This document shows, one piece after another, positions 1 through 64,000 of a stretch of DNA of 64,000 nt. The translations under genes and the position numbers were made by a program. The first letter of the stretch is position 1, and the number at the start of each line of letters is the position of its first letter. Where the stretch lies: NCBI GenBank assembly GCA_963768165.1, contig CAVYHJ010000002.1:389067-453066 (forward strand), given 5' to 3'. Source of the stretch: an uncultured bacterium. Lineage in GTDB: Bacteria > UBP4 > UBA4092. The notes beneath the pieces are model-generated. The model saw nothing but the letters and a program-made list of their open reading frames with translations, made no database searches and had not been told where the DNA came from.

Positions 1-1226
1 TCGACATTCAAATACCCGCGCGACTTATACCACTCATACGCTTCCGTCCCCGGATACACCATCACCGGATAAAACTGTGCGGTATCAGGATTCAGTTCCA
101 TGGCATAATCCAATGTTTCTTGCAGAGTTTCCCGGGTCTCACCGGGATTTCCTGCCATAAAGCAACCGTGTATCATGATTCCGACTTTCCTGGCATCCTG
201 AGCAAATTGTTTCGCCTTTTCCAACTTAATCCCTTTTTTCATATTATTGAGAATTTCCTGGTTGCCGGACTCAAACCCTGTGCATAACATCCGGCAATTG
301 GCGCGTTTGATTTCTTTTAAGGTCTCAAAATCCACATCCGCGCGCGCGTTGGCCGTCCACCCAATTTTAACTCCTTTTTGTTGAATCAAATCCGCCATCT
401 GTTTACACCGTTTACGATTGGCGGTTAGGGTGTCATCCTCAAAGAAAATAGATTTGGCCTGGGGAAACGTCTTTTCAATATACGCCATCTCCTCGACCAC
501 ATTTTCCACACTGCGGTTGCGCGCTCTTTGTCCATTGACCGTCTGGGGATATACACACCAAATACATTGGAACGGACACCCCCGGCTGGTCATAATCGTC
601 ACCATCGGCGGTAAGGCATTGGGATTAAAATAATTGTTAATATTTAAATGTCGTTTATAAACTTCGGATACAAAAGGCAGGGCATCCAAATCCATAATCT
701 GCGGGCGGGGCGCAGTACGATGCGATTTGCCGTCTTTACGATACCCGATTCCCTGAATTTGTTCCAGATCATTGAGATTCTTTCCGCCATCCACCCATTT
801 CGCTAAATCCAAGACCGTATAATCATATTCATCATGACAAAAAATATCCACCCCGGGACAAGTTTCCAGGGTTTCTTCACCCAATCCCGATACATGCGTT
901 CCAACCATTACCATTAATGTATCCGGGAAATTCTCTTTTAAGGTATTGCAGACTTTGATATCATTAACGATACTCGGTGTACAGGTATCCATGACAATCA
1001 TCTGGGGTTTCCAGTCCCGTCCCCGCACCAGTAAATCATCCAAGGTAATATCATCCGCCGGACAATCAATCAATTGTGTTGGAAATCCATCTTTTTCCAG
1101 CACACCCGTGGCATACGCCAGCCACATCGGATAATACAAAGTACCTGATTTCGTAACGGCTGGAGACCGTTGCGCACGTGAAAATTTCTTGAAATAGGGT
1201 GGATTTAACATCCATACTTTTGTCAT
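1..1226 (-). CDS. B12-binding (class B) radical SAM protein, 3' end outside window
   Basis: Minus-strand translation from ATG (revcomp of 1224-1226) gives MTKVWMLNPPYFKKF...CPADDITLDD... (cobalamin-binding-like N-domain) followed by MTSRGCPFQCIWC (CxxxCxxC radical SAM cluster motif); ORF continues to the window edge, so it is absent from the ORF track. Confidence 0.75.
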   Translation of the reverse strand, partial: MTKVWMLNPPYFKKFSRAQRSPAVTKSGTLYYPMWLAYATGVLEKDGFPTQLIDCPADDITLDDLLVRGRDWKPQMIVMDTCTPSIVNDIKVCNTLKENFPDTLMVMVGTHVSGLGEETLETCPGVDIFCHDEYDYTVLDLAKWVDGGKNLNDLEQIQGIGYRKDGKSHRTAPRPQIMDLDALPFVSEVYKRHLNINNYFNPNALPPMVTIMTSRGCPFQCIWCVYPQTVNGQRARNRSVENVVEEMAYIEKTFPQAKSIFFEDDTLTANRKRCKQMADLIQQKGVKIGWTANARADVDFETLKEIKRANCRMLCTGFESGNQEILNNMKKGIKLEKAKQFAQDARKVGIMIHGCFMAGNPGETRETLQETLDYAMELNPDTAQFYPVMVYPGTEAYEWYKSRGYLNV

Positions 1227-1419
1227 AATTAGAGACCTCGTATACTTAAATCAAGGAATATACATTTCATTAGGGATATTGTACCCCCTCGCGACCTGAT
1301 AATAAATATAGCACGCAATCCCATCCTCCGGCAACTATTTTTAGAGAAAAAGAAAACGGTAGTAGGGAGTGAAGTTTACGACGGAAGAATCACTCGGTAT
1401 GACAGAGAAAGGCATTATA

Positions 1420-1875
1420 TTACTCAAAAATCTCCCATTCTCTCTTCTCAATCCCTGTAGGAACAAGAGGAGCGTATTCTACCGCATTACCGCCTGGATA
1501 CCCGCCTATCACATAAGCAGCAGAGGAGTTTTGTACAACCCCGAATCCCCCATCCCACATTTGTAATCCTGAGGTTAGTTCCCAATTCCCTAAACTTCCA
1601 TCCGGGTTGATGAGGGCTCGTTCGGTTACACTATCTCCTCCCCCGACGGCATTAAGATAAGTACCATCATAATATAAACCTCCTCCATCAGGTGCATCCA
1701 AATCAGCATTGACGGTTGTAAACGCACTCAATTGTCCATCGGGGAAAATAGTCGCTTTTTCTACGCTGTAAAGAGGAAATCCTGCACCATCTTCTCCTCC
1801 AACCACATACAGTGTGGTATTGACTATGATAGCCGAAAGATTATCCCTACCGGTAATTAAACCCAAAATAGTCAT
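1420..1875 (-). pseudogene. C-terminal fragment of a secreted Kelch-repeat beta-propeller gene split by IS insertion
   Basis: 151-aa ORF aligns with C-terminal ~150 aa of the intact paralogs at 4456-5493 and 5942-6976 (LITGRDNLSAIIVNTTLYVVGGEDG... ends EKREWEIFE like KKSEWEIFE/KKRDWEIFD). Confidence 0.8.
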
Positions 1876-3325
1876 TAGGAATCAAGTTTTAAGGATGAAA
1901 GGCCAGCTCATAAGGTCTGCCGAGGACCAAAGACCCGAGAACCAAGTTCGTCTTTTCATGGAAAGGGACAATTTAAGGATCCTTGAATTTCCCTTCTGAA
2001 TCAAATAGCCACCTACCGCAAAAACCTTATAGCGAATGGTTTTTAAAAAGGGCTTGGATGTCCCTCCGAGAAGGGCTTGCCGAAAAAGACTCATCAGATT
2101 ATACGCCAGCATCACGAAATTTAAGGTAGCCTCGGTGGCCCAAAAGTGATGGGTATTAAACCGGTCTGCCCCAAAGTCATACTTTACTTCTTTGATACGG
2201 TTTTCGGCATCGGCCCGATTGCGATACAGGTCATACACCATCTTGGGAGACAAGTCTACATTGGTCACAAAACAACTGTAGCGATACTTCTGGTAGAGGG
2301 TTTCGTCCGAAAACAAACGTAATTGTTTTCCCACCGCCTTGGGACGCTTTTCGATTTCCTGCCGAACCATAATCAGACGTCGGGGAGCCTTCCAGGAATC
2401 GGCTTGATAGAAGGTCTCGGCAATCTCCAATCCCTCGTCCAGTTTTAACCATCCCTTCTGCCGGAGGACCACCGCTTGAAGAGGAGGATAAAACTTGGCC
2501 GCCAGGATATAGGACGTCGGACGATGGGTTTCCAGATACTCCATGATTCTATCGCTGTAGAATCCACTATCCGCTCGAATCAACCCTACACTTTTCCCCT
2601 GAAGCTTGTTTAGGGTATCTTCCAAAAAACCTAAAAAATTATTGGTCGTGTGGCTGTCTCCGGACCGCAGCCAAAAATTAGCCACCATCCGACAATCGGG
2701 AATAAATGCCATCAACGGATGATGCGATTTTCTCCCCCGTTTCTTAGGATTATAGCCCTTCTTGCTCCCTTGCTGTTCCCCATAACGAGTCAGGACCGTG
2801 GAATCAAAATCCAAGGTATAGTTGTCAAAATGTATATTCCGAAAAAACCATTGATATAAATGCGTGAAAACCCGTTGATTGGTGGCTTGCGTAAATTTAT
2901 TGAAATAGCGTGCAAAGGCTTTATTCCCCGCCATCCGTTTCCAATCGAAGATCTCCTTGACCACTTCATCCTGTCGCGTCACTTCCAAATGCTCAAAACA
3001 ATTCGCCCCACACCATACCCCGACCCAAAAGTTCTGGATCAATTGACTGGGACGGTACCCTCGATTAGATCCTTGTTGGGGGAGTGGCGCTTCTTTCAGG
3101 GTCTCCTCCATCTGGATTTGCTCCAGCATCTTCCTCAGGATACTCATCCCACCCCAGGGGGTTATTTCTTTGTCTGTATATTCTATTTTTAGATTCTTCA
3201 TAATGTCCTTTATTCTTACACACCTTGACCCGTTTTTTAACCCCCCTTTGCCCAGGTCTATAGCACTCTATCTATTTAGGTTACCTATCTGTTTCTCTAA
3301 TGACCGCCATTAGAAACTATTGCCC
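1876..3325 (-). mobile_element. IS4-family insertion sequence interrupting the Kelch gene (boundaries approximate)
   Basis: Single 439-aa DDE transposase ORF (1882-3201) lies exactly between the N- and C-terminal halves of one Kelch gene; N-fragment reading frame runs into element-derived sequence and terminates (…SLTQIRQ*). Confidence 0.7.
1882..3201 (-). CDS. DDE transposase, IS4 family-like
   Basis: 439 aa; conserved C-terminal YxxRxxxE-type motif (LYRNRADAENRIKEVK) and overall IS4-like DDE transposase architecture. Confidence 0.7.
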   Translation of the reverse strand: MKNLKIEYTDKEITPWGGMSILRKMLEQIQMEETLKEAPLPQQGSNRGYRPSQLIQNFWVGVWCGANCFEHLEVTRQDEVVKEIFDWKRMAGNKAFARYFNKFTQATNQRVFTHLYQWFFRNIHFDNYTLDFDSTVLTRYGEQQGSKKGYNPKKRGRKSHHPLMAFIPDCRMVANFWLRSGDSHTTNNFLGFLEDTLNKLQGKSVGLIRADSGFYSDRIMEYLETHRPTSYILAAKFYPPLQAVVLRQKGWLKLDEGLEIAETFYQADSWKAPRRLIMVRQEIEKRPKAVGKQLRLFSDETLYQKYRYSCFVTNVDLSPKMVYDLYRNRADAENRIKEVKYDFGADRFNTHHFWATEATLNFVMLAYNLMSLFRQALLGGTSKPFLKTIRYKVFAVGGYLIQKGNSRILKLSLSMKRRTWFSGLWSSADLMSWPFILKT

Positions 3326-4015
3326 CTATTGACGAATTTGGGTTAAACTTGAAGATAATAATGTCCATGTCCCTAAAGATCCATCAGGATTAATAGTTGT
3401 CTGATAAATATTAGGACTCCCTGAAGAAAAACTACTAGGACTTCCTTGATACCCACCAATCACGTAGATAAATTGATTGTACTGAACTAAAGCTGATTCT
3501 CCAAATATCGTAGTAATACCTCCAATCGTCGTCCATACACCGAGAGTACCATTGGAGTTAATAGGTGCTCGTTCAATTGTAGTTAGAACACTAGATGCAT
3601 TTTCTCCCCCTATCGCATAGATATAAGAATCTGTGGCAAATCCTACCGCACCGCCTCGTGCCTCCACCATTTGAGAACTTTCTTCTACCCAAGGACTTAA
3701 TGTCCCATCAGATTGAATGGTGGCACATTCTACAGGATAGGGGGTATTGCTGTAGGGGTAGCCTCCAAAAGTGTAAATAATCGTGCTGCGAGATAAAACG
3801 GCTACATTACTGGAACGGGCTACATTCAAACTACTGGTATAATTCCAAGGACCCATCTGTCCGGCATAAGATGAGATTACCAGAAGAGTAAATAATCCTA
3901 GTAGAACACTGATATAAGATAGGCATCGGGAAAGGCTTTGAAAAGCAAGCCATTCCCGACGCAGATTCAAAACGAGATTACGTCGCTTTGCTCGTAATGA
4001 CAAAACCAATTTCAT
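3326..4015 (-). pseudogene. N-terminal fragment (signal peptide + first Kelch blades) of the IS-disrupted Kelch-repeat gene
   Basis: 229-aa ORF; residues from PWNYTSSLNVARSSNVAVLSRSTIIYTFGGYPYSNTPYPVECATIQ onward align with N-terminal two thirds of neighbouring Kelch paralogs, then diverge to IRQ* at IS junction. Confidence 0.8.
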
Positions 4016-4029
4016 ATCTATAGAGTATA

Positions 4030-4434
4030 TTACTCCGGTTTAATAATGGCTACTATATCTCGCATATAGGGTGGGATAGAAGTGGTCAAGGAAGTAGCCC
4101 CCGTCGTTGTTGTATCGGTTCCTATAACATTCCCTGTGCTGGATTCATACCAAGTGATTTGATACTGTCCTGAAGGAAATCCGTTGATTTGAATCATGGC
4201 ATCGGAGACGGTGCTATATTGTTCTCCCAAAAATCGTTTATCCTGAATTAACCAAAGTAATAGATTCTGGCTGTCCCCAGAATATATAGGAACAATCTCC
4301 CGGTAGGAAGAATCCGATGAAAGTACCGTATAAGTCGTAACCCGTCCAGTGGAATTTTGATTCACCCATTGAGTTAATCCTGCCCAATTAAATTGGTTAA
4401 CAATGGTAGCACGCGCTAGATGATCATTCATCAT
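4030..4434 (-). CDS. orphan copy of the ~125-aa C-terminal module of the giant protein (starts MMNDHLARATI..., ends IVAIIKPE)
   Basis: 134 aa; ~95% identical to ORF 5506-5976 and homologous to last ~140 aa of the 1748-aa protein; separated from upstream Kelch ORF by a single in-frame TAA (EIFE*YNGFDDNMMNDH). Confidence 0.6.
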   Translation of the reverse strand: MMNDHLARATIVNQFNWAGLTQWVNQNSTGRVTTYTVLSSDSSYREIVPIYSGDSQNLLLWLIQDKRFLGEQYSTVSDAMIQINGFPSGQYQITWYESSTGNVIGTDTTTTGATSLTTSIPPYMRDIVAIIKPE

Positions 4435-4455
4435 ATTATCATCGAAGCCATTGTA

Positions 4456-5493
4456 TTACTCAAATATCTCCCATTCGCTTTTTTTAACATCTGTGGTATT
4501 TAGGATTGGAGCGTATTGTACGGTATTAAATTCTCCACCATCAGAGGATGTACCACCAATTACATACGCATCATCTTTTGTTTGCACATATCCAAAAGCT
4601 AAAAGTTCTGTTTGCAGGTAGGGTGCCTCTTCCCATGCATCTAAAGTTCCATCGGTATTGATATTAGCTCTCTCTGAGTAATAGCTGGTAACAAAATAAG
4701 GTGCACCGCCAACTACATTTAGATATTGACCATCATAAAACAAACCACACCCATTATGTGGAACTGTTGTACCTCGTAATGTGGTAAATGCGCTCAATTC
4801 ACCATCCGATGAAATAGTTGCTTTTTCCACATCGTAGATATAACCGTTATTGAACCCACTTACTACATACATAGTAGTATTAATCAAAATTGCGCTCGGC
4901 CCTTCACCAGCTGTTACTAACTGTGATGTAAGTAGTGTCCACGTACCTAATGAACCATCTGGATTGATAATGGTTCGATAAATATAAGGAAGTACGTTGT
5001 ACCCTTGATATCCACTAATGACATAGATATATTGGTTATATTGAATTAATGCCGAATATCCAAAAGATACTGTACATGCCCCAATCGTTGTCCATGTCCC
5101 TAAAGTCCCATCGGAATTAATGGGTGCTCTCTCTATTGTGGTTAATATACTCGAAGCATTCTCTCCACAGATGGCATATACATAGGAATCTGTGGAGAAA
5201 CCTACAGCACCTTGTCTTGCCATAACCATTTGATTGCTTTCGATGGTCCAAGACGTTAAGGTTCCATCGGGTCTAAGGGTTGTATGTTCTACAGGGTAGG
5301 GTGTATTGGTATATGCCAGCCCACCAAAGGTATAAACGATAGTATCCCGTGCGATGACTGCCACATTATCGGAACGTGCTATGTTTAGGCTGCTAGCATA
5401 ACTCCAACTGCCTAAGGTGTAACTGGCAAAAGAATGGGCAGAAATACATATTATTAAAGGAAACAATACATATTTCTGCCAATGAATATTCAC
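4456..5493 (-). CDS. secreted Kelch-repeat beta-propeller protein (paralog 2)
   Basis: 345 aa; N-terminal signal peptide (…LIICISAHSFASYTLG); repeated Kelch-like blades with Y-x-x-GG and W motifs. Confidence 0.75.
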   Translation of the reverse strand: MNIHWQKYVLFPLIICISAHSFASYTLGSWSYASSLNIARSDNVAVIARDTIVYTFGGLAYTNTPYPVEHTTLRPDGTLTSWTIESNQMVMARQGAVGFSTDSYVYAICGENASSILTTIERAPINSDGTLGTWTTIGACTVSFGYSALIQYNQYIYVISGYQGYNVLPYIYRTIINPDGSLGTWTLLTSQLVTAGEGPSAILINTTMYVVSGFNNGYIYDVEKATISSDGELSAFTTLRGTTVPHNGCGLFYDGQYLNVVGGAPYFVTSYYSERANINTDGTLDAWEEAPYLQTELLAFGYVQTKDDAYVIGGTSSDGGEFNTVQYAPILNTTDVKKSEWEIFE

Positions 5494-5505
5494 AAATATA
5501 GTATA

Positions 5506-5976
5506 TTACTCCGGCTTGATAATGGCTACTATATCTCGCATATAGGGTGGGATAGAAGTGGTCAAGGAAGTAGCACCCGTCGTTGTTGAATCGGTTCCTA
5601 TAACATTTCCTGTGCTGGATTCATACCAGGTGATTTGATACTGTCCTGAAGGAAATCCGTTGATTTGAATCATGGCATCGGATACGGTGCTATATTGTTC
5701 CCCTAAAAATCGCTTATCCTGAATCAACCAAAGTAAGAGATTCTCACTATCCCCGGAATATATGGGAACAATCTCTCTGTAGGAAGAATCCACTAAAACT
5801 ACTGTATAAGTCGTAACCCTTCCAGTGGAATTTTGATTCACCCATTGAGTCAATCCTGCCCAATTAAATTGGTTGATAATAGTAGCACGCGCTAAATGGT
5901 CATTCATCATATTATCATCAAAGCCATTGTATCTTTGATTATTAATCAAAAATCTCCCAATCCCTCTTTTTAACAT
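5506..5976 (-). CDS. orphan copy of giant-protein C-terminal module (likely real start at internal ATGATG ~5910)
   Basis: 156-aa ORF, contains conserved junction YNGFDDNMMNDHLARATIINQFNWAG and C-terminus DIVAIIKPE; overlaps 3' end of Kelch 5942-6976 in another frame. Confidence 0.6.
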   Translation of the reverse strand: MLKRGIGRFLINNQRYNGFDDNMMNDHLARATIINQFNWAGLTQWVNQNSTGRVTTYTVVLVDSSYREIVPIYSGDSENLLLWLIQDKRFLGEQYSTVSDAMIQINGFPSGQYQITWYESSTGNVIGTDSTTTGATSLTTSIPPYMRDIVAIIKPE

Positions 5977-6976
5977 CTGTGGTATTCAGGATGGGCGCGT
6001 ATTCAACAACATTGGTATCACAGCATCCACCTATAACATAAGCATCTGTTGAAGTTTGAAGATAAGCAAATCCATCCCGTTCATCCTCTAAATAGGGTGC
6101 GGGTTCCCATGTCCCTAAGCTACCATCTGGATAGACCTGTGCTCGTTCAGAACGATAGTTACCATCTCCACCATAATACCCACCAATCACATTGAGATAC
6201 TCTCCATCGTAAAACAAACCTGGGTCATAATGAAATGCTACTGTATTACTAATTGTTGTAAACGTGCTTAGTTCCCCATCGGTGTATACAGTTGCCAGTT
6301 CAACACCTTTGGTATAACCAGCCACATAGATTGTGGTATTAATTAGGACTGTCGAAAAACTCCTCCTTCCTGTTACCAATTGTGAAGATAACAGAGTCCA
6401 TGTTCCCAATGACCCATCGGGATTAATAGTGGTTTGATAAACGTTTGAACTCCCCAAAGAACCTGTAGTTGTATTAAAATCATAACCTCCAATGATGTAT
6501 ATATAAGTCGAGGTTTGAACCAGCGAAGCCTCTGTAATCCCTGTAGGTAGAATGCTAATCGTAGTCCAAATACCTAGACTCCCATTAGGATTAATTTGTG
6601 CTCGTTCCGCAGTGGTACAATAAGTAACTCCGTTATCGCCACCGATAGCAAAAACATAGGAATCTGTCGCAAATCCAACTGCATCTTCTCTGGCACTTAT
6701 CATTTGAGTGCTTTCAATTACCCAATTGCTTAAGGTTCCATCAAGTTGAATTGTGGCACATTCCACAGGATAAGGAGTTGTCGTATAAGCATACCCCCCA
6801 AAAGTATAAATAATAGTACTCTGGGATAAAACTGCCACGTTGACAGAACGTGCCACATTTAAACTACTGGTATAATTCCAATTGCCTAATGTGTAGCTGG
6901 CAAACGAATGGGTAGAAATACAAATAATAAAAAACAACAAGAGGTAACGCTGTCGTTGAATTCTCATACATATCAA
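5942..6976 (-). CDS. secreted Kelch-repeat beta-propeller protein (paralog 1)
   Basis: 344 aa; signal peptide (…FFIICISTHSFASYTLG); ~55-65% identical to paralog 2 across Kelch blades. Confidence 0.75.
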   Translation of the reverse strand: MICMRIQRQRYLLLFFIICISTHSFASYTLGNWNYTSSLNVARSVNVAVLSQSTIIYTFGGYAYTTTPYPVECATIQLDGTLSNWVIESTQMISAREDAVGFATDSYVFAIGGDNGVTYCTTAERAQINPNGSLGIWTTISILPTGITEASLVQTSTYIYIIGGYDFNTTTGSLGSSNVYQTTINPDGSLGTWTLLSSQLVTGRRSFSTVLINTTIYVAGYTKGVELATVYTDGELSTFTTISNTVAFHYDPGLFYDGEYLNVIGGYYGGDGNYRSERAQVYPDGSLGTWEPAPYLEDERDGFAYLQTSTDAYVIGGCCDTNVVEYAPILNTTDVKKRDWEIFD

Positions 6977-6981
6977 GTATA

Positions 6982-9900
6982 TTACTCTGGCTTAATAATG
7001 GCTACTATATCTCGGAAGAACGTGGGGATAGGAGTGCTTTCCACATCCGTATAGGAATTCCATGTTAGATTAACAGTTGTAGACACACTAACTCCGGTGG
7101 TCGAATTATACCAAGTCAGTTGATAACTTCCCGGTGGAAAAGCGGATATCTGCATGTAGGTATTGGCAAGTGGGGGCGGAGTTTGATATAAAGAGCGGGA
7201 ATCCTGTATTAACCAAATCAATAAGTTTTGACTATCTCCTGAATAAATGGGAACAATACTCTCTGAAGAAGTACCTGAAAACGAAATCCGTCCCGTTGAT
7301 CCATTCTGATTCACCCATTGCGTAATTCCCGCCCAATTAAACTGATTAATAATAGTAGCACGCGCTAAATGGTCATTCATCATATTATCATCAAAGCCAT
7401 TGTATTCGTTTAAGTAGGGAGGTTCATTTACATAATAAGGTGGAAGTGTAGTATATTGGGTTAAATAAGTGACATTCCCAGGAAAGGTTGATGCAAATTT
7501 ATTATTAACATACATCCCATAATGATACCCTTCACCCGCGGCACCACTGGCAATATTCGCCCAACCCATAAAATGAAAATATTCATCATAGAGATTCTCG
7601 TTGATATGACGGTCTACCAGATTGACGGCACTCGCGGACAGTCCTGTTGCATTATCATAGGTGGTATCCCCCCAATACTGTGGACTTAATGTCCAAGGTC
7701 CTTCATAATCTCCCGGTCCCATGAAGGTACAGATATAAGGTTTGGAAGAGGTCTCCATACTAAAAGCCAATTTAATAGTTTGAAACATATCTATTCCCGC
7801 TTCAATACACGCCGAATCAATTAGATATTGAGGGGATGTCGCGTCATACCAATTGGAACCGGGACCAGCAGTTGTAGCCTGTATCCAGAGCGGAAAGCTG
7901 ATAGGCAATGTCGTCACGACACCATACGGAGCGGTCGTAACTGTCACATAGACCGGATGGGTCGCTACCACATCCAACAAGGGATGCTGGAAATAAATGG
8001 GTTTAGTATAAGCTGTAGAATTCCCGGTATTGACCGCTGATAGAGGAACCGCAATATCCAATCCTTGAGACTTTGCATACATGGGTCGTATTCTAGCTGT
8101 AGGATAATCAATATCCGATCCGATGGGTCCGGGATTGGAGGCTCCTGACGACACACTCACAATATGTCCATGTCCCCATTTTTGGAGTTCATAATTTTTG
8201 ATGAACCCGGCAATCTGGGTGACCCAGTTTTCTTTGATACTATCATTCACAGCAGATGTGGTTGAAATATCCCCGATATAATTAAGTTCCGGCATTGGAT
8301 CCCACAGAACGATTCCCGCCCGGTCTCCCCAGTGGTCAATATAATACTGCAAGGTGGTTTCTGCAGTAATGATGGCGGTCTGTTCACTCAGAACCTGTCC
8401 CGGTGAAGTCACCGAACCGTATAATATGTTGGAACCACTATACCAAAAATTATATTGTGACCGTGGATTGGCTGCCACCCAATTGGCAGAATCGGGTGCG
8501 ACTCCCGAAAGCGTAAAGATTCCCAACCAATAGGTCATTTGATATTTATCCAGTTCATTCAAATGTTGATCCATCCATATCGCCGTTGCATCGCTAAAAA
8601 TTGTATTTCCGGTAGAATCGTGCGTTTCTACGGTATACCACGTCGTAACATTATCAGGATAACCATAAGGACTTGGTGGATTTTCAAAAAATCCCCGTGC
8701 CATGCTGTTAAACCCATGTGCTTTCGCCCATGCCAAATAATTATCCTCTTGCGGTAATGAAAGATTATCTTGATATTCTATAATAGGGTACTTGGCGCTA
8801 AATCCCATCGGGAAGTAGGGAGTACCGTCTTCGTATTCAAAAAGCCTGCCATTCTGGGCTACTTCAATAAACCCCCGATCAAGGTAATGGTACCCAATAT
8901 TAACAGTTCCACTGTCTAACGTTTGATTGGTAGCGGTACTGCCATAAGCACGGACAGTGGTGTCTCCTGAATGAACCAGAGGACTGGTACCTAGATGATT
9001 ATATGAACTCTGTACCAACCCGTTACTGTCATAGTTCATGGCATACCAGGCATCTTCATATATTCCTGTCATGCCGGTGTTTACACGATAACTGCTGCCA
9101 TCCAAGGCCGCCCAATACCACACTTGGCCTTCGTACACCGAAACCTTGGGGAGACACACCTGGTTGGAATTACTGCCAAACAGCAGGGTAATCGAATCGG
9201 TTGAACAGATGGTCCACCCATTCGCACCAGCGCTCAGGGTGATTAAGATATTTCCCAGTCCGGAACCGGTGGATGTATACGACCAACCACCCCCATTCAA
9301 CGTTGTAGCATACCCCAGTTGCGTACTCCCGCTCAATCCGTTGGCATAGGAAGATATCGTGATCTTGACACCTCTTGGAGGTGTACTGGCAAACGAATAA
9401 GACATCCCTGACACGCCACTAATTTGCAGAGGGAACCGGCTGGCGTCCCCAGTCGTCGAGGCCAGGTAATATCCGTCAAAGGACCCGCTCCCGCTATTGG
9501 CAAATTGGGGATTAGCGGTAATGAGATTGCTATTGGTCGGGTCACCGCTATAGTCCAAGGTATTGTTGTATAGATTATTATTTGTAACAGTCCCTTCAAT
9601 ATATCCAGATGTTAAATATATTCCGGTAGAGAATCTAGAGACTATGTTATTTCGTATATCCACATTACTGGTAATATTTGTAGTCGCTACCCCATAAATT
9701 CCATACCAACCCGATCCATTCCCTACTAGCGTATTATTACGAAGGATAGCATTGTCATTGGAAGAGGAGATTGTCCATAGCAAAATCTGGTACTGGTTGT
9801 TATTTCCCGCGAGAAACAGATTATTCTCTGCTCGAACATAGGAATCCACAGCCGCAATCCCGTCCCGACAATCATAGAAAACATTATCGTTAATCCGATG

Positions 9901-12228
9901 ATAGAGAACGGTTCCTGAATCTAAATCAATCCCTGCGGCGGCATACCTGAAAATACAATTCTGAATGATACTATTGGGACCTAAATTTTGACCGATTTCA
10001 ATACCAATAAAGTAACTATACAAACCATCGGCTCCCAAAGGGTGGGTCATCATATCCCCGGTCGCATAAATGGTATTAAATTCAATCCGGTTATTGGCAT
10101 GACCGTGAGCAATAATATTGGCGTAATTCCAGCTAAATAATTGTGAGATATTCGCTGAGACACTACGCCAAAAAGAAACCACCACACCCGGTAAGATAGT
10201 CAAGGTCGCACTATCCACACCACTCGTTCCAATTGTTAAAGTAGAATATGTACCGGAATTACCCACCACGACATCTACGGGGTCATAGTGATACCCAATA
10301 TCCACAATTCCCGTATTGCGAGGAACTTCCGACCACGTGGTGCTGGCGGTGATGGTGTTGGGCGCTTGAACCGGCGCAACTGTGGTCTTGTTTTGTAATC
10401 CATAATATGCGGCTGTGGTATCCCCTGCGCTAGTAGCCCCACTGACCGAAGGATTCAGATAATATGAACCATTGGCTGAAGTTGCATAAGGATTCGTATT
10501 GATTGACCCTTCTCCAGTGTTTTGACCGATAGAACCATAATAATTGGAATAATCTTGATAAAATTTGTTATAGGAATGTGCGTTCCCAAATCCGTTTACC
10601 GCGCTCAATCCGTAAAAACAGTTGGTGATTAAATTATTACGGCAATCGACAAAGGCACCGTTATATCCGAGGATGCCATTACCCGTACCTGCGCCATCCA
10701 CTGTATTATTCAGTGCCACCACATAGGCCACTGTATCATTGGCTATCGCATAAATTCCTGTAGGGAAAGAAATATATCGGGAGCCTGAATAGATGAGATT
10801 ATTCATTACGGTAATCCGACTATTGGTTCCGTTGAGGGATAAATATATTCCATTGGTAGAACATTGTTGGATGATATTATTTTGGATAGGGGTATTGAGA
10901 TTCGTGTAAATATCCAATCCATCGGTGGCATAGGCGATCTTACAATATTGAATCTGGCTACTGGCTGAAGCCCCTGATTGCAGAGAAATGGCGGTCCCGT
11001 AATCTCCACCTGTCGCTGTGCTGAAAGTGGTACTCACCGAATCACCCATTGTGGTATCTTTCCAACTGGTGAAGAGGACGTAATCGAAAGTGGTTCCAAC
11101 AGAAAGAATTTTTGCACCGGAAGGGACCGTAATCGAAGCACCGGAAGTATATTTACAGACCGTCCCTCCTTCAATCACCAAGGTCCACGGAGCACTAAGG
11201 GTATAGGTTCCACTGAGATAATAGGTATTCCCTGATTTCCAGACTTGATTACCCGTTTGTGTGCCTGTTTTAATGTTGTAATCCAAAGTAACCGGAAAGG
11301 AAGCCGATACCAAAAAACTATAAGGAATTCCCTCGACCAAATATGTGTGACCATTTTGTTGGTAGAGAAATTTGTACATCGTGATGGATTGTTTTACAGG
11401 ACTACTGTCAAAGGCGGGACTTTGCGCAACGTAACAGAGAGCTTGACCAGTTGAGGCATCCGCAAAATAAAAATCTTTTCCTTCACCGGACAGAAAACCG
11501 GATTGCAGTGTTTGTCCGGTATAATCCTGAATAGAACAGGCAAAAATCGAGGTGTCTATTTCGGTAACACTCACCAAATAAGCGGTTCGGGGATCCATTT
11601 GATAATGGCTGGGAGAAGGTAATGCTTGAAGACTTCTTACTATCAAGTTTTGTTGAAAAGAACCTTTGCCATAACAAAAAGACAAATCTATTCCCGGAAA
11701 GATATTGGTATAGGTCAAAGTATTGCCTTGGAGAGTGGGAGGAACCGCATTAATCGCACCCAGAGGTTGAAGGGTATTATTACCTTTATCGTAAAAAGCC
11801 AAATACCGCAAGCCCAATTGCATGATTTTCCCATTCACCGTATAACCAATCGGCCATTGGGTATCTAATCCAGCGCCGAATTGGATTTGATAAGGACCTT
11901 GCAGAGCTTGATAGGTTCCATTTTCGGTGGATTGAATACTCTCGACCGATACCTGCCAATTGTTGGCCGTATCCTGGAAACATAACCCATCGGCTTTTTC
12001 TGTTACAAAACGAGTAACCGTTACCTGGGACATCGCCATCGTTGTAACATCAACATCATCCACGACTTTTTGTATTTGCCAGACACGGGTGTTGGCGTTT
12101 CTCCCAGAAACGATTTCTGTGGGACTTCCTGCGGGTGGCGTACTTCCAACTACGCTGGCGATGGAAAAAGTGCACAGCGTCAACAAACATAAAATAAAAA
12201 AGCACGTTCTCTTACTGGATGTAGTCAT
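6982..12228 (-). CDS. giant secreted protein (1748 aa) with signal peptide, right-handed parallel beta-helix repeats, a glycoside-hydrolase-like barrel and the shared ~125-aa C-terminal module
   Basis: Signal peptide MTTSSKRTCFFILCLLTLCTFSIASVVG; many PbH1-type repeats (NNLIYSGSRYISF…, NNLITNCFYGLSAV…, NNTLVGNGSGWYGIYG…); GH-like segment (NGRLFEYEDGTPYFPMGF…); C-terminal …NEYNGFDDNMMNDHLARATIINQFNWAGITQW…DIVAIIKPE. Confidence 0.75.
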   Translation of the reverse strand: MTTSSKRTCFFILCLLTLCTFSIASVVGSTPPAGSPTEIVSGRNANTRVWQIQKVVDDVDVTTMAMSQVTVTRFVTEKADGLCFQDTANNWQVSVESIQSTENGTYQALQGPYQIQFGAGLDTQWPIGYTVNGKIMQLGLRYLAFYDKGNNTLQPLGAINAVPPTLQGNTLTYTNIFPGIDLSFCYGKGSFQQNLIVRSLQALPSPSHYQMDPRTAYLVSVTEIDTSIFACSIQDYTGQTLQSGFLSGEGKDFYFADASTGQALCYVAQSPAFDSSPVKQSITMYKFLYQQNGHTYLVEGIPYSFLVSASFPVTLDYNIKTGTQTGNQVWKSGNTYYLSGTYTLSAPWTLVIEGGTVCKYTSGASITVPSGAKILSVGTTFDYVLFTSWKDTTMGDSVSTTFSTATGGDYGTAISLQSGASASSQIQYCKIAYATDGLDIYTNLNTPIQNNIIQQCSTNGIYLSLNGTNSRITVMNNLIYSGSRYISFPTGIYAIANDTVAYVVALNNTVDGAGTGNGILGYNGAFVDCRNNLITNCFYGLSAVNGFGNAHSYNKFYQDYSNYYGSIGQNTGEGSINTNPYATSANGSYYLNPSVSGATSAGDTTAAYYGLQNKTTVAPVQAPNTITASTTWSEVPRNTGIVDIGYHYDPVDVVVGNSGTYSTLTIGTSGVDSATLTILPGVVVSFWRSVSANISQLFSWNYANIIAHGHANNRIEFNTIYATGDMMTHPLGADGLYSYFIGIEIGQNLGPNSIIQNCIFRYAAAGIDLDSGTVLYHRINDNVFYDCRDGIAAVDSYVRAENNLFLAGNNNQYQILLWTISSSNDNAILRNNTLVGNGSGWYGIYGVATTNITSNVDIRNNIVSRFSTGIYLTSGYIEGTVTNNNLYNNTLDYSGDPTNSNLITANPQFANSGSGSFDGYYLASTTGDASRFPLQISGVSGMSYSFASTPPRGVKITISSYANGLSGSTQLGYATTLNGGGWSYTSTGSGLGNILITLSAGANGWTICSTDSITLLFGSNSNQVCLPKVSVYEGQVWYWAALDGSSYRVNTGMTGIYEDAWYAMNYDSNGLVQSSYNHLGTSPLVHSGDTTVRAYGSTATNQTLDSGTVNIGYHYLDRGFIEVAQNGRLFEYEDGTPYFPMGFSAKYPIIEYQDNLSLPQEDNYLAWAKAHGFNSMARGFFENPPSPYGYPDNVTTWYTVETHDSTGNTIFSDATAIWMDQHLNELDKYQMTYWLGIFTLSGVAPDSANWVAANPRSQYNFWYSGSNILYGSVTSPGQVLSEQTAIITAETTLQYYIDHWGDRAGIVLWDPMPELNYIGDISTTSAVNDSIKENWVTQIAGFIKNYELQKWGHGHIVSVSSGASNPGPIGSDIDYPTARIRPMYAKSQGLDIAVPLSAVNTGNSTAYTKPIYFQHPLLDVVATHPVYVTVTTAPYGVVTTLPISFPLWIQATTAGPGSNWYDATSPQYLIDSACIEAGIDMFQTIKLAFSMETSSKPYICTFMGPGDYEGPWTLSPQYWGDTTYDNATGLSASAVNLVDRHINENLYDEYFHFMGWANIASGAAGEGYHYGMYVNNKFASTFPGNVTYLTQYTTLPPYYVNEPPYLNEYNGFDDNMMNDHLARATIINQFNWAGITQWVNQNGSTGRISFSGTSSESIVPIYSGDSQNLLIWLIQDSRSLYQTPPPLANTYMQISAFPPGSYQLTWYNSTTGVSVSTTVNLTWNSYTDVESTPIPTFFRDIVAIIKPE

Positions 12229-12272
12229 GAGGCTTAGCCCTCATTTTTGTCCTTTCTACTTTAATGCGATAT

Positions 12273-12300
12273 ATTATAAACCCAATTTCGATTCTGTCAA
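12273..12300 (-). promoter_or_regulatory. candidate sigma-70 promoter for the giant-protein/Kelch gene string
   Basis: On minus strand: TTGACA (12295-12300) - 17/18 nt - TATAAT (12273-12278), ~45 nt upstream of ATG 12228 which is preceded by GAGGG. Confidence 0.45.
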
Positions 12301-12680
12301 TCCTGGAATGTGCAAAAAACTGCCCGAAAGTGAAATTATTTTTGGATTTAGAGTTAAAAAAGGAAAAGAGTTTATTCCTAACCCTTATAAAGGTGAATTC
12401 CCTTGAGAAAATTGGATTTCTTACAAGGTACGCCAATTTGGCATAGCTAAATTTGCGATTTAAGGGGGTTAAAATGATTCAAAATTGGGTCCAGGTTATC
12501 TCCGTACCATCACCGTACCAAGTCCGTATCATCTCCCAATGAAGAAAAGTGAGGGAGCGGTTCGGGGCATGATTTAAGATTCTTTCAGGTGAGTTTGTGG
12601 TTTCTGCGTCAATTTTGAGAGGTTTCTGAAGGTTTTAAAAGAGGAGGCGATAAATCTGGCTTTTTATAAGGGGGATATTG

Positions 12681-12723
12681 GGAGGTATACCCAGGAGGGT
12701 TTGACCCTCCTAGGTATACCTCC
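12681..12723. promoter_or_regulatory. long near-perfect hairpin/palindrome (19-bp stem, 1 mismatch, 5-nt loop) in divergent intergenic region
   Basis: ggaggtatacccaggaggg-tttga-ccctcctaggtatacctcc read directly from sequence. Confidence 0.6.
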
Positions 12724-12835
12724 GTACCTGAATCGGTTCTTTCGGGTGAAGGATGTCTACTAAATTGGCTTAGTTAGGGGGTACGTTATATTGCGGTAAG
12801 TTTCAGACTCCTTTTGTGTTGGATAAGACTCTTGA

Positions 12836-12864
12836 TTGTGATTCTGAATACTCTTCACTATAAT
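12836..12864 (+). promoter_or_regulatory. candidate sigma-70 promoter upstream of solute-binding-protein genes
   Basis: TTGTGA (12836-12841) - 17 nt - TATAAT (12859-12864); SBP1 start TTG 12930 preceded by GGAG. Confidence 0.4.
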
Positions 12865-12929
12865 AACACTCATAATGAATTCTGATTTCCTAACGTTAAT
12901 ATAAATGAGATAAGTTATCTGGAGTTGTA

Positions 12930-14219
12930 TTGACAAAAATATTCTTATACTTAATTATCACCCTGCCTGTATCTTTATTCCTGGTATCTTGTGGACAGAA
13001 AATCTCGACACAGAATAATATCGTTACCCTCCGGTTTGCCACCTGGGCTAGTGAAGATGAGGCTCCCCAGGAAAGAAAAATATTCGATGCTTTTGAAAAG
13101 ACCCATCCGAATATTAAGATAAAGGTGGTCTATTCACCCTATAATAATTTCTCGGAAAAAGTCCTTACCCTGACGGTTGGCGGGATTCCACCCGATGTCA
13201 TGTGGCTGAGAGATTTACCAACGTATGCCTCCCGAAATATCATCCGGGATATTACAGACCTTGTATATCATGACCCTTCCATTGATACTTCCAAATATTT
13301 CCCTCACGCCCTGGAAAAATGTTCCTATCGGGGAAGACTGTATGCCATGCCGAGGGATGTCTGTTGTTCTTTTTATGCCTATAACAGAAAGATGTTCGAT
13401 GAAGCACATCTCCCTTATCCTTCAGAAAATTGGACCTGGGACGATTTCCTTTATGATTGTAAAAAATTAACCAAAATTAAAAATGGCCGGGTGGTTCGAT
13501 TCGGCACTTCCTGGTTTTCGTTTAACGATGTGGCCAGCCAAAACGGCGGCGCGCAACTTAGCCCCGATGGGAAAGAATGCTGGATTACCAAACCTGAGTT
13601 CTATGAAGGTATCCAATGGTGGGAAGATTTGGCTCTTAAATATCATGTGGCTCCTAAAGGGTCTGAACTGGGCGGGATTGGCGGTGACCTTTTCCAAAAC
13701 CAGATTTGTGCGACGGCGGTCACTGGCCCATGGATGTTTGCCGCGTATCATAAAAATCTCAAATTCCCTTATGATATTGTTAATTTCCCCAAAGGAAAAG
13801 CCGGAAAGAAAACAGCTTTGTTATGTTTACCTATTGCCATCTCCACCAAAACCCCCTACTCCAAAGAAGCGTATGAACTCCTTAAATTCCTAACCTATAG
13901 TGAAGAAGCCCAATCTCTCCAGGCAAAACTGGGGCTCGCAACCCCCTCCCGAAAAGACCTGGCAATGTCCGATACTTATAAAAAACTGGAAATTATGCCA
14001 CCCCATGTGGATCTTTACCTGAAGTCTCTCCTGGAACAAACCTATGTCATGGGTGCTTATACTTATAGCCTGTCGGTTGAAGACCAGGTCAATGCCGCTC
14101 TCGAAATTGCCGGACTCGGTACCGTTAGTGTTCAACAAGCCATGGAATTGAAAAAACCACTCATTGATAAAATTATCCGAAAAGCTGTCATCCGAGACCA
14201 ACGTCTTGAACATTCTTAA
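12930..14219 (+). CDS. ABC transporter solute-binding lipoprotein (family 1, carbohydrate), paralog 1
   Basis: 429 aa; lipoprotein signal with LVSC lipobox; conserved sugar-SBP blocks shared with the next two ORFs (LTVGGIPPD…, ALPRDVCC…FYAYN…, WTWDDFL…LTK…GR…FG). Confidence 0.8.
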   Translation: MTKIFLYLIITLPVSLFLVSCGQKISTQNNIVTLRFATWASEDEAPQERKIFDAFEKTHPNIKIKVVYSPYNNFSEKVLTLTVGGIPPDVMWLRDLPTYASRNIIRDITDLVYHDPSIDTSKYFPHALEKCSYRGRLYAMPRDVCCSFYAYNRKMFDEAHLPYPSENWTWDDFLYDCKKLTKIKNGRVVRFGTSWFSFNDVASQNGGAQLSPDGKECWITKPEFYEGIQWWEDLALKYHVAPKGSELGGIGGDLFQNQICATAVTGPWMFAAYHKNLKFPYDIVNFPKGKAGKKTALLCLPIAISTKTPYSKEAYELLKFLTYSEEAQSLQAKLGLATPSRKDLAMSDTYKKLEIMPPHVDLYLKSLLEQTYVMGAYTYSLSVEDQVNAALEIAGLGTVSVQQAMELKKPLIDKIIRKAVIRDQRLEHS

Positions 14220-14240
14220 TAAGGAGTAAATATTTTTCCT

Positions 14241-15560
14241 ATGATATCGTTATCAAGAAAACAAAAAAAGAATTTACAATCTCTCATACTTCTTCTCATT
14301 ATCAATCTATTATTGGCATCCTGTACTTCTACCAAGATGGATAACCAGGACGATGTCACTCTCCAGTTCTGCACTTTTAATGGCGGGGAGAATTTCCAAT
14401 GGGACCAAAAAATTCTTGATAAATTTATGGAACTCCATCCCCATATTAAAGTTAAAAATCTCTATGCCCCTTGGGGAAGTTATACGGAAAAAGTACTGGT
14501 ATTAACCGTCGGCGGCATTTCCCCGGATGTTCTGTGGACTATTTCAGGAGATTTGCCTTTTTATGCCTCCCGGAATGTCATCATGGATTTAACGGATTTG
14601 GTCTATAAAGACCCGAGTATCGATACCAGTAAATATTTCCCCAACGCCTTAAATCTCTGCTCTTATAAAGGGAGACTATTTGCACTACCCCGGGATGTTT
14701 GTTGTTTATTTTATGTCTATAACAAAGACATGTTTGATAAAGACAAAGTCTCTTATCCCGATACCCAATGGACTTGGGATGATTTCCTGGCTATCACTAA
14801 AAAATTAACCAAAACCCAAAATGGCCGGATTGTTCAATTCGGGACAGGAAGCGGCAGCGGCGTTGCCTATTATTGGGACGATGTCGTTCATGAAAATAAT
14901 GCTGCTCCCCTCAGTCCTGACGGGAGAGAATCTTGGGTTACCCGACCGGAGTTCTATGAACCCATTCAATGGTGGCTTAATTTGTATCTCATTCATCATG
15001 TGGCACCTTCCTCCTCTGAAGCATCAGGGTTTGGTGGGGATTTATTTCAAAATGGTAAGGTTGCTACATCGATGACCGGACCATGGATTTTTACCGGGTA
15101 TAAAAGAGATCTTAAGTTTCGATACGATATTGTCAACATCCCTAGAGGTAAATATGGGAATAAAGTCAGCCTCCTAGGGTTGCCCATTGCTATCTCCAAA
15201 TATACCAAACACCCCAAAGAAGCGTACGAATTATTAAAGTTCTTAACCTATAGTGATATCGCGCAAACTATGCAAGCCCAAATGGGTATAGGTATGCCCT
15301 CCCGAAAAGATATAGCCATGTCCGATGTCTATTTGAAACAACCGGTCATACCTGAACATGTCAATCTCTATATGAAATCCATGTTGGAATATACCTATGT
15401 CCCCGATTCTCTCCCATATGCCAAACAGATTTATGACCAGATTAATGCGGGCATTGAACTAGCTCAACTGGGGAAAATGTCCGTCAAAGATGCCATGCAA
15501 CTCAAACAACCAATCATTCAGAAAATTATCAATAAATCTATAAAGAAAGGTGAACTCTAA
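14241..15560 (+). CDS. ABC transporter solute-binding lipoprotein, paralog 2
   Basis: 439 aa; signal + LASC lipobox; same conserved blocks as paralog 1. Confidence 0.8.
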   Translation: MISLSRKQKKNLQSLILLLIINLLLASCTSTKMDNQDDVTLQFCTFNGGENFQWDQKILDKFMELHPHIKVKNLYAPWGSYTEKVLVLTVGGISPDVLWTISGDLPFYASRNVIMDLTDLVYKDPSIDTSKYFPNALNLCSYKGRLFALPRDVCCLFYVYNKDMFDKDKVSYPDTQWTWDDFLAITKKLTKTQNGRIVQFGTGSGSGVAYYWDDVVHENNAAPLSPDGRESWVTRPEFYEPIQWWLNLYLIHHVAPSSSEASGFGGDLFQNGKVATSMTGPWIFTGYKRDLKFRYDIVNIPRGKYGNKVSLLGLPIAISKYTKHPKEAYELLKFLTYSDIAQTMQAQMGIGMPSRKDIAMSDVYLKQPVIPEHVNLYMKSMLEYTYVPDSLPYAKQIYDQINAGIELAQLGKMSVKDAMQLKQPIIQKIINKSIKKGEL

Positions 15561-15965
15561 ATTTATACCGGATAGTTTAAAATCCCAATGATAAATCAAT
15601 GGGTTATTTTCAGTCGTCCTTACAGGACTATAAACCCAATGATAAATCCCGTGCGCGGGAATGACGGTACAATTGAAAATATCATTTGTATTTCTTGAAT
15701 ATCTCCATTATAATAACCGCATTACAATCAATTGATTGAAATAGAAAATGATTTGTAATAAATCTGTTCGATTGGTGGTCTTTCATTCGAGAAGTTGAAA
15801 TCTTAAGTTCTTAGGCTGATATTTTGATTCACATCCCGACAGTATAAAATTCATTTCCTTAAATTGTCGTTAACAATCCAAGATACTCATTAACTGATTA
15901 TCATGTAAACTAAATTTTCTTGAACTCCGGTACATTATGAATGTTATAAAGATGATGGTTTAAGC

Positions 15966-17276
15966 TTGTTATCCATGTTAAAAGTTCTTTTCAAAAGCAT
16001 ACTAATTCTTTCTTTGGGATTGATTCTCGAATCCTGTGCCACGGAACAAACAGCCGATGATAATGTAATAACTCTGCGGATTTCAACCTGGGCCAGCAGC
16101 GGTGATTCTCCTCAGGAAATACAAATCTTTAAAGCCTATGAAGCCTCCCATCCTAATATTCGGATTAAAAATGTATACACCCCCTGGACAAATTATACGG
16201 AAAAAAACCTCGTTTTAACCGTAGGAGGTATTGCTCCAGACCTTATCTGGATGATTCCCACGGATCTCCCATCTTATGCCTCCCGCAATGTCATTATGGA
16301 TTTGACCCAGCAGGTGAGTAATGACCCGGAGATAGATACCACTAATTATTTCCCCCATGCCTTGGATCTTTGTTCTTACAAAGGAAGAATCTATGGTCTT
16401 CCGCGGGATGTTTGCTGTTGGTTCTATGCCTATAATAAAAGATTATTTGATGAATCGCATGTTCCTTATCCTACCGGTGATTGGACGTGGGATGATTTCC
16501 TTAAAACCTGTTCCAAACTCACCAAAGATAAACATCATTCCGGACATATTGACCAATTCGGAACAGCCTGGTGGTCTTATAATGACGCGGTGCGACAAAA
16601 CGGGGGTCAAGAACTTAGTCCCGATGGAACCCAATGTTGGATTACCAAACCGGAATTCTATGAGGCTATCCAATGGTGGGTCAATTTGGCTCTCAAATAT
16701 CATGTCGCCCCCAAAGGCTCCGAAATATCCGGGTTTGGCGGGGATTTATTCCAAAACCAGGTCAGTGCCATGACCCTGGCCGGTCCCTGGGTGTTTTCTA
16801 CGTATAAGAAAAATTTGAAGTTCCCTTATGATATTGTCAATTTACCCCGGGGGAAAGCTGGAAACAAAGCCATGTTATTGGGATTACCCATTGCTATTTC
16901 TACAAAAACCAAACATGCCAAAGAAGCCTATGATTTCTTAAAATTCTTAACCTATAGTAAAGAAGCTCAATCCCTTCAAGCCCAATTGGGGGTTGGAACA
17001 CCCTCCCGAAAAGATATGGCGATGTCTGATATCTATGTCAAACAACCAATCAATCCCAAACATATTGATTTATATCTTAAATCTATGATGGAATATACCT
17101 TTGTCCCGGAAGGGTTTACTTATTCCAAACTGGTGGGTGACCAAATCAATGCGGCTATTGAATATGCTCAATTGGGGGAAATGACTGCTAAACAAGCGAT
17201 GGAATTAAAAAAACCGTTTATCGATAAAATTATCCAAAAAGCCATAGAAAGGAATAAACACTTTGAAAAATCCTAA
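15966..17276 (+). CDS. ABC transporter solute-binding lipoprotein, paralog 3 (start TTG 15966 or ATG 15975)
   Basis: 436 aa; signal + LESC lipobox; paralogous to the two upstream SBPs. Confidence 0.8.
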   Translation: MLSMLKVLFKSILILSLGLILESCATEQTADDNVITLRISTWASSGDSPQEIQIFKAYEASHPNIRIKNVYTPWTNYTEKNLVLTVGGIAPDLIWMIPTDLPSYASRNVIMDLTQQVSNDPEIDTTNYFPHALDLCSYKGRIYGLPRDVCCWFYAYNKRLFDESHVPYPTGDWTWDDFLKTCSKLTKDKHHSGHIDQFGTAWWSYNDAVRQNGGQELSPDGTQCWITKPEFYEAIQWWVNLALKYHVAPKGSEISGFGGDLFQNQVSAMTLAGPWVFSTYKKNLKFPYDIVNLPRGKAGNKAMLLGLPIAISTKTKHAKEAYDFLKFLTYSKEAQSLQAQLGVGTPSRKDMAMSDIYVKQPINPKHIDLYLKSMMEYTFVPEGFTYSKLVGDQINAAIEYAQLGEMTAKQAMELKKPFIDKIIQKAIERNKHFEKS

Positions 17277-18186
17277 AAAGAAATCCTATTCAATTACCCG
17301 GCAGGAAACTATTGCCTGTTACCTGTTTATCTCACCCTGTATATTGGGCCTGCTCATTTTTACCCTGGGTCCCATGATTGCCTCATTTATTATTTCCTTT
17401 ACCGACTGGGATATTTTGACTCACCCCACTTGGATTGGTTTTGATAACTTTAGAGAAATATTTACCGATGACCCTACCTTCTATCACTCGTTGAAAAATA
17501 CCTTCTACCTGACTGCATTTTCAGTCCCCTTGGGTTTGGTCGGCTCTTTTCTTATGGCACTGTTATTAAATAATAAAGTACGCGGGATATCTTTTTTCCG
17601 AACGGCATTTTATCTCCCGGCCATTGTTCCAGCAGTCGCCAGTTCTATGTTATGGCTCTGGATACTCCAACCGGATTTCGGTTTACTCAATTCTTTCCTC
17701 CATTTTCTTCATTTACCCACTCCGGGCTGGATGGCTGACCCGGCTTGGTCTAAACCGGCTATCATTATCATGGGATTGTGGGGGATTGGAGGCGGTATGA
17801 TTATTTACCTGGCAGGGCTGCAGGGCATCTCCGAACAACTCTATGAAGCCGCTTCCATTGACGGGGCTAATGCCTGGCACCGGTTCTGGCATATTACCAT
17901 TCCGCAAATGTCTCCGGTTATCTTCTTTAACTTGATTGTCGGAGTTATTGGCGCTTTGCAGGTATTCACCCAGGCTTTCATTATGTCCAACGGTCTTGGC
18001 GGCCCGGCGGAATCTACACTATTTTATGTGTTCTATATTTATAACAAAGCCTTCCGGGAATTCCAGATGGGGTATGCCTGTGCTCTGGCGTGGATACTCT
18101 TTGTGATTGTGCTCATCATAACACTGATTCAATTTAAATTTATCGGTAAACGTGTCTATTATGAATATGGAACTGACATAAAATAA
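17263..18186 (+). CDS. ABC sugar transporter permease (MalF/UgpA-like)
   Basis: 307 aa, 6 TM; EAA-loop region EAASIDGANAWHRFWHITIP; 14-nt overlap with SBP3 stop. Confidence 0.8.
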   Translation: MKNPKKKSYSITRQETIACYLFISPCILGLLIFTLGPMIASFIISFTDWDILTHPTWIGFDNFREIFTDDPTFYHSLKNTFYLTAFSVPLGLVGSFLMALLLNNKVRGISFFRTAFYLPAIVPAVASSMLWLWILQPDFGLLNSFLHFLHLPTPGWMADPAWSKPAIIIMGLWGIGGGMIIYLAGLQGISEQLYEAASIDGANAWHRFWHITIPQMSPVIFFNLIVGVIGALQVFTQAFIMSNGLGGPAESTLFYVFYIYNKAFREFQMGYACALAWILFVIVLIITLIQFKFIGKRVYYEYGTDIK

Positions 18187-18208
18187 TTCTCTAAAAGGAC
18201 TTATATCC

Positions 18209-19090
18209 ATGACATCTAAATTATCCAAATTTTTTGTTCTACTCCTACTCATCGTAGGCTCAATAATTTTTATTTTCCCTTTTGTCTGGCTGGTTTCCAC
18301 TTCTTTCAAAGCCTCCGAGGATGTTTTGGCATTCCCTCCCACACTTATCCCACGACCCTGGGTCTGGACTAATTATGGGGACGCCATCCGAGCTCTATCC
18401 GACGACCCTAATATCCCCTTGACTCTGCATAATATCATCCATTTACCCATGGTCCAGTTTACTATTAACACCCTTAAGATTGTTATCTTTAATATGATTG
18501 GGACTATCTTTACTGCAGCTTTGTGTGCTTATGGTTTTGCCCGGTTGAGAGCTCCGGGAAAAGGAATTATCTTTACTTTTCTATTATCCACCATGATGCT
18601 GCCCCCGCAAGTCACCATGATCCCGGTCTTTATCATGTTCCAGAAGTTTGGCTGGATAAATACCTTTAAACCTTTGATCATCCCGGCTTACTTTGGCGGA
18701 GGCGCTTTTAATATCTTTTTATTACGCCAATTTTTTATGACTCTTCCCAAAGAATTGGAAGAAGCAGCCATTGTGGATGGTTCTTCCCGGTTACGTATAT
18801 TCTGGCAGATTTTTCTCCCTCTTTCCAAACCGGCCTTGTTAACTGTTTTAGTTTTTTGTTTTCTGGGATTATGGAATGATTTTGTTGGCCCCTTGATTTA
18901 TTTGCAAGATGTCGAGAAATTCACCCTGGCTATTGGATTAAACCTGTTCCGGGGCATGTATGCCACCAAAACCCCCTGGGGTCCTTTAATGGCAGCATCC
19001 ACCCTGATGACCTTACCTATTATTATCATATTCTTTGTTTGCCAGAGATATTTTATCCAGGGTATCGCCTTAACGGGAACTAAAGGATAA
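18209..19090 (+). CDS. ABC sugar transporter permease (MalG/UgpE-like)
   Basis: 293 aa; EEAAIVDGSSRLRIFWQIFLPLSKPAL EAA motif. Confidence 0.8.
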   Translation: MTSKLSKFFVLLLLIVGSIIFIFPFVWLVSTSFKASEDVLAFPPTLIPRPWVWTNYGDAIRALSDDPNIPLTLHNIIHLPMVQFTINTLKIVIFNMIGTIFTAALCAYGFARLRAPGKGIIFTFLLSTMMLPPQVTMIPVFIMFQKFGWINTFKPLIIPAYFGGGAFNIFLLRQFFMTLPKELEEAAIVDGSSRLRIFWQIFLPLSKPALLTVLVFCFLGLWNDFVGPLIYLQDVEKFTLAIGLNLFRGMYATKTPWGPLMAASTLMTLPIIIIFFVCQRYFIQGIALTGTKG

Positions 19091-19189
19091 GGTCGTGGAT
19101 GAATTATTAGTACCCAGTCTAATATTCCTTTGACCGATATGTATCCGTAATAGTCCCGGGTTTCATGAGGGTGTCATTTCAAAGTTGTT

Positions 19190-20302
19190 TTATTTTATTG
19201 GTATAATTCCGGTTGGTCGGACATCGATATTATCGCCCCAGACTTCCTTGATTTTCCGGATATAGAATAAATAATTATTCAGCGGCACATCCGGAGGTAC
19301 CCGATGGTCCACCAAGGGAATATAGCCACCTTCTTCGATAAGCGGTAATAACCGGTAGATTTCTTTTTCAATTCCCTCAGGATCACCCATGAGTATTTTT
19401 TTATCAAATCCGCCAATCATCAATAATTGATGACCGTATTGTTTTCGATAGGCGATGACATCGGCACCCCAGACACCCACTTCCACCGGGAACATACAAT
19501 TGACTCCGGCTTCCAGCCAAAGAGGAATTAATTGATCAATTGAGCCATCACAATCCACCACCACCACATCAATCCCATATTGTTTTAACATCCGGGTGAT
19601 TTTTTGGTAATTGGGCACCAGGTATTTTTTAAAAGTTGCCGGTGAAATCAAGGGACCTCCCCGATAACACATATCCTCCCAAAAATGGGCATGATCAAAC
19701 CGAACGCCGGATTCCAGAGCAGGCCGGATGGTTTCACAAATAAAACAAGCCAGATGTTCCACCATTTCTTGAAACAAATCCGGGTCATCATAGAGTAATA
19801 ATGAAAGGTTTTCCAATCCCATCCAGTCTCGAATCCATCCATATAAACTCCCGGTAAAGAGAGATAGAGGATAATCCCGGTTTTCATATTTTGTTTTAAA
19901 TTCCGACCAGTTTTTAGGATATCGGCCGGGAGTATGTGGATTCAATCGTTTTTTATATTCCATCCAACCGGACCTGGATTTTAATATCCAATCAATAAAT
20001 TGAGGAATGGTACCCATCCAACGTTTTCTTTTCACCGTCACTCCGTCACTTTGCCGGTAGGTTTCGATATCACCGTCTCGGGAGATCACCTTGGTTTTGA
20101 ATTTTGGTTTCAATCCTAAATCGATGGGAGGGTAAATCCATTGCGGGTCCATACCAAAAAAGTCATCCGGATTAACTCCTTTGGGATAACCTTGAGTCTC
20201 CCATGTAGGGATTGTCTCCGTCCAAAACCCAAAATCCATAATGGGGCTTCGGTCTCTTTTTTGATAATGCATAACTGCATTAAACCGGTCACGTGAATTC
20301 AT
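19190..20302 (-). CDS. uroporphyrinogen decarboxylase (URO-D)-like family protein
   Basis: ~370 aa from ATG (MNSRDRFNAVMHYQKRDRSPIMDFGFW) preceded by AAGGGAG; ORF-track upstream start is a TTG; URO-D-like TIM-barrel family resemblance. Confidence 0.5.
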   Translation of the reverse strand: MNSRDRFNAVMHYQKRDRSPIMDFGFWTETIPTWETQGYPKGVNPDDFFGMDPQWIYPPIDLGLKPKFKTKVISRDGDIETYRQSDGVTVKRKRWMGTIPQFIDWILKSRSGWMEYKKRLNPHTPGRYPKNWSEFKTKYENRDYPLSLFTGSLYGWIRDWMGLENLSLLLYDDPDLFQEMVEHLACFICETIRPALESGVRFDHAHFWEDMCYRGGPLISPATFKKYLVPNYQKITRMLKQYGIDVVVVDCDGSIDQLIPLWLEAGVNCMFPVEVGVWGADVIAYRKQYGHQLLMIGGFDKKILMGDPEGIEKEIYRLLPLIEEGGYIPLVDHRVPPDVPLNNYLFYIRKIKEVWGDNIDVRPTGIIPIK

Positions 20303-20534
20303 TTTATTTGTACTCCCTTGGATAAACAAATAAAATAATTTCTAATAACCATAATGCTGGGTAATATAACATGAATAAACTGATTATAATACCCTTGGTC
20401 ATATCTCGAACTTGCGTATTTCTTTGACTCCTTGACTACTTTTCCTTTTTAACAACCCGGAATATGTAATCTTTCCGTAACCTTTATTTTATTTCATTGT
20501 AATAATCCAGGGGTATTATTACTCTACGGAATAT

Positions 20535-21224
20535 ATGGGAAAAAAAGTAGACACCCTTATCATATCCGACCTGCATCTGGGATCGAAAGTCAGCCGTCCC
20601 AGGGAATTGCTAGCGGTCTTGGAAGACTATCAATACGATCGACTCATCATGCTGGGGGATATCTTCGACGATTTGAATTTCACACGCCTAAAAAGCAGCC
20701 ACTGGGATTTTCTTTCCTATATTCGCTGGTTGTCCAATCCGAAACGGGACGTTGAAGTCGTCTGGGTGGAAGGAAATCACGATGAGGGACTGTCGATTAT
20801 CACATCGCATTTGATGGGTATCAAAGTCCATAAGGAATATTCCTGGGAACATGACCATCAAAAATACCTTGCCATACACGGACATCAATTTGATAAGTTC
20901 ATCGTAGACCACGAAATTCTTACCAATGTCGCCTGTACCTTTTACGATTGGATTCAAAAATGCGATACCAAACAGAAAAAAATTAGCCGGTATCTCAAAA
21001 CGAAAAGCAAAACCTTCATGCGTAATACCGACCAGGTCGCTCAAGGAGCTGCTAAATATGGTGTTTCACGCAAAGCCGATGTCGTCTTTTGCGGGCACAC
21101 GCATCACGCCGACAACCTCCTCATCGATAGCATTGATTATTATAATACAGGGTGTTGGACGGATATCCCGTCCACTTTTGTCACCATCAATGGAAAAGGG
21201 GTTGATATTCATGAGGTTGAATAA
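20535..21224 (+). CDS. metallophosphoesterase (calcineurin-like)
   Basis: 229 aa; DLHLG, GDIFD, GNHD, GHTH metal-binding motifs. Confidence 0.7.
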   Translation: MGKKVDTLIISDLHLGSKVSRPRELLAVLEDYQYDRLIMLGDIFDDLNFTRLKSSHWDFLSYIRWLSNPKRDVEVVWVEGNHDEGLSIITSHLMGIKVHKEYSWEHDHQKYLAIHGHQFDKFIVDHEILTNVACTFYDWIQKCDTKQKKISRYLKTKSKTFMRNTDQVAQGAAKYGVSRKADVVFCGHTHHADNLLIDSIDYYNTGCWTDIPSTFVTINGKGVDIHEVE

Positions 21225-21912
21225 GGAATTGACCATTGTGATTCCCGCGAAAAACGAAGAGCAAAATATCGGTCATCTGTTAAAATCCATCCAAACGCAA
21301 GATTACGCGCACATGTGGTCTACCCCTATTTATGTCGCCGACGCCCAATCTACCGACCGTACCAAAGAAATCGCCGAATCGTTTCCCAATGTGAAAGTCA
21401 TTCCCGGGGGATTACCGTCCATCGGACGAAACGCGGGCGCCCGTCTCGCAAAATCCCGCTATATTTTATTCTTAGATGCTGACTTGAAATTTGAGGGAAC
21501 TCATGTCATCCGTGAAGCCGTCCAATTAATGAAAGATAAAAATCTCCATTGTGTCGCGGCTAAACTCAAATGTCGGGATGGCGGGTTTATGGACAATCTT
21601 CTCTATTCTCTCAGCAATCTCGTCATGTGCTACTCCAAATACATAAGCCCATTTGCGGTCGGCGCTTTTATGCTTTTTGATAAACAAAAATTCGATGAAC
21701 TCGGTGGGTTCGATGAACAGGTGCATTACGCTGAAGATTACTTCCTTAGTAAACAGGTTCAAGGGGAACGGTATGAGGTTCTTAACGCCTATATCCTTAC
21801 CGACAACAGCCGGTTTAAAAAAATGGGTTATTTCAAAACCGCCGGAATGTTTCTCAATACCATGCTCCATGCCAACAACGAGCAATATTTCAAAAAAGAT
21901 CACGGCTATTGA
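21211..21912 (+). CDS. family 2 glycosyltransferase (start overlaps upstream stop; stop codon lies in IS terminus)
   Basis: Internal ATG 21211 (MRLNKELTIVIPAKNEEQNIGHLLKSI…) gives GT2 N-terminus; DAD (FLDADL) motif; last codons …HGY-TGA where TGA is first bases of IS terminal repeat. Confidence 0.65.
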   Translation: MRLNKELTIVIPAKNEEQNIGHLLKSIQTQDYAHMWSTPIYVADAQSTDRTKEIAESFPNVKVIPGGLPSIGRNAGARLAKSRYILFLDADLKFEGTHVIREAVQLMKDKNLHCVAAKLKCRDGGFMDNLLYSLSNLVMCYSKYISPFAVGAFMLFDKQKFDELGGFDEQVHYAEDYFLSKQVQGERYEVLNAYILTDNSRFKKMGYFKTAGMFLNTMLHANNEQYFKKDHGY

Positions 21913-23118
21913 GACCTCTGAAAAAGTCTACCTTTTGATGGGAAGTGGAGTATGAGAAGAAAAACCAAGAAAGGAGAGACAAATGATCGGAGAAGAAAAA
22001 GGCCAAGGACATTTATTGCAAGGGTGGATGGAATTAGATACGAAAACGGGGAAGTTTTTGGAGAGGTTGAAAGGGATGTTGGATTGGAAGGGGCTACATC
22101 AGCGGCTGGAGCGATTATATTCGAAGGATCAAGGGCGTCCGGGGTATGCGCCGGAGATCTTGTTTCGGATGTGGTTGTTGGAGAGGATTTATAATGTATC
22201 GGATGTACGCGTGGTGGAGGAAGTCACCGACCGGTTATCGTTTCGAGAGTTTGTAGGGATCCCTTTTGGGGAGGAAGTCCCGGACGATACGACGCTGGTG
22301 AAGTTTCGGGAGAGAATCCGTCAGGCGGGAGCAGAGGACGAGTTGTGGGGATGGTTTGAAGAGCAATTGGGACGGCAGAAGGTGTCGTTAAAGAAAGGGA
22401 GTGTGGTGATTGTGGATGCGACCTTGGTGGCCAGTCATCATAGAAAGGAGGCGACCGATTCCGAGGGACAGCCCTTAGAACCGGAAGCGGGGACCGGGAA
22501 ACGAGGACCCTTGAAGATCGTTCATGGATATAACGTAGGTGTGCGGTATGATGTAAAGACGAAGTTGGCAGGACGACCGGTCGTCGTGCCTGCGAATGTG
22601 AACGATGTGTCTTTACTCCCGCAGGTATTGACAGGGGAAGAGGGGACGGTGATGGCGGATCGTGGTTTTCATGCCAAAGCCAACCGGGAGTGGTTGGCGC
22701 GGCATGGGATACGGGATGGGATTTTACGATCGCAGGGGAATGCGCGGGTGCTGTCTCCGCAGGATGCGCGACATAACGAGCGTTGGAAAAAGAGGAAGAG
22801 ATATCTGATTGAATCGTATTTCGGATGTCTTAAACTCTGGCGCGGGGTACGCAAGATGACGGTGAGCGGCTTACAACGGGTGAAACAATTCCTAGAGATG
22901 GCGGTCATGGCCGAGAATCTGGTACGAATGGTCAAACGCAGGGGAGTCGTGTCTTCCTAATCCGAAAAGGGCAAAAAAACCAGCAATCCGACCCCTTTGG
23001 AGGTTTCTTTAAAGGTAGTACGACTCTCCCAACCCCTCTTTCCTCTTCCCAATTCTGCGCTTTTTTCGTCCACTTTCTCCCGTCAAACGAAAACAACACT
23101 TTTTCAGAGGTCTCTATT
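21908..23118 (+). mobile_element. IS5-family insertion sequence, copy A
   Basis: Terminal inverted repeats GAGACCTCTGAAAAAG (21909-) and its reverse complement (-23118) flank transposase 21983-22960; same termini bound copy B. Confidence 0.75.
21983..22960 (+). CDS. IS5-family DDE transposase
   Basis: 325 aa; C-terminal block YLIESYFGCLKLWRGVRKMTVSGLQRVKQFLEMAVMAENLVRMVKRR characteristic of IS5-type transposases. Confidence 0.75.
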   Translation: MIGEEKGQGHLLQGWMELDTKTGKFLERLKGMLDWKGLHQRLERLYSKDQGRPGYAPEILFRMWLLERIYNVSDVRVVEEVTDRLSFREFVGIPFGEEVPDDTTLVKFRERIRQAGAEDELWGWFEEQLGRQKVSLKKGSVVIVDATLVASHHRKEATDSEGQPLEPEAGTGKRGPLKIVHGYNVGVRYDVKTKLAGRPVVVPANVNDVSLLPQVLTGEEGTVMADRGFHAKANREWLARHGIRDGILRSQGNARVLSPQDARHNERWKKRKRYLIESYFGCLKLWRGVRKMTVSGLQRVKQFLEMAVMAENLVRMVKRRGVVSS

Positions 23119-23132
23119 GGAAAAACGGGTAA

Positions 23133-23324
23133 TTGTCTGTATTAAATATTCTTATTGCACCCCACCATTTTTTCAATTCTCCTTCAGGCTTGGAAGGTGA
23201 TTTCAGTCCCAAAAAAATTGAGTTGGTAAAATCAGCGGGGATTCGAATTGTGAGTTTGGGGAAACGGATATTACGCTCGGAGACCGCTGCCATCATTGCT
23301 CTCGCCTTACAGCTTACATCTTAA
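23133..23324 (+). pseudogene. rsmE: 3' remnant of 16S rRNA methyltransferase rsmE truncated at IS copy A
   Basis: 63-aa ORF …LEGDFSPKKIELVKSAGIRIVSLGKRILRSETAAIIALALQ resembles the C-terminal GPEGGFSP…LGPRILRTETA block of RsmE; no 5' portion present upstream (IS end abuts). Confidence 0.5.
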
Positions 23325-23344
23325 CTCTACAATCTATAATTCTT

Positions 23345-23953
23345 TTACGGATACAGTCGTTTAATGTCCCACGCATTATTTTTGTTTCGTTGGTATAGAA
23401 ACCGGTCATGGAGACGGTTGCACTGGTCTTGCCAAAATTCCACTTTCCGGGGAATCACGCGCACCCCTGTCCAATGAGGCGGGCGGGGAACCGCTTTGCC
23501 CGCGAATTTTATCGCGTATTTGGCCACTTTCTTGACCAGCGTAGTGCGCGATTCCAGCACTTCACTTTGATCCGATGCCCAGGCACCCAATTGGCTTAAC
23601 CGGGGGCGGGAGGCAAAATATTCATCCGCTTCCTCATCACTCACCAATTCAGTCGTTCCTTGAATCCGCACCGATCTGCGAATCCCCGGCCAGTAAAAGG
23701 TTAGTGCCATTTTGGCGGGTACCATTTTCCCTTTCTTATTGGGAGAGTCAAGATTGGTATAAAACACAAATCCCCGCTCGTCAAAATTTTTCAATAACAC
23801 CATGCGCGCGTCCGGGAATCCCTCTTCCCCCATATTCGATACGCACATCGCTTCGGGATACTGCATCCCGCTGGACTTTTTCGCGTCCTCAAACCATCGC
23901 GCGAATTGGGAAAAGGGGTCTTTCTCCAGCTTTTGTCGGGTTAGGAAACTCAT
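23345..23953 (-). CDS. pdxH: pyridoxamine 5'-phosphate oxidase
   Basis: 202 aa; RMVLLKNFDERGFVFYTNLDSPNK…, ALTFYWPGIRRSVRIQG…, EFWQ… typical PdxH blocks. Confidence 0.8.
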   Translation of the reverse strand: MSFLTRQKLEKDPFSQFARWFEDAKKSSGMQYPEAMCVSNMGEEGFPDARMVLLKNFDERGFVFYTNLDSPNKKGKMVPAKMALTFYWPGIRRSVRIQGTTELVSDEEADEYFASRPRLSQLGAWASDQSEVLESRTTLVKKVAKYAIKFAGKAVPRPPHWTGVRVIPRKVEFWQDQCNRLHDRFLYQRNKNNAWDIKRLYP

Positions 23954-24227
23954 GTAGTTTTTATTATATCATGAGGGGGAATTGATATTTCGGTTTTTTA
24001 TAGGAAGATAAAATATAGGAAAGGAGTATCTGAATATTTCTTTCTCTTTCCATCATCAGAAATTTGAACATTTTTTGGTGTTTCCGATGCAGAAAATATA
24101 CAATAATTCTATCTTGGTTAAATAGTGATTTGTTAACTTGATAGACAAACGGCGTTTTTTTCGAGTAAAGTATCAGTCATATATATTTGAGATTTTTAAA
24201 ATCTAATTCTGAAAAGAGACTTGCAAT

Positions 24228-25079
24228 ATGACTACAAAAACAATTCTTTCGATACATCTTATTGGATTATATATTATCAGTTGTCTATTATTATCGATTC
24301 CTGTTATAGCCCAGGAACTGGTTCCCGGAAAAGTGACAGATATTTGTTTTTCCAATGAAGCCCTGCCGCCAACTCTTTTTAGCATGTTTAATGAGACACC
24401 TGCAACCCCCTGTTTAAGTGTCCGGTTACCGGAGGATTATGACACTACCAAAACTTATCCATTATTGGTCTATGTCCCGGGACTGCATGGAGGTCCTAAA
24501 GGAAATATCGAGAATGCTCAAACCATTGGCGGGACCAAGGGATGGATTGTTGCCAGCCTGCCTTTATTTAAGAAATCGATAGACCGGAATGAACTGTCCG
24601 GGGGAATCCTGGTCAGTATGGAAGATTACCCGGTGATATCGGAGGCTTATGAAATCATGTTAGGCCGGCTTTTTGAAAGGATACCCAATATCGATAAGGA
24701 AAAAAGCGGGATGGTGGGATTTTCCAATGGAGCACTCACCATCGCAGTATTGGTATCCAACCACGATCAATTTATTCTGACCCATTTCAAGAATTTCTGT
24801 TTAGTCGACCATGGCATGTTTCACCTGACCGATTTACATAAACAGTATTCGAAGGATTGCCGGTATCTTATCTTGGTCGGGGATAAACCGGATATGGGTA
24901 GAGATTTAAAACTCCGGGGTACCCAACTCCAGCAAGATGAATGGAAATTACTGGGGGTGGATTTCACCAGTATTATTATGAAAGATACCGGACACCAATT
25001 CCCGGAACCCTGCATGAAACTAGTGGGACAATGGCTGCGACATGAACCTCTGAACCCGATTGAAAAGGATAAGCAGTGA
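24228..25079 (+). CDS. secreted alpha/beta-hydrolase-fold esterase/peptidase
   Basis: 283 aa; signal peptide; GFSNG (GxSxG) nucleophile elbow; LLVYVPGLHGG. Confidence 0.5.
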   Translation: MTTKTILSIHLIGLYIISCLLLSIPVIAQELVPGKVTDICFSNEALPPTLFSMFNETPATPCLSVRLPEDYDTTKTYPLLVYVPGLHGGPKGNIENAQTIGGTKGWIVASLPLFKKSIDRNELSGGILVSMEDYPVISEAYEIMLGRLFERIPNIDKEKSGMVGFSNGALTIAVLVSNHDQFILTHFKNFCLVDHGMFHLTDLHKQYSKDCRYLILVGDKPDMGRDLKLRGTQLQQDEWKLLGVDFTSIIMKDTGHQFPEPCMKLVGQWLRHEPLNPIEKDKQ

Positions 25080-25437
25080 AACCGAATGTATTTATCGGAA
25101 TAAAAGATAAGCTAACAAGCGCCATCCTCTATTACACCGAGTATTTCTTCGGGCATAAACGACTCTCCCTTCAATCAAATGTAAAGAATCGGATTCTTTT
25201 ATCGAACAATACCAAAAAAGGCATAGTATAAAACTTTCTCTTCCATCGGAATTTCTTGACAAGCTTTATAGACCTGATATACTTGGATAAATCGAAGATA
25301 GAATTTAAGATAAGGACGAATAATCTATATCTATACGAACGATTAAACGACTCATTAAAGCCAAGTTGACCCTGAAAACAGTTCTAATTGGTTTAATATG
25401 AGTATTCAAAACAATATTGCAAAAACAGGAGGTTAAA

Positions 25438-26406
25438 ATGAAATATAGAAAATTAGGTACTTCGGATATCCAAGTCTCCGAGATCAGTCTCGGATGTTGG
25501 ACTCTAGGCGGGTTAAATTGGGTTAATGGATCTCCAAATGGTTGGGCAAACGTGGATGAAAATGAAGTCATTAGCGCCGTAAACCTGGCCATTGAGAAAG
25601 GGGTCAATCATTTTGATAATGCCGATGTCTATGGAAATGGGAGGGCAGAACGATTATTGGCAAAAGCCCTTGGAAATAAATCAAAACAGGTTGTGATAGC
25701 CTCTAAAGTCGGCCATTTCCCCGGCACCGCCGAACACGCTTATGATTCGTTACATCTCCGGCACCAATGCGAACAATCCTTGAAAAACTTAAAAAGGGAT
25801 TATATTGATTTATATTATTTTCATCATGGCAATTTTGGCCCGAAGGATTATTATCTGGAGGATGCAATGGAAGAAATCTCCCGGTTGAAAAAAGAAGGGA
25901 AAATCCGGTTACTAGGACTCTCTGCTTATTCTATTGAAGATTTTGTCCGTTTAGTGCCCCAAATAAAACCGGATGTTTTACAAAGTTGGGCGAATATTCT
26001 GGATGACCAGTTTATCAATCAGGATTCTCCGGTTCGAAAACTAATGAAAGAAAGAAAAATGTCCTTTGTCGCATTTAGCCCCTTATCACAAGGATTGCTT
26101 CTTGGAAAATACAATTCGAAGAATCCTCCCACCTTCGAAGAGGGAGACCACCGGCGGAATGGCAAAGCCTTCAGTGCGGAAGAACTCGCCAAACTGGAAC
26201 CTAAATTGGAAAAGTTGAAAGAAAGGTTTGGCATCACCCCACAAAATCTTGCGCGAGTTGCCTTACAATACTTGCTCAGTTTTGATACGGTTGCCTGTGT
26301 GATTCCGGGATTCCGTAATCGGTCCCAAGTAGAAATCAATTTAACAGGTGCTGATGAACCTCTAACTCCACAAGATATTGACTATATACGGGCAGTATTT
26401 CGATAA
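25438..26406 (+). CDS. aldo/keto reductase
   Basis: ATG 25438 preceded by AGGAGG; MKYRKLGTSDIQVSEISLGCWTLGG… AKR N-terminal signature. Confidence 0.8.
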   Translation: MKYRKLGTSDIQVSEISLGCWTLGGLNWVNGSPNGWANVDENEVISAVNLAIEKGVNHFDNADVYGNGRAERLLAKALGNKSKQVVIASKVGHFPGTAEHAYDSLHLRHQCEQSLKNLKRDYIDLYYFHHGNFGPKDYYLEDAMEEISRLKKEGKIRLLGLSAYSIEDFVRLVPQIKPDVLQSWANILDDQFINQDSPVRKLMKERKMSFVAFSPLSQGLLLGKYNSKNPPTFEEGDHRRNGKAFSAEELAKLEPKLEKLKERFGITPQNLARVALQYLLSFDTVACVIPGFRNRSQVEINLTGADEPLTPQDIDYIRAVFR

Positions 26407-26540
26407 CTTTTTCTTCTGGGTAAGTAAGGATAAGATAATAACTTTATGTAGGAAATTCTATTTTAATAAGAATTAAAATTAAGACGATATTTCCATAATA
26501 TTCGAAAAAAATTTATATATAATATAAGGAGGAATAAATT

Positions 26541-27716
26541 GTGAAAACAGTTAAGATTGGAATTATTGGAACAGGATTTATTGGGCCGGCACATATTGAA
26601 GGGATACGGAGAAATCCTCAATTACAAATTATTGCTCTTGCGGAAATCAATGAAAAACTTGCAAGAGACAAAGCGGAGATTTTTAATATACCCAAATATT
26701 ATGGAGACTGGCGCAAGTTATTAGCTGACAAAGAAGTTGAGTCGGTACATATCTGTACCCCTAATAATACCCATTACGAAATTTGCAAAGCTGCCCTGGC
26801 TGCTGGAAAGCATATCGTTTGTGAAAAACCTCTGGCGATGAACTCCCGTGAGTCCGGTGAATTGGTCAAATTGGCAAAAAAGACAGACCGGGTACTGGCA
26901 GTGGATTTCAACTACCGTTTCTATCCGCTGGTTCAGCATTGCCATGATTTAGTCAAATCTCAAAAGGTAGGGAGAATCTTTAGTGTTTTTGGTACATATT
27001 TACAAGATTGGTTATTTCTCGATACCGATTATAACTGGAGATTGGAATCCGGGATTGGAGGAAGTTCCCGGGCTGTGGGAGATATCGGCAGCCATTGGTG
27101 TGATTTGGTGCAGTTTATCACCGGGAAGAAAATCATTAAAGTCATGGCAGATATCAATACGGTTCATCCGATTCGTAAGAAACCCAAAGTGCAGGTGGAT
27201 ACTTTTGCCAATAAAGAATTGACTCCGGCGGATTATATTGAAATCCCCATCCCCACTGAAGATTATGCGGGAGTCCTCCTGCAATTTGAGGATGGGGTTA
27301 GGGGGAATGTGGTCATCTCTCAGGTGAGTGCTGGAAGGAAAAATTATAATTCCTTTGAGATTGATGGATCCAAGTGTTCACTTTTATGGGATCAGGAAAA
27401 TCCTAATAATCTGGTGATTGGATATAGAGAGAAGCCTAATGAAGTGCTCATCAAGGATCCCTCTTTATTAACAGGCTCTGCCAAAACCTATGCCCACTAC
27501 CCCGGAGGACATCCGGAAGGGTATCCGGATTGTATTAAAAATCTATGCAGGAATTTTTACCAATTTATTCAGGATGGAAAAGATCCCAAAACAAAGGAAG
27601 CTGATTTCCCGACCTTTTTAGATGGGCACAATGAAATTGTGATTTGTGAAGCGATTATTGAAAGTGCCAAATCCCAGAAATGGGTGGAGGTCGATTATGG
27701 TATTCCCGGTAAATAG
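26541..27716 (+). CDS. Gfo/Idh/MocA family oxidoreductase
   Basis: 391 aa; GTG start after AGGAGG; KIGIIGTGFIGPAHIEGI Rossmann N-terminus. Confidence 0.75.
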   Translation: MKTVKIGIIGTGFIGPAHIEGIRRNPQLQIIALAEINEKLARDKAEIFNIPKYYGDWRKLLADKEVESVHICTPNNTHYEICKAALAAGKHIVCEKPLAMNSRESGELVKLAKKTDRVLAVDFNYRFYPLVQHCHDLVKSQKVGRIFSVFGTYLQDWLFLDTDYNWRLESGIGGSSRAVGDIGSHWCDLVQFITGKKIIKVMADINTVHPIRKKPKVQVDTFANKELTPADYIEIPIPTEDYAGVLLQFEDGVRGNVVISQVSAGRKNYNSFEIDGSKCSLLWDQENPNNLVIGYREKPNEVLIKDPSLLTGSAKTYAHYPGGHPEGYPDCIKNLCRNFYQFIQDGKDPKTKEADFPTFLDGHNEIVICEAIIESAKSQKWVEVDYGIPGK

Positions 27717-28111
27717 GAGAAAAAAAATTACAATTGCGAAAACCATTTGCTAAGCTTTATTGTCTTTCCGGTACATCTATGGATGTTGAATAAAGGAACT
27801 TTCTTCGGAAAAGATACCGCATTTCAAAGAGAGGGCTCTTTAATAGAGAAATAAATTAAAGCAATTCTCGACAGGTTTATCCAACTGATGCTGAAGACAT
27901 ACAGAAATCCGTGGTCAAAATCAGCAATAAATCGGTTTGTTTTACTTTATTTTGTCATTTTCTTATCATTTCCTAACTCCAATATTTGACGCTACTTATC
28001 TAATAATGTTAAACTTATTGTTTGCCCAATGGGTCAGATTCCTAAACCGTTGGTCGAGGGTTCTATTCTCTTCGGGCACACCAAATTTTATAAGGAAAGA
28101 AACCAGAAATT

Positions 28112-28834
28112 ATGCCTAGAATTAAAATAGATAAAAAAGCACTCAAAGAAAATGAAGTCGAAATATTCGTTTTAAAACTCCGTGATTTATTTCAGCAAGA
28201 TCCCAAAAAAATTATCATTCCGGTGGTCGCCGTAGTCGCGGCAGTCGTCCTGGGCGTTTTTACCACACGGTATTTCAAACAACAAAATACCACCTCCGAA
28301 CTTCGTTTGTTTCAAGCAGAGCTTCAATATCGCAGTGCCATGGGATCGTCGGATAGAAGTAATCAAATCGTGGGGTTACAGAAAGCACTAACCGATTTCA
28401 AAAATATCGTTTCTGAAAATTCCTTGACTGTCTATGGGAAAATCGCCGGTGCCTATGTGGGCGATTGTTATTACCATTTGGGACAATATGATGAAGCTAT
28501 CAAAGCCTACCGCGACGCGATTTCTCATGGTGCTCCTAAAATCACCGCTGCATTGGCGCAAATGTCCATCGGGTATGCCTATCTCAATAAATCGGATTAT
28601 AAATCCGCTATTGCGGAATTTCAAAAAGTGGAAACCAATTATCCGGACTCGTTTCTGCTCCCATCGGTTAAATTTGAAATCGGGGACTGTTACGAAAAAC
28701 AAAACGATCCGGCCAAAGCCAAAGATACCTATGAACGTCTTGTGAAAACGTATCCCGATTCAACATGGAAAGAGGAAGCGGAAGCCAGATTATCCATCTT
28801 GACGGGATCGGTCGCGACGACCGCCGCAGGCTAA
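28112..28834 (+). CDS. membrane-anchored TPR-repeat protein (YfgM-like architecture)
   Basis: 240 aa; single N-terminal TM helix (IIIPVVAVVAAVVLGVF) then TPR-like helical repeats. Confidence 0.5.
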   Translation: MPRIKIDKKALKENEVEIFVLKLRDLFQQDPKKIIIPVVAVVAAVVLGVFTTRYFKQQNTTSELRLFQAELQYRSAMGSSDRSNQIVGLQKALTDFKNIVSENSLTVYGKIAGAYVGDCYYHLGQYDEAIKAYRDAISHGAPKITAALAQMSIGYAYLNKSDYKSAIAEFQKVETNYPDSFLLPSVKFEIGDCYEKQNDPAKAKDTYERLVKTYPDSTWKEEAEARLSILTGSVATTAAG

Positions 28835-28861
28835 TTCTCATTCGAAGAAAGGAAGAGTTCT

Positions 28862-29527
28862 ATGAAAAAAGTAAATCATGCATTGGGGTTGCGATATCTT
28901 TTGGCGGGATGTGTCTGCGTCGGATATCTTAGTTTCAGTTACGCGGCACAGGATACCACACTGGCCATAGCGGCGGATTCGGTCAATCAACATCTTGAAA
29001 AAGCCAGTCAGGACATGGAATCCCAGAACCGCGATGCCGCAATTACAGAATTAATGAAAGCCATTAAGGAACAACAACAAATTATCGAAAAATTACAGCA
29101 AACGCCTCCCGCACCGTCAATGCCTCCACAAACCTACTCAAACTATTCAGGACAATCCGGCAATGACAGCAACTTCATAAACCAGTTGAAAAGATCCCTT
29201 CCCCTTATCGGCGGAAGTTATAGTGACGTGGAAGACCAGTGGCGCAAAGCCTATGCCTTGCAGCACAAGGGAATTTTTGATCTGTCGCGGATGGAAGCCA
29301 AACCGGTTTTTCAACAGGCGATTAAAGAATACCGTGTGGTAGTCGAGCAATATCCCGCCAGTAAACGGGCACCCCAAGCCCAGCGTCAAATTGCCTGGAT
29401 TTATAGAAGCCAATTAAAAGATAACGAACAATCCAAAATCGAATGGAATAAATTACTGCAATTATTTCCCAATAGCGAATATGCCACGGAAGCGCATAGA
29501 GAACTGGCGGACTTGGAAGAAAAATAA
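28862..29527 (+). CDS. secreted coiled-coil + TPR protein (CpoB/YbgF-like architecture)
   Basis: 221 aa; signal peptide, Q-rich coiled coil, C-terminal TPR-like segment. Confidence 0.4.
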   Translation: MKKVNHALGLRYLLAGCVCVGYLSFSYAAQDTTLAIAADSVNQHLEKASQDMESQNRDAAITELMKAIKEQQQIIEKLQQTPPAPSMPPQTYSNYSGQSGNDSNFINQLKRSLPLIGGSYSDVEDQWRKAYALQHKGIFDLSRMEAKPVFQQAIKEYRVVVEQYPASKRAPQAQRQIAWIYRSQLKDNEQSKIEWNKLLQLFPNSEYATEAHRELADLEEK

Positions 29528-29646
29528 GATAATTTGTCTCACCTTTGTTCCCTTTACCTTCGGTAGAGACGTAACATGTTACGTCTCTACCATAGCGGGA
29601 AAAAGAAATTGAAGGTGGATTATTTTAGTAAAAGGATCGGTTGACC

Positions 29647-31044
29647 ATGAATTCACATTTTTCAAAACAAATAAAATTAATTATTCTGATTGGTATTATT
29701 GCCGTTTTATGTCTGGCGGTTAATAGCGGTTTTTCAAAAAGCCGCGGCGGCGGCAGTTCGGAAACCTTCGACGGGATACAACTTTTCGCGGAAGTCCTTG
29801 CTAAAATCGAAGCCAATTATGTTGACGAAGTGAAACCGAAAGACCTGATTTATGGCGCCATCCGTGGCATGGTCGGAACCCTCGACCCCTACAGCCAGTT
29901 TATGGATACAGACCAATATAATGAATTGGAAACAGATACCAAAGGTGAATTCGGTGGATTGGGAATCCGCATTATGACAGAAGACGGCTGGCTGGTTGTG
30001 GAATCTCCCATGGAAGGCACTCCCGCTTTCCGCGCGGGTATCAAAGCCAAAGACCGGATTAGTAAAATTGATGGAGAAGCAGTGGTTATTATTCAACAAA
30101 GTTTTGGAGATAGTTCCGTGGGAATGACGGTGGATCAGGCGGTGAAAAAACTCCGCGGACCAAAAGGCACCTCCGTCAAATTGGAAATTGACCGGCCTGG
30201 TGTGAAAGAACCTCTCGAATTCACTATTGTACGCGATATTATTCAAGTGGAAAACATCCGCTCCAAAATGTTCGATAATGAAGGGATGAAGATCGGATAC
30301 ATTCGGCTGATTGAATTTCGTGAAAAATCGGGTGAGGACATTGGTAACGCTTTGGCAAAACTGAAAAAAGACGGGATGCAGGGATTGATTTTGGATTTAC
30401 GCTACAATCCGGGCGGTTTATTAAAAGCGTCTATTGAAGTTGCTGATTTGTTTTTACCGAAAGATAAAGTAGTGGTCAGTACCAAAGGTCGCGCTCCGGG
30501 CAATGATCAGGAATATAAGACCACCGACCGGAAAGACAAATATACCGATATTCCCATGGTCTGTCTGGTCAATGAAGGTTCTGCCAGTGCTTCGGAAATT
30601 GTTGGCGGTGCGTTGCAGGATTACAAGCGGGCGGTGCTCGTTGGTCCGGCAGGCAAAAAAACCTTTGGTAAAGGCTCCGTGCAATCCGTGATGGAATTGC
30701 GTGATAACACCGCATTGCGTCTCACGACTGCCAAATATTATACTCCCAGCGGGCGTTCGATTCATAAAATAGGGTTAACTCCGGATATTGGCGTGGAAGT
30801 CCCCAGGGAAGTCGAAGATTCAATTCTTTTTGCCGGAAAATTAGGCGATTTGGAAATTCCCAAAATTATCAAGACTCAGGAAACCGATTCTACCTTTAAA
30901 TATTCCTCCAGTTCCACGGAAAAAGTGGTGGATGCCCAATTGCAGGAAGGTCTGAACATTCTCAAACTCTCCGATTATTTCAAAAATCCGGGAATCGTTG
31001 AAATCCCGGTTTCTCAAAACACGACCGCATCCGCAAAAAAATAA
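29647..31044 (+). CDS. ctpA: carboxyl-terminal processing protease (peptidase S41, PDZ domain)
   Basis: TM anchor, PDZ region, S41 blocks LDLRYNPGGLL and NEGSASASEIVGGALQD, …GKKTFGKGSVQ. Confidence 0.85.
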   Translation: MNSHFSKQIKLIILIGIIAVLCLAVNSGFSKSRGGGSSETFDGIQLFAEVLAKIEANYVDEVKPKDLIYGAIRGMVGTLDPYSQFMDTDQYNELETDTKGEFGGLGIRIMTEDGWLVVESPMEGTPAFRAGIKAKDRISKIDGEAVVIIQQSFGDSSVGMTVDQAVKKLRGPKGTSVKLEIDRPGVKEPLEFTIVRDIIQVENIRSKMFDNEGMKIGYIRLIEFREKSGEDIGNALAKLKKDGMQGLILDLRYNPGGLLKASIEVADLFLPKDKVVVSTKGRAPGNDQEYKTTDRKDKYTDIPMVCLVNEGSASASEIVGGALQDYKRAVLVGPAGKKTFGKGSVQSVMELRDNTALRLTTAKYYTPSGRSIHKIGLTPDIGVEVPREVEDSILFAGKLGDLEIPKIIKTQETDSTFKYSSSSTEKVVDAQLQEGLNILKLSDYFKNPGIVEIPVSQNTTASAKK

Positions 31045-31051
31045 ACTCCCA

Positions 31052-31084
31052 AACCGGTTGGTCTTCCACCAACCGGTTTTGTTT
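31052..31084 (+). terminator. rho-independent terminator after ctpA
   Basis: aaccggttgg-tcttcca-ccaaccggtt followed by TTGTTT. Confidence 0.6.
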
Positions 31085-31251
31085 CTAGTTTCACTCTTTG
31101 GCATGAACGAGACCAGTCTCGTTCATTACATTACCCGTCAATTTCTATAAATGATGTGCCTGGCGGATTTCAGCCAATCGGGACTCTTTACCAAATGTAG
31201 AAGAGTTATTAGTTGATTGATTTTATTGAAAATAAGAAACCGTTAACATTT

Positions 31252-32455
31252 GAGACCTCTGAAAAAGTATTGTTTTTGTTTTACAAGAGTGATAAATAAA
31301 AAAAGAGAAGGTTGAGGAGGAGGAAAGAAGCGGTTGGGAGAGTCCAACGACCTTTGGAGGAGTCTCCAAAGAGGAGAATACACTGGTATTCTTGTCCTTT
31401 TCGGATTAAGGAGACACAACTCCCCTGCGTTTGACCATCCGGACCAGATTCTCGGCCATGACCGCCATCTCCAAGAATTGTTTCACTCGTTGTAATCCGC
31501 TGACCGTCATCTTGCGTACCCCGCGCCAGAGTTTGAGACACCCGAAATACGATTCAATCAGATACCTTTTCTTCTTTTTCCAGCGCTCATTATGTCGTAC
31601 ATCTTCAGGTTTCTGGACTCGGGCATGGCGCTGATTCCGTAAAATCCCATCCACGATCCCATGGCGTCCCAACCACTCCCGATTCCGTTTCGCATCAAAT
31701 CCCCGGTCCGCCAGCACGATCCCTTCCTCTCCGGTCAATACTTGCGGCAGTAAAAATACATCATGAATATTCGCAGGCACGACTAACGGTCGTCCCCCCA
31801 ACGTCGTCTTGGGATCATAGCGTAAACACACATTATATCCATGCACGATCTTCAAGGGTCCTCGTTTCCCGGTTCCTGCTTCCGGTTCTAAGGGTTTCCC
31901 TTCTGGATCTGTGGCCTCTTTCTTATGATGACTTTCCACGAGGGTCGCATCCACAATCACCACACTCCCTTTCTTTAAGGACACCTTCTGCCGTCCTAAC
32001 TGTTCTTCAAACCAGCCCCACAACTCGTTCTCCACTCCCGCCTGGCGAATTCTCTCCCGAAACTTCACCAGCGTCGTATCATCCGGCACTTCCTCCCCAA
32101 AAGCAATCCCCACAAACTCCCGAAAGGACAACCGATCCGTAACCTCTTCAACTACCCGCACATCTGACAGATTATAAATCCTTTCCAACAACCATATCCG
32201 AAATAATACCTCCGGCGCATACCCCGGACGTCCCTGATCCTTCGAATACATTCCTTCCAACCGTTGATGCAGTCCCTTCCAATCCAGCATCCCTTTCAGT
32301 TTCTCCAAAAACTTCCCGGTCTTCGTATCCAACTCCATCCATCCTTGCAGTAAGTGTCCTTGTCCTTTTTCTTCCCCGATCATGTGTCTCTCCTTTTAGG
32401 TTTTCCTTCCCATACTCTCAATCCCAACAAAAGGTAGACTTTTTCAGAGGTCTCA
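31252..32455 (-). mobile_element. IS5-family insertion sequence, copy B (inverted relative to copy A)
   Basis: Same terminal repeats GAGACCTCTGAAAAAG at 31252 and reverse complement ending ~32455; transposase ~95% identical to copy A. Confidence 0.75.
31406..32383 (-). CDS. IS5-family DDE transposase (copy B)
   Basis: 325 aa, a few substitutions relative to 21983-22960. Confidence 0.75.
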   Translation of the reverse strand: MIGEEKGQGHLLQGWMELDTKTGKFLEKLKGMLDWKGLHQRLEGMYSKDQGRPGYAPEVLFRIWLLERIYNLSDVRVVEEVTDRLSFREFVGIAFGEEVPDDTTLVKFRERIRQAGVENELWGWFEEQLGRQKVSLKKGSVVIVDATLVESHHKKEATDPEGKPLEPEAGTGKRGPLKIVHGYNVCLRYDPKTTLGGRPLVVPANIHDVFLLPQVLTGEEGIVLADRGFDAKRNREWLGRHGIVDGILRNQRHARVQKPEDVRHNERWKKKKRYLIESYFGCLKLWRGVRKMTVSGLQRVKQFLEMAVMAENLVRMVKRRGVVSP

Positions 32456-32636
32456 TTTGTTAAATGTTTTTTTACCTTATTTGGTGGAGTGAATTAATCT
32501 ATATCGTACGAAACCACATAGCAGGTCAAATCTCTCACAGTTGCCAGACTTGAATAGAAAATTTAATTTTGTATTACTATATGCTACATTATTAATATCT
32601 TATTTTTATAACCATCCGGTTTGAGGATTAAAATCG

Positions 32637-33191
32637 ATGTGCATATCTCTTAGTAAAGATAATGTTGAAATTATTAAAAATATCTTTGATATTATTCAAG
32701 CAATAGCAACAGTTTTCGCTATTATCATTGGCGGTATATGGAGCTATATGCTTTTTATAAGAAAAAGACAGAAGTACCCACGTGCTAATATCACACATAA
32801 TATTACTCATAGACAGATTGGAAATAAAAAGATCTTATTGCATGTAGCTGTAACAATTACGAACGTTGGGGATGTTCTCATTGCTTTAGTTTCTGGAGAA
32901 ACCCGTATTCAACAAATACTCCCTTTATCGCTCGAACTACTTAAGTCTATCAATCAAGGGGATAAATTACCTCCTGAGGGTAACACTGAGATTGAATGGC
33001 CTATAATAGATTCTCGGGAGTCCGAATGGCAAAATAACCAAATAGAACCTGGTGAAAACGATCAACTTCATTACGACTTTATACTTGATGATTCAATTAA
33101 GATTATAGAAATATATAGTCATTTTAAGAATGCAAAAATTCCCCAGAAGGATATTGGATGGAATACAACAACAATTTACGATATTTCGTGA
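32637..33191 (+). CDS. hypothetical membrane-anchored protein in AT-rich islet
   Basis: 184 aa; one N-terminal TM helix; no recognisable family; strongly AT-rich codon usage differing from neighbours. Confidence 0.35.
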   Translation: MCISLSKDNVEIIKNIFDIIQAIATVFAIIIGGIWSYMLFIRKRQKYPRANITHNITHRQIGNKKILLHVAVTITNVGDVLIALVSGETRIQQILPLSLELLKSINQGDKLPPEGNTEIEWPIIDSRESEWQNNQIEPGENDQLHYDFILDDSIKIIEIYSHFKNAKIPQKDIGWNTTTIYDIS

Positions 33192-33379
33192 TGGATAACA
33201 TTTATTAAATGCATTATAATCTTGTTTTAAGGAGGATAATATGAAAAATGTTTTAACCAATGAACTTACAAAACAAGCACCAAAGAAACCACGCCCGACT
33301 ACAAAGCCACCAAAATAATTATGTCTGCGTCGGGAATGGTTGATTTTTACCTTTCCCGACGCCCATTCTATCCACGCAT

Positions 33380-33628
33380 TTATTTTCTGCGTTTTGCCAT
33401 CTCTAATTTTTCTTTTCTGGATAATGATTTAATACGAAACTCTTCCTTGGAAGCCAAGGACCGATTGTGATATTTTTTGGAATAGATGAGTTTGACGGGA
33501 CGGCGGGAGCGGGTATATTTTGCGCCTAATTTTGAACTGTTATGTTCCCGCACTCTTCGTTGCAGATTGACGGTAATGCCGGTATATAAAGTCTTATCGG
33601 CACATTTAAGGATATACAGATAATACAT
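33380..33628 (-). CDS. GIY-YIG nuclease-domain protein (UPF0213/YhbQ-like)
   Basis: 82 aa; YYLYILKCADKTLYTGITVNLQRRVREHN GIY-YIG signature. Confidence 0.75.
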   Translation of the reverse strand: MYYLYILKCADKTLYTGITVNLQRRVREHNSSKLGAKYTRSRRPVKLIYSKKYHNRSLASKEEFRIKSLSRKEKLEMAKRRK

Positions 33629-33630
33629 AT

Positions 33631-33825
33631 TTATTCAACAATGTTTTTCACTCGACCCACTTCCCCGGTTTCCAAACGCACCTTTATCCCGTGAGGATGC
33701 TCTGGGGAATTGGTAAGAATATCTTGAACAATGCCTTGGGTTAATTTGTTACTGGACTGGTCCCCTTTTTGAACAATATCCACGCGCAATCCGGCTTTTA
33801 TATTTTTTCGAAGAGTACCATTCAT
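33631..33825 (-). CDS. YwbE-family small protein (DUF2196)
   Basis: 64 aa from internal ATG; GIVQDILTNSPEHPHGIKVRLETGEVGRV conserved block. Confidence 0.55.
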   Translation of the reverse strand: MNGTLRKNIKAGLRVDIVQKGDQSSNKLTQGIVQDILTNSPEHPHGIKVRLETGEVGRVKNIVE

Positions 33826-34014
33826 AGTAAAAATCTGTTCCACAGAATTAAAAACTTTATACATCGGGATGAAGTATCTTTTACGGTTTTTTCGACGCAC
33901 ATTATAATTTAACATCTTGCTTCAAGGATACTAAATAAACCAGAACAATCATCCCTTTCCCTTTTATTTATTTCTATGTAGTCCAACTAAGGATAGATAT
34001 GAAGAATAAGTTAC

Positions 34015-34695
34015 TTATTCGACTGGAACATAAAGAGAGGTTTCGGCGTTAGGATCGGTAGGTCCAGTTCCTAATAAACTTTTTTCATAATATTGGAAGG
34101 TAATCGGCTGAGAAAGTTTCATACCAGATTTCGGCAACCAGGTTTGAAAAATGTAAGCATAGCTTTTTTGTATTTCAAAACTAGACCCCATATGTTGAAA
34201 GAGTGCATATTTGTGAGCCGGCAGGGTCAAGGCCGTCATTCCCGCAGGAACAGAATCAGTATCATTGACTTGGAACCCAACCATATAATCAAGGTTAATA
34301 ATAATATTATTATTAAAAAAGTCAAATGAATTAAGTGAAGTCGTATCAATTGTAACTATGCCTATAACCGCATTGGGATTGATAATATTTTTAATTTCTT
34401 TATATCTTCCTTGTAAAGACATCCAAACTTGAGGTGCATCATTTTTGATATTATTTAAGTTGGTTTTCCGATGAAAACCGACGATTTTAATTTCGTCCAA
34501 CTGAGTGAACTGAGGTTCTGATAGACCCTTTGGCTTTTCTTTAACGATCTGATTAAAAGAATAAGTTGTTTCAGGAGATGTATTTTTTTGATAAAAATAA
34601 TATCCTGCACCCAGAATGGCGATTATAATAATTCCTATAAATAATTTTTTCATTTTAATAAACATCCTTTTAGTTGGGTTATTGTCATTTGTCAA
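34015..34695 (-). CDS. membrane-anchored GyrI-like (AraC effector-binding/Cass2-type) small-molecule-binding domain protein
   Basis: N-terminal TM (likely start MKKLFIGIIIIAILGAG), C-terminal …LTLPAHKYALFQHMGSSFEIQKSYAYIFQTWLPKSGMKLSQPITFQYYE…LYVPVE matching GyrI-like fold pattern. Confidence 0.5.
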   Translation of the reverse strand: MTNDNNPTKRMFIKMKKLFIGIIIIAILGAGYYFYQKNTSPETTYSFNQIVKEKPKGLSEPQFTQLDEIKIVGFHRKTNLNNIKNDAPQVWMSLQGRYKEIKNIINPNAVIGIVTIDTTSLNSFDFFNNNIIINLDYMVGFQVNDTDSVPAGMTALTLPAHKYALFQHMGSSFEIQKSYAYIFQTWLPKSGMKLSQPITFQYYEKSLLGTGPTDPNAETSLYVPVE

Positions 34696-34768
34696 ATTAT
34701 AATGAGCGTATACCGTTTTGTCAAGTACTGTCCTGAATCAACCCTGAGACACCAAAATTTAATAAATC

Positions 34769-36382
34769 TTATCCAAAGTACCGAAAAGATTTCCAAAACT
34801 CCTGCCAAGGTTTACGCAACTTCCGGCAGATGAAGATATCAGGGTGCTCTTTCGTCTCTTCATTTTGGACTCCATACCGATTGGAGCTATGACCTGCAAG
34901 CGTACAGTTTTCGAAGATTTTTTCAGTATCTTCGCGTGACAAACCAATCACTATGAGTGTTTGGGGTGGTGGGTTACCATAGCCGCGCAGCCAGAAGGAA
35001 TTAACTCCGCTGATGGCTTGTGGTAAACCATAGGATGGACCATAGAGATTTATCGCTCCTGCCTCACCGTAATTGCCAGCTAGAATCCCCACATGAGTTC
35101 TCTCTTCAAGGGGTAGTGTGTCACGAATATCCGCCACTGTATGTACCAACTCTGGCCAACCGATTTCTTCACGTAATTCAGGGTTTACCTTATTCACCAA
35201 ATTCCACCAAACGGAATTAATGGGTGCTAGTGGGAGTGACAAACCCATGGCCACTATACCACCAATAATGAGTCCGCTATACAATGAAACCAGTCTTTTT
35301 CTAAGCCGCGCCCCTTTCAATGAGTCCAGTCTTTTCTCTGCCAAGCAAGTCCCCGCGGCTAGCAACATGGGATAAGCCGGTGACAAATAATACCCTTTTC
35401 CTTTAACAATGAAATACAGTACGAAGGGGACTAGGTACACCCACCCCAATATCCGGTATTGCCGACCTTCATGATTTACCCAGTAAAAACGAAATCCATT
35501 AATCCACAACACAATCGTAGCGATATTCGTACAGATATAAAATTGGTCAAGTAGATAGGTTTTGGTACGCCCGAGTTGTATAGCGCGAGCACGGATACTG
35601 CTCAAAAATTGTAGGGAGATAAAATGATGGTGTATCTGCCAAATTAAATTGGGTAAGAAGATTAACAATGCCAAGACTACCCCGCCCCAGAGCCAAGGGC
35701 TTTTTAGATAACGTCTCATCGGTGTAAAGACCACCCCGGCGACAATACCCCCCACAAAGAAAGCCATATTATATTTTGTCATCATCCCCAGCCCGATGAC
35801 TCCACCAATTCCCAGCCACCATCGGGGATTTTCTGATTTGATCAACCGGATTATCAAATAGGCAATGAGTACACACCACAAATAATCAAATGTCATATAT
35901 GTAAAAAGAGATGCGTTGGTAAGTGCCATTGGGGCAATGGCGACCGCCCAGGCGGTAATACCTTGAGCCCAACGTGAACCACCCAGCTCCCCTGCTATCA
36001 GACCGGACAATAATATAATCAGACTTACGGAAAGAGCAGCAAAAGAACGAAGGCCAACCAAAGAGGGACCAAAGAGCTTATAAGCGATGTGGGCTATAAA
36101 CGGAGTTAGCGGCGGATATTCTACGAACCCCCATGCCAAATGACGTCCTTCATCGAGAAATGCCAGTTCATCGCGGTGAAAACCATATTGCCTATTTGTA
36201 AGTGTAAACAGTACAAGAGCACCCAAGGAAAATAGAACTAAAATGTTAAATCCTTCCCTATTTTTATTTTCACTCACCATTTTATAAAACTCCCTGCTTA
36301 AGGGATTTCCATAACCCATCATTATAATATGAAATGGGTAGGATGTATAAGTAGTCGTCCTTGAAAAAGGGAAATAGAACAA
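34769..36382 (-). CDS. GT-C membrane glycosyltransferase, family 39/83-like (ArnT/PMT-type)
   Basis: 537 aa, ~12 TM; DELAFLDEGRHLAWGFVEYPPLTPFIAHIAYKLFG block typical of PMT_2/ArnT-like enzymes. Confidence 0.65.
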   Translation of the reverse strand: MFYFPFSRTTTYTSYPFHIIMMGYGNPLSREFYKMVSENKNREGFNILVLFSLGALVLFTLTNRQYGFHRDELAFLDEGRHLAWGFVEYPPLTPFIAHIAYKLFGPSLVGLRSFAALSVSLIILLSGLIAGELGGSRWAQGITAWAVAIAPMALTNASLFTYMTFDYLWCVLIAYLIIRLIKSENPRWWLGIGGVIGLGMMTKYNMAFFVGGIVAGVVFTPMRRYLKSPWLWGGVVLALLIFLPNLIWQIHHHFISLQFLSSIRARAIQLGRTKTYLLDQFYICTNIATIVLWINGFRFYWVNHEGRQYRILGWVYLVPFVLYFIVKGKGYYLSPAYPMLLAAGTCLAEKRLDSLKGARLRKRLVSLYSGLIIGGIVAMGLSLPLAPINSVWWNLVNKVNPELREEIGWPELVHTVADIRDTLPLEERTHVGILAGNYGEAGAINLYGPSYGLPQAISGVNSFWLRGYGNPPPQTLIVIGLSREDTEKIFENCTLAGHSSNRYGVQNEETKEHPDIFICRKLRKPWQEFWKSFRYFG

Positions 36383-36466
36383 TAAAGATGGGATAGAAAT
36401 GATTTTCTCGCCATGTTAAAATCACCAGGTATATTGAAATAAATACAAATATCTGGAGGATTTAGA

Positions 36467-37867
36467 GTGATTCCATTGACCGATACGACACAAGAGAATT
36501 TATTTAGTGGAGAATTAAAAAGTCTGTGTAATCCCCGCCATCCGTTAATTCAACTGGCCCATCAGATGGAATGGGGAGAACTGGAGGCCGCCTTTGCGGG
36601 GTGTTATTGTCCGGATTTCGGACGTCCCTGCAAACCCATTCGATTACTGGTGGGGATCCATTATTTAAAGCATGCCTATCACTTGAGCGATGAGGAAGTC
36701 GTGGAGCGCTTGGCGGAAAATCCGTACTGGCAATACTTTTGTGGGTTTGAGTATTTTCAGAGGGAGCTTTTCCTGAATGCCAGCTTATTGAGTAAATGGC
36801 GTAAACGGATCCAGCAACAGAAGATGGAGAAGCTCTTAGAGGTGACCATTACCACAGGGTTGAAGACGGGTGCCTTGAAGCGGAGGCAGTTGGCCAAACT
36901 GAATGTGGATACGACGGTGCAGGAGAAAGCAATTACCTATCCCACGGATGCGAAACTGTACCTGAAGATGTTGCAACGCTTGGTGAATCTGTGCCACCAG
37001 GAAGGGATTGAACTGCGGCAGAGCTATACCCGCAAAGCCAAGAAGAGTTTATTTTTGTATCATCGGTATGCCCATGGGCGTAAGGGGAAGAAGGCGCAGA
37101 AGGAATGGAAGAAGTTAAAGGTGTACTTGGGACGGGTGAGTCGGGATGTAGGTCGGAAGGTCCTGAAGGCAAACCGGGAGGAACTCTGGGAGGTATTGGG
37201 ACCGGAATTAGCCATGGCCCAGAGGTTGTTGGAGCAAAAGCGAGAGGATTCTCCGAAACTGTATAGTTTGCATGCCCCGGAGGTGGAATGTATCGCCAAA
37301 GGTAAAGCCCATAAGAAATATGAGTTTGGCTGCAAGGTGAGTGTGGTAGCGACTTCTCAAGATCCGTTCATTGTAGGCATGCAAGCGCTTCACGGGAATC
37401 CCTATGACGGACATACCTTAGAGCAGGCCTTGAAACAGGCCGAGCGGTTGGGACATTTTCAAGCTCAGGAGGTGTATGCGGATCAAGGGTATCGGGGACA
37501 CGATTATGCGGGAGAGGCTACGATTCATCTCAGTCGGTGGAAGTTATCCGGACTCAAAGAATCGGTCATTCGATGGATTAAACGCCGGAGTGCGATTGAA
37601 CCCGTGATCGGACATGCCAAAACCGATGGATGGTTAGGACGAAACTATCTGAAGGGAACCCACGGCGATCACATCAATGCGATCCTCTGCGGATGTGGGT
37701 ACAATATCCGCAAGCTTCTAAGGAAGCTTCTTTTTGTCCTTTGGAAAATTCGGCTCGGGAGGTTCCTTTCTCTCTCCCAAAGTTCCCTCTTTGTGTCCTA
37801 CAATCTAAAAAAGAAACTTTTTCAGGGACATCTAAGTAGAGTCTTGTCCAATACAAGAGAATGCTAA
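36467..37867 (+). CDS. IS5-family DDE transposase of a third, unrelated IS (element ends not resolved)
   Basis: 466 aa; N-terminal transposase-IS4-like helix region, C-terminal NPYDGHTL…ADQGYRG…IEPVIGHAKTDGWLGRNYLKGTHGDHINAILCGCGYNIRKLLR. Confidence 0.7.
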   Translation: MIPLTDTTQENLFSGELKSLCNPRHPLIQLAHQMEWGELEAAFAGCYCPDFGRPCKPIRLLVGIHYLKHAYHLSDEEVVERLAENPYWQYFCGFEYFQRELFLNASLLSKWRKRIQQQKMEKLLEVTITTGLKTGALKRRQLAKLNVDTTVQEKAITYPTDAKLYLKMLQRLVNLCHQEGIELRQSYTRKAKKSLFLYHRYAHGRKGKKAQKEWKKLKVYLGRVSRDVGRKVLKANREELWEVLGPELAMAQRLLEQKREDSPKLYSLHAPEVECIAKGKAHKKYEFGCKVSVVATSQDPFIVGMQALHGNPYDGHTLEQALKQAERLGHFQAQEVYADQGYRGHDYAGEATIHLSRWKLSGLKESVIRWIKRRSAIEPVIGHAKTDGWLGRNYLKGTHGDHINAILCGCGYNIRKLLRKLLFVLWKIRLGRFLSLSQSSLFVSYNLKKKLFQGHLSRVLSNTREC

Positions 37868-37981
37868 AAAAATAAATGAATGTTTTTCCACGTTGGGAAT
37901 GAAGTAACGTGAATTCCCGACACGTCTTAATATAACGAGAGATTCTGCGTGCTTAGCTATAATGACAAACGAGAATAATGA

Positions 37982-39298
37982 TCATTCCTGCCTTTTTTCC
38001 CTATCTTTTTCCAAGAACGCCCAATCATCGGTGATAAGTCTGGCTCCCTTGGTATAGGTGACATAGGCATACGCCCATTCAAAAAGGACGAGGAAACGGT
38101 TGCGGAATCCGATGAGCCAGATAATATGAATGAACAGCCAGCTTAGCCAGGCGAGAAATCCGGTCAATTGAGTAAACCCAAGGTCTGCAATCGCCAGATT
38201 ACGACCAATGGTTGCCATACTGCCAAGGTCTTTATAATGAAACGGAACCATCCCCTTGCTGGAAATAACCGACTTAATATTCCGCGCGGCATGTCTGCCT
38301 TGTTGAATGGCAACTTGGGCAACACCGGGAAGAGAACCGAGAGATTGCCGCGTCGCTTCGCTCCTCGCAATGACAAAACAGGCTATATCACCGATAACTT
38401 GAATTTCCGGATGACCGGGAAGCGTCAGGTCTTCATTCACAATTACGCGTCCCGCTTTATCCAAAGGAACGCCGAGAGATTTGGCAAGAGGGGAGGCGAC
38501 ATTTCCCGCCGCCCAAAGAATCGTATGCGCGCGAATTCTTTTTCCGTTCACTTCTACTTCTTTTTCATTCAATACGTTCACTCTGGAATTACACTGGACT
38601 TCAATACCCAGCGATTGCAATTGCTTAACAGCACTCGCAATCAGTTTTTCGGAATACATCGGCAGAATGTTAGGTTCTGCTTCAAACAATAAAATCTTCG
38701 CTTGTCTTGGATCAATATGTCGAAAATCTTTAACTAAAGTAAATTTGGCAATTTCAGCAATCGCTCCCGCTAATTCCACTCCTGTCGGTCCTCCTCCTAC
38801 GATAATAAAAGTTAAAGTGGCTGTCTTTTCTTCAGGAGTGGCCGCCTTTTCAGCCGATTCAAAGGCTGTCAAAATCCTTCTGCGAATTTCCAAGGCATCT
38901 TCCAGACTCTTTAATCCCGGCGCGTATTTCTCCCATTCATCTTTCCCAAAATAAGAATGGCGCGCTCCGGTGGCGATAATGAGATAATCATAGGGCAAGG
39001 TGAGTCCATCGGTGATGACTTGTTTATTGGCAACATCAATATGTTTCGCCTCCGCCAACAGGACTTCCACATTTTTTTGCTTTCGCAAAATACTGCGGAT
39101 GGGCGCGGAAATATTGGCGGGAGATAATCCCGCGGTCGCTACCTGATAAAGCAATGGTTGAAAAACATGATGATTTTTTCGGTCAAGGAGAGTAATTTCA
39201 ACAGGAGACTTCGCCAACTCTTTCGCCGCGTATAACCCGCCAAATCCCCCGCCGATAATAATCACTAGTGGATTGGATCTAAGCGGTCCGGGACTCAT
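37982..39298 (-). CDS. ndh: type II NADH dehydrogenase (NDH-2)
   Basis: LVIIIGGGFGGLYAAKEL… FAD site and second GxGxxG (FIIVGGGPTGVELAG); preferred start ATG 39298 (alternative 39340). Confidence 0.75.
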   Translation of the reverse strand: MSPGPLRSNPLVIIIGGGFGGLYAAKELAKSPVEITLLDRKNHHVFQPLLYQVATAGLSPANISAPIRSILRKQKNVEVLLAEAKHIDVANKQVITDGLTLPYDYLIIATGARHSYFGKDEWEKYAPGLKSLEDALEIRRRILTAFESAEKAATPEEKTATLTFIIVGGGPTGVELAGAIAEIAKFTLVKDFRHIDPRQAKILLFEAEPNILPMYSEKLIASAVKQLQSLGIEVQCNSRVNVLNEKEVEVNGKRIRAHTILWAAGNVASPLAKSLGVPLDKAGRVIVNEDLTLPGHPEIQVIGDIACFVIARSEATRQSLGSLPGVAQVAIQQGRHAARNIKSVISSKGMVPFHYKDLGSMATIGRNLAIADLGFTQLTGFLAWLSWLFIHIIWLIGFRNRFLVLFEWAYAYVTYTKGARLITDDWAFLEKDREKRQE

Positions 39299-39302
39299 AG
39301 AA

Positions 39303-40223
39303 TCAAGGTTTACTATGAGCAATTTCAGTGGCTTGGTCAATGATTTTTGGATTTAGCGGGGTATCCATCAATTCAAGATTTTGCTTAAGATGATGAATGT
39401 TTTTCGTGCCCGCTAAAACGGAATTGACATGGGGGTTACGATAGAGAAATTGGAGTGCGAGCGCGGTGAGTTTATCCCCGTCCCCATTTACCAAATCCAG
39501 ATAAGCCTTGATTTTCTTTTGGTTTCTTTCGTTTTCTTTTTGGAGATGCGGAATAACCCGTCGGGTTAATCTGCCATACGCCAGTCCGCCGCGAAGGATA
39601 ACACCGATACCCTTTTTTCCGCATTGCTCAATCAAATGTTCATCGTTCACGTTCAGCAAACTATAATCCATTTGCAACACGTCGAAATCTCCCGATTCAA
39701 TACATTGCCGGGCAATATCCCCCGCCGGAGAAGCGCCGATAAACCGTGCTTTGCCTTCGGCTTTGGCATCCTTCATGGCTTTAACGGTTTCGCCCGAATC
39801 CAATACTTTCTGCGGGTCGGGACCAAAATGGATTTGAATCAAGTTAACGTATGGGGTATTTAACAATTTAAGGCTTAAATCAATGGAGTCTTTGACCGCT
39901 TTATACGAAAAATCGTAATAAGTGGTTGGCTCCACAGAATGTTCCCCGCATTTGGTGGCAAGAAAATATTCCCTACGACGATGGGAAATATATTTCCCGA
40001 TACGCTCTTCGCTTTTAAAATAGGCGCGTGCTGAATCCACCATATTGATTCCCAAATCCAATACGGCGTTTAAGACTTTCCCTGCTTCTTCTTCCTCCGG
40101 GCGAGTTTTCTCAGAAGGGTCTCCCAGTCCCCAGTCCCGGCCTATTTCCAATGCTCCAAATCCGATAAATGTGACCCCTGCTCCGGTATTCCCCAACGCG
40201 CGTTTTTCCAACCCTTTGTACAT
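39303..40223 (-). CDS. aldo/keto reductase
   Basis: 306 aa; MYKGLEKRALGNTGAGVTFIGFGALEIG…; ends 4 nt before ndh start. Confidence 0.8.
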   Translation of the reverse strand: MYKGLEKRALGNTGAGVTFIGFGALEIGRDWGLGDPSEKTRPEEEEAGKVLNAVLDLGINMVDSARAYFKSEERIGKYISHRRREYFLATKCGEHSVEPTTYYDFSYKAVKDSIDLSLKLLNTPYVNLIQIHFGPDPQKVLDSGETVKAMKDAKAEGKARFIGASPAGDIARQCIESGDFDVLQMDYSLLNVNDEHLIEQCGKKGIGVILRGGLAYGRLTRRVIPHLQKENERNQKKIKAYLDLVNGDGDKLTALALQFLYRNPHVNSVLAGTKNIHHLKQNLELMDTPLNPKIIDQATEIAHSKP

Positions 40224-40282
40224 ACTTTTCTCCTTTTGATGAGTATAGAGAATTATACCAGATGGTCTAAATCATTGACAGA

Positions 40283-41644
40283 ATGACGGGTTTCCCGTAT
40301 CATCGTAAAATGTATTCAAAAAAAGGAGTCTTTATTATGAAGTGTTATAATTGGATATCTTGTTTAATTGGGGTAACTTTTATTCTATCCGTTGCCCCAT
40401 CTAATAGTAAAACCCATACCTATACTTGGGCGAAGGGAAATATCGAGATAACCGCGAACGGGGTCTTGGAACAACCCGGAACCAATGATGCCCAAAATAG
40501 CATTTTGGTGAAAGAAGCAACACGTACCGCGGGGTATCGCTCTGTGGAGAGGTTTTTATCGGCACTCCCCTTGGACAGTACACGCAATATAGGTATCTTG
40601 GGAAAATCCAATACGGAATTCGCGCGCCAATTAAATCAATGGATTATCATGAATAGCTTGATCACGAATTTTAAATTTACCTCGGATTCCACAGGCAGTG
40701 TGAAGATTTCAGTCGATGCCCAGCAATTTGCCAAATTTATATCCCGTTACGATAAACCGGTTATCGTCAAAACGAAAACAGCACCCGTAAAGACGGCAAA
40801 GAGTCTCGCTTCCGATACTTCAAAAATGGGAAAAAATTTCGCTCTCGATACTTCTAAGCCTCCTAAAACGCTGGCGGTAGATACAGCTAAAAGGGAAAAG
40901 CATATAGCTGTTGATACATCTAAAACAATAAAAAGTCTGGCCGTTGACACAACGAAACCGGAAAATAATCTTGCCATGGATACGTCAAAAATGGGAAAGT
41001 CTGTCTCCGTGAATACGTCTAGAACGGTTGAACCTGTTGCTTTTGATACGAGTTCAGTAGCAATGAAAAAACCTGTTCCCGTAGGTGTTCCAAATACTCA
41101 AGAGAGTCCTATTCTCAGCGCAAGTTCAACAAATATGAACTCTCCTATCATACAACCTAATCCGTTGAGAGAGGGATTCAGACCCGGATTCAGACCTGAT
41201 AACGGGAGAATGATACAGCCGGGTTCTCGGAGATTGATTCAGGCGGATGTGCAGATGGATGTTGCTAAAGATACCTCAATTCCCGAAAATATACGAATCT
41301 CACAGGCGGAAGCAGGCATTCGGGGAAAGGAAAAACAGGAATTATATCGTCAAATAGCTGATACACCGGTATCTGGTAATATGACTTATACTCAATGGAT
41401 TCACGCCCATCCGGAGTATGAGGATTCTTCAAATGCAGCGATTGAAAACAATACCATGATGGGCAAACCGCAATGGAATGCGGATTCTACTCAAGTAAAA
41501 CTCAATGGCAGGATAGAATTGCGATTTCTTCTCATGGCAGTGAGACAAGCGGAAATGAAAATTCAAAATGCCAATACTCCTGTGTCCAAAGACACTACGA
41601 AGGTAATGCCCTCACCACCTCCGCCACCCGCGGTCAAAAATTAA
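40283..41644 (+). CDS. secreted repeat protein with ~8 tandem 11-aa K(S/T)LAVDTSK-type repeats (likely start near 40337 MKCYNW)
   Basis: Signal peptide MKCYNWISCLIGVTFILSVAPS; repeats KSLASDTSKMGKNFALDTSKPPKTLAVDTAKREKHIAVDTSKTIKSLAVDTTKPENNLAMDTSKMGKSVSVNTSR; Pro-rich C-terminus. Confidence 0.5.
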   Translation: MTGFPYHRKMYSKKGVFIMKCYNWISCLIGVTFILSVAPSNSKTHTYTWAKGNIEITANGVLEQPGTNDAQNSILVKEATRTAGYRSVERFLSALPLDSTRNIGILGKSNTEFARQLNQWIIMNSLITNFKFTSDSTGSVKISVDAQQFAKFISRYDKPVIVKTKTAPVKTAKSLASDTSKMGKNFALDTSKPPKTLAVDTAKREKHIAVDTSKTIKSLAVDTTKPENNLAMDTSKMGKSVSVNTSRTVEPVAFDTSSVAMKKPVPVGVPNTQESPILSASSTNMNSPIIQPNPLREGFRPGFRPDNGRMIQPGSRRLIQADVQMDVAKDTSIPENIRISQAEAGIRGKEKQELYRQIADTPVSGNMTYTQWIHAHPEYEDSSNAAIENNTMMGKPQWNADSTQVKLNGRIELRFLLMAVRQAEMKIQNANTPVSKDTTKVMPSPPPPPAVKN

Positions 41645-41746
41645 AGCCATGCGGTCGGGAGACATAGAGCGGGAAATCCACTTGCAATGGGCTTAATCCG
41701 CACAGGCATGATATTGCCAAACAATTAACTTTTAACTTATAATTTC

Positions 41747-43123
41747 GTGCTTATGACCAAACCAGAACCAACCATACTAGTCGTTGACGATGAACCGGAA
41801 TCGTTATCCGTGATGAGTGAATCATTGGAACGGGTGGGTTATCATGTTGTCCCGGCGAAAAGTGGTGCCGAAGCGTTTCAATATTTGACAGCGAATGATG
41901 TGGATGTAGTGTTAACGGATTTAAAAATGCCCACCATAGACGGCATGGAAATTCTGACAGCTGCGCGGAAAAACGACCCCAATACCGCCGTCATTATCAT
42001 TACCGGATATGGAACCATTGAAACCGCCGTTGAAGCTATGAAAGCTGGTGCGTTTCATTATTTGACCAAACCGATTAATGTGGAAGAATTGCGTTTAACT
42101 GTGAAAAAAGCGCTGGAACGAAAAGACCTGATTACGGAAAATATAGATTTAAAACGGAAGGTCGAACGTAAATTTGGGTTTGAAAATATTATTGCCAATT
42201 CCCAGCGGATGCATGAGATTCTGGATACGGTCGCACAGATTGCGCCCACCCGCGCCAATGTCCTGATTACTGGAGAAAGCGGTACCGGCAAAGAATTGAT
42301 TGCCAACGCCATCCATTATAATAGTCCCCGCAAAGACCAGCCGTTCGTGAAACTCAATTGTGCCGTGTTGGCGGAAGGAGTATTGGAAAGCGAACTCTTT
42401 GGCCATGAAAAAGGCGCGTTCACCGGGGCGGTTAAAAGCCGCAAAGGCCGGTTCGAAATGGCGGATGGCGGAACTATTTTTCTGGATGAAATTGGTGACA
42501 TTCCCCCGTCCACTCAGGTAAAATTATTGCGTGTATTGGAGGAACGTGAATTTGTCCGTGTGGGCGGTACGGAGAATATTAAAGTGGATGTCCGCCTTAT
42601 TACGGCCACCAATCGAGATTTGAAAAAGGCTATCGAAGAAGGAAAATTTAGAGAAGATTTGTTTTTTCGATTGAATGTGATAAGCATAGAACTTCCCCCT
42701 CTGCGGGAACGGCAGGAAGACATTCCGCTTATGGTACAGCGCTTTTTGGAAGAGTTTTGTCAGGAAAATAATAAACCTGTGATGACTCTCAGTCATGGTG
42801 CGCTGGAGGTTTTGGTACATTATTCATGGCCGGGAAATGTGAGAGAATTAAAAAATGTGATTGAAAGTCTGGTAGTACGTTTGAATAAAAAGGAAATCAA
42901 AGTGGAGGATTTGCCGGATCAGATTTCTCATTCGTCGGGAAGACGTTCCGGGAACATGAGCGTTGGTCTTTCTCTGAAGGAAATGGAAAAAGAATTAATT
43001 CGGCGCACGTTGCAATCGGTCAATGGGAACAGGACTAAAGCCTCGCAAATATTGAAAATTGGATTACGTACATTACAACGTAAGGTCAAAGAATATCAAT
43101 TGGATAACGATACAAGGAGTTAA
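41747..43123 (+). CDS. sigma-54-dependent response regulator (NtrC family)
   Basis: Receiver domain (…[14 protein letters not shown]…), AAA+ with GESGTGKEL Walker A and GAFTGA sigma-54 contact motif, C-terminal Fis-type HTH. Confidence 0.85.
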
Positions 43124-43132
43124 ATAATTATT

Positions 43133-44356
43133 ATGGCGATTATCGTACAAAAATATGGCGGAAAATCGGTGGCAACTCCCGAATTAATGAAAGATATTGC
43201 ACGGCGTATTTTGCGAATGAAAAAGAAAGAAGACCAGATTGTTGTCGTTGTTTCAGCGATGGGCAGTACCACCGATGAATTGTTGAAAAAGGCCGATAAA
43301 ATAAGCCCCAATAATGACCCGCGTGAAATGGATATGCTGGTATCTATTGGGGAACAAGAAGCGATTGCCATGATGGCTATGGCGATTCAAGCAGAAGGTC
43401 ATCCGGCGGTTTCCTTTACCGGAATTCAGGCGGGGATTCGCACGGATTCCCGGCACATGTTCGCGCGCATTACCCGGATTTATCCCAATCGTATTCTTGA
43501 CGAATTGGATAAAGGCAAAATTGTCGTAGTGGCTGGATTTCAGGGGATGACCCCGGAAGAGGAAATTTCTACACTGGGACGCGGCGGGTCGGATTTAACC
43601 GCTGTCGCGTTGGCGGCCAGTTTGAAAGCGGAAGTCTGTGAAAAATACACCGATGAAATTGGTGTTTTCACGGCCAATCCCAAAATCGTTCCCGACGCCC
43701 GGAAAATTGATGTACTGTCCTATGATGAAATGATTGAAATGTCATCCCTCGGTGCCAAGGTTTTACAGGCCCGTTCGGTTCTATTTGCTAAAAAACATAA
43801 TGTCAATATTCGAGTCCGTTCCAGCATTGTCGAAGATGTCGGAACATTAATTACCAAGGAGGCGAGAGCCATGGAAGAAGTTGTTGTCTCAAGTGTTATT
43901 CCTGAAAAAGAAGCGAAAATTACCATTTTGAGCGTTCCCGACAGGCCGGGAATTGCCGCCACCGTGTTCGGGAAAATCGCCGAACAGGAAATTAGTGTGG
44001 ATATGATTATCCAAAATGTCAGTGAAGAACGGAAAACCGATATTACCTTTACAGTAGCGCGGGGAAGTTATAAACAAGCTCTTAAAATATCCAATCAAAT
44101 CAAGGATGAGATTCAAGCACGGGAAGTCAAAGGCGATGACAAAATCGGCAAAGTCTCCGTGGTCGGTGTCGGTATGAAATCTACCCCCGGAATCGCCGCG
44201 GCCATGTTCCAGGCTTTATCCGCCAAAAATATCAATATCGAAATGATCAGTACGTCCGAAATTCGTATTTCCTGCGTCATCCCGGAAGAAAAACTCGACG
44301 AAGCCGTGAAAGTATTACACGAGAAATTTCAATTGGGCAAAAAAGCGGGAGCGTAA
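43133..44356 (+). CDS. lysC: aspartate kinase
   Basis: MAIIVQKYGGKSVATPE… kinase N-terminus, two C-terminal ACT domains. Confidence 0.85.
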   Translation: MAIIVQKYGGKSVATPELMKDIARRILRMKKKEDQIVVVVSAMGSTTDELLKKADKISPNNDPREMDMLVSIGEQEAIAMMAMAIQAEGHPAVSFTGIQAGIRTDSRHMFARITRIYPNRILDELDKGKIVVVAGFQGMTPEEEISTLGRGGSDLTAVALAASLKAEVCEKYTDEIGVFTANPKIVPDARKIDVLSYDEMIEMSSLGAKVLQARSVLFAKKHNVNIRVRSSIVEDVGTLITKEARAMEEVVVSSVIPEKEAKITILSVPDRPGIAATVFGKIAEQEISVDMIIQNVSEERKTDITFTVARGSYKQALKISNQIKDEIQAREVKGDDKIGKVSVVGVGMKSTPGIAAAMFQALSAKNINIEMISTSEIRISCVIPEEKLDEAVKVLHEKFQLGKKAGA

Positions 44357-44361
44357 TCGCG

Positions 44362-44814
44362 CTAGGGAAAAAACCGTTTCAAGACCGCTAATCGAATGAA
44401 CACCAGCAGCCCCGCGCCTAGGAGCCAGGTACAGACCGACAATAGAATACAAGGTAATATCTTAAATCGGTAACTGGCCCAATAGAGGGTTAACGCGAAT
44501 ATGACCCAGACCGGAATGGAAGCCAGACTCCAAATCAGGTCTTCCCGGACTTGGGCCATACCGTTCGCGGAACCGATAAAATATAAAGCGGAGATGCTGA
44601 TTACCGGAAATAATAACAATAATCCGGCGAGAAAACTTAGCCGGGTTTGTGATAACCACAGTATCAATGCAACAAATAGACCGCTGATAGCGGCTTTTAA
44701 GAGTATAATGATAGTAACTCCTTTCATTAGAATTGAAAAATAAAATTTTATCATGGAGACTTTTTCTTGACAAATAACCGAATTCACGGCTACTGTAGTA
44801 TTCAAAATATTCAA
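44362..44814 (-). CDS. hypothetical small membrane protein
   Basis: 150 aa, ~4 TM helices, no motif recognised. Confidence 0.35.
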   Translation of the reverse strand: MNILNTTVAVNSVICQEKVSMIKFYFSILMKGVTIIILLKAAISGLFVALILWLSQTRLSFLAGLLLLFPVISISALYFIGSANGMAQVREDLIWSLASIPVWVIFALTLYWASYRFKILPCILLSVCTWLLGAGLLVFIRLAVLKRFFP

Positions 44815-44856
44815 TAGAAACGGGTTTCAAAATCCATAAAAAAACAGGGGACTGCT

Positions 44857-45342
44857 ATGGACATGAAAGAAATTAAAAAATTGATTGATTTGGCAATTAA
44901 ATCCGATTTGGCGGAATTGGAATATACACAGGGAGAAACCAAAATCCGAATTGTGCGTGGCATGAATCCGCAAATCCAATTCCCGCTTCACCCTCCCACA
45001 CTGATTTCCGGACAAACCTCTCCGCATCAATTGACCGCCTCATCCGTAGAAGCAACACCCGTGGGAGACAAGGTGCCGGATTCTTCCGCCAAAGAACAGC
45101 AATATGACCAGATTACCTCGCCTATGGTTGGAACTTTCTATCGCGCCTCGGCGCCGGATGCCGACCCCTATGTGGAAGTGGATGCTGTAGTGGAAGCTGA
45201 CCAAACCGTATGTATTATCGAAGCTATGAAATTGATGAATGAAATTAAATCCGAATTCAAATGCAAGATTATTGAAATATTGGTTGAAAACGGACACGCT
45301 GTCGAATTCGGACAACCGTTGTTTAAGGTGCAGAAATTATAA
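44857..45342 (+). CDS. accB: acetyl-CoA carboxylase biotin carboxyl carrier protein
   Basis: C-terminal biotinyl domain with EAMKLMNEI biotinylation motif. Confidence 0.85.
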   Translation: MDMKEIKKLIDLAIKSDLAELEYTQGETKIRIVRGMNPQIQFPLHPPTLISGQTSPHQLTASSVEATPVGDKVPDSSAKEQQYDQITSPMVGTFYRASAPDADPYVEVDAVVEADQTVCIIEAMKLMNEIKSEFKCKIIEILVENGHAVEFGQPLFKVQKL

Positions 45343-45405
45343 ATCACCACCCCTTTTGATTCCCCCTCCTTAATTAAGGAGGAGGATAGGGAGTGGTCTA
45401 TTCTT

Positions 45406-46758
45406 ATGTTTCAAAAAATATTGATTGCCAATCGCGGGGAAATCGCTCTCCGCATTATCCGGGCCTGCAAGGAAATGGGTATTCGGACTGTGGCCGTTTA
45501 TTCTGAAGCCGATGCCGACAGTCTTCATGTTCAGTATGCCGATGAAAGTGTTTGTATCGGACGCGCACCCAGTGCCCAAAGCTATCTCCAAGTTCCTGCC
45601 ATCATTAGCGCCGCGGAAATTACCGATGCCGAAGCCATTCATCCCGGGTACGGGTTCCTTTCTGAAAACGCCCATTTTGCGGAAATTGTCGAATCCTGCA
45701 ATATCAAATTCATAGGCCCGACTCCCGAATCCATTCGTGCGATGGGGAATAAATCCGTTGCCAAACAAACCGCGTTGAATGCCGGTGTACCCGTGACCCC
45801 GGGTTCTGATGGGCCGGTTAAAACCATTGATGAATGTATTTTTACAGCCCATAAAATCGGGTTTCCTGTCATCATCAAAGCTTCAGCGGGCGGTGGCGGA
45901 CGTGGAATGAGAATCGCGCATACCGACGTAAGTCTGGCAGCAGCGCTGGGGACCGCGCAGGCGGAAGCGGAAGCAGGATTTGGAAACTCCGAAGTGTATC
46001 TCGAAAAATATATCGATGAACCCAGGCATGTCGAAATTCAAATCTTGGGGGACGCTCACGGCAACATCATTCATCTGGGAGAGCGGGATTGTACTCTCCA
46101 GCGCCGACATCAGAAACTGGTGGAAGAATCGCCTTCACCAGTGCTCGATGGTGAATTGCGCAAAAAAATCGGGGAAGCGGCAGTGGCAGTCGCCAAATCT
46201 GTGAATTACCAAAATGCCGGCACCATTGAATTCCTCCTTGATAAAAATAATAATTTTTATTTTATGGAAATGAATACCCGCGTCCAAGTGGAACATCCTG
46301 TCACCGAAATGGTGACCGGGGTGGACATCATCAAAGAACAATTGCGCGTCGCCTTCGGGGAAAAACTTACCTATACCCAAAAAAATCTGGAATTGCACGG
46401 ACATGCGATTGAATGTCGCATCAATGCCGAAGACTATACCAAAAACTTCATGCCCATGCCCGGAAAAATAACTTCCTATCATCCTCCCGGCGGTCCCGGC
46501 GTTCGCGTGGACAGTCACATCTATTCGGAATATGTCGTCCCCAGTCAGTATGATTCCCTGCTCGCCAAACTCATTGTCCACGCTCCCACGCGCGATCAAG
46601 CTATCTCCCGCATGTTGCGCGCTCTGGATGAATATATCATCGAAGGGATTCCTACTACCATTCCCTTTCACCAAATTCTTCTCAACCGTCCGGAATTCCG
46701 ACGGGGGACCTTCGACACACATTTCGTCGAACGCCTCCTCGAATCCATGCATTCCTAA
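45406..46758 (+). CDS. accC: acetyl-CoA carboxylase biotin carboxylase subunit
   Basis: 450 aa; [26 protein letters not shown]… and ATP-grasp blocks. Confidence 0.9.
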
Positions 46759-47197
46759 ACTCTTCTGCAAATGCAGAAAAGTTAAACTATTGATTCTATT
46801 GAAGATAAATTGTTGGCATTTGCCGACACTTATTTCATCATTCCCATGAAATCCCAGGCAGGTTTTTTAGTGCATGGAACAAAGAATTTCGACCTCCTAT
46901 GCTCGTGTAAGCGGAATTGAAAATAACAATTCCGCTCCTTCTCCGCTCCATAATGCCAAATTGGCATGTTTGGGATTCCCATGAAATGGTGGAAAGTGTG
47001 GACAGTGGCGACACTTTTTAACGCATTCCGCGAAATCGTAAGCTTTCCACAGTTGCGGAAAGGTGGTGGATTCCAGCCAGCGGGAATATTTCTCCATTTG
47101 GCGAAATATTTTTATAGAATTGATTTTATTGAGGATAGAAACTTTGTACGTTCGTACAAAGTTTCTCATACTCAAGATTCCTTCAAGAAAAAGTTAG

Positions 47198-48118
47198 TTA
47201 CTTCTGTGCACCTTTCTCTTTGAGTAATCGGGCAATTTCAGTGTAATTTTTAATTTCGGCATAATATAGTGGAGTATATTCGTTGTAAACTCTAATATTT
47301 ACATTTACTCCTTTATTCAATAAAAGTTTTACCACCTCTGTTTTTCCATATAAAGAAGCATAAAGAAGTGCAGTGCTTCCTGAATCATCAACGTTGTCAA
47401 CCTTTGCTCCATGATCTAATAAATATTGAACTGCTTCAGTATATCCATTGTATGCAGCTATTATAAGTGGAGTAAACCCTCTATCCAATGATTTATTATT
47501 AATATCAATAGGTTTATTTAGAATAAATTTAATTGTTTTCATATCCCCTTTCCCACAAGCACGACGCAATCCCCACTCATAAATAGGTACAGAATTTGTA
47601 AATACATAGAATATTACGACTAATACTGCAATCAAGTTATGAAGGCCATGTATGGATGAGATGACGCCAAAAGATTCTTTAAATGAATATCGGCGGCATA
47701 GTAAATAAACAGTTGCATAGAATATTCCTATAAAAAACATATCAATGCATTTTACGATTCCCCATTGATAATGTCCTATTGAAAAAATAAGGGCTGAAAA
47801 AAGTACAATATACTTGGATGAGAATTTGAAATATTTCATGATTTCAATCGGAATTACTTGCGCTAGAATAGTCTCTACAACAGGCCCTAATATACCCACA
47901 ATTAATATAGCTAAAAAGGGATGCATTAAAATTAAATAATCGTGATAAATAAAATTATTGTTTTCTTTAAATAATGTCGGTAAATCTTTTAAAAACAAAA
48001 TTATTCCAAATGGAAGTTCTGCTATTAAACTAATGATAACTATAGTAGGGATAAGAATTAATAAACGGGGTTTGTAATCACTCTTAAAAGATAGATTTTC
48101 TTTTATTGTATGAAACAT
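47198..48118 (-). CDS. CPBP-family (CAAX protease/Abi-like) membrane domain fused to C-terminal ankyrin repeats
   Basis: 306 aa; TM region with FSIGH (FxxxH) and HGLHN (HxxxN) CPBP motifs, EExxxR motif degenerate (VVETILAQ); three ANK repeats (GFTPLIIAAYNGYTEAVQYLLDHGAKVDNVDDSGSTALLYASLYGKTEVVKLLLNKGVNVN…). Confidence 0.55.
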   Translation of the reverse strand: MFHTIKENLSFKSDYKPRLLILIPTIVIISLIAELPFGIILFLKDLPTLFKENNNFIYHDYLILMHPFLAILIVGILGPVVETILAQVIPIEIMKYFKFSSKYIVLFSALIFSIGHYQWGIVKCIDMFFIGIFYATVYLLCRRYSFKESFGVISSIHGLHNLIAVLVVIFYVFTNSVPIYEWGLRRACGKGDMKTIKFILNKPIDINNKSLDRGFTPLIIAAYNGYTEAVQYLLDHGAKVDNVDDSGSTALLYASLYGKTEVVKLLLNKGVNVNIRVYNEYTPLYYAEIKNYTEIARLLKEKGAQK

Positions 48119-48272
48119 TTCGTTATTGATAGATTTTACTTACTACCAGAGTCGAAAAAAGAAAGGTACTTATTCCCAATCAGAAAACTAACCCTATAAT
48201 ATAGCGTATCCATTAAGTGAGAATATACCAAAGAAGACAAAAATGGGCAAGGAAAATAGAACGACAAAAATC

Positions 48273-50432
48273 TTACTGTTTCCCTAACTTTTCTTTTGCT
48301 TCCGTATTAGCAGGGTCAAGTTGAAGAACTTTTTGCCAGGCGGTGAGGGATTCCTGTTCCTTTCCCAGGAGGGAAAGTATGCGGGCTAGATTCACCCATG
48401 AATTGGGATTATGCGAATTCCATTGGAGGGCATTTCGGAAAGCAGATTCAGCTTTTGAATAATTCTGTTGATTAACGTAAGCGAGTCCCAAATTGGTGTA
48501 CCCTTCCACGGATTTTGGGTTAATTCGAATGGCTTGAGAAAAATATTCAATAGCTTTGTCCATGTCTCCGGTCTTTGCGTAAGCCGTACCCAAATTGAGC
48601 CAACCGCTTTGAGAGAGGGGATTTAAATAGACATATCTTTCAAGTTCCTTTTTGGCATCCGGTATATGGTTTTGAAACAAATACCAGATTCCGCGGGTCA
48701 GATAAGGTTCTGAATAATTGGGTTCGTACTGACTTGACGAATAGGATTCGTTAAACGCCTGATCCCATATATTTCTTCGCGCGTAAAGCATGGAAAGGTT
48801 ATGTTTGGCAAGTGCAAAGGGTTGATGCGGATCTATGATGATGGGTTGATTTTGAGTTATGGGAATATCCAAGGATTTGGTTAAAATATTCCAGTACACG
48901 GATTGATCCGCCAAATCGTGTAATTCCCGGTCGGTCACAGGATGTGAGGTTAGTCGTCCAAAATAAACCGCAGGAAGAAAATAATCTTGTAAGTTGTCGG
49001 AAAGGATGACATCATATTCCGCATAGACCGGCTTGCCGGTTTCGAGAACCTGTTTCCAATCATTAGCGTTCCTCGGAATATGTTTTTCACGGTTAACACA
49101 GATAATTTTAATATCGGGACGAACCCCTTCCACCTGCTGGAGATAGAGAGTGATAAAATCGGTGAAGACATTTTGCACATAAATCGTCGAACCAAAGGGG
49201 ATATCCTGCAATATTTGATGACCGAATTGACGGGGCAGATCATATTTTAATACTGCGATGTCCTGATAATTCTGTTTAAACAAATGATAGGGAAAATTCA
49301 CAAAAACAAGGCACAGTACTATGTAAATTGACGGGAGAAAAGGGGATTTTTGCTTTTGCATGATTTCAACAACTTTACAAAATATCCAATAAATACCAAT
49401 TCCAATCCAGATGGAGAAAAGCGCATATCCCGGAAGAAAATAATTGGAAAACTCCTGTTCCATGCGTTGGCTGTGACCGTAGACCAGTCCCAGAAGAATG
49501 TTAGCGAGGATGATACTAGCGGAAAATGCAAAATATAAAAACCGTTTGCGAGACAAATAAATACATCCGATAACGCCAAGAATAATCCCCGGCCAGGTAA
49601 AGTTATTTAAAAATTCTCTGCCTGCGGCGACGGCTAAAATCTCCATGCCGTACCACGAATGGGAAAACATTTTTTCTTTGAAATCCTGATGAGTAATATA
49701 AATCTTGAACCGGTGCCAAGTTTGTGGGTCATCCCAATTGAGAACAGGATGGGTTGCCGCACGCAGAGGAATGTATAAATAGGTCATGCAGCCTAAGAAA
49801 ATCAAAGATATAAGGAAAAAGATTTTTTGAGTAGTTAATGTTTTTCTGAGGGAAGAAAATAAAAGGAGTATCCCTATTCCCGGAATCAATAAAATCATCT
49901 CTTCGTGGATTGCCAACCCCAAACCAAGAAGAAACGCAGAAAAATACAAATGCCTCTCATTATTTTCGGGAAATTGCTCGTAATATAAAAGGTGGTATCC
50001 GGCACCCAAAAGAAATAGGAGATTGGGAATATACACGCCTGCCATAACGGATTGAGACCAAAAAATCAGAGAAAAGGCAAGGGACAGGGAACCGATGAAA
50101 CCGGAGAGAAGTTGTGTAAAACAATAGTTTTCTTTTTTTGTGAAAAGAAGGAAAATCAAAAAAGTATAGACCAGAATGAGCGAACCGGACAGACACGAAA
50201 GAAAATTAATACGCAACGCGATGGTTCTTAGCGGAGCAAAAACCGAGAAAACAGAAGAAAGCAAAACGTAAAAGGGAAATCCCGTGGAGTGGGGAATTCC
50301 CAAACGGTAAGCTGCCGTGATAAATTCCCCACTATCCCACCAGTAAACCCCGGGGCACAGGGTATAGAGATAAACGGCCATGCTGGTCAAAAATAGTATT
50401 AAAAAAATGCCGGATACTTTATTCTTGAACAT
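48273..50432 (-). CDS. DUF2723-type (TMTC/TMEM260-like) polytopic membrane protein with C-terminal TPR repeats, putative GT-C glycosyltransferase
   Basis: 719 aa; N-terminal …CPGVYWWDSGEFITAAY… block, >10 TM, C-terminal TPR array. Confidence 0.6.
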   Translation of the reverse strand: MFKNKVSGIFLILFLTSMAVYLYTLCPGVYWWDSGEFITAAYRLGIPHSTGFPFYVLLSSVFSVFAPLRTIALRINFLSCLSGSLILVYTFLIFLLFTKKENYCFTQLLSGFIGSLSLAFSLIFWSQSVMAGVYIPNLLFLLGAGYHLLYYEQFPENNERHLYFSAFLLGLGLAIHEEMILLIPGIGILLLFSSLRKTLTTQKIFFLISLIFLGCMTYLYIPLRAATHPVLNWDDPQTWHRFKIYITHQDFKEKMFSHSWYGMEILAVAAGREFLNNFTWPGIILGVIGCIYLSRKRFLYFAFSASIILANILLGLVYGHSQRMEQEFSNYFLPGYALFSIWIGIGIYWIFCKVVEIMQKQKSPFLPSIYIVLCLVFVNFPYHLFKQNYQDIAVLKYDLPRQFGHQILQDIPFGSTIYVQNVFTDFITLYLQQVEGVRPDIKIICVNREKHIPRNANDWKQVLETGKPVYAEYDVILSDNLQDYFLPAVYFGRLTSHPVTDRELHDLADQSVYWNILTKSLDIPITQNQPIIIDPHQPFALAKHNLSMLYARRNIWDQAFNESYSSSQYEPNYSEPYLTRGIWYLFQNHIPDAKKELERYVYLNPLSQSGWLNLGTAYAKTGDMDKAIEYFSQAIRINPKSVEGYTNLGLAYVNQQNYSKAESAFRNALQWNSHNPNSWVNLARILSLLGKEQESLTAWQKVLQLDPANTEAKEKLGKQ

Positions 50433-50592
50433 AAATGCCCTTGTCCTCCAGTCATAATATCATATTGACGGAAAATTAGTTTCAAGTGTAGCGTTACTTT
50501 TGTAATTGCGGGTACGAAGGGTTATGATTGCCCGCTGGGGTGGGGATGTAATATAATTAATAGCTTACCTGAATAAGGACAAGAGTTGAATA

Positions 50593-51579
50593 ATGTCTAA
50601 AAATGTTCCCAAGAAAAAGTACGCCATTGGTATAGACCTGGGCGGGCAATCGGTCAAAGGCGCCCTCGTGGATTCCAAAGGGAAAATCATTTTCGAAAAC
50701 GTTTACCCTACCGAAAGGAAAAAAGGGCCGAAACACGTTATTGGAAAAACGCGCCAACTTGTCCATGAACTGGCGCATTATGGAAAACAGAAAAATGGAA
50801 ATATTCTCGGAGCCTGTGTGGCTGTCCCCGGTTTGATTGATATGAAATCATGGATAGTGCGAATTGCACCTAATTTACCGGGTTGGGTGGATATCCCCTT
50901 GCGAAAAGAAATGCAAAAAGGGTTTTCATTTCCCATTTATTTAGAAAACGATGCGAACGCCGCCGCCTTTGGTGAAAAATGGATTGGCGTGGGGAAAAAT
51001 GTGAATACGATGGTGTTATTAACCTTGGGTACGGGAATTGGCGGAGGGCTTATTTTAAACGGCAAAGTCTGGCATGGCGCGGATGGCGCGGGAGGAGAAC
51101 CGGGACATATTAATTTATTTCCCGACGGCTTGTTATGCGGATGCGGGAACCACGGTTGTTTGGAAGCGCATACATCTGCATTGGGCATAACCAAAAGAAC
51201 CAAAATGGCGCTTGAATCCGGTGAGAAAAGTCTTCTTACGAAAATAGTTAAGGACGATTTGACACAAATAACTCCCAAACTGGTAAGTGAAGCCGCTAAA
51301 CGCGGAGATAAACTGGCTAAAAAAATAATGGATGATACTGGACGATATCTGGGAATTGGAATTATGTCTCTAGTTAATTTATTGAATCCCGAAATGGTCG
51401 TCCTCGGCGGTGGAATTATGAAAGCCGGAAACTTAATTTTAAAACCGGTACACGATGAATTTAAAAAACGGGGGTTCAAATTTTTAATCCAGCGCACGAA
51501 AATCGTTCCCGCGAAACTGGGTAATGAAGCCGGACGAATTGGCGCTGCAGGAATCGTCTTTGCTCAAGATATCGATTAA
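50593..51579 (+). CDS. ROK-family sugar kinase (glucokinase-like)
   Basis: YAIGIDLGGQSVKGALVD… ATPase N-terminus and CGCGNHGCLEAHTS zinc motif. Confidence 0.8.
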   Translation: MSKNVPKKKYAIGIDLGGQSVKGALVDSKGKIIFENVYPTERKKGPKHVIGKTRQLVHELAHYGKQKNGNILGACVAVPGLIDMKSWIVRIAPNLPGWVDIPLRKEMQKGFSFPIYLENDANAAAFGEKWIGVGKNVNTMVLLTLGTGIGGGLILNGKVWHGADGAGGEPGHINLFPDGLLCGCGNHGCLEAHTSALGITKRTKMALESGEKSLLTKIVKDDLTQITPKLVSEAAKRGDKLAKKIMDDTGRYLGIGIMSLVNLLNPEMVVLGGGIMKAGNLILKPVHDEFKKRGFKFLIQRTKIVPAKLGNEAGRIGAAGIVFAQDID

Positions 51580-51586
51580 TTAATTT

Positions 51587-53380
51587 ATGTACCCAAAAAG
51601 AATTCGAAACTTTAGTATTATCGCGCACATTGACCACGGGAAAACTACGCTCTCCGACCGTTTGTTGGAGGTAACCGGTGCCTTGACCCAACGGGAAATG
51701 CGCGACCAGGTATTGGATTCAATGGACTTGGAGCGGGAACGTGGCATCACCATTAAATCTCATCCGGTACGTCTGGATTATAAAGCCAAAGACGGCAAGG
51801 AATACGTTTTGAATTTACTGGATACTCCCGGCCACGTGGATTTCTCTTATGAAGTCTCCCGCTCGTTGGCGGGTTGTGAAGGCGCTGTACTGCTCATTGA
51901 CGCATCCCAGGGTGTGGAAGCACAAACCCTCGCCAATGCCTACATGGCGATGGATCATAAACTGGCAATCATTCCTGTCATCAATAAAATCGATTTACCC
52001 AATGCTAATGTTGAATCCAGCGCCCATCAGATTTGTCAGATTCTTCCTATTCAAGAAAAGGATATTATCCTTGCCAGTGGAAAAGAAGGTATTGGCATCG
52101 AGGATATTTTGGAAGCGGTGGTTCATCGTGTCCCGCCTCCCAAGGGGAAATTGGATTTACCTCTCGCCGCGCTGATTTTCGATTCATCCTACGACAGTTA
52201 CCGCGGGGTCATCGTGAATTACAGGATTTTTGACGGTACCATTAAAGCAGGGGACAAGATTCAAATGATGGCAAATAAACAGGAATATGAAGTCATGGAA
52301 ATCGGTACCTTCCAACCCAAGATGGAACCCACTAAAGAATTGAGCGCGGGGGAAGTGGGTTACATGATTGCCAATATTAAAACCATCAGCGATGTAAAAA
52401 TTGGCGATACTATTACCAATTATTTGCATGGCCGGACAATACCCCTGCCGGGGTACCGCGCGGTAAAACCGATGGTCTATTGCGGACTGTATCCCGCCGT
52501 CAGTGAAGATTATGAAGAGTTGCGGGATGCTCTTTCCAAGTTAAAGTTAAATGATGCTTCTTTTGTTTTTGAACCGGATAATTCACCCGCCTTGGGTTTT
52601 GGATTCCGCTGCGGTTTTCTCGGTTTGCTGCACATGGAAATTATTCAGGAACGGTTGGAACGGGAATATAATTTAACGTTGGTTACAACCGCGCCCAATG
52701 TGCTCTATCAAGTCAAGAAACCCAGTGGAGATGTGATTGAAGTGGACAACCCGTCCAAATTCCCGACCGGTCAGGTCGAGGAATGTTTGGAGCCGTACAT
52801 CAAAGCCACCTTGATTATGCCCGCGGAATATGTCGGTAACGTCATGAAATTGGCGACTACCCGACGGGGAGAATTCGTCAAAATTGATTATTCCGATACT
52901 AATCGCGCCACCATTATTTTTAATTTCCCGCTGGCGGAAACCATTCTCGATTTCTATGACAAATTAAAATCCGTCAGCCGGGGATATGCCTCCATGGATT
53001 ACGAATTTATTGGATACCGTCCCTCTGACTTGGTGAAACTGGATATTCTTCTCAATGGCGACCCGGTAGATGCTTTATCTATTATTGTCCATAAAGATTT
53101 TGCCTATCACCGGGGACGTGCTCTGGTGGAAAAACTGCGCACCTTGGTTCCCCGGCAAATGTTTGAAGTCGCCATTCAAGCCGCCATTGGCAGCCGCGTT
53201 ATTTCCAGGGAAACTGTGAGCGCTCTCCGCAAAAACGTCACGGCTAAATGTTATGGCGGCGATATTACACGTAAACGCAAATTATTGGAAAAACAAAAAG
53301 AAGGGAAAAAACGCATGAAACAAATTGGCCGGGTGCAGATTCCGCAGGAAGCCTTCATGGCGGTATTAACGGTAGAATAA
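51587..53380 (+). CDS. lepA: elongation factor 4
   Basis: [23 protein letters not shown]… GTPase and LepA-specific C-terminal domain. Confidence 0.9.
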
Positions 53381-53950
53381 ATGAATCATGAAAAATCTCT
53401 TTGGCGGGAATGTATTGAACTTATTTTAAAAGGGTTTATGCTGGCATTAGTCATTCAAACATTTATCACCAAACCGTTCAAGATTCCCTCTGGTTCCATG
53501 ATGGATACGTTACAAATCGGGGATTTGATATTGGTCAACCGGTTTGCCTATTGGTTCAGTACTCCGAAACGAGGAGATGTGATTGTGTTTAAGTATCCAG
53601 TAAATCCCAAACAGGATTTTATTAAGCGTATCATCGCTACCGCGGGAGAAACCTTGGACATTCGTGATTATAAAGTCTATGTCAATAACCAACCTCTTGC
53701 CGAACCGTTTATCCGGGAACCCACTGTCGAGAAGGGTCTTACGACCTTTCCCTATAAAGTTCCGGAGGGTTATGTTTTTGTCATGGGGGATAACCGCAAT
53801 AATAGCCGGGACAGCCGGTTCTGGGGACCGTTACAATTAACCGCCATCAAAGGGAAAGCCTATATCATCTATTGGTATAATAAAAATCGCAAGGGTAAGG
53901 ACATGGGTTACTATTCCTGGAATCCCTTGCGGTTTCATTTGATTCGTTAG
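53381..53950 (+). CDS. lepB: signal peptidase I (paralog 1)
   Basis: SGSMMDTLQIGDLILVNRF (Ser box), KRIIATAGE…, GDNRNNSRDSRFWG. Confidence 0.85.
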   Translation: MNHEKSLWRECIELILKGFMLALVIQTFITKPFKIPSGSMMDTLQIGDLILVNRFAYWFSTPKRGDVIVFKYPVNPKQDFIKRIIATAGETLDIRDYKVYVNNQPLAEPFIREPTVEKGLTTFPYKVPEGYVFVMGDNRNNSRDSRFWGPLQLTAIKGKAYIIYWYNKNRKGKDMGYYSWNPLRFHLIR

Positions 53951-53963
53951 AAAGGACTTTATT

Positions 53964-54617
53964 GTGATTCATAAAAAATCCATAATTAGAGAATGGACGG
54001 AAGCCATCTTTGTAGCGGGGACATTGGCATTAATCGCCCATACCTTTATTGCCAAACCGTTTGTCATTCCCTCCGAGTCCATGTGCAATACGTTACAAAT
54101 CGGCGACATGGTTTTCGTCAACCGGTTCATCTATTGGTTTTCTCCCCCGAAACATGGCGATATTATTGTATTCAAATTTCCGGGAAAATACGGCCTTATC
54201 CCTTGGGAAATGGTACAGCGCCAATATACTGAAACAGGGTGGAACCGGGGACCACATATTGATTTTATAAAACGGTGTATCGGGGTGGCAGGCGATACTA
54301 TTGATATTCGCGATGACAAGGTATATCGCAATGGTGTGGCCTTGGTCGAACCCTACATTGCTGAACCCATGCGAACCAATCCGTATATGCTGCCCAATGT
54401 TACTTTTCCCTATAAAGTCCCCGCGGGGTATGTGTTTGCAATGGGAGATAATCGCAATAATAGTTGGGATAGTCGGTTCTGGGGTCCGGTTAATATGAAA
54501 TTCCTTAAGGGAAAAGCATTTATCATGCATTGGTACTCTCGCGATAGGGAAGGCTATCGTGTTCCCTTTGAACCTTGGAAACCTTGGACCTTATGGCGAA
54601 TTCGATTGGTCAAATGA
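53964..54617 (+). CDS. lepB: signal peptidase I (paralog 2)
   Basis: SESMCNTLQIGDMVFVNRF, KRCIGVAGD, GDNRNNSWDSRFWG. Confidence 0.85.
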   Translation: MIHKKSIIREWTEAIFVAGTLALIAHTFIAKPFVIPSESMCNTLQIGDMVFVNRFIYWFSPPKHGDIIVFKFPGKYGLIPWEMVQRQYTETGWNRGPHIDFIKRCIGVAGDTIDIRDDKVYRNGVALVEPYIAEPMRTNPYMLPNVTFPYKVPAGYVFAMGDNRNNSWDSRFWGPVNMKFLKGKAFIMHWYSRDREGYRVPFEPWKPWTLWRIRLVK

Positions 54618-55738
54618 CAAGCATTTATATCCATATTCCTTTTTGCGTGAGCAAATGCCATTACTGCGACTTTAATTCGTATGCCGATAAATCGCATCTG
54701 GTGGCTCGGTATCAGTCAGCTCTTCTGAAAGAAATATCTTCGTTTGCCAATGGACAAAAGATTAATACAATATTCTTTGGCGGCGGTACACCTTCCTATT
54801 TACCCCCCGAACAGATTGATAGGCTGTTACAACAAGTGAAACAATCTTTTGATTGTTCCAAGGTTAAAGAAACTACTTTGGAGACCAATCCTGAGACCAT
54901 TGAGGATACCGAAAGATTTATTGGATACCGCAAAGCGGGAATTAACCGGATTAGTTTAGGAGCTCAATCTTTTGATAATACCATTTTACTTTCTATGAAT
55001 CGCCCGCATAAAGCCGAGAAAATACCAGAAGTTTTACACTATGCGCGGGAAGCCGGATTCGATAATATGAATCTCGATTTTATATTCGGGTATCCCCAAC
55101 AAACCATGGAGACCTGGCAGGATACGCTGGAGAAAGCCATTGAGTTACACCCGGAACATTTAAGTATTTACGGGTTGACGGTTGAACCGGGCACTTTTCT
55201 CTATACCTATGTAAAACAAGGAAAACAAACCCCTGCGCACGATGACTTGGTTCTTGAAATGTACCAGTATACTCTTGAAAGATTACCTTCCGCAGGATAC
55301 CAACAATACGAAATATCCAATTTCTCTTTACCGGGCAGAGAATGTCAACACAATATCAATTATTGGAAAAACGGGGACTATTTCGGTTTTGGCGCGGGAG
55401 CCCATTCCTATATCAACGGTCGGCGATATTGGAATATCCGTTCAGTTGACGAATATGTCAAACGTATGGAATCCGGCCAATCTCCGGCGGTTGGAGAAGA
55501 ACAACTCGATGGTAGATATAAAATGGCGGAATCAGCCATGTTAGCATTACGTCTCAATGAAGGGTTAAACCGGGCGACATTCCAAGCCCAATTCCAACAA
55601 GACCCGCTGGAGATATTTTCCGACGTATTCTCCCAATATTCCCAAGCCGGCCTTTTACACATGGATGACTCCCGTATCCAACTCACCCAACAGGGACTCT
55701 ATCTCTCCGATTCGCTCTTCGCTGATTTGTTTGTCTAA
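54614..55738 (+). CDS. hemW: radical SAM heme chaperone HemW (HemN-like)
   Basis: ATGA overlap with lepB2 stop; IYIHIPFCVSKCHYCDFNSY CxxxCxxC. Confidence 0.85.
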   Translation: MTSIYIHIPFCVSKCHYCDFNSYADKSHLVARYQSALLKEISSFANGQKINTIFFGGGTPSYLPPEQIDRLLQQVKQSFDCSKVKETTLETNPETIEDTERFIGYRKAGINRISLGAQSFDNTILLSMNRPHKAEKIPEVLHYAREAGFDNMNLDFIFGYPQQTMETWQDTLEKAIELHPEHLSIYGLTVEPGTFLYTYVKQGKQTPAHDDLVLEMYQYTLERLPSAGYQQYEISNFSLPGRECQHNINYWKNGDYFGFGAGAHSYINGRRYWNIRSVDEYVKRMESGQSPAVGEEQLDGRYKMAESAMLALRLNEGLNRATFQAQFQQDPLEIFSDVFSQYSQAGLLHMDDSRIQLTQQGLYLSDSLFADLFV

Positions 55739-55880
55739 TCGCTTCGCCTATTGACTCCTCCGCAAATTCCTGATTATAGTATTGTGTTCTATAATCCAAT
55801 AAATCAAGAGGAAATAGATTATTAACAGTTCTTCTACAGACCGTTCAAAAGCATATCTCCTATTAGGTTTTATTGTAATA

Positions 55881-57275
55881 TTGGGTAGTATATTACGTAT
55901 TTATCATTTAGGAACGGAAGACCTTTGGCTTGATGAGATTTTTACAATTGGGGATGCTCGTCAAAGTGTTTTTAAACTTTTACCACATGTTTTAGAAAAT
56001 GGAGCATTCCCATTTTTAGCTGTTCTAATACATTTCACTATGCGTCTATTTGGTGAATCAGCCATAACTGTCCGGTTGCCTTCTTGCATCTTTGGGATTC
56101 TCGGTATACCCATGATATTTCTCGTTGGGCGGAAAATGTTCAATGATATCGTAGGATTGTGTACAGCTTGTTTTTTAGCCATATCGCCTTACCATATATA
56201 TTATTCCCAGGAAGCACGGGCGTATACATTACAAATATTTCTTCTTTTGGCGGTGATTTTCTTTTTCTTGAAAGTCATAGAAGACAATTCTCCGATAAAT
56301 TGGCTTTTATTTTTAGGATGCGAATTATTGGCAACCTTCGCTCATTGGTATTCTACAATAATGATTTTAAGTATCAATCTTTATTTCGTCTTTTTGTGGA
56401 TTTCAAAAAAAGAGATTCGGTTGCGTACTTTAAGTTGGATTATAAGTCAAAGCATCTACTTAATTGTAACTATCCCCTGGCTTTTGACATTATCTTCATA
56501 TCATGTATGGGAAAAAGCCAAATGGATTCCTCCGCTGTCTCCCAAAGTAATTCCCGAAACATTTTATGATTTTAGTACAAGTATTACCGAAATGAATTTC
56601 CCAGCATGGATATTATGGTTTGGAAGTTTAATCTTTTGCATCTTATTCTTTTTGGCATTTGTTCGGCGATTTAGTGGGAATAAAAATGATTTGGGAGATA
56701 AATCTAATTTTTCTTTTAGTCTATCTTTGGCATTATTTATTTTTCCTATTGTGATTTTTTATTTGTATTCATTGCGTTTAAATAGTTATTTAGCATGGAG
56801 ATATCTGATTATTGCTTTACCCGGCTTTTATTTACTTTCAGCGCAAGGATTGACTTGGATTACATCCCGGTGGGTAAAAACACTGTTTCTGATATTAATA
56901 TGTTTTGTTTACGGATTTTGTTTGTATATACAATTTTTAAAACCTCATAAGATTAGTCTGCGGAAACCTGCGGAATATGTTCGCATCCATTACAAACTGG
57001 GAGATGCAATCATGATTATTCCTCCTTTCTGGGGAAAGTCTTTTTCTTATTATAATCCAGATGCGATTAATGTTTTATTACCGGATCCGCCTACCTATTA
57101 TGAAACCGCTTCTGCGGAATCAGCAAAGAAATATGAGAGGATTTGGCTGGTAGAAGTACCTGAATATATTGAACCGTTTCCTTTAACCCATTACTATCAA
57201 AATCATCAACTCCTATTAAATGTTCTGGAAAGAGGAGTCAGGCTATCTTTATATTCAAACCCGATTCACAACTAA
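55881..57275 (+). CDS. GT-C membrane glycosyltransferase, family 39/83-like (ArnT/PMT-type); TTG start
   Basis: …LGTEDLWLDEIFTIGDARQSVF…ISPYHIYYSQEARAYTLQIF…; no ATG/GTG upstream in frame before stop. Confidence 0.6.
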   Translation: MGSILRIYHLGTEDLWLDEIFTIGDARQSVFKLLPHVLENGAFPFLAVLIHFTMRLFGESAITVRLPSCIFGILGIPMIFLVGRKMFNDIVGLCTACFLAISPYHIYYSQEARAYTLQIFLLLAVIFFFLKVIEDNSPINWLLFLGCELLATFAHWYSTIMILSINLYFVFLWISKKEIRLRTLSWIISQSIYLIVTIPWLLTLSSYHVWEKAKWIPPLSPKVIPETFYDFSTSITEMNFPAWILWFGSLIFCILFFLAFVRRFSGNKNDLGDKSNFSFSLSLALFIFPIVIFYLYSLRLNSYLAWRYLIIALPGFYLLSAQGLTWITSRWVKTLFLILICFVYGFCLYIQFLKPHKISLRKPAEYVRIHYKLGDAIMIIPPFWGKSFSYYNPDAINVLLPDPPTYYETASAESAKKYERIWLVEVPEYIEPFPLTHYYQNHQLLLNVLERGVRLSLYSNPIHN

Positions 57276-57330
57276 TATTCTTGACAATGCACCACAGGTT
57301 CGCTAATCTAGCGCTGGAGTCTATAAACCC

Positions 57331-58878
57331 ATGAAAATCGTTACCTCCGCCCAGATGCGGGAAATTGATTATGCCACAATTGGTGAAATGCGGATTCCTG
57401 GATTGCGGTTAATGGAGAATGCCGGGAAAGCCGTAGCAGACGCCATCTTAAAACATTATCCCACGGCTCAATCCATCGGGTTTCTGTGTGGAAGAGCAAA
57501 TAACGGCGGGGACGGATTGGTCTGTGCCCGTCACCTCATTCAACAGGGTAAATCCGTAGAAGTCTTTTTGTTGGCAACAGCGGATGATCTAAAAGGGGAT
57601 GCCAAAGCCAATGTAACAGCTTATCTAAATCTGACTCCTCCGCCGAAATTGATAGAAATAACCACCGATGACCAACTCAAGCAAGCCAGTCTCTCGCTCA
57701 AGAAGTTTGATTTACTGGTAGATGCACTGTTGGGTACCGGTACATCGGGACAAATTCGCGGATTAACATCTTTGGCGGTAGATATTTTGAATAATACGGA
57801 GAAACCTATTGTATCTATTGATATTCCGACCGGGTTGGATGCGGACCGGGGAACGACATTGGGAAAATGTATCGGTCCGCAACTGACAATCACCTTGGGA
57901 TTACCCAAAGTTGGTTTGGTGACCTATCCCGGAGCAAAACATGTCGGGCATTTGGAAATTGTAGATATCGGAATCCCGGAAAAGGTAATCCGGGAGAAAC
58001 ATATTTACCTGAACTGGGTTACAGAGGAAGAAATTGCCACTCTCCTGCCATCCCGAGACCCGGACTCCCATAAGGGAACCTATGGTCATGTGTTGGTACT
58101 CGCGGGATCCCCGGGATTGACCGGCGCAGCAATATTAACCAGTATGGCGGGATTACGGAGCGGTGCCGGATTGGTGACATTAGGTATTCCCAATTCATTG
58201 CAGAATGTAATGGCGACGAAATTAACCGAAGTGATGACGTGGGGATTACCTGAAACACCCAAACATACTCTGGACATGAACGCGGAACCACTCATTTTGG
58301 ATTTTCTACACAAAGCAAATGTACTGGCTGTCGGACCGGGAATCTCCACTAATGAACAAACCATGGCTCTGGTACGACGATTAATTCAGGAATCTACCCG
58401 ACCGATGGTGATAGATGCCGACGGATTGCGCGCCTTTTCCCAAGACCCTTCGGTTTGTAAATTGGCGAAAGCCCCGCTTATTTTAACTCCGCATCCCGGA
58501 GAAATGGCGCGATTAATTCATGGCACGACCAAAGATGTGCAATCCAATCGTATAGGTCTGGCGCAAAAGTTTGCCAAAGAATATAAAGTATACTTGATAC
58601 TCAAAGGAGCACGTACCCTTATCGCCGAACCCGGCGGTCAAGTCTATATCAATCCAACCGGAAATCCGGGCATGGCGACCGGTGGAGCGGGAGATGTATT
58701 AACGGGATTCATAGCTGGGTTCCTGGCACAGGGATTAACGCCATTAGAGGCGTGTTTGTTGGGAACTTATTTGCACGGGTCTTCCGGCGATTTTGCTGCT
58801 CAAAGTTTGACTCAATTCTGTCTGATTGCAGATGACCTCTTAACCTATCTCCCCAAAGCCATTCAGAAACTACAGTAG
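57331..58878 (+). CDS. nnr: bifunctional NAD(P)H-hydrate repair enzyme (epimerase/dehydratase)
   Basis: YjeF-N (MKIVTSAQMREIDYATIGEM…) and YjeF-C carbohydrate-kinase-like domains. Confidence 0.85.
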   Translation: MKIVTSAQMREIDYATIGEMRIPGLRLMENAGKAVADAILKHYPTAQSIGFLCGRANNGGDGLVCARHLIQQGKSVEVFLLATADDLKGDAKANVTAYLNLTPPPKLIEITTDDQLKQASLSLKKFDLLVDALLGTGTSGQIRGLTSLAVDILNNTEKPIVSIDIPTGLDADRGTTLGKCIGPQLTITLGLPKVGLVTYPGAKHVGHLEIVDIGIPEKVIREKHIYLNWVTEEEIATLLPSRDPDSHKGTYGHVLVLAGSPGLTGAAILTSMAGLRSGAGLVTLGIPNSLQNVMATKLTEVMTWGLPETPKHTLDMNAEPLILDFLHKANVLAVGPGISTNEQTMALVRRLIQESTRPMVIDADGLRAFSQDPSVCKLAKAPLILTPHPGEMARLIHGTTKDVQSNRIGLAQKFAKEYKVYLILKGARTLIAEPGGQVYINPTGNPGMATGGAGDVLTGFIAGFLAQGLTPLEACLLGTYLHGSSGDFAAQSLTQFCLIADDLLTYLPKAIQKLQ

Positions 58879-58890
58879 GCGATTGGATCA

Positions 58891-59625
58891 ATGCCTTATT
58901 TAAAAGAAATTAGATTTGATTGGTCTAAAACAAATACTCTGAAAGAATATCCGTTTAACATTCCATCAATAAGTAAAATTAAACATATTCGTTTCAATAA
59001 AAATGTGACGTTTTTTGTTGGTGAAAATGGGTCGGGTAAGTCAACATTGTTGGAAGCTATCGCGTATCATTGCGGGTTCAATGTCGAGGGTGGGAATCGG
59101 AATACAAACTTTTCGACAACGAACTCGGATAACGGTTTTCATCGGATTATGAAATTAGTTTGGTTTCCAAAAATAACTAATGGATTTTTTCTACGGGCTG
59201 AAAGTTTTTACGACTACGCCAGTTATCTAGATCAATTGCAGAAAGAAGACCCGCGTGCCTTAGATAGTTATGGCGGGAAATCGTTACATGAACAATCTCA
59301 TGGAGAATCATTTTTTGCATTATTTCATCATCGGTTGGGTAAACAAAATTTCTTAATTTTTGACGAGCCAGAAGCTGCATTATCGCCCTTGCGCCAATTA
59401 GCTTTCATTCGATTCCTTTGGGATTTGGAAATGGAAAAGAAATGTCAGATTTTAGTAGCGACTCACTCACCTATTATCCTTGCCTATCCCAATTCTGAAA
59501 TATGGACATTGGATGAATCCCTCATGAAGAAAATTTCTTATAAAGATACCCAACATTATCAACTCACCAAACGTTTTTTAAACACTCCACAGGAAATTTT
59601 AAATCAACTTCTAAATAATGATTGA
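58891..59625 (+). CDS. small AAA/ABC-type ATPase (AAA_21-like), standalone
   Basis: 244 aa; Walker A GENGSGKST, Walker B LIFDEPEAALSP, H-loop ATHSP. Confidence 0.6.
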   Translation: MPYLKEIRFDWSKTNTLKEYPFNIPSISKIKHIRFNKNVTFFVGENGSGKSTLLEAIAYHCGFNVEGGNRNTNFSTTNSDNGFHRIMKLVWFPKITNGFFLRAESFYDYASYLDQLQKEDPRALDSYGGKSLHEQSHGESFFALFHHRLGKQNFLIFDEPEAALSPLRQLAFIRFLWDLEMEKKCQILVATHSPIILAYPNSEIWTLDESLMKKISYKDTQHYQLTKRFLNTPQEILNQLLNND

Positions 59626-59645
59626 TCTTCTATGGTTACCTGGTG

Positions 59646-61604
59646 TTACTTTTCAGGCGGATTAGATGATTGAGAGTTGGCGGTTGTATCTTGTACAGGA
59701 GTTGGTTTTTTCTTAAGGATTTTCAATTCGGTTTGCAATTTAAATGTCCCGCCGTCCTTGGTATCCAACTGAACTTCCAATGGCGTGAGTCCCACCGTCG
59801 CGGAATCGGAAATATTCAACTTATATTGAATTTCCTTTTCTTCGCCCGGTTTAATTGTCACGAATTTTTCCTGTTCCTCGCCAATAATATTTCGATTAAT
59901 AGAATCGGATATTTTGACGGCGAGATTCCCGATTAAATCCTTGGAAAAAATATTCCTCAATTCAATCCCCATATCCAACCCCTGACCCTGTTGAACCTGT
60001 GAAACCGGCAATTTTAAATTAATGATTTGGGACACGTCTTTTAATTCCGTAAAATCGCCGGAAATATAAACCGGACTATCCGTCAGAGTTACGGAAATAT
60101 CTTTATCGATCGGCAATAACGTAATAGTGTTACCGTAGAGATCCGTCACCTTCAAAGAATTGGCATCTGATTTCATTCCCACTGTGACACTCCCCGAAGT
60201 GCGCCAAGCGACCAGCAAACTTTGATTATCTTTCTTAAACGCATAGACCGAGCAATCGTTACCCAAATTAAGTGTACTGACGAAATCATACCCGTTTAAC
60301 TGGCGCGCCATGTTGGCTAGTGCGACGTAAGACGGTTTGGGTGAGAAATCGGATTCGAGGATACCTTCAAGGTGTTTCATGTCTTCTGTGGATGACCCGG
60401 AATCACGAAAGGTATTCCAAAATACTTTATCCGCCGTTGCGGAATAGCAGGAAAGAATATAACTCCGCACCAAGGCGGAGGCTTGAGCGGTATAGGAATC
60501 TTCGCCGGGATTATCGGATGAATGGGTAGGCCAGCCGATTCCCGTCAGCCAAATTTCTTTTCCTTTACCGTATTGCTCAAGGAGTTGAGAGACTTGTGCC
60601 GTATTTTCTGTAATTTGTTTTTGGTTCGGATGAAGGACAATCCCGTCTAATGAATCGCCTCCCCCGGCTTTTAAAAGTTGATTAATGAAAGTAGTATCTT
60701 CATCCCACCGTGCCGGTACGATAATATTACATTGTGGGTCGGCATCTTTTGCCGCGCGAAAAGCGGTTTTCAACAATCCTGCATATTGTTCGGGAGTGGT
60801 TGTGGAAGAGTCATCCGTAAAATTAATAGGAATTTCCCATGATTTAATTTTGTCTTTATAACGGGTGATGACTTGGGAGACAAATTCGGCAAATAGTTTA
60901 TTCCTGTCACCGGTGGAGGATTTGCTCCAATCCGGACAGTGGTTTAATACGCCCAAGGTGTCCAAATGGAAACGTTTAGCAGAGATAGCGGCATTGTCCG
61001 AATCTTTCCAGTCCCATTGGTCGGGTTGGGGTTGAATCTTTCGCCACTCGAATTCCTGGCGAATCCAATGAATGCCCGCGAGTTCCATTAATTGGCCGGA
61101 ATTTTCTGTCTGTGCGCTGGACAACTCCGCCAGATTTAAATCCACACCAAAACTGGAATCGAATCCTGTCGCGGGTGGTGCGGATATCCATGCCAGATTA
61201 ATTTTCTGGGTAAGGAGGGTATGCTCACCGTCGCGCAAAGTGATTTGCAATTGATACCAGCCGTTCAAGTTATGGTTCACGAAAATGGGATAAATAAAAC
61301 CGCCATTCTGCCAACGGGTCAGGTGTTCTTCTTTTTCGGAGACCAACTTGTTCTCGATGTTGAAAATCTGCCAATGAAAATATATATTTTTGACGGTATC
61401 GGGGATATGCGTGACAGTGATTTTGAATTGCGCCGTGTCACCCGCCAAAAAGATATTTCCTGGACGCGAAGATTTATAAGAAATCGCCAATTTTGGGTTA
61501 TCTACGGAACTTGTGGTGGGTACGAGAACTTGCCCATAAGTCACCGTCACCGCTGATAACAGCAATAGAAGGGTCACTATTTGTAGATGAAACCGTATTC
61601 TCAT
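59646..61604 (-). CDS. secreted TIM-barrel glycoside-hydrolase-like protein with N- and C-terminal beta-sandwich domains
   Basis: 652 aa; signal peptide; …ELAGIHWIRQEFEWRKIQPQPDQWDW… and …EIWLTGIGWP… resemble clan GH-A hydrolases; family not assignable by eye. Confidence 0.45.
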   Translation of the reverse strand: MRIRFHLQIVTLLLLLSAVTVTYGQVLVPTTSSVDNPKLAISYKSSRPGNIFLAGDTAQFKITVTHIPDTVKNIYFHWQIFNIENKLVSEKEEHLTRWQNGGFIYPIFVNHNLNGWYQLQITLRDGEHTLLTQKINLAWISAPPATGFDSSFGVDLNLAELSSAQTENSGQLMELAGIHWIRQEFEWRKIQPQPDQWDWKDSDNAAISAKRFHLDTLGVLNHCPDWSKSSTGDRNKLFAEFVSQVITRYKDKIKSWEIPINFTDDSSTTTPEQYAGLLKTAFRAAKDADPQCNIIVPARWDEDTTFINQLLKAGGGDSLDGIVLHPNQKQITENTAQVSQLLEQYGKGKEIWLTGIGWPTHSSDNPGEDSYTAQASALVRSYILSCYSATADKVFWNTFRDSGSSTEDMKHLEGILESDFSPKPSYVALANMARQLNGYDFVSTLNLGNDCSVYAFKKDNQSLLVAWRTSGSVTVGMKSDANSLKVTDLYGNTITLLPIDKDISVTLTDSPVYISGDFTELKDVSQIINLKLPVSQVQQGQGLDMGIELRNIFSKDLIGNLAVKISDSINRNIIGEEQEKFVTIKPGEEKEIQYKLNISDSATVGLTPLEVQLDTKDGGTFKLQTELKILKKKPTPVQDTTANSQSSNPPEK

Positions 61605-61785
61605 GAGGTCATTTTAGTATAGCGTGACGGACGGAAAAATTAAAGGGAGGGAAAGTAAATTCTACGCATCAAAACCCTTTAAATACCGAACCTATACTGG
61701 AGAGGGACTGGAATTGCTAATAGCAACTCCAGTCCTACTCCGCTTTAGATACGGTATTTATTGAGTTTTGAACGCTTGACGGTTG

Positions 61786-62271
61786 TTACCAGGGGAAGTT
61801 CCAAAACCAGTTACTGCGGGAGGAACGCCAGTTTATGGCAAGTTCTTTAATTCTTTCCTCATAACGAATGTCTCCTGCCAGACCTTCTCCGATTCCTGAC
61901 ACATCCGGGTTGACTTTGTGATATTGGGCAATTTTCTCGATTTTTCCGCCGTCTACCCAAATCCCCTTACACGGAGTGCATTTATCCAGAATAATATTGG
62001 AGTCGTAACAATAATTGTAGGAGGTCATAGTCTGATGGCATTTGGGACAGGGTTTGGGTGGTTCCTGGATTTTGATTTCACCAATAGCGGAAATTTTGTC
62101 CATTGAAATCGGGAGTTCCGGAATATCTTTTCGTTCAATAAGCATATCTTCAATATATTCCTTGAGTTCCCCTTGCTCGAACCAAATCCCCCCGCATTGG
62201 GTGCAAACCATAATAGGGACTTGATAGTACATTTTCTGGACTAAAGCATTATTACACACTGGACATAACAT
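61786..62271 (-). CDS. tandem zinc-ribbon protein (two CPxC…CxxC-G-I/V-W modules)
   Basis: 161 aa; MLCPVCNNAL…CTQCGGIWFEQGEL and CPKCHQTM…CTPCKGIWVDGGKI. Confidence 0.6.
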   Translation of the reverse strand: MLCPVCNNALVQKMYYQVPIMVCTQCGGIWFEQGELKEYIEDMLIERKDIPELPISMDKISAIGEIKIQEPPKPCPKCHQTMTSYNYCYDSNIILDKCTPCKGIWVDGGKIEKIAQYHKVNPDVSGIGEGLAGDIRYEERIKELAINWRSSRSNWFWNFPW

Positions 62272-62302
62272 AGTATTCTCTCCTCAGTTTAAGTGTCGCC
62301 CT

Positions 62303-62785
62303 TCATATCCACAAGTATCCTCCAGGACGCATGTTTAAGAATTTACCGACTCGTGCCATTTTTAATAGTAATTGAAGACTCCTATCGTCTTTGATAATTT
62401 CGTCGCCGATCACTTTATAATCCGAATGGTCTTTGACCTCCAGCACCAGTTGGTTGATTTTGGAACTATCCACCCATACCCCATGACAGTCCATACAGCG
62501 GTATAAATGGATATTGGCTTCCAAATCATAACTGTACCATTTCATGGGTTTATTGCATTGCGGACAAGGCTGGAGAATTTGCGGAACAATATTTTCGGTA
62601 TTGATTTTCCAGTGGGAGGAAGTTTCAGTACCGGGGACATAATCGGCATACTTGATATGCAATTGGATAAATGGTTCCAATTTATCCTGAGAGAGCCAGA
62701 CTCCCGAACAGTTGGGACATATATCCAAATCCAGATTTTCATAACCGCTCTTCTGAAGTTCTGCATTACACGCCGGACATTTCAT
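62303..62785 (-). CDS. tandem zinc-ribbon protein (paralog)
   Basis: 160 aa; MKCPACNAEL…CPNCSGVWLSQDKL and CPQCNKPM…CMDCHGVWVDSSKI. Confidence 0.6.
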   Translation of the reverse strand: MKCPACNAELQKSGYENLDLDICPNCSGVWLSQDKLEPFIQLHIKYADYVPGTETSSHWKINTENIVPQILQPCPQCNKPMKWYSYDLEANIHLYRCMDCHGVWVDSSKINQLVLEVKDHSDYKVIGDEIIKDDRSLQLLLKMARVGKFLNMRPGGYLWI

Positions 62786-62793
62786 AGGAATTG

Positions 62794-63918
62794 TTATACT
62801 CTCTTTCGCTTCATAATCCTAAAAGGTATCGCTATTATAACACCGCAGAGAAACCCGCCGATGTGTGCTCCATAGCCAATTTGCGCAATCAAATTTCCTG
62901 ATGCCAAAAGCAACCCGTACACCATCTGGAAAAAGAACCAGGCAAAGATATAAATGAATGCGGGAATGTCCACGGTATTAATCACGATTAAGGTCTTGAT
63001 TTTAGCGGTGGGATACAACACCAAAAACGCGCCCATGACCCCCGATATAGCGCCACTGGCGCCAATGGAAACGGTCTGCATATCGCCAGTCAACAATATG
63101 TGAAACCCACTTCCGGCGATTCCAAACAGCAGATAAAGAAAAAGATATTTGAGGTGTCCCATAGCGTCTTCCACATTGTCGCTGAATATCCAAAAGAATA
63201 ACATATTTCCCGACAAGTGCAGAATACTAACATGAAGGAAGAGAGAGGTAATGAACCGGTAATATTCTCCATTTTGCAGAACGGCGGACGGGAGAAAACC
63301 ATACTGATGAATTAGGGTATCCAACGTATCCCAATTTATTATTTCATAAATGAACGCACCAACATTCAGCAGAATAATCCCAATGGTCACGTAAGGAAAA
63401 GTCTTGGAACGAAAATCCAGACCTAGAGGGAGAATAGGTCCGGAGGGACTGGCTGCCGCACTATGGCTTAAAGTGTCACCCAGTTCCACAAGGTCTTTAA
63501 TAGTTTCCTTGGTTTTTTCCTCTCTGACCAAATCATTTCCGAGGGCGTTCATGGTGGGGTTGCCTTTGAAATAGACCGCGAATTGAGACAGGAGCGATTT
63601 TGGAGTCCAAAGTCCGTGACACTTAGGACATTTGTTGACGAGAATGTTGGAATCATAACCATAATTAATCAGTGTCATGAGACAATGGCAACGCGGGCAA
63701 GTTTTGGTGCCGTGAGGCAAATTTTCTTCACCGATAATCAGCTTGTGATATTCCAATTTTGCGGCGGGGAGGTCAGGGTGGTCTATAAAATATTGGCTGA
63801 TATAGTCCCTGAGTTGGTTTTTTTCAAACCAAATGCCAGCGCACTGAGGACATTCTTGTATACTGACCCCATGATAGTCCACATGCGAAAAAGGTGCATG
63901 ACATTCAGGGCATTCCAT
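62794..63918 (-). CDS. rhomboid-family intramembrane serine protease with N-terminal tandem zinc-ribbon domain
   Basis: 374 aa; N-terminus MECPECHAPF…CPQCAGIWFEKNQL + CPRCHCLM…CPKCHGLWTPKSL; TM core with GASGAISGVMGAF (GxSG) and GAHIGGFLCG (catalytic His). Confidence 0.7.
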   Translation of the reverse strand: MECPECHAPFSHVDYHGVSIQECPQCAGIWFEKNQLRDYISQYFIDHPDLPAAKLEYHKLIIGEENLPHGTKTCPRCHCLMTLINYGYDSNILVNKCPKCHGLWTPKSLLSQFAVYFKGNPTMNALGNDLVREEKTKETIKDLVELGDTLSHSAAASPSGPILPLGLDFRSKTFPYVTIGIILLNVGAFIYEIINWDTLDTLIHQYGFLPSAVLQNGEYYRFITSLFLHVSILHLSGNMLFFWIFSDNVEDAMGHLKYLFLYLLFGIAGSGFHILLTGDMQTVSIGASGAISGVMGAFLVLYPTAKIKTLIVINTVDIPAFIYIFAWFFFQMVYGLLLASGNLIAQIGYGAHIGGFLCGVIIAIPFRIMKRKRV

Positions 63919-64000
63919 AATGGCGATAATATATCACATATAGGTTCTTTATCAAACAATGTCTTATTCATTTTAAATTAGTTAAACATGGAAAAGATTT

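Follow-up and report, generated by a model that had tools for sequence, protein, structure and literature searches.

A tandem array of orphan glycoside hydrolase-type C-terminal domains and secreted Kelch genes behind a giant beta-helix protein: candidate spare domains for exchange

Within a 64-kb stretch of DNA (hereafter the window, meaning the whole stretch that was analyzed), the gene for a 1748-aa secreted protein is followed by a tandem array in which the last domain of that protein recurs as orphan modules interleaved with genes for secreted Kelch proteins (Table 1). The domain is of a type that closes ordinary carbohydrate-active enzymes, its orphan copies are under selection as coding sequence, conversion between them has been limited to the module, and arrays of this kind recur in other lineages. 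In the preferred reading, which is given an even chance of being correct, the orphans serve as a reserve of C-terminal domains that the giant protein can acquire by homologous recombination; we infer both a real exchange at the expressed gene and selection acting on it. The rest of the 64-kb window was found to contain no additional module, Kelch or barrel copy.

Table 1. Coordinates of the array and its associated features in the window.
Feature	Position	Strand	Remarks
Promoter-like site TTGACA-16-TATAAT	12273..12300	(-)	12/12 consensus positions; 45 nt 5' of the giant gene ATG
Giant gene, 1748-aa secreted protein	6982..12228	(-)	Signal peptide, right-handed beta-helix repeats, GH5/GH140-like TIM barrel, C-terminal beta-sandwich
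G module, final 140 aa of the giant protein (YNGFDD...RDIVAIIKPE + stop codon)	6982..7404	(-)	Helix, then 8-strand beta-sandwich
Junction repeat inside the giant gene	7349..7405	(-)	57 nt, exact match to orphan 1 5876-5932
Kelch1, predicted secreted Kelch beta-propeller paralog	5942..6976	(-)	341-344 aa, depending on the choice of start codon
Orphan module 1 ORF	5506..5976	(-)	Homology to giant begins at 5931/5932; ORF extends up to ATG at 5976
Kelch2, predicted secreted Kelch beta-propeller paralog	4456..5493	(-)	345 aa
Orphan module 2	4030..4455	(-)	Homology from the codon right after the Kelch2 TAA, in frame with Kelch2
Kelch3 N-terminal part	3348..4015	(-)	Upstream of the IS insertion
IS1380-family insertion sequence	1857..3347	(-)	Transposase gene 1882-3201; inverted repeats inside 1857-1879 and 3325-3347
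Kelch3 C-terminal part	1420..1856	(-)	In-frame join to 3348-4015 after removal of the IS and one target-duplication copy
TAATATAATGCCTTT	1408..1422	(-)	At and directly 3' of the Kelch3 stop; hand alignment, 13/15 bases equal to the junction start

The open reading frames and their order, all on the minus strand, proved to be exactly as given in the preliminary description: giant, Kelch1, orphan 1, Kelch2, orphan 2, and Kelch3 interrupted by an IS. The promoter-like site ahead of the giant gene is the sole strong promoter match for the array. Orphan 1 overlaps the 3' end of Kelch1 in the +1 frame, with a 10-nt spacer after the Kelch1 stop, and the first ATG of orphan 2 lies at 4434 (ORF 4434..4030). 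The earlier observation that a Kelch gene is split by an insertion sequence also stood; the element encodes an IS1380-family transposase, has 18-nt inverted repeats and is bounded by a 5-nt target duplication, TTAAA (its outermost 5 nt on each side, 1857-1861 and 3343-3347), and Kelch3 reads through in frame after its removal.

The Kelch paralogs share 57-59% aa identity among themselves (~55-65% in the preliminary description). Their products match Pfam Kelch families, partly above and partly below the curated cut-offs, as well as PDB sequences of the KLHL12 and KLHL20 propellers (E 4e-9), and the repeated motif predicts Kelch beta-propellers for these genes. Kelch-module-Kelch arrays were also found in two other diverged metagenomic lineages (L006 and L010). 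The preliminary description had named, as an outcome that would refute it, a module always fused to Kelch genes in relatives. This outcome was not obtained: in the window and in the relatives, all complete Kelch ends seen stop at one conserved C-terminus, and the last Kelch of the window (Kelch3) has no module after it. Both observations weigh against recoding, in which ribosomes would read through the Kelch stop codon or shift by +1 at it and so make a Kelch-module fusion, a secreted propeller that ends, like galactose oxidase, in a C-terminal sandwich. The frames would suit such a product, since only one TAA stands between Kelch2 and orphan 2 in a shared frame, and since the module frame is +1 relative to Kelch at both junctions of L006, at that of L010 and between Kelch1 and orphan 1, but one locus would then require two different mechanisms, the stop codons are without a slippery or known +1 shift site, and no RNA family was detected in the 64-kb window. 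Recoding is thus considered very improbable.

The only repeat families found in the giant protein were Beta_helix and NosD. A model of its 638-aa C-terminal portion (pTM 0.81) consists of a barrel and a sandwich, and was matched over its full length by ManDH5 (E 3e-19) and BT_1012 (E 3e-13), with additional matches to 3kzs, 4qfu, and 8t9w. Searching with the last 637 aa (phmmer/HMMER) returned 72 matches, the full-length ones of which carry Pfam Cellulase (PF00150), Apiosidase (PF13204) or DUF5060; these full-length GH5/Apiosidase-like/DUF5060 homologs terminate in the module domain and share its last-strand motif, [FY]x[RK]DI[AV]xI. The giant protein of the window itself falls below every Pfam glycoside hydrolase model. 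By both fold and sequence homology, its C-terminal unit is a GH5/GH140-like two-domain unit of clan GH-A. The catalytic pair of this clan, the acid/base Glu of strand 4 and the nucleophile Glu of strand 7, is not complete. The acid/base Glu (WDPMPE) and the His of strand 6 are present. Where the family motif is PYxD[ST]ExGP, the giant protein has PYICTFMGP, so that Phe replaces Glu in the nucleophile column (~7723-7725); in P0004 and P0008, the closest relatives, this column holds Leu and Phe. The domain thus has the fold and descent of a glycoside hydrolase, yet is probably inactive as a retaining hydrolase.

Homology among the module copies extends over 140 aa, from YNGFDD; the length given beforehand (~125 aa) was too short. 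Structure prediction and HMM searches, proposed in the preliminary description, identified a GH-type C-terminal beta-sandwich. The best match of the AlphaFold model (pLDDT 75) was the C-terminal sandwich of the GH5 mannanase ManDH5 (E 1.6e-5), followed by the C-terminal domains of GH29, GH66, GH39, GH44, GH140, and GH30 enzymes. Sequence and fold thus agree with the alternative raised at the outset, a beta-sandwich of the carbohydrate-enzyme type: the module corresponds to the beta-sandwich with which GH5/GH140-like hydrolases end, C-terminal to their TIM barrel, and is thus a support domain of an ordinary kind for an enzyme. The same domain ends ordinary hydrolases of 480-720 aa, and its last-strand motif, RDIVAIIKPE, is kept family-wide. 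A C-terminal sorting domain for type IX secretion was rejected as a candidate; neither the giant protein nor the orphan tested gave a Por_Secre_tail-type match with NCBIfam or Pfam, and protein P0014 carries the module domain internally too.

This identity also bears on the CT/immunity plus orphan CT/immunity reading of the preliminary description, that of a polymorphic toxin locus in which the module would be a C-terminal toxin, the Kelch protein its immunity partner, and the units downstream orphan pairs. All that speaks for it is the layout, with 3' fragments that share the main-gene junction, each followed by another gene. The module, however, is a GH-type sandwich found at the end of ordinary hydrolases, its copies are homologous to one another, and the Kelch partners are large (~345 aa) and secreted. 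Moreover, orphan 1 precedes Kelch2 and orphan 2 precedes Kelch3, so that modules 96% identical in amino acids stand before Kelch genes only 59% identical, and no cognate-pair pattern results. Toxin, delivery-domain or defence families had no matches in Pfam, NCBIfam or PADLOC. With neither a delivery region or pre-toxin junction motif nor a co-varying immunity gene, the toxin reading was rejected as barely credible.

The DNA-level alignment of module and Kelch copies that had been suggested was carried out across the three copies together, and it revealed a repeated unit of ~1.48 kb, comprising a module and a Kelch gene. The array is an old tandem repeat of this unit, the giant protein's last domain plus a Kelch gene, three in a row. 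At its far end, TAATATAATGCCTTT would be either what is left of a fourth module, since lost, or a microhomology from which the duplication started. At the 5' junction, which corresponds to the interdomain helix of the hydrolase unit in the structure model of the module, 57 nt are identical between the giant gene (7405..7349) and orphan 1 (5932..5876), and orphan 2 differs at 5 of these positions; a near-identical junction of ~60 nt had been reported for all copies. The 3' end, CGAGATATAGTAGCCATTAT[TC]AA[GA]CC[AG]GAGTAATATACT, is common to all three module copies. Because the last-strand motif is family-wide, this conservation is attributed mainly to protein constraint, and perhaps also to Kelch translation signals, rather than to a need for recombination.

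Only two module types, G and O, occur in the genome; the giant's module shares 58-59% aa identity with the orphans (tblastn), and the module cores differ with dS >1.3 and dN 0.45. At this rate of synonymous difference, the 57-nt identity, which spans 9.3 synonymous sites, would be expected by chance with a probability of ~1e-4, and the tract indicates a recent exchange between the giant gene and orphan 1. The orphans differ from each other at 32 of 423 nt, which amounts to identities of 92.4% in nucleotides and 96% in amino acids (~95% in the preliminary description). Their dS of 0.33 compares with >1.7 between their Kelch genes, and that of Kelch2 and Kelch3 is saturated (2.8; 59% aa identity). 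Gene conversion has been confined to the module, with orphans 1 and 2 homogenized over exactly this segment. In L006, the first 70 codons of the two modules have a dS of 0.26 and the remainder 1.8. Modules group by genome and not by array position. The stretches of homology usable for conversion are short, with ~57-100 nt in the 5' flank and ~45 nt in the 3' flank.

The differences between the two orphans are 25 synonymous and 7 non-synonymous (dN 0.022; dN/dS ~0.07; binomial p 3e-11), and both orphans are open over 141 codons. In the independent array of L006, from another organism, the two orphan modules have a dS of 0.78 and a dN of 0.13 (dN/dS 0.17; p 9e-11). These substitution patterns indicate that orphan modules are kept intact as coding sequence by purifying selection. 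The low ratios could also be a passive by-product, if a tandem segmental duplication had cut the giant gene and left functionless orphans that are repeatedly converted from an expressed copy under selection. The tandem-duplication anatomy, the junction-like 15-mer after the last Kelch, the clustering of modules by genome, as expected of concerted evolution, and the broken giant genes of several relatives are all consistent with this notion. It is nevertheless judged unlikely; arrays have been kept in three diverged lineages, both orphans have remained open, and G, the copy expressed today, is distant from the orphans. Any overwriting must therefore have come from an O-type copy that was expressed at the time, and this in turn implies that the expressed site had undergone a swap.

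As expected of silent cassettes, the putative donors share their 5' junction and 3' end with the giant gene and are without expression signals of their own: a promoter scan of the array found no strong promoter for the orphans, and neither a Shine-Dalgarno match nor a signal peptide was found for them. Alternatively, the orphans may be genes in their own right, encoding separate proteins of ~134-150 aa whose translation is coupled to the upstream Kelch; candidate start codons are a TTG located 5 nt ahead of the Kelch stop and an ATG a short way past it. The product would act alone or with a partner, the array would be built of units of two genes each, and the giant gene need not take part in any exchange. 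This alternative, the main rival, is less probable, though to be taken seriously. Purifying selection on orphans in two lineages agrees with it, as does their listing as proteins by gene callers (P0001 and P0084, which are 134 aa, of the same cluster and on one 1.26-Mb contig, and P0040, P0076, P0065, and P0077). All orphans either adjoin the stop of the ORF before them or overlap it, and a TTG in the module frame recurs at an equal place in the Kelch1/orphan 1 junction and in both L006 junctions (as read by eye). In L002 and L003, two independent assemblies, an in-frame TAA followed at once by TTG separates barrel-like upstream sequence from the module, with an identical sequence in both, and L009 has a frameshift between barrel and module; a separate module ORF after the barrel in these three would fit a free-standing protein as well as decay. 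On the other hand, the orphans have no signal peptide, whereas their Kelch partners are secreted and so is the protein on which the homologous domain functions. The missing Shine-Dalgarno match counts against separate translation too, as do the varying frame relation to Kelch (+1 with a spacer at orphan 1, in frame at orphan 2) and the first in-frame start codon of L010, use of which removes the conserved helix of the module. A GH C-terminal sandwich that stands free has, to our knowledge, no precedent.

The left breakpoint of the repeated unit lies within the giant gene, where its last domain begins, and the first module copy is the genuine C-terminus of the secreted 1748-aa beta-helix protein. 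The copies still recombine through two shared regions, the junction at the module start and the last-strand/stop region. In the proposed exchange of spare domains, one unit would be lost or gained by unequal crossing-over at the junction, and conversion between the conserved flanks would place an O-type sandwich onto the giant protein or turn an orphan into a G type; with either event, the number of Kelch genes and the identity of the Kelch that follows the giant would change as well. A contig from another assembly (L001) carries in succession the 3' end of Kelch1 (100% identical), the junction, a G-type core and the 5' end of Kelch1 (99.9%). This order is the product expected of unequal crossing-over at the junction, and L001 is possibly a recombinant, or a low-coverage assembly chimera formed through the 57-nt repeat. 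Logan unitigs break within this exact repeat and say nothing on connectivity, and an O-type module fused to the giant protein was present on no contig of this species. A module-then-Kelch order was seen in L002, L004, L005, L008, and L009.

The cassette exchange advanced in the preliminary description is thereby upheld in part. Module-limited conversion, the 57-nt tract and purifying selection together argue for ongoing recombination and retained coding value; the conserved 3' end is mainly a matter of protein constraint, and the repertoire, of two types in this genome, is very small. A full domain-swap system, in which silent, selection-maintained sandwich cassettes linked to secreted Kelch genes would be swapped onto the C-terminus of the giant beta-helix/pseudo-glycosidase and thereby alter its surface or its binding, in an arrangement conserved in three or more diverged lineages, is put forward tentatively and is rather doubtful.

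Cassette-type variation is known from the surface antigens of pathogens and from toxin tips. Were the orphan sandwiches truly exchanged onto the giant protein, such variation would extend to a carbohydrate-enzyme-like protein of an environmental bacterium, and the part swapped would be a structural accessory domain; were they translated alone, they would represent a free-standing form of a domain otherwise known only within glycoside hydrolases. Either way, the locus provides a clean natural case of partial-gene copies under protein-level selection, and an example of how a toxin-like layout can come from plain tandem duplication.

Among known systems, the two-domain hydrolases of clan GH-A (the GH5 mannanase ManDH5, 9gpa/9gpe; the GH140 apiosidase BT_1012, 5msy; 3kzs, 4qfu, and 8t9w) resemble the last 638 aa of the giant protein over their full length, their C-terminal domain matches the module alone, and the acid/base Glu and strand 6 His are shared. 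Unlike in these enzymes, the unit ends a 1748-aa beta-helix protein, its nucleophile Glu is replaced by Phe, and two extra free sandwich copies lie downstream. The CdiA-CT/CdiI and Rhs orphan loci have a similar layout of a main gene and 3' fragments that share its junction, each with a partner gene, but the window has no toxin fold, delivery domain (TPS/FHA, Rhs/YD, PAAR) or small immunity protein, its modules are mutually homologous, and the partners do not co-vary. Ordinary tandem duplication with concerted evolution likewise gives head-to-tail repeats, a junction-like 15-mer at the array end and patchy conversion tracts; in contrast to it, purifying selection on the partial gene copies of the window is strong, and comparable arrays have been retained by diverged lineages. 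Neisseria pilE/pilS and Borrelia vlsE are systems of silent-cassette gene conversion, as is msp2/p44 of Anaplasma. In the last, truncated promoterless copies near one expressed gene ("functional pseudogenes") have conserved ends and a variable middle, stay open and act through segmental conversion (PMC11946796). The window resembles msp2/p44, and likewise pilE/pilS and vlsE, in each of these respects, with truncated, promoterless, open and recombining copies near one expressed gene. It differs from silent-cassette systems in having two donors only, 96% identical, in place of a diverse repertoire; in the interleaving of these donors with intact Kelch genes in a tandem array; and in that the varied part is an enzyme accessory domain and no known antigen, with no O-type giant fusion among the contigs of this species.

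Alignment at the DNA level resolved the array into three tandem repeats, all head to tail, of a unit of module and Kelch gene (~1.48 kb), the left edge of which is a domain boundary within the giant gene (encoding the 1748-aa secreted protein) and the right edge of which lies just beyond the Kelch stop codon. ORFs, this alignment and the features of the insertion sequence bore out the gene order, split Kelch gene and repeated module of the preliminary description (see the table); the IS1380-family element is bounded by inverted repeats, with a target duplication of 5 nt, and taking it out restores the frame of Kelch3 end to end. Transposases at least 90% identical to that of this element were seen on five further contigs (ENA, JGI and Logan), and a second transposase gene (DDE_Tnp_1 and DUF772) lies 10 kb from the element at 1857-3347. 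The earlier estimates of similarity were refined: homology of the module spans 140 aa and not ~125 aa, the two orphans (free module copies after Kelch1 and Kelch2) share 92.4% of DNA and 96% of protein positions where ~95% had been given, the Kelch paralogs fall within the proposed ~55-65% at 57-59% in protein, and the near-identical junction at the 5' start of the module is exact over 57 nt for the giant and orphan 1 only, orphan 2 differing from this tract at 5 positions. The triplication is old, given that dS among the Kelch paralogs is saturated (1.7-2.8, with dN about 0.33) and that the core of the giant's module is far from those of the orphans (dS >1.3, dN 0.45). At and after the Kelch3 stop codon (1408-1422, minus strand), the sequence TAATATAATGCCTTT agrees with the beginning of the junction in 13 of its 15 nt by hand alignment, and may be either a microhomology from which the first duplication was seeded or what is left of a fourth module since lost.

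Coordinates of the array and of other features in the window
Feature	Position	Strand
Giant, 1748-aa ORF	12228..6982	minus
Kelch1	6976..5942	minus
Orphan 1, short ORF	5976..5506	minus
Kelch2	5493..4456	minus
Orphan 2, second short ORF	4434..4030	minus
Kelch3, two pieces	4015..3348 + 1856..1420	minus
IS1380-family transposase, between the Kelch3 pieces	3201..1882	minus
Three paralogous sugar-ABC solute-binding proteins (429, 439, 436 aa) and two permease genes	12930-19090	plus
Second transposase gene	21983-22960	plus
O-mannosyltransferase-like/TPR protein	34769-36382	
O-mannosyltransferase-like/TPR protein	48273-50432	
652-aa protein with GH10 match	59646-61604	minus

The preliminary description had proposed family and structure searches on the module. 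Scans of Pfam, NCBIfam and PADLOC gave no match to the module; with the last 637 aa of the giant protein, module included, a word-index homology search found no match and a PDB sequence search only chance-level ones, and relatives (72) were recovered only by exhaustive HMMER search. Those of full length (480-720 aa) have Pfam Cellulase (GH5), Apiosidase-like (GH140) or DUF5060 matches and end in the same domain, including its last-strand motif [FY]x[RK]DI[AV]xI, which is the 'RDIVAIIKPE' end pointed out previously. The AlphaFold model of the module (pLDDT 75) comprises one helix and an eight-strand sandwich, and has its best match in the C-terminal domain of ManDH5, a GH5 mannanase, ahead of those of GH29, GH66, GH39, GH44, GH140 and GH30 enzymes; the last 638 aa, when modelled (pTM 0.81), matched ManDH5 across the full length (E 3e-19), as well as BT_1012 (GH140), 3kzs, 4qfu and 8t9w. 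Together, the HMMER relatives and the model matches identify the module as the usual beta-sandwich at the C-terminus of two-domain units of clan GH-A, and neither a toxin nor a sorting signal. The sorting-domain option raised earlier, considered as a type IX domain, was ruled out, there being no family match and the domain being internal in the related protein P0014. Another HMMER relative, P0044 (86 aa), runs straight from the barrel fragment YEIQKFGRKHLVSISSGLANP into the module's C-terminal half, as if a related organism had lost the intervening sequence by internal deletion.

The end of the giant protein groups with GH5/GH140-like two-domain hydrolases in fold and descent, and differs from them in one defining feature, the nucleophile Glu. 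At this position of the barrel (7723-7725, minus strand), PYICTFMGP stands against the family motif PYxD[ST]ExGP, such that Phe replaces Glu; the closest relatives have Leu (P0004) or Phe (P0008), and Glu is kept in more distant ones. With the nucleophile replaced, the barrel is probably inactive as a retaining hydrolase, and would serve as a binding module or otherwise be non-hydrolytic. The array is placed in a carbohydrate-uptake neighbourhood by the sugar-ABC solute-binding and permease genes transcribed divergently from the giant gene, and the GH10 and O-mannosyltransferase-like/TPR genes are further carbohydrate-related content of the window.

In units 2 and 3, high identity runs from the junction to just after the stop codon of the module, and the Kelch genes adjoining these homogenised modules have about 60% DNA identity. 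The related metagenomic contig L006 carries an independent array (Kelch end, module, Kelch, module, Kelch start), and its two modules gave a dS of 0.26 in the first 70 codons vs 1.8 in the remainder. These patterns indicate conversion that is limited to the module. Passive concerted evolution of the array is considered distinctly unlikely. The 57 nt identical between the giant and orphan 1 cover 9.3 synonymous sites, and, were synonymous differences as frequent there as in the core, such identity would arise with a probability of about 1e-4; this, with the differences in orphan 2, argues for a recent exchange and not mere constraint. The conserved 3' end reflects largely a protein-level constraint, and the last 12 codons of the giant's module still have 3 synonymous differences from the orphans. 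The same weak promoter-like match, TAGCCA-17-TATACT (9/12), was observed at each module end (6976-7004, 5500-5528 and 4024-4052, minus strand), and GGAG or CAGAG lies 17-21 nt ahead of each Kelch start within this conserved end; these may add a DNA-level constraint on the 3' flank, a match of such strength being at background frequency.

A possible recombinant at the junction is L001, a contig assembled separately from what is essentially the window's organism, in which the Kelch1 3' end (100% identical) is followed by the junction, a core of the giant's type and the Kelch1 5' end (99.9% identical). It may have arisen as the duplication-bearing product when the junctions crossed over unequally, or as a chimera that low coverage allowed to form across the 57-nt repeat. 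In two runs, Logan unitigs match the window at 100% and break inside this repeat, and so cannot show which parts join. One of these runs, ERR11523654, holds both the window's organism (L011-L012) and a relative, L008, with about 68% DNA identity in the giant gene; related lineages with the locus therefore co-occur in one sample.

A comparison with relatives had been advocated in the preliminary description. The order of module then Kelch gene is kept in the diverged relatives L002/L003, L004, L005, L008 and L009, and Kelch-module-Kelch arrays recur in L006 and L010, most related contigs being only 0.7-2.8 kb long. Profiles of the module and of the Kelch gene, run twice against species-representative genomes, gave no relative, and two scans of JGI metagenome contigs gave one distant Kelch locus only (L007). 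Homologs of the giant gene are frameshifted in L004 (5301-10474), L005 (5476-11806), L008 (1-2586) and L009 (1-669), as is the Kelch gene of L005. The two long contigs, L004 and L005, contain many frameshifts which, judged from the contig names, may be long-read assembly errors, and hence the broken genes, whether due to sequencing error, decay or phase variation, are not safely interpretable.

Of the changes separating the two orphans, 25 are synonymous and 7 non-synonymous (dS 0.33, dN 0.022; binomial p 3e-11 against the neutral ratio), and the two orphan modules of L006 gave a dS of 0.78 and a dN of 0.13 (p 9e-11), substitution patterns which indicate that orphans evolve under purifying selection. 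The low dN/dS would be explained if the orphans were functional in place, or if they came from, or passed through, an expressed copy that was itself of the orphan type; since the module expressed at present is far from the orphans, the latter would imply that the module at the expressed site had been replaced. A consensus promoter, TTGACA-16-TATAAT (12300..12273), is the single one ahead of the whole array. Apart from it, terminator and promoter scans remained at background level, with no convincing terminator inside the array, and the orphans have no signal peptide, Shine-Dalgarno match or promoter of their own. Given that they nevertheless share both flanks with the giant gene and convert one another, the orphans are preferentially read as spare C-terminal domains for the giant protein, a proposal to which roughly even chances are assigned. 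Were the junctions to cross over unequally, the unit of the giant's module and Kelch1 would be lost and an orphan-type sandwich fused to the giant, the reciprocal product being an arrangement resembling L001; conversion between both flanks would swap the core and leave copy number unchanged.

The main rival, that orphans are translated separately by coupling to the Kelch gene upstream, is possible, if rather unlikely. Read by eye, the window and both junctions of L006 have a TTG, in frame with the module, 5 nt ahead of the stop codon of the Kelch gene. Moreover, in L002 and L003 (a relative with about 70% DNA identity; positions about 1-70), the barrel-like end YYVNFISKEYNPLDDKMFND runs in frame into a TAA, with TTG and an orphan-type module immediately after it; the module is thus a separate ORF, the sequence being identical in two independent assemblies. 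The product would, however, remain cytoplasmic, whereas the homolog and the Kelch proteins are exported. Orphan 1 follows Kelch1 after a 10-nt spacer in the +1 frame, and orphan 2 begins in frame at the codon after the Kelch2 TAA. Recoding to yield a Kelch-module fusion protein is very improbable; an Rfam scan of the window gave zero matches, and thus neither a riboswitch nor an element for recoding. An integron and a diversity-generating retroelement were both dropped as readings, as inter-ORF spacers of 0-25 nt leave no room for recombination sites; no reverse transcriptase was seen among the genes examined.

In layout the locus is like polymorphic toxin loci, the interpretation first entertained, which is rejected: the module is a GH-type sandwich, each defining feature of such loci that was tested was absent here, and a toxin/immunity system is scarcely credible. 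The cassette exchange proposed alongside it is partly supported, drawing on module-limited conversion, the 57-nt tract and selection on the orphans, with no transfer into the expressed gene observed. In this last respect the locus is unlike the silent-cassette ('functional pseudogene') conversion systems exemplified by Anaplasma msp2/p44 (PMC11946796), as it is in having only two, nearly identical donors and intact Kelch genes interleaved among them. It is nonetheless these systems that the locus works most like, and it is concluded to be a tandem partial-gene array with silent-cassette-like behaviour.

What the first reader, a model, noticed from the sequence alone, without database searches (positions are those of the whole stretch)
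4434..4460. Kelch gene and downstream module in the same frame, separated only by one TAA
On the minus strand the sequence reads …gag ata ttt gag TAA tac aat ggc ttc gat gat aat atg atg…, i.e. EIFE*YNGFDDNMMNDH. The Kelch ORF 4456-5493 and the module ORF are therefore continuous apart from a single ochre codon. The residues just after the stop (YNGFDD) match the in-frame junction of the giant protein (NEYNGFDD). This could be a separate gene starting at ATGATG with no obvious SD, a site of programmed stop-codon readthrough, or a recent nonsense mutation in a Kelch-module fusion.
Basis: seen in the sequence. Interest (0 to 1): 0.55.

Follow-up and report, generated by a model that had tools for sequence, protein, structure and literature searches.

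The report
Duplication scar, not stop-codon readthrough
The single in-frame TAA is the Kelch gene's normal stop codon, sitting at the seam of an old tandem duplication that copied the tail of a giant secreted glycoside-hydrolase-like gene together with its neighbouring Kelch gene; the shared frame is inherited from that seam, not evidence of readthrough or of a broken fusion gene.

Summary
On the minus strand, Kelch2 (4456-5493) ends gag-TAA (4458-4456), and the module ORF (ATG 4434) follows in the same frame.

- **What the TAA is.** It lies at the junction of a ~1476-bp tandem repeat: giant gene tail ('module') + Kelch1, module1 + Kelch2, module2 + Kelch3 (IS-disrupted).
- **What the module is.** It is a helix plus beta-sandwich that ends GH5-like enzymes. 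The two downstream copies are 5'-truncated paralogs of the giant gene's 3' end.
- **No fusion gene.** Every close Kelch homolog ends WEIFx-stop at 329-372 aa, and no Kelch-module fusion was found.
- **The frame is not maintained.** The same in-frame junction occurs in one relative (L011), so it is probably the ancestral seam. The Kelch1-module1 junction (+10 nt) and relatives L005 and L006 are out of frame, yet all tested modules stay under strong purifying selection (dN/dS 0.04-0.17).
- **No readthrough signals.** UAA-U is the strongest bacterial terminator context, and no RNA structure follows the stop.

Programmed readthrough and a recent nonsense mutation are therefore both unlikely.

Still open: how modules lacking an SD and a signal peptide are used. 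They may be translated separately from the conserved Met-Met, or kept as silent C-terminal cassettes.

The parts
4456..4458 (-). TAA stop codon of Kelch2, followed by T (UAA-U context); the focus of the finding
   Evidence: identical in independent assembly L010
4456..5493 (-). Kelch2 gene: 345 aa, signal-peptide-like N-terminus, ends ...SEWEIFE*
   Evidence: weak Kelch-repeat Pfam hits; close homologs 329-372 aa ending WEIFx*
4435..4455 (-). Seven sense codons (YNGFDDN) between the stop and ATGATG. They are homologous to giant-gene codons at 7384-7404 and mark the 5' edge of the duplicated unit.
4030..4434 (-). Module2 ORF: 134 aa from MMNDH, no SD, no signal peptide. It is a 5'-truncated paralog of the giant protein's C-terminal helix plus beta-sandwich.
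4431..4463 (-). Short +1-frame ORF: TTG(4463-4461) MSNTMASMII, ending in TGA(4433-4431). GGGAG (4472-4468) lies upstream, and the TGA overlaps ATGATG. It is a possible route for coupled re-initiation (inferred only).
   Evidence: frame table; sequence
5506..5931 (-). Module1, homologous from YNGFDD onwards. The ORF is open upstream to ATG 5976 in the +1 frame of Kelch1. It is 96% identical to module2 in protein.
5932..5941 (-). Ten extra bases at the Kelch1-module1 junction, relative to Kelch2-module2. They put module1 out of frame with Kelch1.
5942..6976 (-). Kelch1 gene (344 aa, ends ...DWEIFD*)
   Evidence: Kelch_1 32 bits, cut-off 20.1
6982..12228 (-). Giant secreted protein: 1748 aa, with beta-helix repeats and a GH5-like region. 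Its last 140 aa (6985-7404) are the founding copy of the module.
3326..4015 (-). Kelch3, 5' part, cut by an IS insertion
1861..3343 (-). IS element with a DDE_Tnp_1_4 transposase (1882-3201) and 23-nt imperfect terminal inverted repeats. It interrupts Kelch3. Boundaries are approximate.
1420..1860 (-). Kelch3, 3' part, ending ...REWEIFE TAA
1408..1419 (-). TAT AAT GCC TTT directly after the Kelch3 stop. It resembles the first four module codons, and homology to the module ends here. This is the array end, and a similar remnant occurs in L011.
12273..12300 (-). Perfect TTGACA-16-TATAAT promoter-like site upstream of the giant gene. The scan found terminator-like sites inside the array no more often than in shuffles, which fits one operon.

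Best explanation
The TAA at 4456-4458 is the ordinary stop codon of Kelch2. It lies exactly at the seam of an old tandem duplication.

**Shown:** a unit of ~1476 bp is repeated three times head to tail. Each unit holds the last ~140 codons of a giant secreted GH5-like gene plus the Kelch gene downstream of it.

**Inferred:** the seam formed where the sequence just after a Kelch stop (GAG TAA TAT AAT GCC TTT) resembles the giant gene at GAA TAC AAT GGC TTT. The new copy of the giant gene's tail therefore begins at YNGFDD, directly after the Kelch stop, and happened to land in the same frame.

**Shown:** that frame is inherited, not selected. Other copies of the seam have shifted frame while their modules remain conserved.

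**Shown:** the module ORFs are real coding sequence under purifying selection.

**Inferred:** ribosomes terminate at UAA-U. Module2 is then made as a separate 134-aa product from the family-conserved Met-Met (ATG 4434/4431), probably by re-initiation coupled to upstream translation. The Kelch2 stop lies 21 nt upstream. A 10-codon +1-frame ORF starting at a TTG behind GGGAG ends in a TGA that overlaps ATGATG.
For: **Tandem repeat.**
- Copies lie 1473-1476 bp apart.
- Junction alignments show homology to the giant gene starting at ATACAATGG. The same 12-15 nt also follow the last Kelch, where no module follows.

**Module identity.**
- The long profile hits that matched a Pfam family carry a GH5/Cellulase match N-terminal to the module, including P0015, P0019 and P0023.
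- The AF2 model (pLDDT 74.5) is a helix plus 8 strands. It best matches the C-terminal part of the GH5 mannanase ManDH5, and also GH140, GH66 and GH30 enzymes.
- Giant homolog L008 carries the module in frame with no stop.

**Kelch ends at this stop everywhere.**
- The 12 closest homologs are 329-372 aa. The eight homologs read, like the window's own copies, end WEIFx*, apart from P0050, which carries a 25-aa tail.

**Frame not conserved.**
- Kelch1-module1 has 10 extra nt.
- L005 (two junctions) and L006 are in the +1 frame.
- The in-frame type is shared only with L011.

**Purifying selection whatever the frame.**
- module1 vs module2: 25 synonymous and 7 nonsynonymous changes, dN/dS 0.066, P = 3e-11.
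- L005 modules: dN/dS 0.17, P = 9e-11.
- L011 modules: dN/dS 0.042, P = 2e-16.

**No readthrough signals.**
- UAA-U context (PMC5289835).
- No stable RNA structure after the stop (z = 0.17).
- No tRNA gene in the window.

**Real sequence.** The junction is identical in an independent assembly.
Against: - **No start signals.** No SD precedes ATG 4434, although many genes in this window have AAGGAG/GGAGG 7-8 nt upstream.
- **No export signal.** The module ORF has no signal peptide, yet its parent domain works as part of a secreted protein. A free cytoplasmic module is functionally odd.
- **Odd domain boundary.** The copy appears to start with what is probably the last helix of the catalytic barrel, not at a clean domain boundary.
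- **Conserved leader codons.** The 21 nt between TAA and ATGATG differ from module1 at only 1 site, where about 5-6 would be expected if neutral. That fits these codons being translated or recently gene-converted.
- **Old junction.** The in-frame junction has persisted in two divergent lineages.
- **Unclear origin of the seam.** The microhomology may instead be the remnant of a deleted terminal module.
Confidence: 0.8

Rival explanations
1. Silent C-terminal cassettes. The module copies are not translated in place. They serve as a reservoir that recombines into the 3' end of the giant gene through the conserved 5' stretch (YNGFDDNMMNDHLARATIINQFNWAG) and 3' stretch (RDIVAIIKPE-TAATATACT). This would swap the enzyme's terminal beta-sandwich, much as orphan cdiA-CT or rhs-CT fragments do. 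On this view the TAA is simply the upstream gene's stop, and the lack of start signals is expected.
For: - **Anatomy matches CDI/Rhs orphan arrays** described in PMC3150448. A full-length gene is followed by 5'-truncated C-terminal fragments, each paired with a downstream gene. The fragments lack initiation signals, keep a conserved boundary motif, vary in how much upstream sequence they retain, and are sometimes hit by IS elements. Here the evidence is (L007 keeps ~56 more codons).
- **Mosaic identity.** The giant gene and the modules are 84-98% identical over the first ~100 nt, 33-64% in the core, and 87% at the 3' end. The giant gene and module1 share a 57-nt perfectly identical tract.
- **No SD and no signal peptide**.
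- **In-frame stops in relatives.** L002/L003, L004 and L006 have stops in or at the module 5' region.
- **Possible recombinant.** Contig L001, from another assembly of the same species, joins the Kelch1-module1 junction to a giant-type module.
- **Selection.** Purifying selection would act whenever a cassette is in the expression site.
Against: - The 5' stretch is conserved mainly at the protein level (pN 0.02-0.03). Its synonymous divergence is still 0.35-0.53, so recent gene conversion is not shown.
- Module1 and module2 are 96% identical, so the array offers little diversity.
- The partner Kelch genes do not co-vary with the modules: Kelch2 and Kelch3 are 59% identical, against 96% for their modules.
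- The fold is a glycoside-hydrolase accessory domain, not a toxin.
- L001 can be an assembly chimera across the 57-nt identical stretch.
Confidence: 0.13
2. Programmed or tolerated stop-codon readthrough. A fraction of ribosomes read through the Kelch2 TAA and make a secreted ~487-aa Kelch-module fusion. The Kelch signal peptide would then carry the module out of the cell.
For: - Same frame with a single stop and no SD or start immediately after it.
- The identical junction type persists in a distant relative, L011.
- The terminal Kelch of L011 has CAA at the stop position and reads on for 25 codons.
- The seven codons between the stop and ATGATG are conserved.
- Readthrough would solve the missing-signal-peptide problem.
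Against: - UAA-U is reported as the most efficient bacterial termination signal (PMC5289835).
- No RNA structure follows the stop.
- Four other junctions (Kelch1-module1, L005 twice, L006) are out of frame, yet their modules are equally constrained. No shared slippery motif explains them; for example, L005 junction 1 lacks the T5 run.
- No fusion protein exists among 38 module hits or 120 listed Kelch hits.
- The CAA variant extends into non-module sequence.
Confidence: 0.04
3. Decaying leftovers. The module ORFs are non-functional pseudogene fragments of the giant gene, left behind by duplication. The in-frame stop then has no meaning.
For: - The copies are 5'-truncated, with no SD and no signal peptide.
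- Kelch3 in the same array is already destroyed by an IS.
- Relatives L004 and L006 have stops that remove the N-terminal helix.
Against: - The synonymous excess is strong in three independent lineages: P = 3e-11, 9e-11 and 2e-16.
- The module ORFs remain intact, although the flanking Kelch genes are saturated at synonymous sites (dS 1.7-2.8).
Confidence: 0.03

Closest known systems
Tandem segmental duplication whose boundary falls inside a gene, leaving 5'-truncated gene copies
   Same: - Head-to-tail units of ~1476 bp.
- The junction coincides with a short stretch of similarity between the two parental sites.
- The truncated copy starts at the seam.
- Later indels (10 nt) and an IS insertion have modified individual units.
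   Different: - The truncated copies have not decayed. They are under strong purifying selection in three lineages.
- The array is old: the Kelch paralogs are saturated at synonymous sites.
Orphan cdiA-CT/cdiI and rhs-CT/rhsI arrays of polymorphic toxin loci (PMC3150448, PMC3967940)
   Same: - A large secreted protein gene is followed by fragment-plus-partner gene pairs.
- The fragments lack translation initiation signals and keep a conserved motif at their 5' edge.
- The 5' extent varies between loci.
- IS elements occur in the array.
- The orphans stay intact.
   Different: - The repeated domain is a glycoside-hydrolase C-terminal beta-sandwich, not a toxin.
- The orphans are near-identical to each other, not unrelated.
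- The partner is a 345-aa secreted Kelch beta-propeller, not a small immunity protein.
- No CDI, T6SS or Rhs core features were seen.
Programmed stop-codon readthrough (for example the phage Q-beta A1 protein at UGA; from general knowledge)
   Same: Two coding regions lie in one frame, separated by a single stop. The downstream part has no start signals of its own right at the seam.
   Different: - The stop here is UAA-U, not a leaky UGA.
- There is no stimulatory structure.
- The frame is not conserved among paralogous and orthologous junctions.
GH5-family enzymes with a C-terminal beta-sandwich, such as ManDH5 of Dictyoglomus thermophilum (PDB 9gpg) and BVU_2644 (4qfu)
   Same: - The module model aligns over ~138 columns with the C-terminal part of these enzymes (TMq 0.58).
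- Distant sequence relatives (P0023, P0015, P0019) have a GH5/Cellulase Pfam match N-terminal to the module.
   Different: - Sequence identity is only ~15%.
- Here the domain also occurs as free-standing ORFs alternating with Kelch genes, an arrangement not seen for those enzymes.

Membership tests
Programmed stop-codon readthrough (recoding site) | Leaky stop codon or context (typically UGA, or a weak +4 base) | tested here: not met
   The stop is TAA followed by T. UAAU is reported as the most efficient bacterial terminator (PMC5289835).
Programmed stop-codon readthrough (recoding site) | The in-frame relation of upstream ORF and extension is conserved across homologous junctions | tested here: not met
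   In frame: window Kelch2-module2 and L011. Out of frame: window Kelch1-module1 (+10 nt), L005 twice, and L006. The out-of-frame modules are equally constrained.
Programmed stop-codon readthrough (recoding site) | Stimulatory RNA structure downstream of the stop | tested here: not met
   Window 4360-4475(-) folds at -20.7 kcal/mol, against a shuffle mean of -21.2 (z = 0.17).
Programmed stop-codon readthrough (recoding site) | Detectable extended protein product | not testable with these tools
   This needs proteomics or ribosome profiling of the organism.
Kelch-module fusion gene inactivated by a nonsense mutation | Relatives encode an uninterrupted Kelch-module protein | tested here: not met
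   The 12 closest Kelch homologs are 329-372 aa; those read end WEIFx* apart from P0050. None of the 38 module-profile hits has a Kelch N-terminus. P0050 has CAA at the stop position but reads into non-module sequence.
Tandem segmental duplication | Head-to-tail direct repeats with a constant period that cover the same gene content | tested here: met
   Repeat families have 1473-1476 bp spacing. The three units align end to end.
Tandem segmental duplication | A junction that joins the 3' flank of the unit to an internal point of the upstream gene, with similarity at the join | tested here: met
   GAG TAA TA[CT] AAT G[GC]C TT[TC] occurs after Kelch2 and after Kelch3. The giant gene has GAA TAC AAT GGC TTT. 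Whether this is true microhomology or a remnant of a lost module is unresolved.
Orphan C-terminal cassette arrays (CDI/Rhs type) | A full-length gene followed by 5'-truncated C-terminal fragments, each with a partner gene | tested here: met
   The same layout is seen in L005, L006, L007 and L011.
Orphan C-terminal cassette arrays (CDI/Rhs type) | The C-terminal regions are polymorphic (unrelated between cassettes) and encode toxins neutralised by the partner | tested here: not met
   Module1 and module2 are 96% identical, and both are 64% identical to the giant copy. The fold is a GH accessory beta-sandwich. Toxicity and immunity were not testable.
Orphan C-terminal cassette arrays (CDI/Rhs type) | Evidence of recombination between the orphans and the expressed gene | tested here: inconclusive
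   There is a 57-nt identical tract and a mosaic identity profile, but synonymous divergence in the 5' stretch is 0.35-0.53. Contig L001 may be a recombinant or a chimera.
C-terminal beta-sandwich domain of GH5-like glycoside hydrolases | Follows a GH5/cellulase-type catalytic domain in full-length homologs | tested here: met
   P0015, P0019 and P0023 carry PF00150 upstream of the module match. In the giant gene and in L008 the module is in frame after ...GWANIASGAAGEGYHYG....
C-terminal beta-sandwich domain of GH5-like glycoside hydrolases | Fold similarity to solved examples | tested here: met
   Foldseek against 9gpg_A (ManDH5, GH5) gives E = 4.6e-5 and TMq 0.58 over 138 columns. GH140, GH66 and GH30 enzymes also match. 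The model has pLDDT 74.5 from a 5-sequence alignment.
Kelch-repeat beta-propeller | Kelch repeat profile matches | tested here: met
   Kelch1 scores 32 bits against PF01344 (cut-off 20.1). Kelch2 has only sub-threshold hits, but its close homologs carry several Kelch/beta-propeller Pfam families.

The most novel reading that the evidence does not exclude
The alternating module and Kelch genes form a conserved, non-toxin counterpart of CDI/Rhs orphan arrays. On this reading, start-less, signal-peptide-less copies of the terminal helix and beta-sandwich of a giant secreted GH5-like enzyme are kept intact by selection. They would be recombined into the expressed gene through its conserved flanks, changing the enzyme's terminal domain and possibly its pairing with a Kelch partner. 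The in-frame TAA would then be a by-product of cassette architecture.
Probability: 0.15. Interest if true: 0.6.

Novelty: new variant of a known kind. Interest (0 to 1): 0.3.

Why it matters
**For the finding as posed, little.** It removes a candidate for bacterial UAA readthrough and shows an ordinary stop at a duplication seam.

**The surrounding locus is more interesting.**
- A very rare protein module is involved. A word-indexed search of 5.8 billion sequences returned four clusters.
- It alternates with secreted Kelch propellers downstream of a giant GH5-like gene.
- The truncated copies are conserved in at least three lineages, although they lack start and export signals.

If they prove to be exchangeable cassettes, or a separately made subunit, that would extend the 'orphan C-terminal module' idea beyond toxins. 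It would also give a handle on the function of this uncharacterised enzyme-Kelch pairing.

Tried and rejected
1. **My own first inference was wrong.** I first concluded that the 13-nt out-of-frame spacer was ancestral and the in-frame junction a derived 10-bp deletion. L011 overturned this. It carries the same in-frame TAA-TAC-AAT junction and a homologous array-end remnant, which makes the in-frame seam the likely ancestral state.
2. **Spacer homology.** Homology of the 10-13-nt spacers to the giant gene's YLNE codons is not better than shuffles (p = 0.35 and 0.54).
3. **Frameshift signals at out-of-frame junctions.**
   - There is no X XXY YYZ heptamer.
   - P-site re-pairing is poor for a +1 shift at the stop.
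   - The T5 run is absent from L005 junction 1.
4. **Scans with the module alignment.** The GTDB representative genomes and the JGI metagenome contigs both gave no relatives.
5. **Scan with the Kelch alignment.** The GTDB genomes gave only a 29%-identical Saccharimonadales protein, so the organism could not be placed.
6. **Word-indexed search with the giant protein's last 630 aa.** Nothing passed, apparently because the candidate list saturated at 8000.
7. **PDB sequence search with the same region.** No meaningful hit.
8. **NCBIfam** finds nothing for the module, Kelch2 or the giant protein. **Pfam** finds nothing for the module.
9. **Contigs that could not be fetched.** P0001 and P0046 were not on record, and the P0010 contig has no DNA.
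10. **The second 439-aa ORF (14241-15560)** is not related to the IS transposase.
11. **No tRNA gene**, and so no suppressor tRNA, lies in the window.
Full report
**1. Observation**

The minus strand reads gag ata ttt gag TAA(4458-4456) tac aat ggc ttc gat gat aat ATG(4434) ATG. Translating 4030-5493(-) gives one frame with a single stop...SEWEIFE*YNGFDDNMMNDHLARAT.... The giant ORF 6982-12228(-) contains ...LNEYNGFDDNMMNDH... in frame.

An independent Logan assembly contig (L010) is 100% identical across the junction. TAA is a normal stop here. It ends 33 of 45 long ORFs, including LepA and AccC, which end at their expected profile lengths.

**2. Anatomy of the locus**

Direct-repeat families spaced 1473-1476 bp apart and a full alignment of the units show a three-unit tandem array on the minus strand:

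| Unit | Module copy | Kelch gene |
|---|---|---|
| A | last 140 codons of the giant gene (6985-7404) | Kelch1 (5942-6976) |
| B | module1 (5506-5931) | Kelch2 (4456-5493) |
| C | module2 (4030-4455) | Kelch3 (3326-4015 + 1420-1860) |

- Kelch3 is split by an IS carrying a DDE_Tnp_1_4 transposase.
- A perfect TTGACA-16-TATAAT site lies upstream of the giant gene. Terminator-like sites in the array are no more frequent than in shuffles. This fits a single operon.

**3. The seam**

The junctions align as follows:

| Position | Sequence |
|---|---|
| giant gene | ...AAC GAA TAC AAT GGC TTT GAT... |
| Kelch2-module2 | GAG TAA TAC AAT GGC TTC GAT |
| after Kelch3 (no module follows) | GAG TAA TAT AAT GCC TTT CTC... 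|

After Kelch3, homology to the module stops at that point. The orphan copies therefore begin exactly at YNGFDD because that is where the duplicated unit begins, and the TAA is the Kelch stop abutting it.

The sister junction Kelch1-module1 has 10 extra bases (GAT TAA TAATCAAAGA TAC AAT). Module1 is therefore in the +1 frame of Kelch1.

**4. What the module is**

- **Rarity.** Pfam and NCBIfam find nothing. A word-indexed search of 5.8 billion proteins returned four clusters.
- **Architecture.** An exhaustive profile search found 38 proteins. In the long hits that matched a Pfam family, the module lies C-terminal to a GH5/Cellulase match. P0023, at 481 aa, is one example.
- **Fold.** The AF2 model (pLDDT 74.5) is an N-terminal helix plus eight strands. 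Its best structural matches are the C-terminal parts of the GH5 mannanase ManDH5 (TMq 0.58) and of GH140, GH66, GH30 and other GH5 enzymes.

The module is therefore the terminal helix plus beta-sandwich of a GH5-like enzyme. That the helix is the last barrel helix is my inference. In giant homolog L008 the module is in frame with no stop.

**5. Kelch proteins stop here everywhere**

The 12 closest Kelch2 homologs are 329-372 aa. The eight homologs whose sequences were read, like the window's own Kelch copies, end WEIF[DENQK]-stop, with one exception. The exception is P0050, the last Kelch of array L011. It has CAA where the others have TAA and runs on for 25 residues of non-module sequence.

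No Kelch-module fusion appears in either search. The 'recent nonsense mutation in a fusion' reading is rejected.

**6. Orthologous and paralogous junctions**

| Locus | Junction state |
|---|---|
| L011 | Kelch ...WEIFK TAA TAC AAT CCC TTC..., module in the same frame; same seam as the window |
| L011, array end | CAA TTT AAT GCC TCT, homologous to the window's TAA TAT AAT GCC TTT |
| L005 (two junctions) | module in the +1 frame |
| L006 | module in the +1 frame, with a TAG just before the helix codons |
| L007 | orphan keeps ~56 more upstream codons |
| L002/L003 | giant-like upstream codons, then an in-frame TAA at the His of NDHLARA, followed directly by TTG |
| L004 | TAA at a Leu codon of the module |

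The in-frame seam is therefore probably ancestral. This corrects my own intermediate conclusion. The frame has been lost repeatedly.

**7. Selection**

| Comparison | Result |
|---|---|
| module1 vs module2 | 25 synonymous, 7 nonsynonymous; dN/dS 0.066; binomial P = 3e-11 |
| giant copy vs orphans | dN/dS 0.25-0.31 |
| L005 modules | dN/dS 0.17; P = 9e-11 |
| L011 in-frame orphan vs upstream copy | dN/dS 0.042; P = 2e-16 |
| L011 N-terminal 55 codons vs L005 | pN 0.27, pS 0.74 (constrained) |

The orphans are not decaying, whether or not they share the Kelch frame. So the frame is not what keeps them functional.

The Kelch paralogs are saturated at synonymous sites (dS 1.7-2.8). The two orphans differ by dS 0.33. 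The array is therefore old, and the modules have been homogenised or duplicated more recently.

**8. Readthrough signals**

- The stop is UAA with +4 U, reported as the most efficient bacterial termination signal (PMC5289835).
- The RNA around and after the stop folds no better than shuffles.
- No tRNA gene lies in the window.
- The out-of-frame junctions share no slippery motif.

**9. How module2 might be expressed (inferred, unresolved)**

- No SD precedes ATG 4434, whereas many genes in the window have AAGGAG/GGAGG 7-8 nt upstream.
- The Met at NMMNDH is conserved across most of the family, including inside giant genes. L011 has a TTG one codon downstream of it. L002 has a TTG immediately after its TAA.
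- In the window, a TTG (4463-4461) lies 4 nt after GGGAG (the W-E codons of Kelch). It opens a 10-codon +1-frame ORF whose TGA (4433-4431) overlaps ATGATG.
- In module1 and in L005 that same TTG is in the module frame.
- Coupled re-initiation is thus plausible but untested. Public annotation calls both orphans as 134-aa proteins.

**10. The main rival for the orphans' role**

The anatomy parallels CDI/Rhs orphan arrays (PMC3150448). A big secreted-protein gene is followed by start-less C-terminal fragments with a conserved 5' motif, each paired with a partner gene, and IS elements occur in the array.

Points that fit silent cassettes:
- no signal peptide;
- a boundary that appears to fall inside the catalytic domain;
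- mosaic identity to the giant gene (84-98% at the 5' ~100 nt, 33-64% in the core, 87% at the 3' end);
- a 57-nt identical tract;
- the possible recombinant contig L001.

Points against:
- the 5' stretch is conserved mainly at the protein level (pS 0.35-0.53);
- the orphans are nearly identical to each other;
- Kelch partners do not co-vary with them;
- the domain is not a toxin;
- L001 can be an assembly chimera.

**11. Verdict**

The finding is a correct observation with an ordinary explanation: a Kelch stop codon at an inherited duplication seam. Programmed readthrough (~4%) and a nonsense-mutated fusion are not supported.

The locus itself is a rare, conserved array of truncated GH5-tail modules alternating with Kelch genes. 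It is a modestly novel variant of known orphan-fragment arrays. The use of the modules remains to be shown experimentally.

Noticed in passing
window 1861-3343 (approx.), minus strand: An IS element with a 439-aa DDE_Tnp_1_4 transposase (1882-3201) and 23-nt imperfect terminal inverted repeats is inserted in Kelch3, at the codons for ...LLSSSL|ITGRD.... Joining the flanks restores a full Kelch ORF.
   Followed up: partly
window 12273-12300, minus strand: A perfect sigma-70 consensus (TTGACA, 16 nt, TATAAT) lies about 45 nt upstream of the giant gene's ATG. It is the only 12/12 match in the 11.4 kb scanned.
   Followed up: no
window 7004-6976, 5528-5500, 4052-4024, minus strand: Each module's 3' end, including its stop (TAGCCA-17 nt-TATACT, that is ...VAIIKPE TAA TATACT), is a repeated promoter-like match just upstream of each Kelch gene. 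The ...KP[EQ]-TAATATA sequence is also kept in relatives L002 and L004. It may be a Kelch promoter or a recombination handle.
   Followed up: no
window 5437-5480, minus strand: A 19-pair hairpin (GGCAGAAATATGTATT...AATATGTATTTCTGCC) lies in the first codons (signal-peptide region) of Kelch2. It could influence Kelch2 translation initiation.
   Followed up: no
L001 (GCA_052916125.1 contig JBLFKT010067196.1), 1-1017: This contig comes from another assembly of the same species; bases 261-1017 are 99.9% identical to the window. It joins the Kelch1 end and its 10-nt junction to the giant-type module and then to the Kelch1 start. It is either a real recombinant or duplicated unit, or an assembly chimera across the 57-nt stretch identical between the giant gene and module1.
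   Followed up: partly
L002/L003 bases 1-70; L004 bases 1-20: Relatives carry in-frame TAA codons inside the module's 5' region: ...KEYNPLDDKMFND*LAFSKIINAFPW and SG*SQWENQ. L002 and L003 come from two different assemblies yet start at the same base, which suggests a repeat boundary there.
   Followed up: partly
L011 2800-2905 and L012 (P0050): The last Kelch of a related array has CAA (Gln) where all other Kelch genes have their TAA stop. It therefore carries a 25-residue Ser/Pro/Thr-rich tail (QFNASPNSSSKTTSPTPPPFILI). The codons after it resemble the remnant after the window's Kelch3.
   Followed up: partly
L008 and L011 (both from run ERR11523654, like L010): The sequencing run that contains the window's exact sequence also contains a diverged giant-module-Kelch locus (~68-70% nt identity) and a further Kelch/module array. 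These could be paralogous loci of one genome or related organisms in the community. Which it is was not resolved.
   Followed up: no
window 36467-37867, plus strand: An IS5-family transposase (NF033578, E = 4e-151) is a second, unrelated mobile element in the window.
   Followed up: no
window 6985-7404, 5509-5931, 4033-4455 and relatives: The Met of ...N-M-[MF]-N-D... at the module start is conserved across most of the family, including inside full-length giant genes (window, L008, P0009). This raises the possibility of internal initiation at that position in the giant mRNA as well.
   Followed up: no

What the first reader, a model, noticed from the sequence alone, without database searches (positions are those of the whole stretch)
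61786..63918. Three consecutive paralogous tandem-zinc-ribbon genes, the first fused to a rhomboid protease
All three proteins begin with two copies of a ~40-aa CPxC…(18-20 aa)…CxxC-G-[IV]-W-[FLV] ribbon of the TFIIB-like bacterial zinc-finger type. The 374-aa protein continues into a rhomboid core (GASGAISG, GAHIGG). The two downstream 160-aa proteins consist of the double ribbon only and have diverged to ~35-45% identity. A membrane protease that carries the same cytoplasmic domain as two adjacent soluble paralogs suggests competing or adaptor partners for a common ligand (DNA/RNA or protein), or protease substrates and regulators. I do not recognise this operon arrangement as a described system.
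Basis: partly seen in the sequence, partly recalled or inferred. Interest (0 to 1): 0.6.

Follow-up and report, generated by a model that had tools for sequence, protein, structure and literature searches.

The report
Rhomboid protease with two free zinc-ribbon paralogs
An apparently active rhomboid membrane protease with a double zinc-ribbon domain on its cytoplasmic end sits in one operon with two soluble copies of that domain, but the three-gene arrangement is confined to this lineage and is not a conserved system.

Summary
Three co-directional minus-strand genes are present: A (62794-63918, 374 aa), B (62303-62785, 160 aa) and C (61786-62271, 161 aa). Each starts with two PF13453 zinc ribbons. 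A continues into a rhomboid core that keeps all its catalytic residues. Pairwise identity is 26-38%, not 35-45%.

Of about 27 related ribbon-rhomboid loci with usable flanks, none has a free double-ribbon neighbour. In the one close relative, B and C are intact and under purifying selection, while the rhomboid upstream is reduced to a relic of about 30 codons.

The double-ribbon (DR) module is widespread and mobile. It occurs fused to rhomboids, alone, as 4- and 6-ribbon soluble chains, and fused to another membrane domain. Paralogs often sit in tandem. No neighbouring gene family is conserved across these loci.

B and C have no transmembrane segment, so they are not rhomboid substrates. The modules are acidic, which argues against general nucleic-acid binding.

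My best reading is a lineage-specific operon. The DR module would be a cytoplasmic protein-interaction or metal-dependent regulatory domain of the protease, comparable in role to the N-terminal domain of YqgP. B and C would be free copies that may share its partners. That function is inferred, not shown.

Interest is modest.

The parts
62794..63918 (-). Gene A: 374-aa double-zinc-ribbon (DR) module fused to a rhomboid intramembrane serine protease
   Evidence: ORF. PF13453 matched twice and PF01694 matched. AF2 model has mean pLDDT 90.5. Foldseek finds GlpG with TM-score 0.68-0.79 normalised to the target.
63463..63918 (-). DR module of A (aa 1-152): ribbon 1 plus helix (aa 1-46), linker, ribbon 2 plus helix (aa 72-118), long helix (aa 121-152). 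Predicted cytoplasmic.
   Evidence: All 8 Cys are invariant or nearly invariant in 38 family members.
62797..63402 (-). Rhomboid core of A (aa 173-374), six TM segments. Catalytic Ser288 at 63055-63057 and His352 at 62863-62865. TM2 carries H229/H234/N238.
62303..62785 (-). Gene B: 160-aa soluble DR protein, the most divergent paralog. Its ribbon-2 family motif is degenerate (YSYDLEANIHLYRC against the consensus NYAYDSNIILDKC).
   Evidence: No TM segment. Only 4 clusters in 5.8 billion proteins. dN/dS against the L008 orthologue is 0.28.
61786..62271 (-). Gene C: 161-aa soluble DR protein with a Trp-rich C-terminal tail
   Evidence: No TM segment. AF2 model pLDDT 78.8. Standalone orthologues at 51-77% identity. 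dN/dS 0.16.
63928..63955 (-). Promoter-like site upstream of A (TTGATA-16-TATATT, TG extension)
   Evidence: This is a consensus match only; the number of sites found (8) is close to the shuffled expectation (5.6).
61705..61735 (-). 14-bp perfect hairpin downstream of C, the likely end of the A-B-C transcript. It has no T-tract.
   Evidence: Sequence. RNA fold gives -27.9 kcal/mol. The intrinsic-terminator scan did not call it.

Best explanation
This is a lineage-specific three-gene operon.

Gene A encodes a rhomboid intramembrane serine protease with its catalytic residues intact. Its cytoplasmic N-terminus carries a 150-residue double zinc-ribbon (DR) module laid out as ribbon-helix-linker-ribbon-helix-long helix. 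Genes B and C encode soluble cytoplasmic proteins that consist of the same module plus a short helical tail. Both belong to the rhomboid-type DR clade. C belongs to an older free-standing branch, and B is a fast-evolving offshoot found only in this lineage.

Shown: the anatomy, the paralogy, the topology, intact catalytic residues, purifying selection on B and C, and the absence of the arrangement elsewhere.

Inferred: the DR module is a Zn-dependent protein-interaction or regulatory domain, not a nucleic-acid binder. On the protease it would play the role that cytosolic N-terminal domains play in other bacterial rhomboids, namely substrate or partner recruitment, activation, or metal/redox sensing, as in B. 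subtilis YqgP. B and C, expressed with A, would bind the same partner(s), each other, or A's DR module, and so tune the protease.

Because B-C survive without the adjacent rhomboid in a relative, any such coupling is facultative.
For: Anatomy and domains.

Fold: the A model has pLDDT 90.5 and resembles GlpG. The ribbon resembles T. thermophilus ZifS (8YOZ).

Topology and solubility.

The DR-rhomboid family is real. About 45 clusters at 90% identity appear, and 57 of the top 150 representatives carry this architecture. The Cys residues and the Ser/His/H-H-N residues are conserved.

B and C are closer to rhomboid-borne DR modules (108-130 bits) than to the modules of multi-ribbon soluble proteins (72-86 bits).

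Operon features: 8- and 31-nt spacers, a GAGGAG ribosome-binding site before C, and a hairpin after C.

B and C are functional genes: dN/dS is 0.28 and 0.16 against the 81%-identical L008 locus.

The module tends to come in multiples, which fits self-association or multivalent binding:
- 48 four-ribbon and 4 six-ribbon soluble chains among 150 representatives.
- Tandem fused-fused pairs in L109 and L144.
- Tandem free-free pairs in L147, L163 and L169, and nearby pairs in L148 and L156.

Two DR-rhomboids with a dead catalytic dyad keep the DR module (L127, L143). This points to a role for the module that does not need proteolysis.

The modules are acidic.

Precedent: the YqgP N-terminal cytosolic domain binds Mn2+/Zn2+, activates cleavage and is needed for the adaptor function (PMC7231995).
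Against: No interaction or activity has been tested. AF-multimer was not available.

The trio is not conserved:
- None of about 27 fused loci has a free DR neighbour.
- C-like genes elsewhere are unlinked to rhomboids.
- In L008/L009, B-C are kept while the rhomboid is reduced to a TM6 relic. B and C therefore do not need A in cis.

B and C are not orthologous to module 1 and module 2 of the four-ribbon proteins, so the 'Rosetta-stone' argument works only at the level of the family.

No gene family is conserved next to DR genes across lineages, so genomic context gives no functional lead.

No literature on PF13453, ZifS or a ribbon-rhomboid fusion was found in the searchable library.
Confidence: 0.45

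Rival explanations
1. The adjacency is a by-product of duplication. B and C are ordinary members of the widespread free double-ribbon family and have their own cytoplasmic job. They sit beside the rhomboid only because tandem duplication of the 5' part of a DR-rhomboid gene (or of a free DR gene) happened there. There is no functional coupling to the protease.
For: The trio is unique to this lineage. B-C are retained under purifying selection beside a destroyed rhomboid in L008/L009. C-type orthologues stand alone among unrelated genes. Tandem paralogs are common in this family whatever the architecture. Free DR genes nest at several places among fused ones, for example L097 at 53% identity to the L091 module.
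Against: The three genes are tightly packed and co-oriented, with an 8-nt A-B spacer, so they are co-expressed here. B and C derive from the rhomboid-type DR clade and not from the multi-ribbon clade. The dN/dS signal integrates over the whole divergence and may mostly predate the loss of the rhomboid in L008.
Confidence: 0.35
2. The module is a zinc or redox sensor. The Cys4 ribbons would be labile metal or thiol switches that couple cytoplasmic zinc or oxidative status to protease activity, as the YqgP N-terminal domain senses Mn2+/Zn2+. B and C would act as zinc-buffering or co-sensing copies.
For: Each protein has eight conserved Cys in two Cys4 sites. Proteins with 4 to 6 ribbons exist. 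YqgP provides a precedent (PMC7231995). One C-type orthologue (L007) lies among Redoxin/AhpC, MsrA, MsrB and cytochrome bd genes.
Against: The redox context appears in a single locus. Other loci show housekeeping neighbours. Cys4 zinc ribbons are usually structural sites. No metal-homeostasis genes are nearby in the window.
Confidence: 0.12
3. The module binds nucleic acid or acts as a transcription factor. The ribbons would bind DNA/RNA, as the Pfam name and the JGI label 'Zn-finger nucleic acid-binding protein' suggest. A would then be a membrane-tethered regulator, and B and C free ones.
For: The Pfam name of PF13453 and the JGI annotations. There are weak sub-threshold hits to TFIIB, TFS and Dof ribbons, and weak Foldseek hits to two-ribbon RNA-polymerase subunits.
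Against: PF08271 (TFIIB zinc-binding) scores 18.8 bits against a cut-off of 29, and TFS scores 16.6 against 64.75. The Foldseek matches to Rpb9-like subunits have rmsd 18-30 Å. The modules are acidic: pI 5.5-5.9 here, and medians of 5.2-6.8 across 286 modules. No HTH or other DNA-binding domain is present. No regulated target gene is conserved nearby.
Confidence: 0.05
4. B and C are substrates of the rhomboid.
For: Only the co-operonic position.
Against: Rhomboids cleave within or next to transmembrane helices. B and C have no hydrophobic segment: the highest 19-residue Kyte-Doolittle means are 0.40 and 0.72, against at least 1.6 for A's TM segments.
Confidence: 0.03

Closest known systems
Bacillus subtilis rhomboid YqgP (GluP)
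   Same: A bacterial rhomboid with a globular cytosolic N-terminal domain ahead of the 6-TM core. In YqgP that domain binds Mn2+/Zn2+, activates cleavage of MgtE and is needed for the FtsH-adaptor role (PMC7231995). This is the functional analogy proposed here.
   Different: [quoted passage not shown] YqgP also has a C-terminal TPR domain. No free paralogs of its N-terminal domain are known to me. Homology between the two N-terminal domains was not tested here.
E. coli / H. influenzae GlpG (rhomboid, PDB 2IC8, 2NR9 and others)
   Same: The same 6-TM rhomboid fold (TM-score 0.68-0.79 normalised to the target), the same Ser-His dyad and the same TM2 H/H/N residues.
   Different: Not a GlpG orthologue: TIGR04239 scores 46 bits against a cut-off of 250. 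GlpG's cytoplasmic domain is a different, non-zinc fold (my recollection).
ZifS (TTHA0897) of Thermus thermophilus, PDB 8YOZ
   Same: The only solved PF13453-type protein found. One ribbon plus the following helix aligns with ribbon 1 of C (E 1.2e-5; Foldseek rmsd 1.7-3.6 Å over 42-51 alignment columns).
   Different: ZifS is an 82-aa protein with a single ribbon. No paper on its function could be found. The window proteins carry two ribbons in a fixed 150-residue module with an extra long helix.
Soluble 4- and 6-ribbon PF13453 proteins (e.g. P0135, P0140, P0134)
   Same: Built from the same DR module repeated two or three times in one chain. They show that the module works in multiples.
   Different: Their modules are more distant from B and C (72-86 bits) than rhomboid-borne modules are (108-130 bits). 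B and C do not map onto module 1 and module 2. These proteins are uncharacterised.
Haloferax volcanii RhoII
   Same: A prokaryotic rhomboid that, as I recall from Parente et al. 2014, carries an N-terminal zinc finger (not verified here). It is linked to envelope glycosylation (PMC9263693). The window trio also lies among envelope-glycan genes.
   Different: As I recall, that zinc finger is of the AN1 type and unrelated to PF13453. It is archaeal. The glycan-gene neighbourhood here may be coincidence.

Membership tests
Rhomboid intramembrane serine proteases (Pfam PF01694, MEROPS S54) | Profile match above the curated threshold | tested here: met
   114.7 bits against a cut-off of 22.6, over residues 217-365.
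Rhomboid intramembrane serine proteases (Pfam PF01694, MEROPS S54) | Catalytic Ser in GxSG (TM4) and catalytic His (TM6), plus the TM2 H..H..N residues | tested here: met
   Ser288 in GASGAISG, His352 in AHIGGF, and H229/H234/N238. These are invariant in 38 family members.
Rhomboid intramembrane serine proteases (Pfam PF01694, MEROPS S54) | Six-TM fold like GlpG, N- and C-termini cytoplasmic | tested here: met
   AF2 pLDDT 90.5. Foldseek finds GlpG at E 4e-5 with TM-score 0.68-0.79 normalised to the target. Hydropathy and the positive-inside rule agree.
Rhomboid intramembrane serine proteases (Pfam PF01694, MEROPS S54) | Proteolytic activity on a TM substrate | not testable with these tools
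   Needs a cleavage assay.
GlpG equivalog (TIGR04239 / NF008155) and rhombosortase (TIGR03902) | Score at or above the NCBIfam equivalog cut-off | tested here: not met
   46.3 against 250, 35.9 against 335, and 44.2 against 84.
PF13453 Zn_ribbon_TFIIB (bacterial 'transcription factor zinc-finger') | Profile match above threshold, two copies per protein | tested here: met
   62.6, 69.2 and 78.5 bits against a cut-off of 22, with two stretches in each protein.
PF13453 Zn_ribbon_TFIIB (bacterial 'transcription factor zinc-finger') | Four Cys ligands per ribbon (CxxC...CxxC) | tested here: met
   The Cys are invariant or nearly invariant in the alignments.
PF13453 Zn_ribbon_TFIIB (bacterial 'transcription factor zinc-finger') | Zinc binding | not testable with these tools
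   Needs metal analysis.
True TFIIB / TFS-type transcription factors | TFIIB zinc-binding profile (PF08271) or TFS equivalog above cut-off, plus the associated core domains | tested here: not met
   PF08271 scores 18.8 against 29 (B only). TIGR01384 scores 16.6 against 64.75 (C only). No cyclin-like or TFIIS domain is present.
A conserved 'DR-rhomboid plus free DR' gene system | Co-occurrence of free DR genes next to DR-rhomboids in other genomes | tested here: not met
   None of about 27 fused loci with usable flanks shows it. Among 80 generic rhomboid loci, none has a double-ribbon ORF beside the rhomboid; the only double-ribbon hit there is a single ribbon within the rhomboid ORF of L011. 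The close relative L008/L009 has B-C without the rhomboid.
Known anti-phage defence systems (PADLOC-DB) | Any component model hit | tested here: not met
   No hits for A, B or C at E<=0.01.

The most novel reading that the evidence does not exclude
Free copies of a rhomboid's own cytoplasmic domain act as trans-acting regulators of intramembrane proteolysis. B and/or C would heterodimerise with A's DR module, or compete for its partner, and so switch the protease or its adaptor function on or off. This would be a bacterial 'domain-decoy' control of a rhomboid. The wider DR family (fused, free, multi-ribbon, and pseudoprotease-linked) would then be a general zinc-dependent adaptor module for membrane proteostasis.
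Probability: 0.15. Interest if true: 0.6.

Novelty: new variant of a known kind. Interest (0 to 1): 0.33.

Why it matters
Regulation and substrate choice of bacterial rhomboids are largely unknown. YqgP is one of the few cases where a cytosolic domain has been shown to control cleavage.

The double-zinc-ribbon rhomboid clade is sizeable: about 45 clusters at 90% identity, and 57 of the top 150 representatives. I found no paper on it in the library I could search, and a 2025 review of the superfamily does not mention zinc at all.

The window offers a natural experiment, with the protease co-expressed with two free copies of its own regulatory module. That makes a decoy or adaptor hypothesis cheap to test. 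The catalytically dead DR-rhomboids that keep the module hint at a role for it that does not need proteolysis.

Because the arrangement is not conserved, it is a lead for studying the module. It is not evidence of a new system.

Tried and rejected
1. The genome-contig scan with the full-length family alignment chose generic rhomboid motifs. It returned 80 ordinary rhomboid loci and did not find the window's own genome.

2. Literature searches for PF13453, zf-TFIIB, 8YOZ, TTHA0897/ZifS, and 'rhomboid + zinc ribbon / Zn-ribbon' found nothing relevant. Koonin et al. 2003 could not be opened.

3. Rosetta-stone test: I asked whether B and C correspond to module 1 and module 2 of the four-ribbon proteins. 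They show no preference, so B-C is not a split four-ribbon gene.

4. Conserved-neighbour search by all-against-all BLAST of flanking ORFs found only clade-level synteny with housekeeping genes (GyrA, HolA, LigA, an aaRS, PrmC), plus LemA next to one free-DR clade.

5. Rfam found no RNA family in the window. PADLOC found nothing.

7. The organism could not be named. The cluster look-up gave no names. The nearest named homologues of A are Planctomycetota MAGs at about 35% identity.

8. The plus-strand ORFs that overlap the genes (e.g. 62507-62875, 63583-63981) were set aside as antisense artefacts. All homology, profile and dN/dS evidence lies on the minus strand.
Full report
**1. What is there**

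Three co-directional ORFs lie on the minus strand at exactly the stated coordinates. A is 62794-63918 (374 aa), B is 62303-62785 (160 aa) and C is 61786-62271 (161 aa).

- The spacers are 8 nt (A-B) and 31 nt (B-C). A GAGGAG ribosome-binding site precedes C.
- A promoter-like site lies just upstream of A at 63955-63928.
- A perfect 14-bp hairpin of -27.9 kcal/mol follows C at 61705-61735. It has no T-tract.
- The next gene downstream is a secreted GH10-like protein. It lies 181 nt away on the same strand.
- In a longer contig of the same genome, the gene upstream of A is a divergently transcribed amidohydrolase, followed by a dTDP-sugar/glycosyltransferase cluster.

The unit is therefore A-B-C.

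**2. Domains**

Each protein matches PF13453 (Zn_ribbon_TFIIB) twice, far above threshold. A also matches PF01694 (Rhomboid) at 114.7 bits. Every ribbon has its four Cys.

A is not a GlpG or rhombosortase equivalog. True TFIIB and TFS profiles stay below their cut-offs. A single-ribbon HMM and a regex find six ribbons in the whole 64-kb window, all within the trio.

Pairwise BLASTP identities are A-B 26%, A-C 38% and B-C 30%.

**3. Structure and topology**

The AF2 model of A has mean pLDDT 90.5.

| Element | Residues |
|---|---|
| Ribbon 1 strands | 11-31 |
| Helix | 35-46 |
| Linker | 47-72 |
| Ribbon 2 strands | 82-106 |
| Helix | 107-118 |
| Long helix | 121-152 |
| Short conserved strand | 162-167 |
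| Rhomboid core | about 173 onwards |

- The rhomboid core superposes on GlpG with TM-score 0.68-0.79 normalised to the target.
- The only solved relative of the ribbon is ZifS (TTHA0897, PDB 8YOZ), a single-ribbon 82-aa protein of T. thermophilus. I could find no paper on it.
- The model of C has pLDDT 78.8 and shows the same module. Its C-terminal helix has low confidence.
- A has six hydrophobic segments, a C-terminal tail with five K/R, and an acidic L1 loop. Both termini, including the ribbons, should therefore be cytoplasmic.
- B and C have no hydrophobic segment at all. They are soluble proteins and cannot be classical rhomboid substrates.
- Ser288, His352 and H229/H234/N238 are all present, so A is predicted to be an active protease.

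**4. The family**

The ribbon-rhomboid fusion is a real clade.

- About 45 clusters at 90% identity appear among the best hits to A. They come mostly from unnamed or Planctomycetota MAGs. The best non-self hit has only 41% identity.
- All eight Cys and the catalytic residues are conserved in 38 members.
- An exhaustive profile search with the 150-residue module found 17,612 representatives at E<=1e-3, 5,328 at E<=1e-10 and 191 at E<=1e-30.

Architectures of the best 150 representatives:

| Architecture | Count |
|---|---|
| DR + rhomboid | 57 |
| Soluble, four ribbons | 48 |
| Soluble, two ribbons | 22 |
| Soluble, six ribbons | 4 |
| DR + unrelated, unannotated 1-4 TM domain | 18 |
| Soluble, three ribbons | 1 |

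The DR module is thus mobile. It occurs on its own, in arrays, and at the N-terminus of at least two kinds of membrane domain.

**5. Is the trio conserved? No.**

- A metagenome scan seeded on the module motif NY[ACG]Y[DN]SN[IV][IFL] returned 80 loci.
- About 45 of these carry a DR-rhomboid. About 25 of those have at least 600 nt of flank. None has a free DR gene beside it.
- The same holds for the loci of P0006, P0002 and P0005, which include the closest homologues of A.
- Among 80 generic rhomboid loci, none has a double-ribbon ORF beside the rhomboid. The only double-ribbon hit there lies within the rhomboid ORF of L011.
- C-type free proteins at 51-54% identity stand alone among unrelated genes.
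- B-type proteins exist in only four clusters, all close relatives.

The only close relative recovered is L008/L009, at 81% nucleotide identity over B-C.

- It has B and C in the same order.
- The rhomboid upstream of them is gone. Only its last 30 or so codons remain. They match TM6 of the family profile at 18.3 bits and end just before B.
- An unrelated 375-aa ORF precedes the relic.
- Independently assembled contigs from two sequencing runs show the same junction.
- B and C are under purifying selection between the two lineages, with dN/dS of 0.28 and 0.16.

**6. Origin of B and C**

- In BLAST and a crude NJ tree, both B and C sit within the rhomboid-type DR clade. Their best non-orthologous hits are DR modules of fused rhomboids at 108-130 bits. 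Modules of multi-ribbon proteins score only 72-86 bits.
- C belongs to an older free-standing branch together with L007, L010 and P0127.
- B is a fast-evolving lineage-specific offshoot. The family's signature motifs in ribbon 2 are degenerate in B.
- Neither B nor C is a recent copy of A itself.
- Free DR genes nest at several points among fused ones. Some of those may be truncated gene calls.
- B and C do not correspond to modules 1 and 2 of the four-ribbon proteins.

**7. Clues to function**

- The module likes company. There are multi-module chains, tandem fused-fused pairs (L109, L144), and tandem or nearby free-free pairs conserved across related loci (L147/L148/L156 and L163/L169).
- Two DR-rhomboids with a dead catalytic dyad still keep the module: L127 (Ser to Cys, His to Ser) and L143 (Ser to Gly). 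This suggests a role for the module that does not depend on proteolysis.
- The modules are acidic, which argues against general nucleic-acid binding.
- No neighbouring gene family is conserved across lineages. Neighbours are housekeeping genes, except LemA next to one free-DR clade.
- There are no defence-system hits and no Rfam hits in the window.
- In B. subtilis YqgP, the cytosolic N-terminal domain binds Mn2+/Zn2+, activates cleavage of MgtE and is required for the FtsH-adaptor function (PMC7231995).
- A 2025 review of the rhomboid superfamily lists soluble domains as accessory functional units and never mentions zinc (PMC12615303).

**8. Explanation**

Shown:
- An operon encoding an apparently active rhomboid with a cytoplasmic double zinc-ribbon module, plus two soluble paralogs of that module.
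- The arrangement is confined to this lineage.
- B and C are functional genes that can persist without the adjacent rhomboid.

Inferred (confidence about 0.45 for the whole statement):
- The module is a Zn-dependent protein-interaction or regulatory domain.
- B and C share its partners or bind it, and so tune the protease.

Rivals:
- Adjacency as a by-product of duplication, with no coupling (0.35).
- A zinc or redox sensor (0.12).
- Nucleic-acid binding (0.05).
- B and C as substrates (0.03).

**9. Novelty and verdict**

- The fusion architecture is already recognised by annotation pipelines. JGI labels it 'membrane associated rhomboid family serine protease/Zn-finger nucleic acid-binding protein'. 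It appears uncharacterised.
- The trio is a lineage-specific variant and not a new system.
- It is worth a modest follow-up as an entry point to an unstudied rhomboid accessory domain.
- Interest 0.33; new variant of a known kind.

Noticed in passing
L127:7962-9065 and L143:2280-3443: Two double-ribbon rhomboids have lost the catalytic dyad but keep the zinc-ribbon module: L127 has Ser to Cys and His to Ser, and L143 has Ser to Gly with changed TM2 His residues. These are pseudoproteases. Both lie next to LigA, in the same sub-clade as the active L124/L128.
   Followed up: partly
L008:1207-1305 (and L009): A relic of about 30 codons from the 3' end of a rhomboid gene (AHIGGFFSGMILAWIFVK...) lies directly upstream of the B orthologue, and an unrelated 375-aa ORF without Pfam hits precedes it. 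The rhomboid was deleted while B-C were kept.
   Followed up: yes
L109:6714-9140 and L144:6409-8701: Tandem duplicates of complete double-ribbon rhomboid genes. Both copies keep the catalytic residues.
   Followed up: partly
L145:2647-3243; also L148, L151, L156, L134: A LemA-family gene (single-pass membrane protein) lies 20-230 nt downstream of a free double-ribbon gene in one clade, and near a fused one in L134. This was the only recurrent non-housekeeping neighbour found.
   Followed up: partly
P0160, P0166, P0198, P0224 and others (about 240 aa): A family with the double-ribbon module fused to a different small membrane domain of 2-4 TM segments. That domain has no Pfam match.
   Followed up: partly
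window 47198-48118 (-): A 306-aa protein combines an Rce1-like CAAX intramembrane protease domain (PF02517) with ankyrin repeats. It is a second membrane protease in this window that carries a soluble interaction domain.
   Followed up: no
window 48273-50432 (-), 55881-57275 (+), 59646-61604 (-); L001:1-7928: The trio lies among envelope-glycan genes: PMT_2/TMEM260-like glycosyltransferases (one with TPR repeats), a secreted GH10-like protein, and upstream a dTDP-sugar/GT2/GT4 cluster. Rhomboids have been linked to glycosylation in Haloferax and in humans (PMC9263693). This may be coincidence.
   Followed up: no
L007:8001-8465 and flanks: The C-type free double-ribbon gene (54% identity) lies among redox genes: Redoxin/AhpC directly downstream, MsrB and MsrA, cytochrome bd oxidase and an ECF-type sigma factor.
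   Followed up: no
window 63418-63435 (-), aa 162-167 of A: A conserved motif between the ribbon module and TM1 (family consensus PxIxLPLxDD, with Pro164 invariant) is predicted to be a short beta-strand. Its role is unknown.
   Followed up: no
window 6982-12228 (-): A 1748-aa protein with right-handed beta-helix / NosD-like repeats.
   Followed up: no
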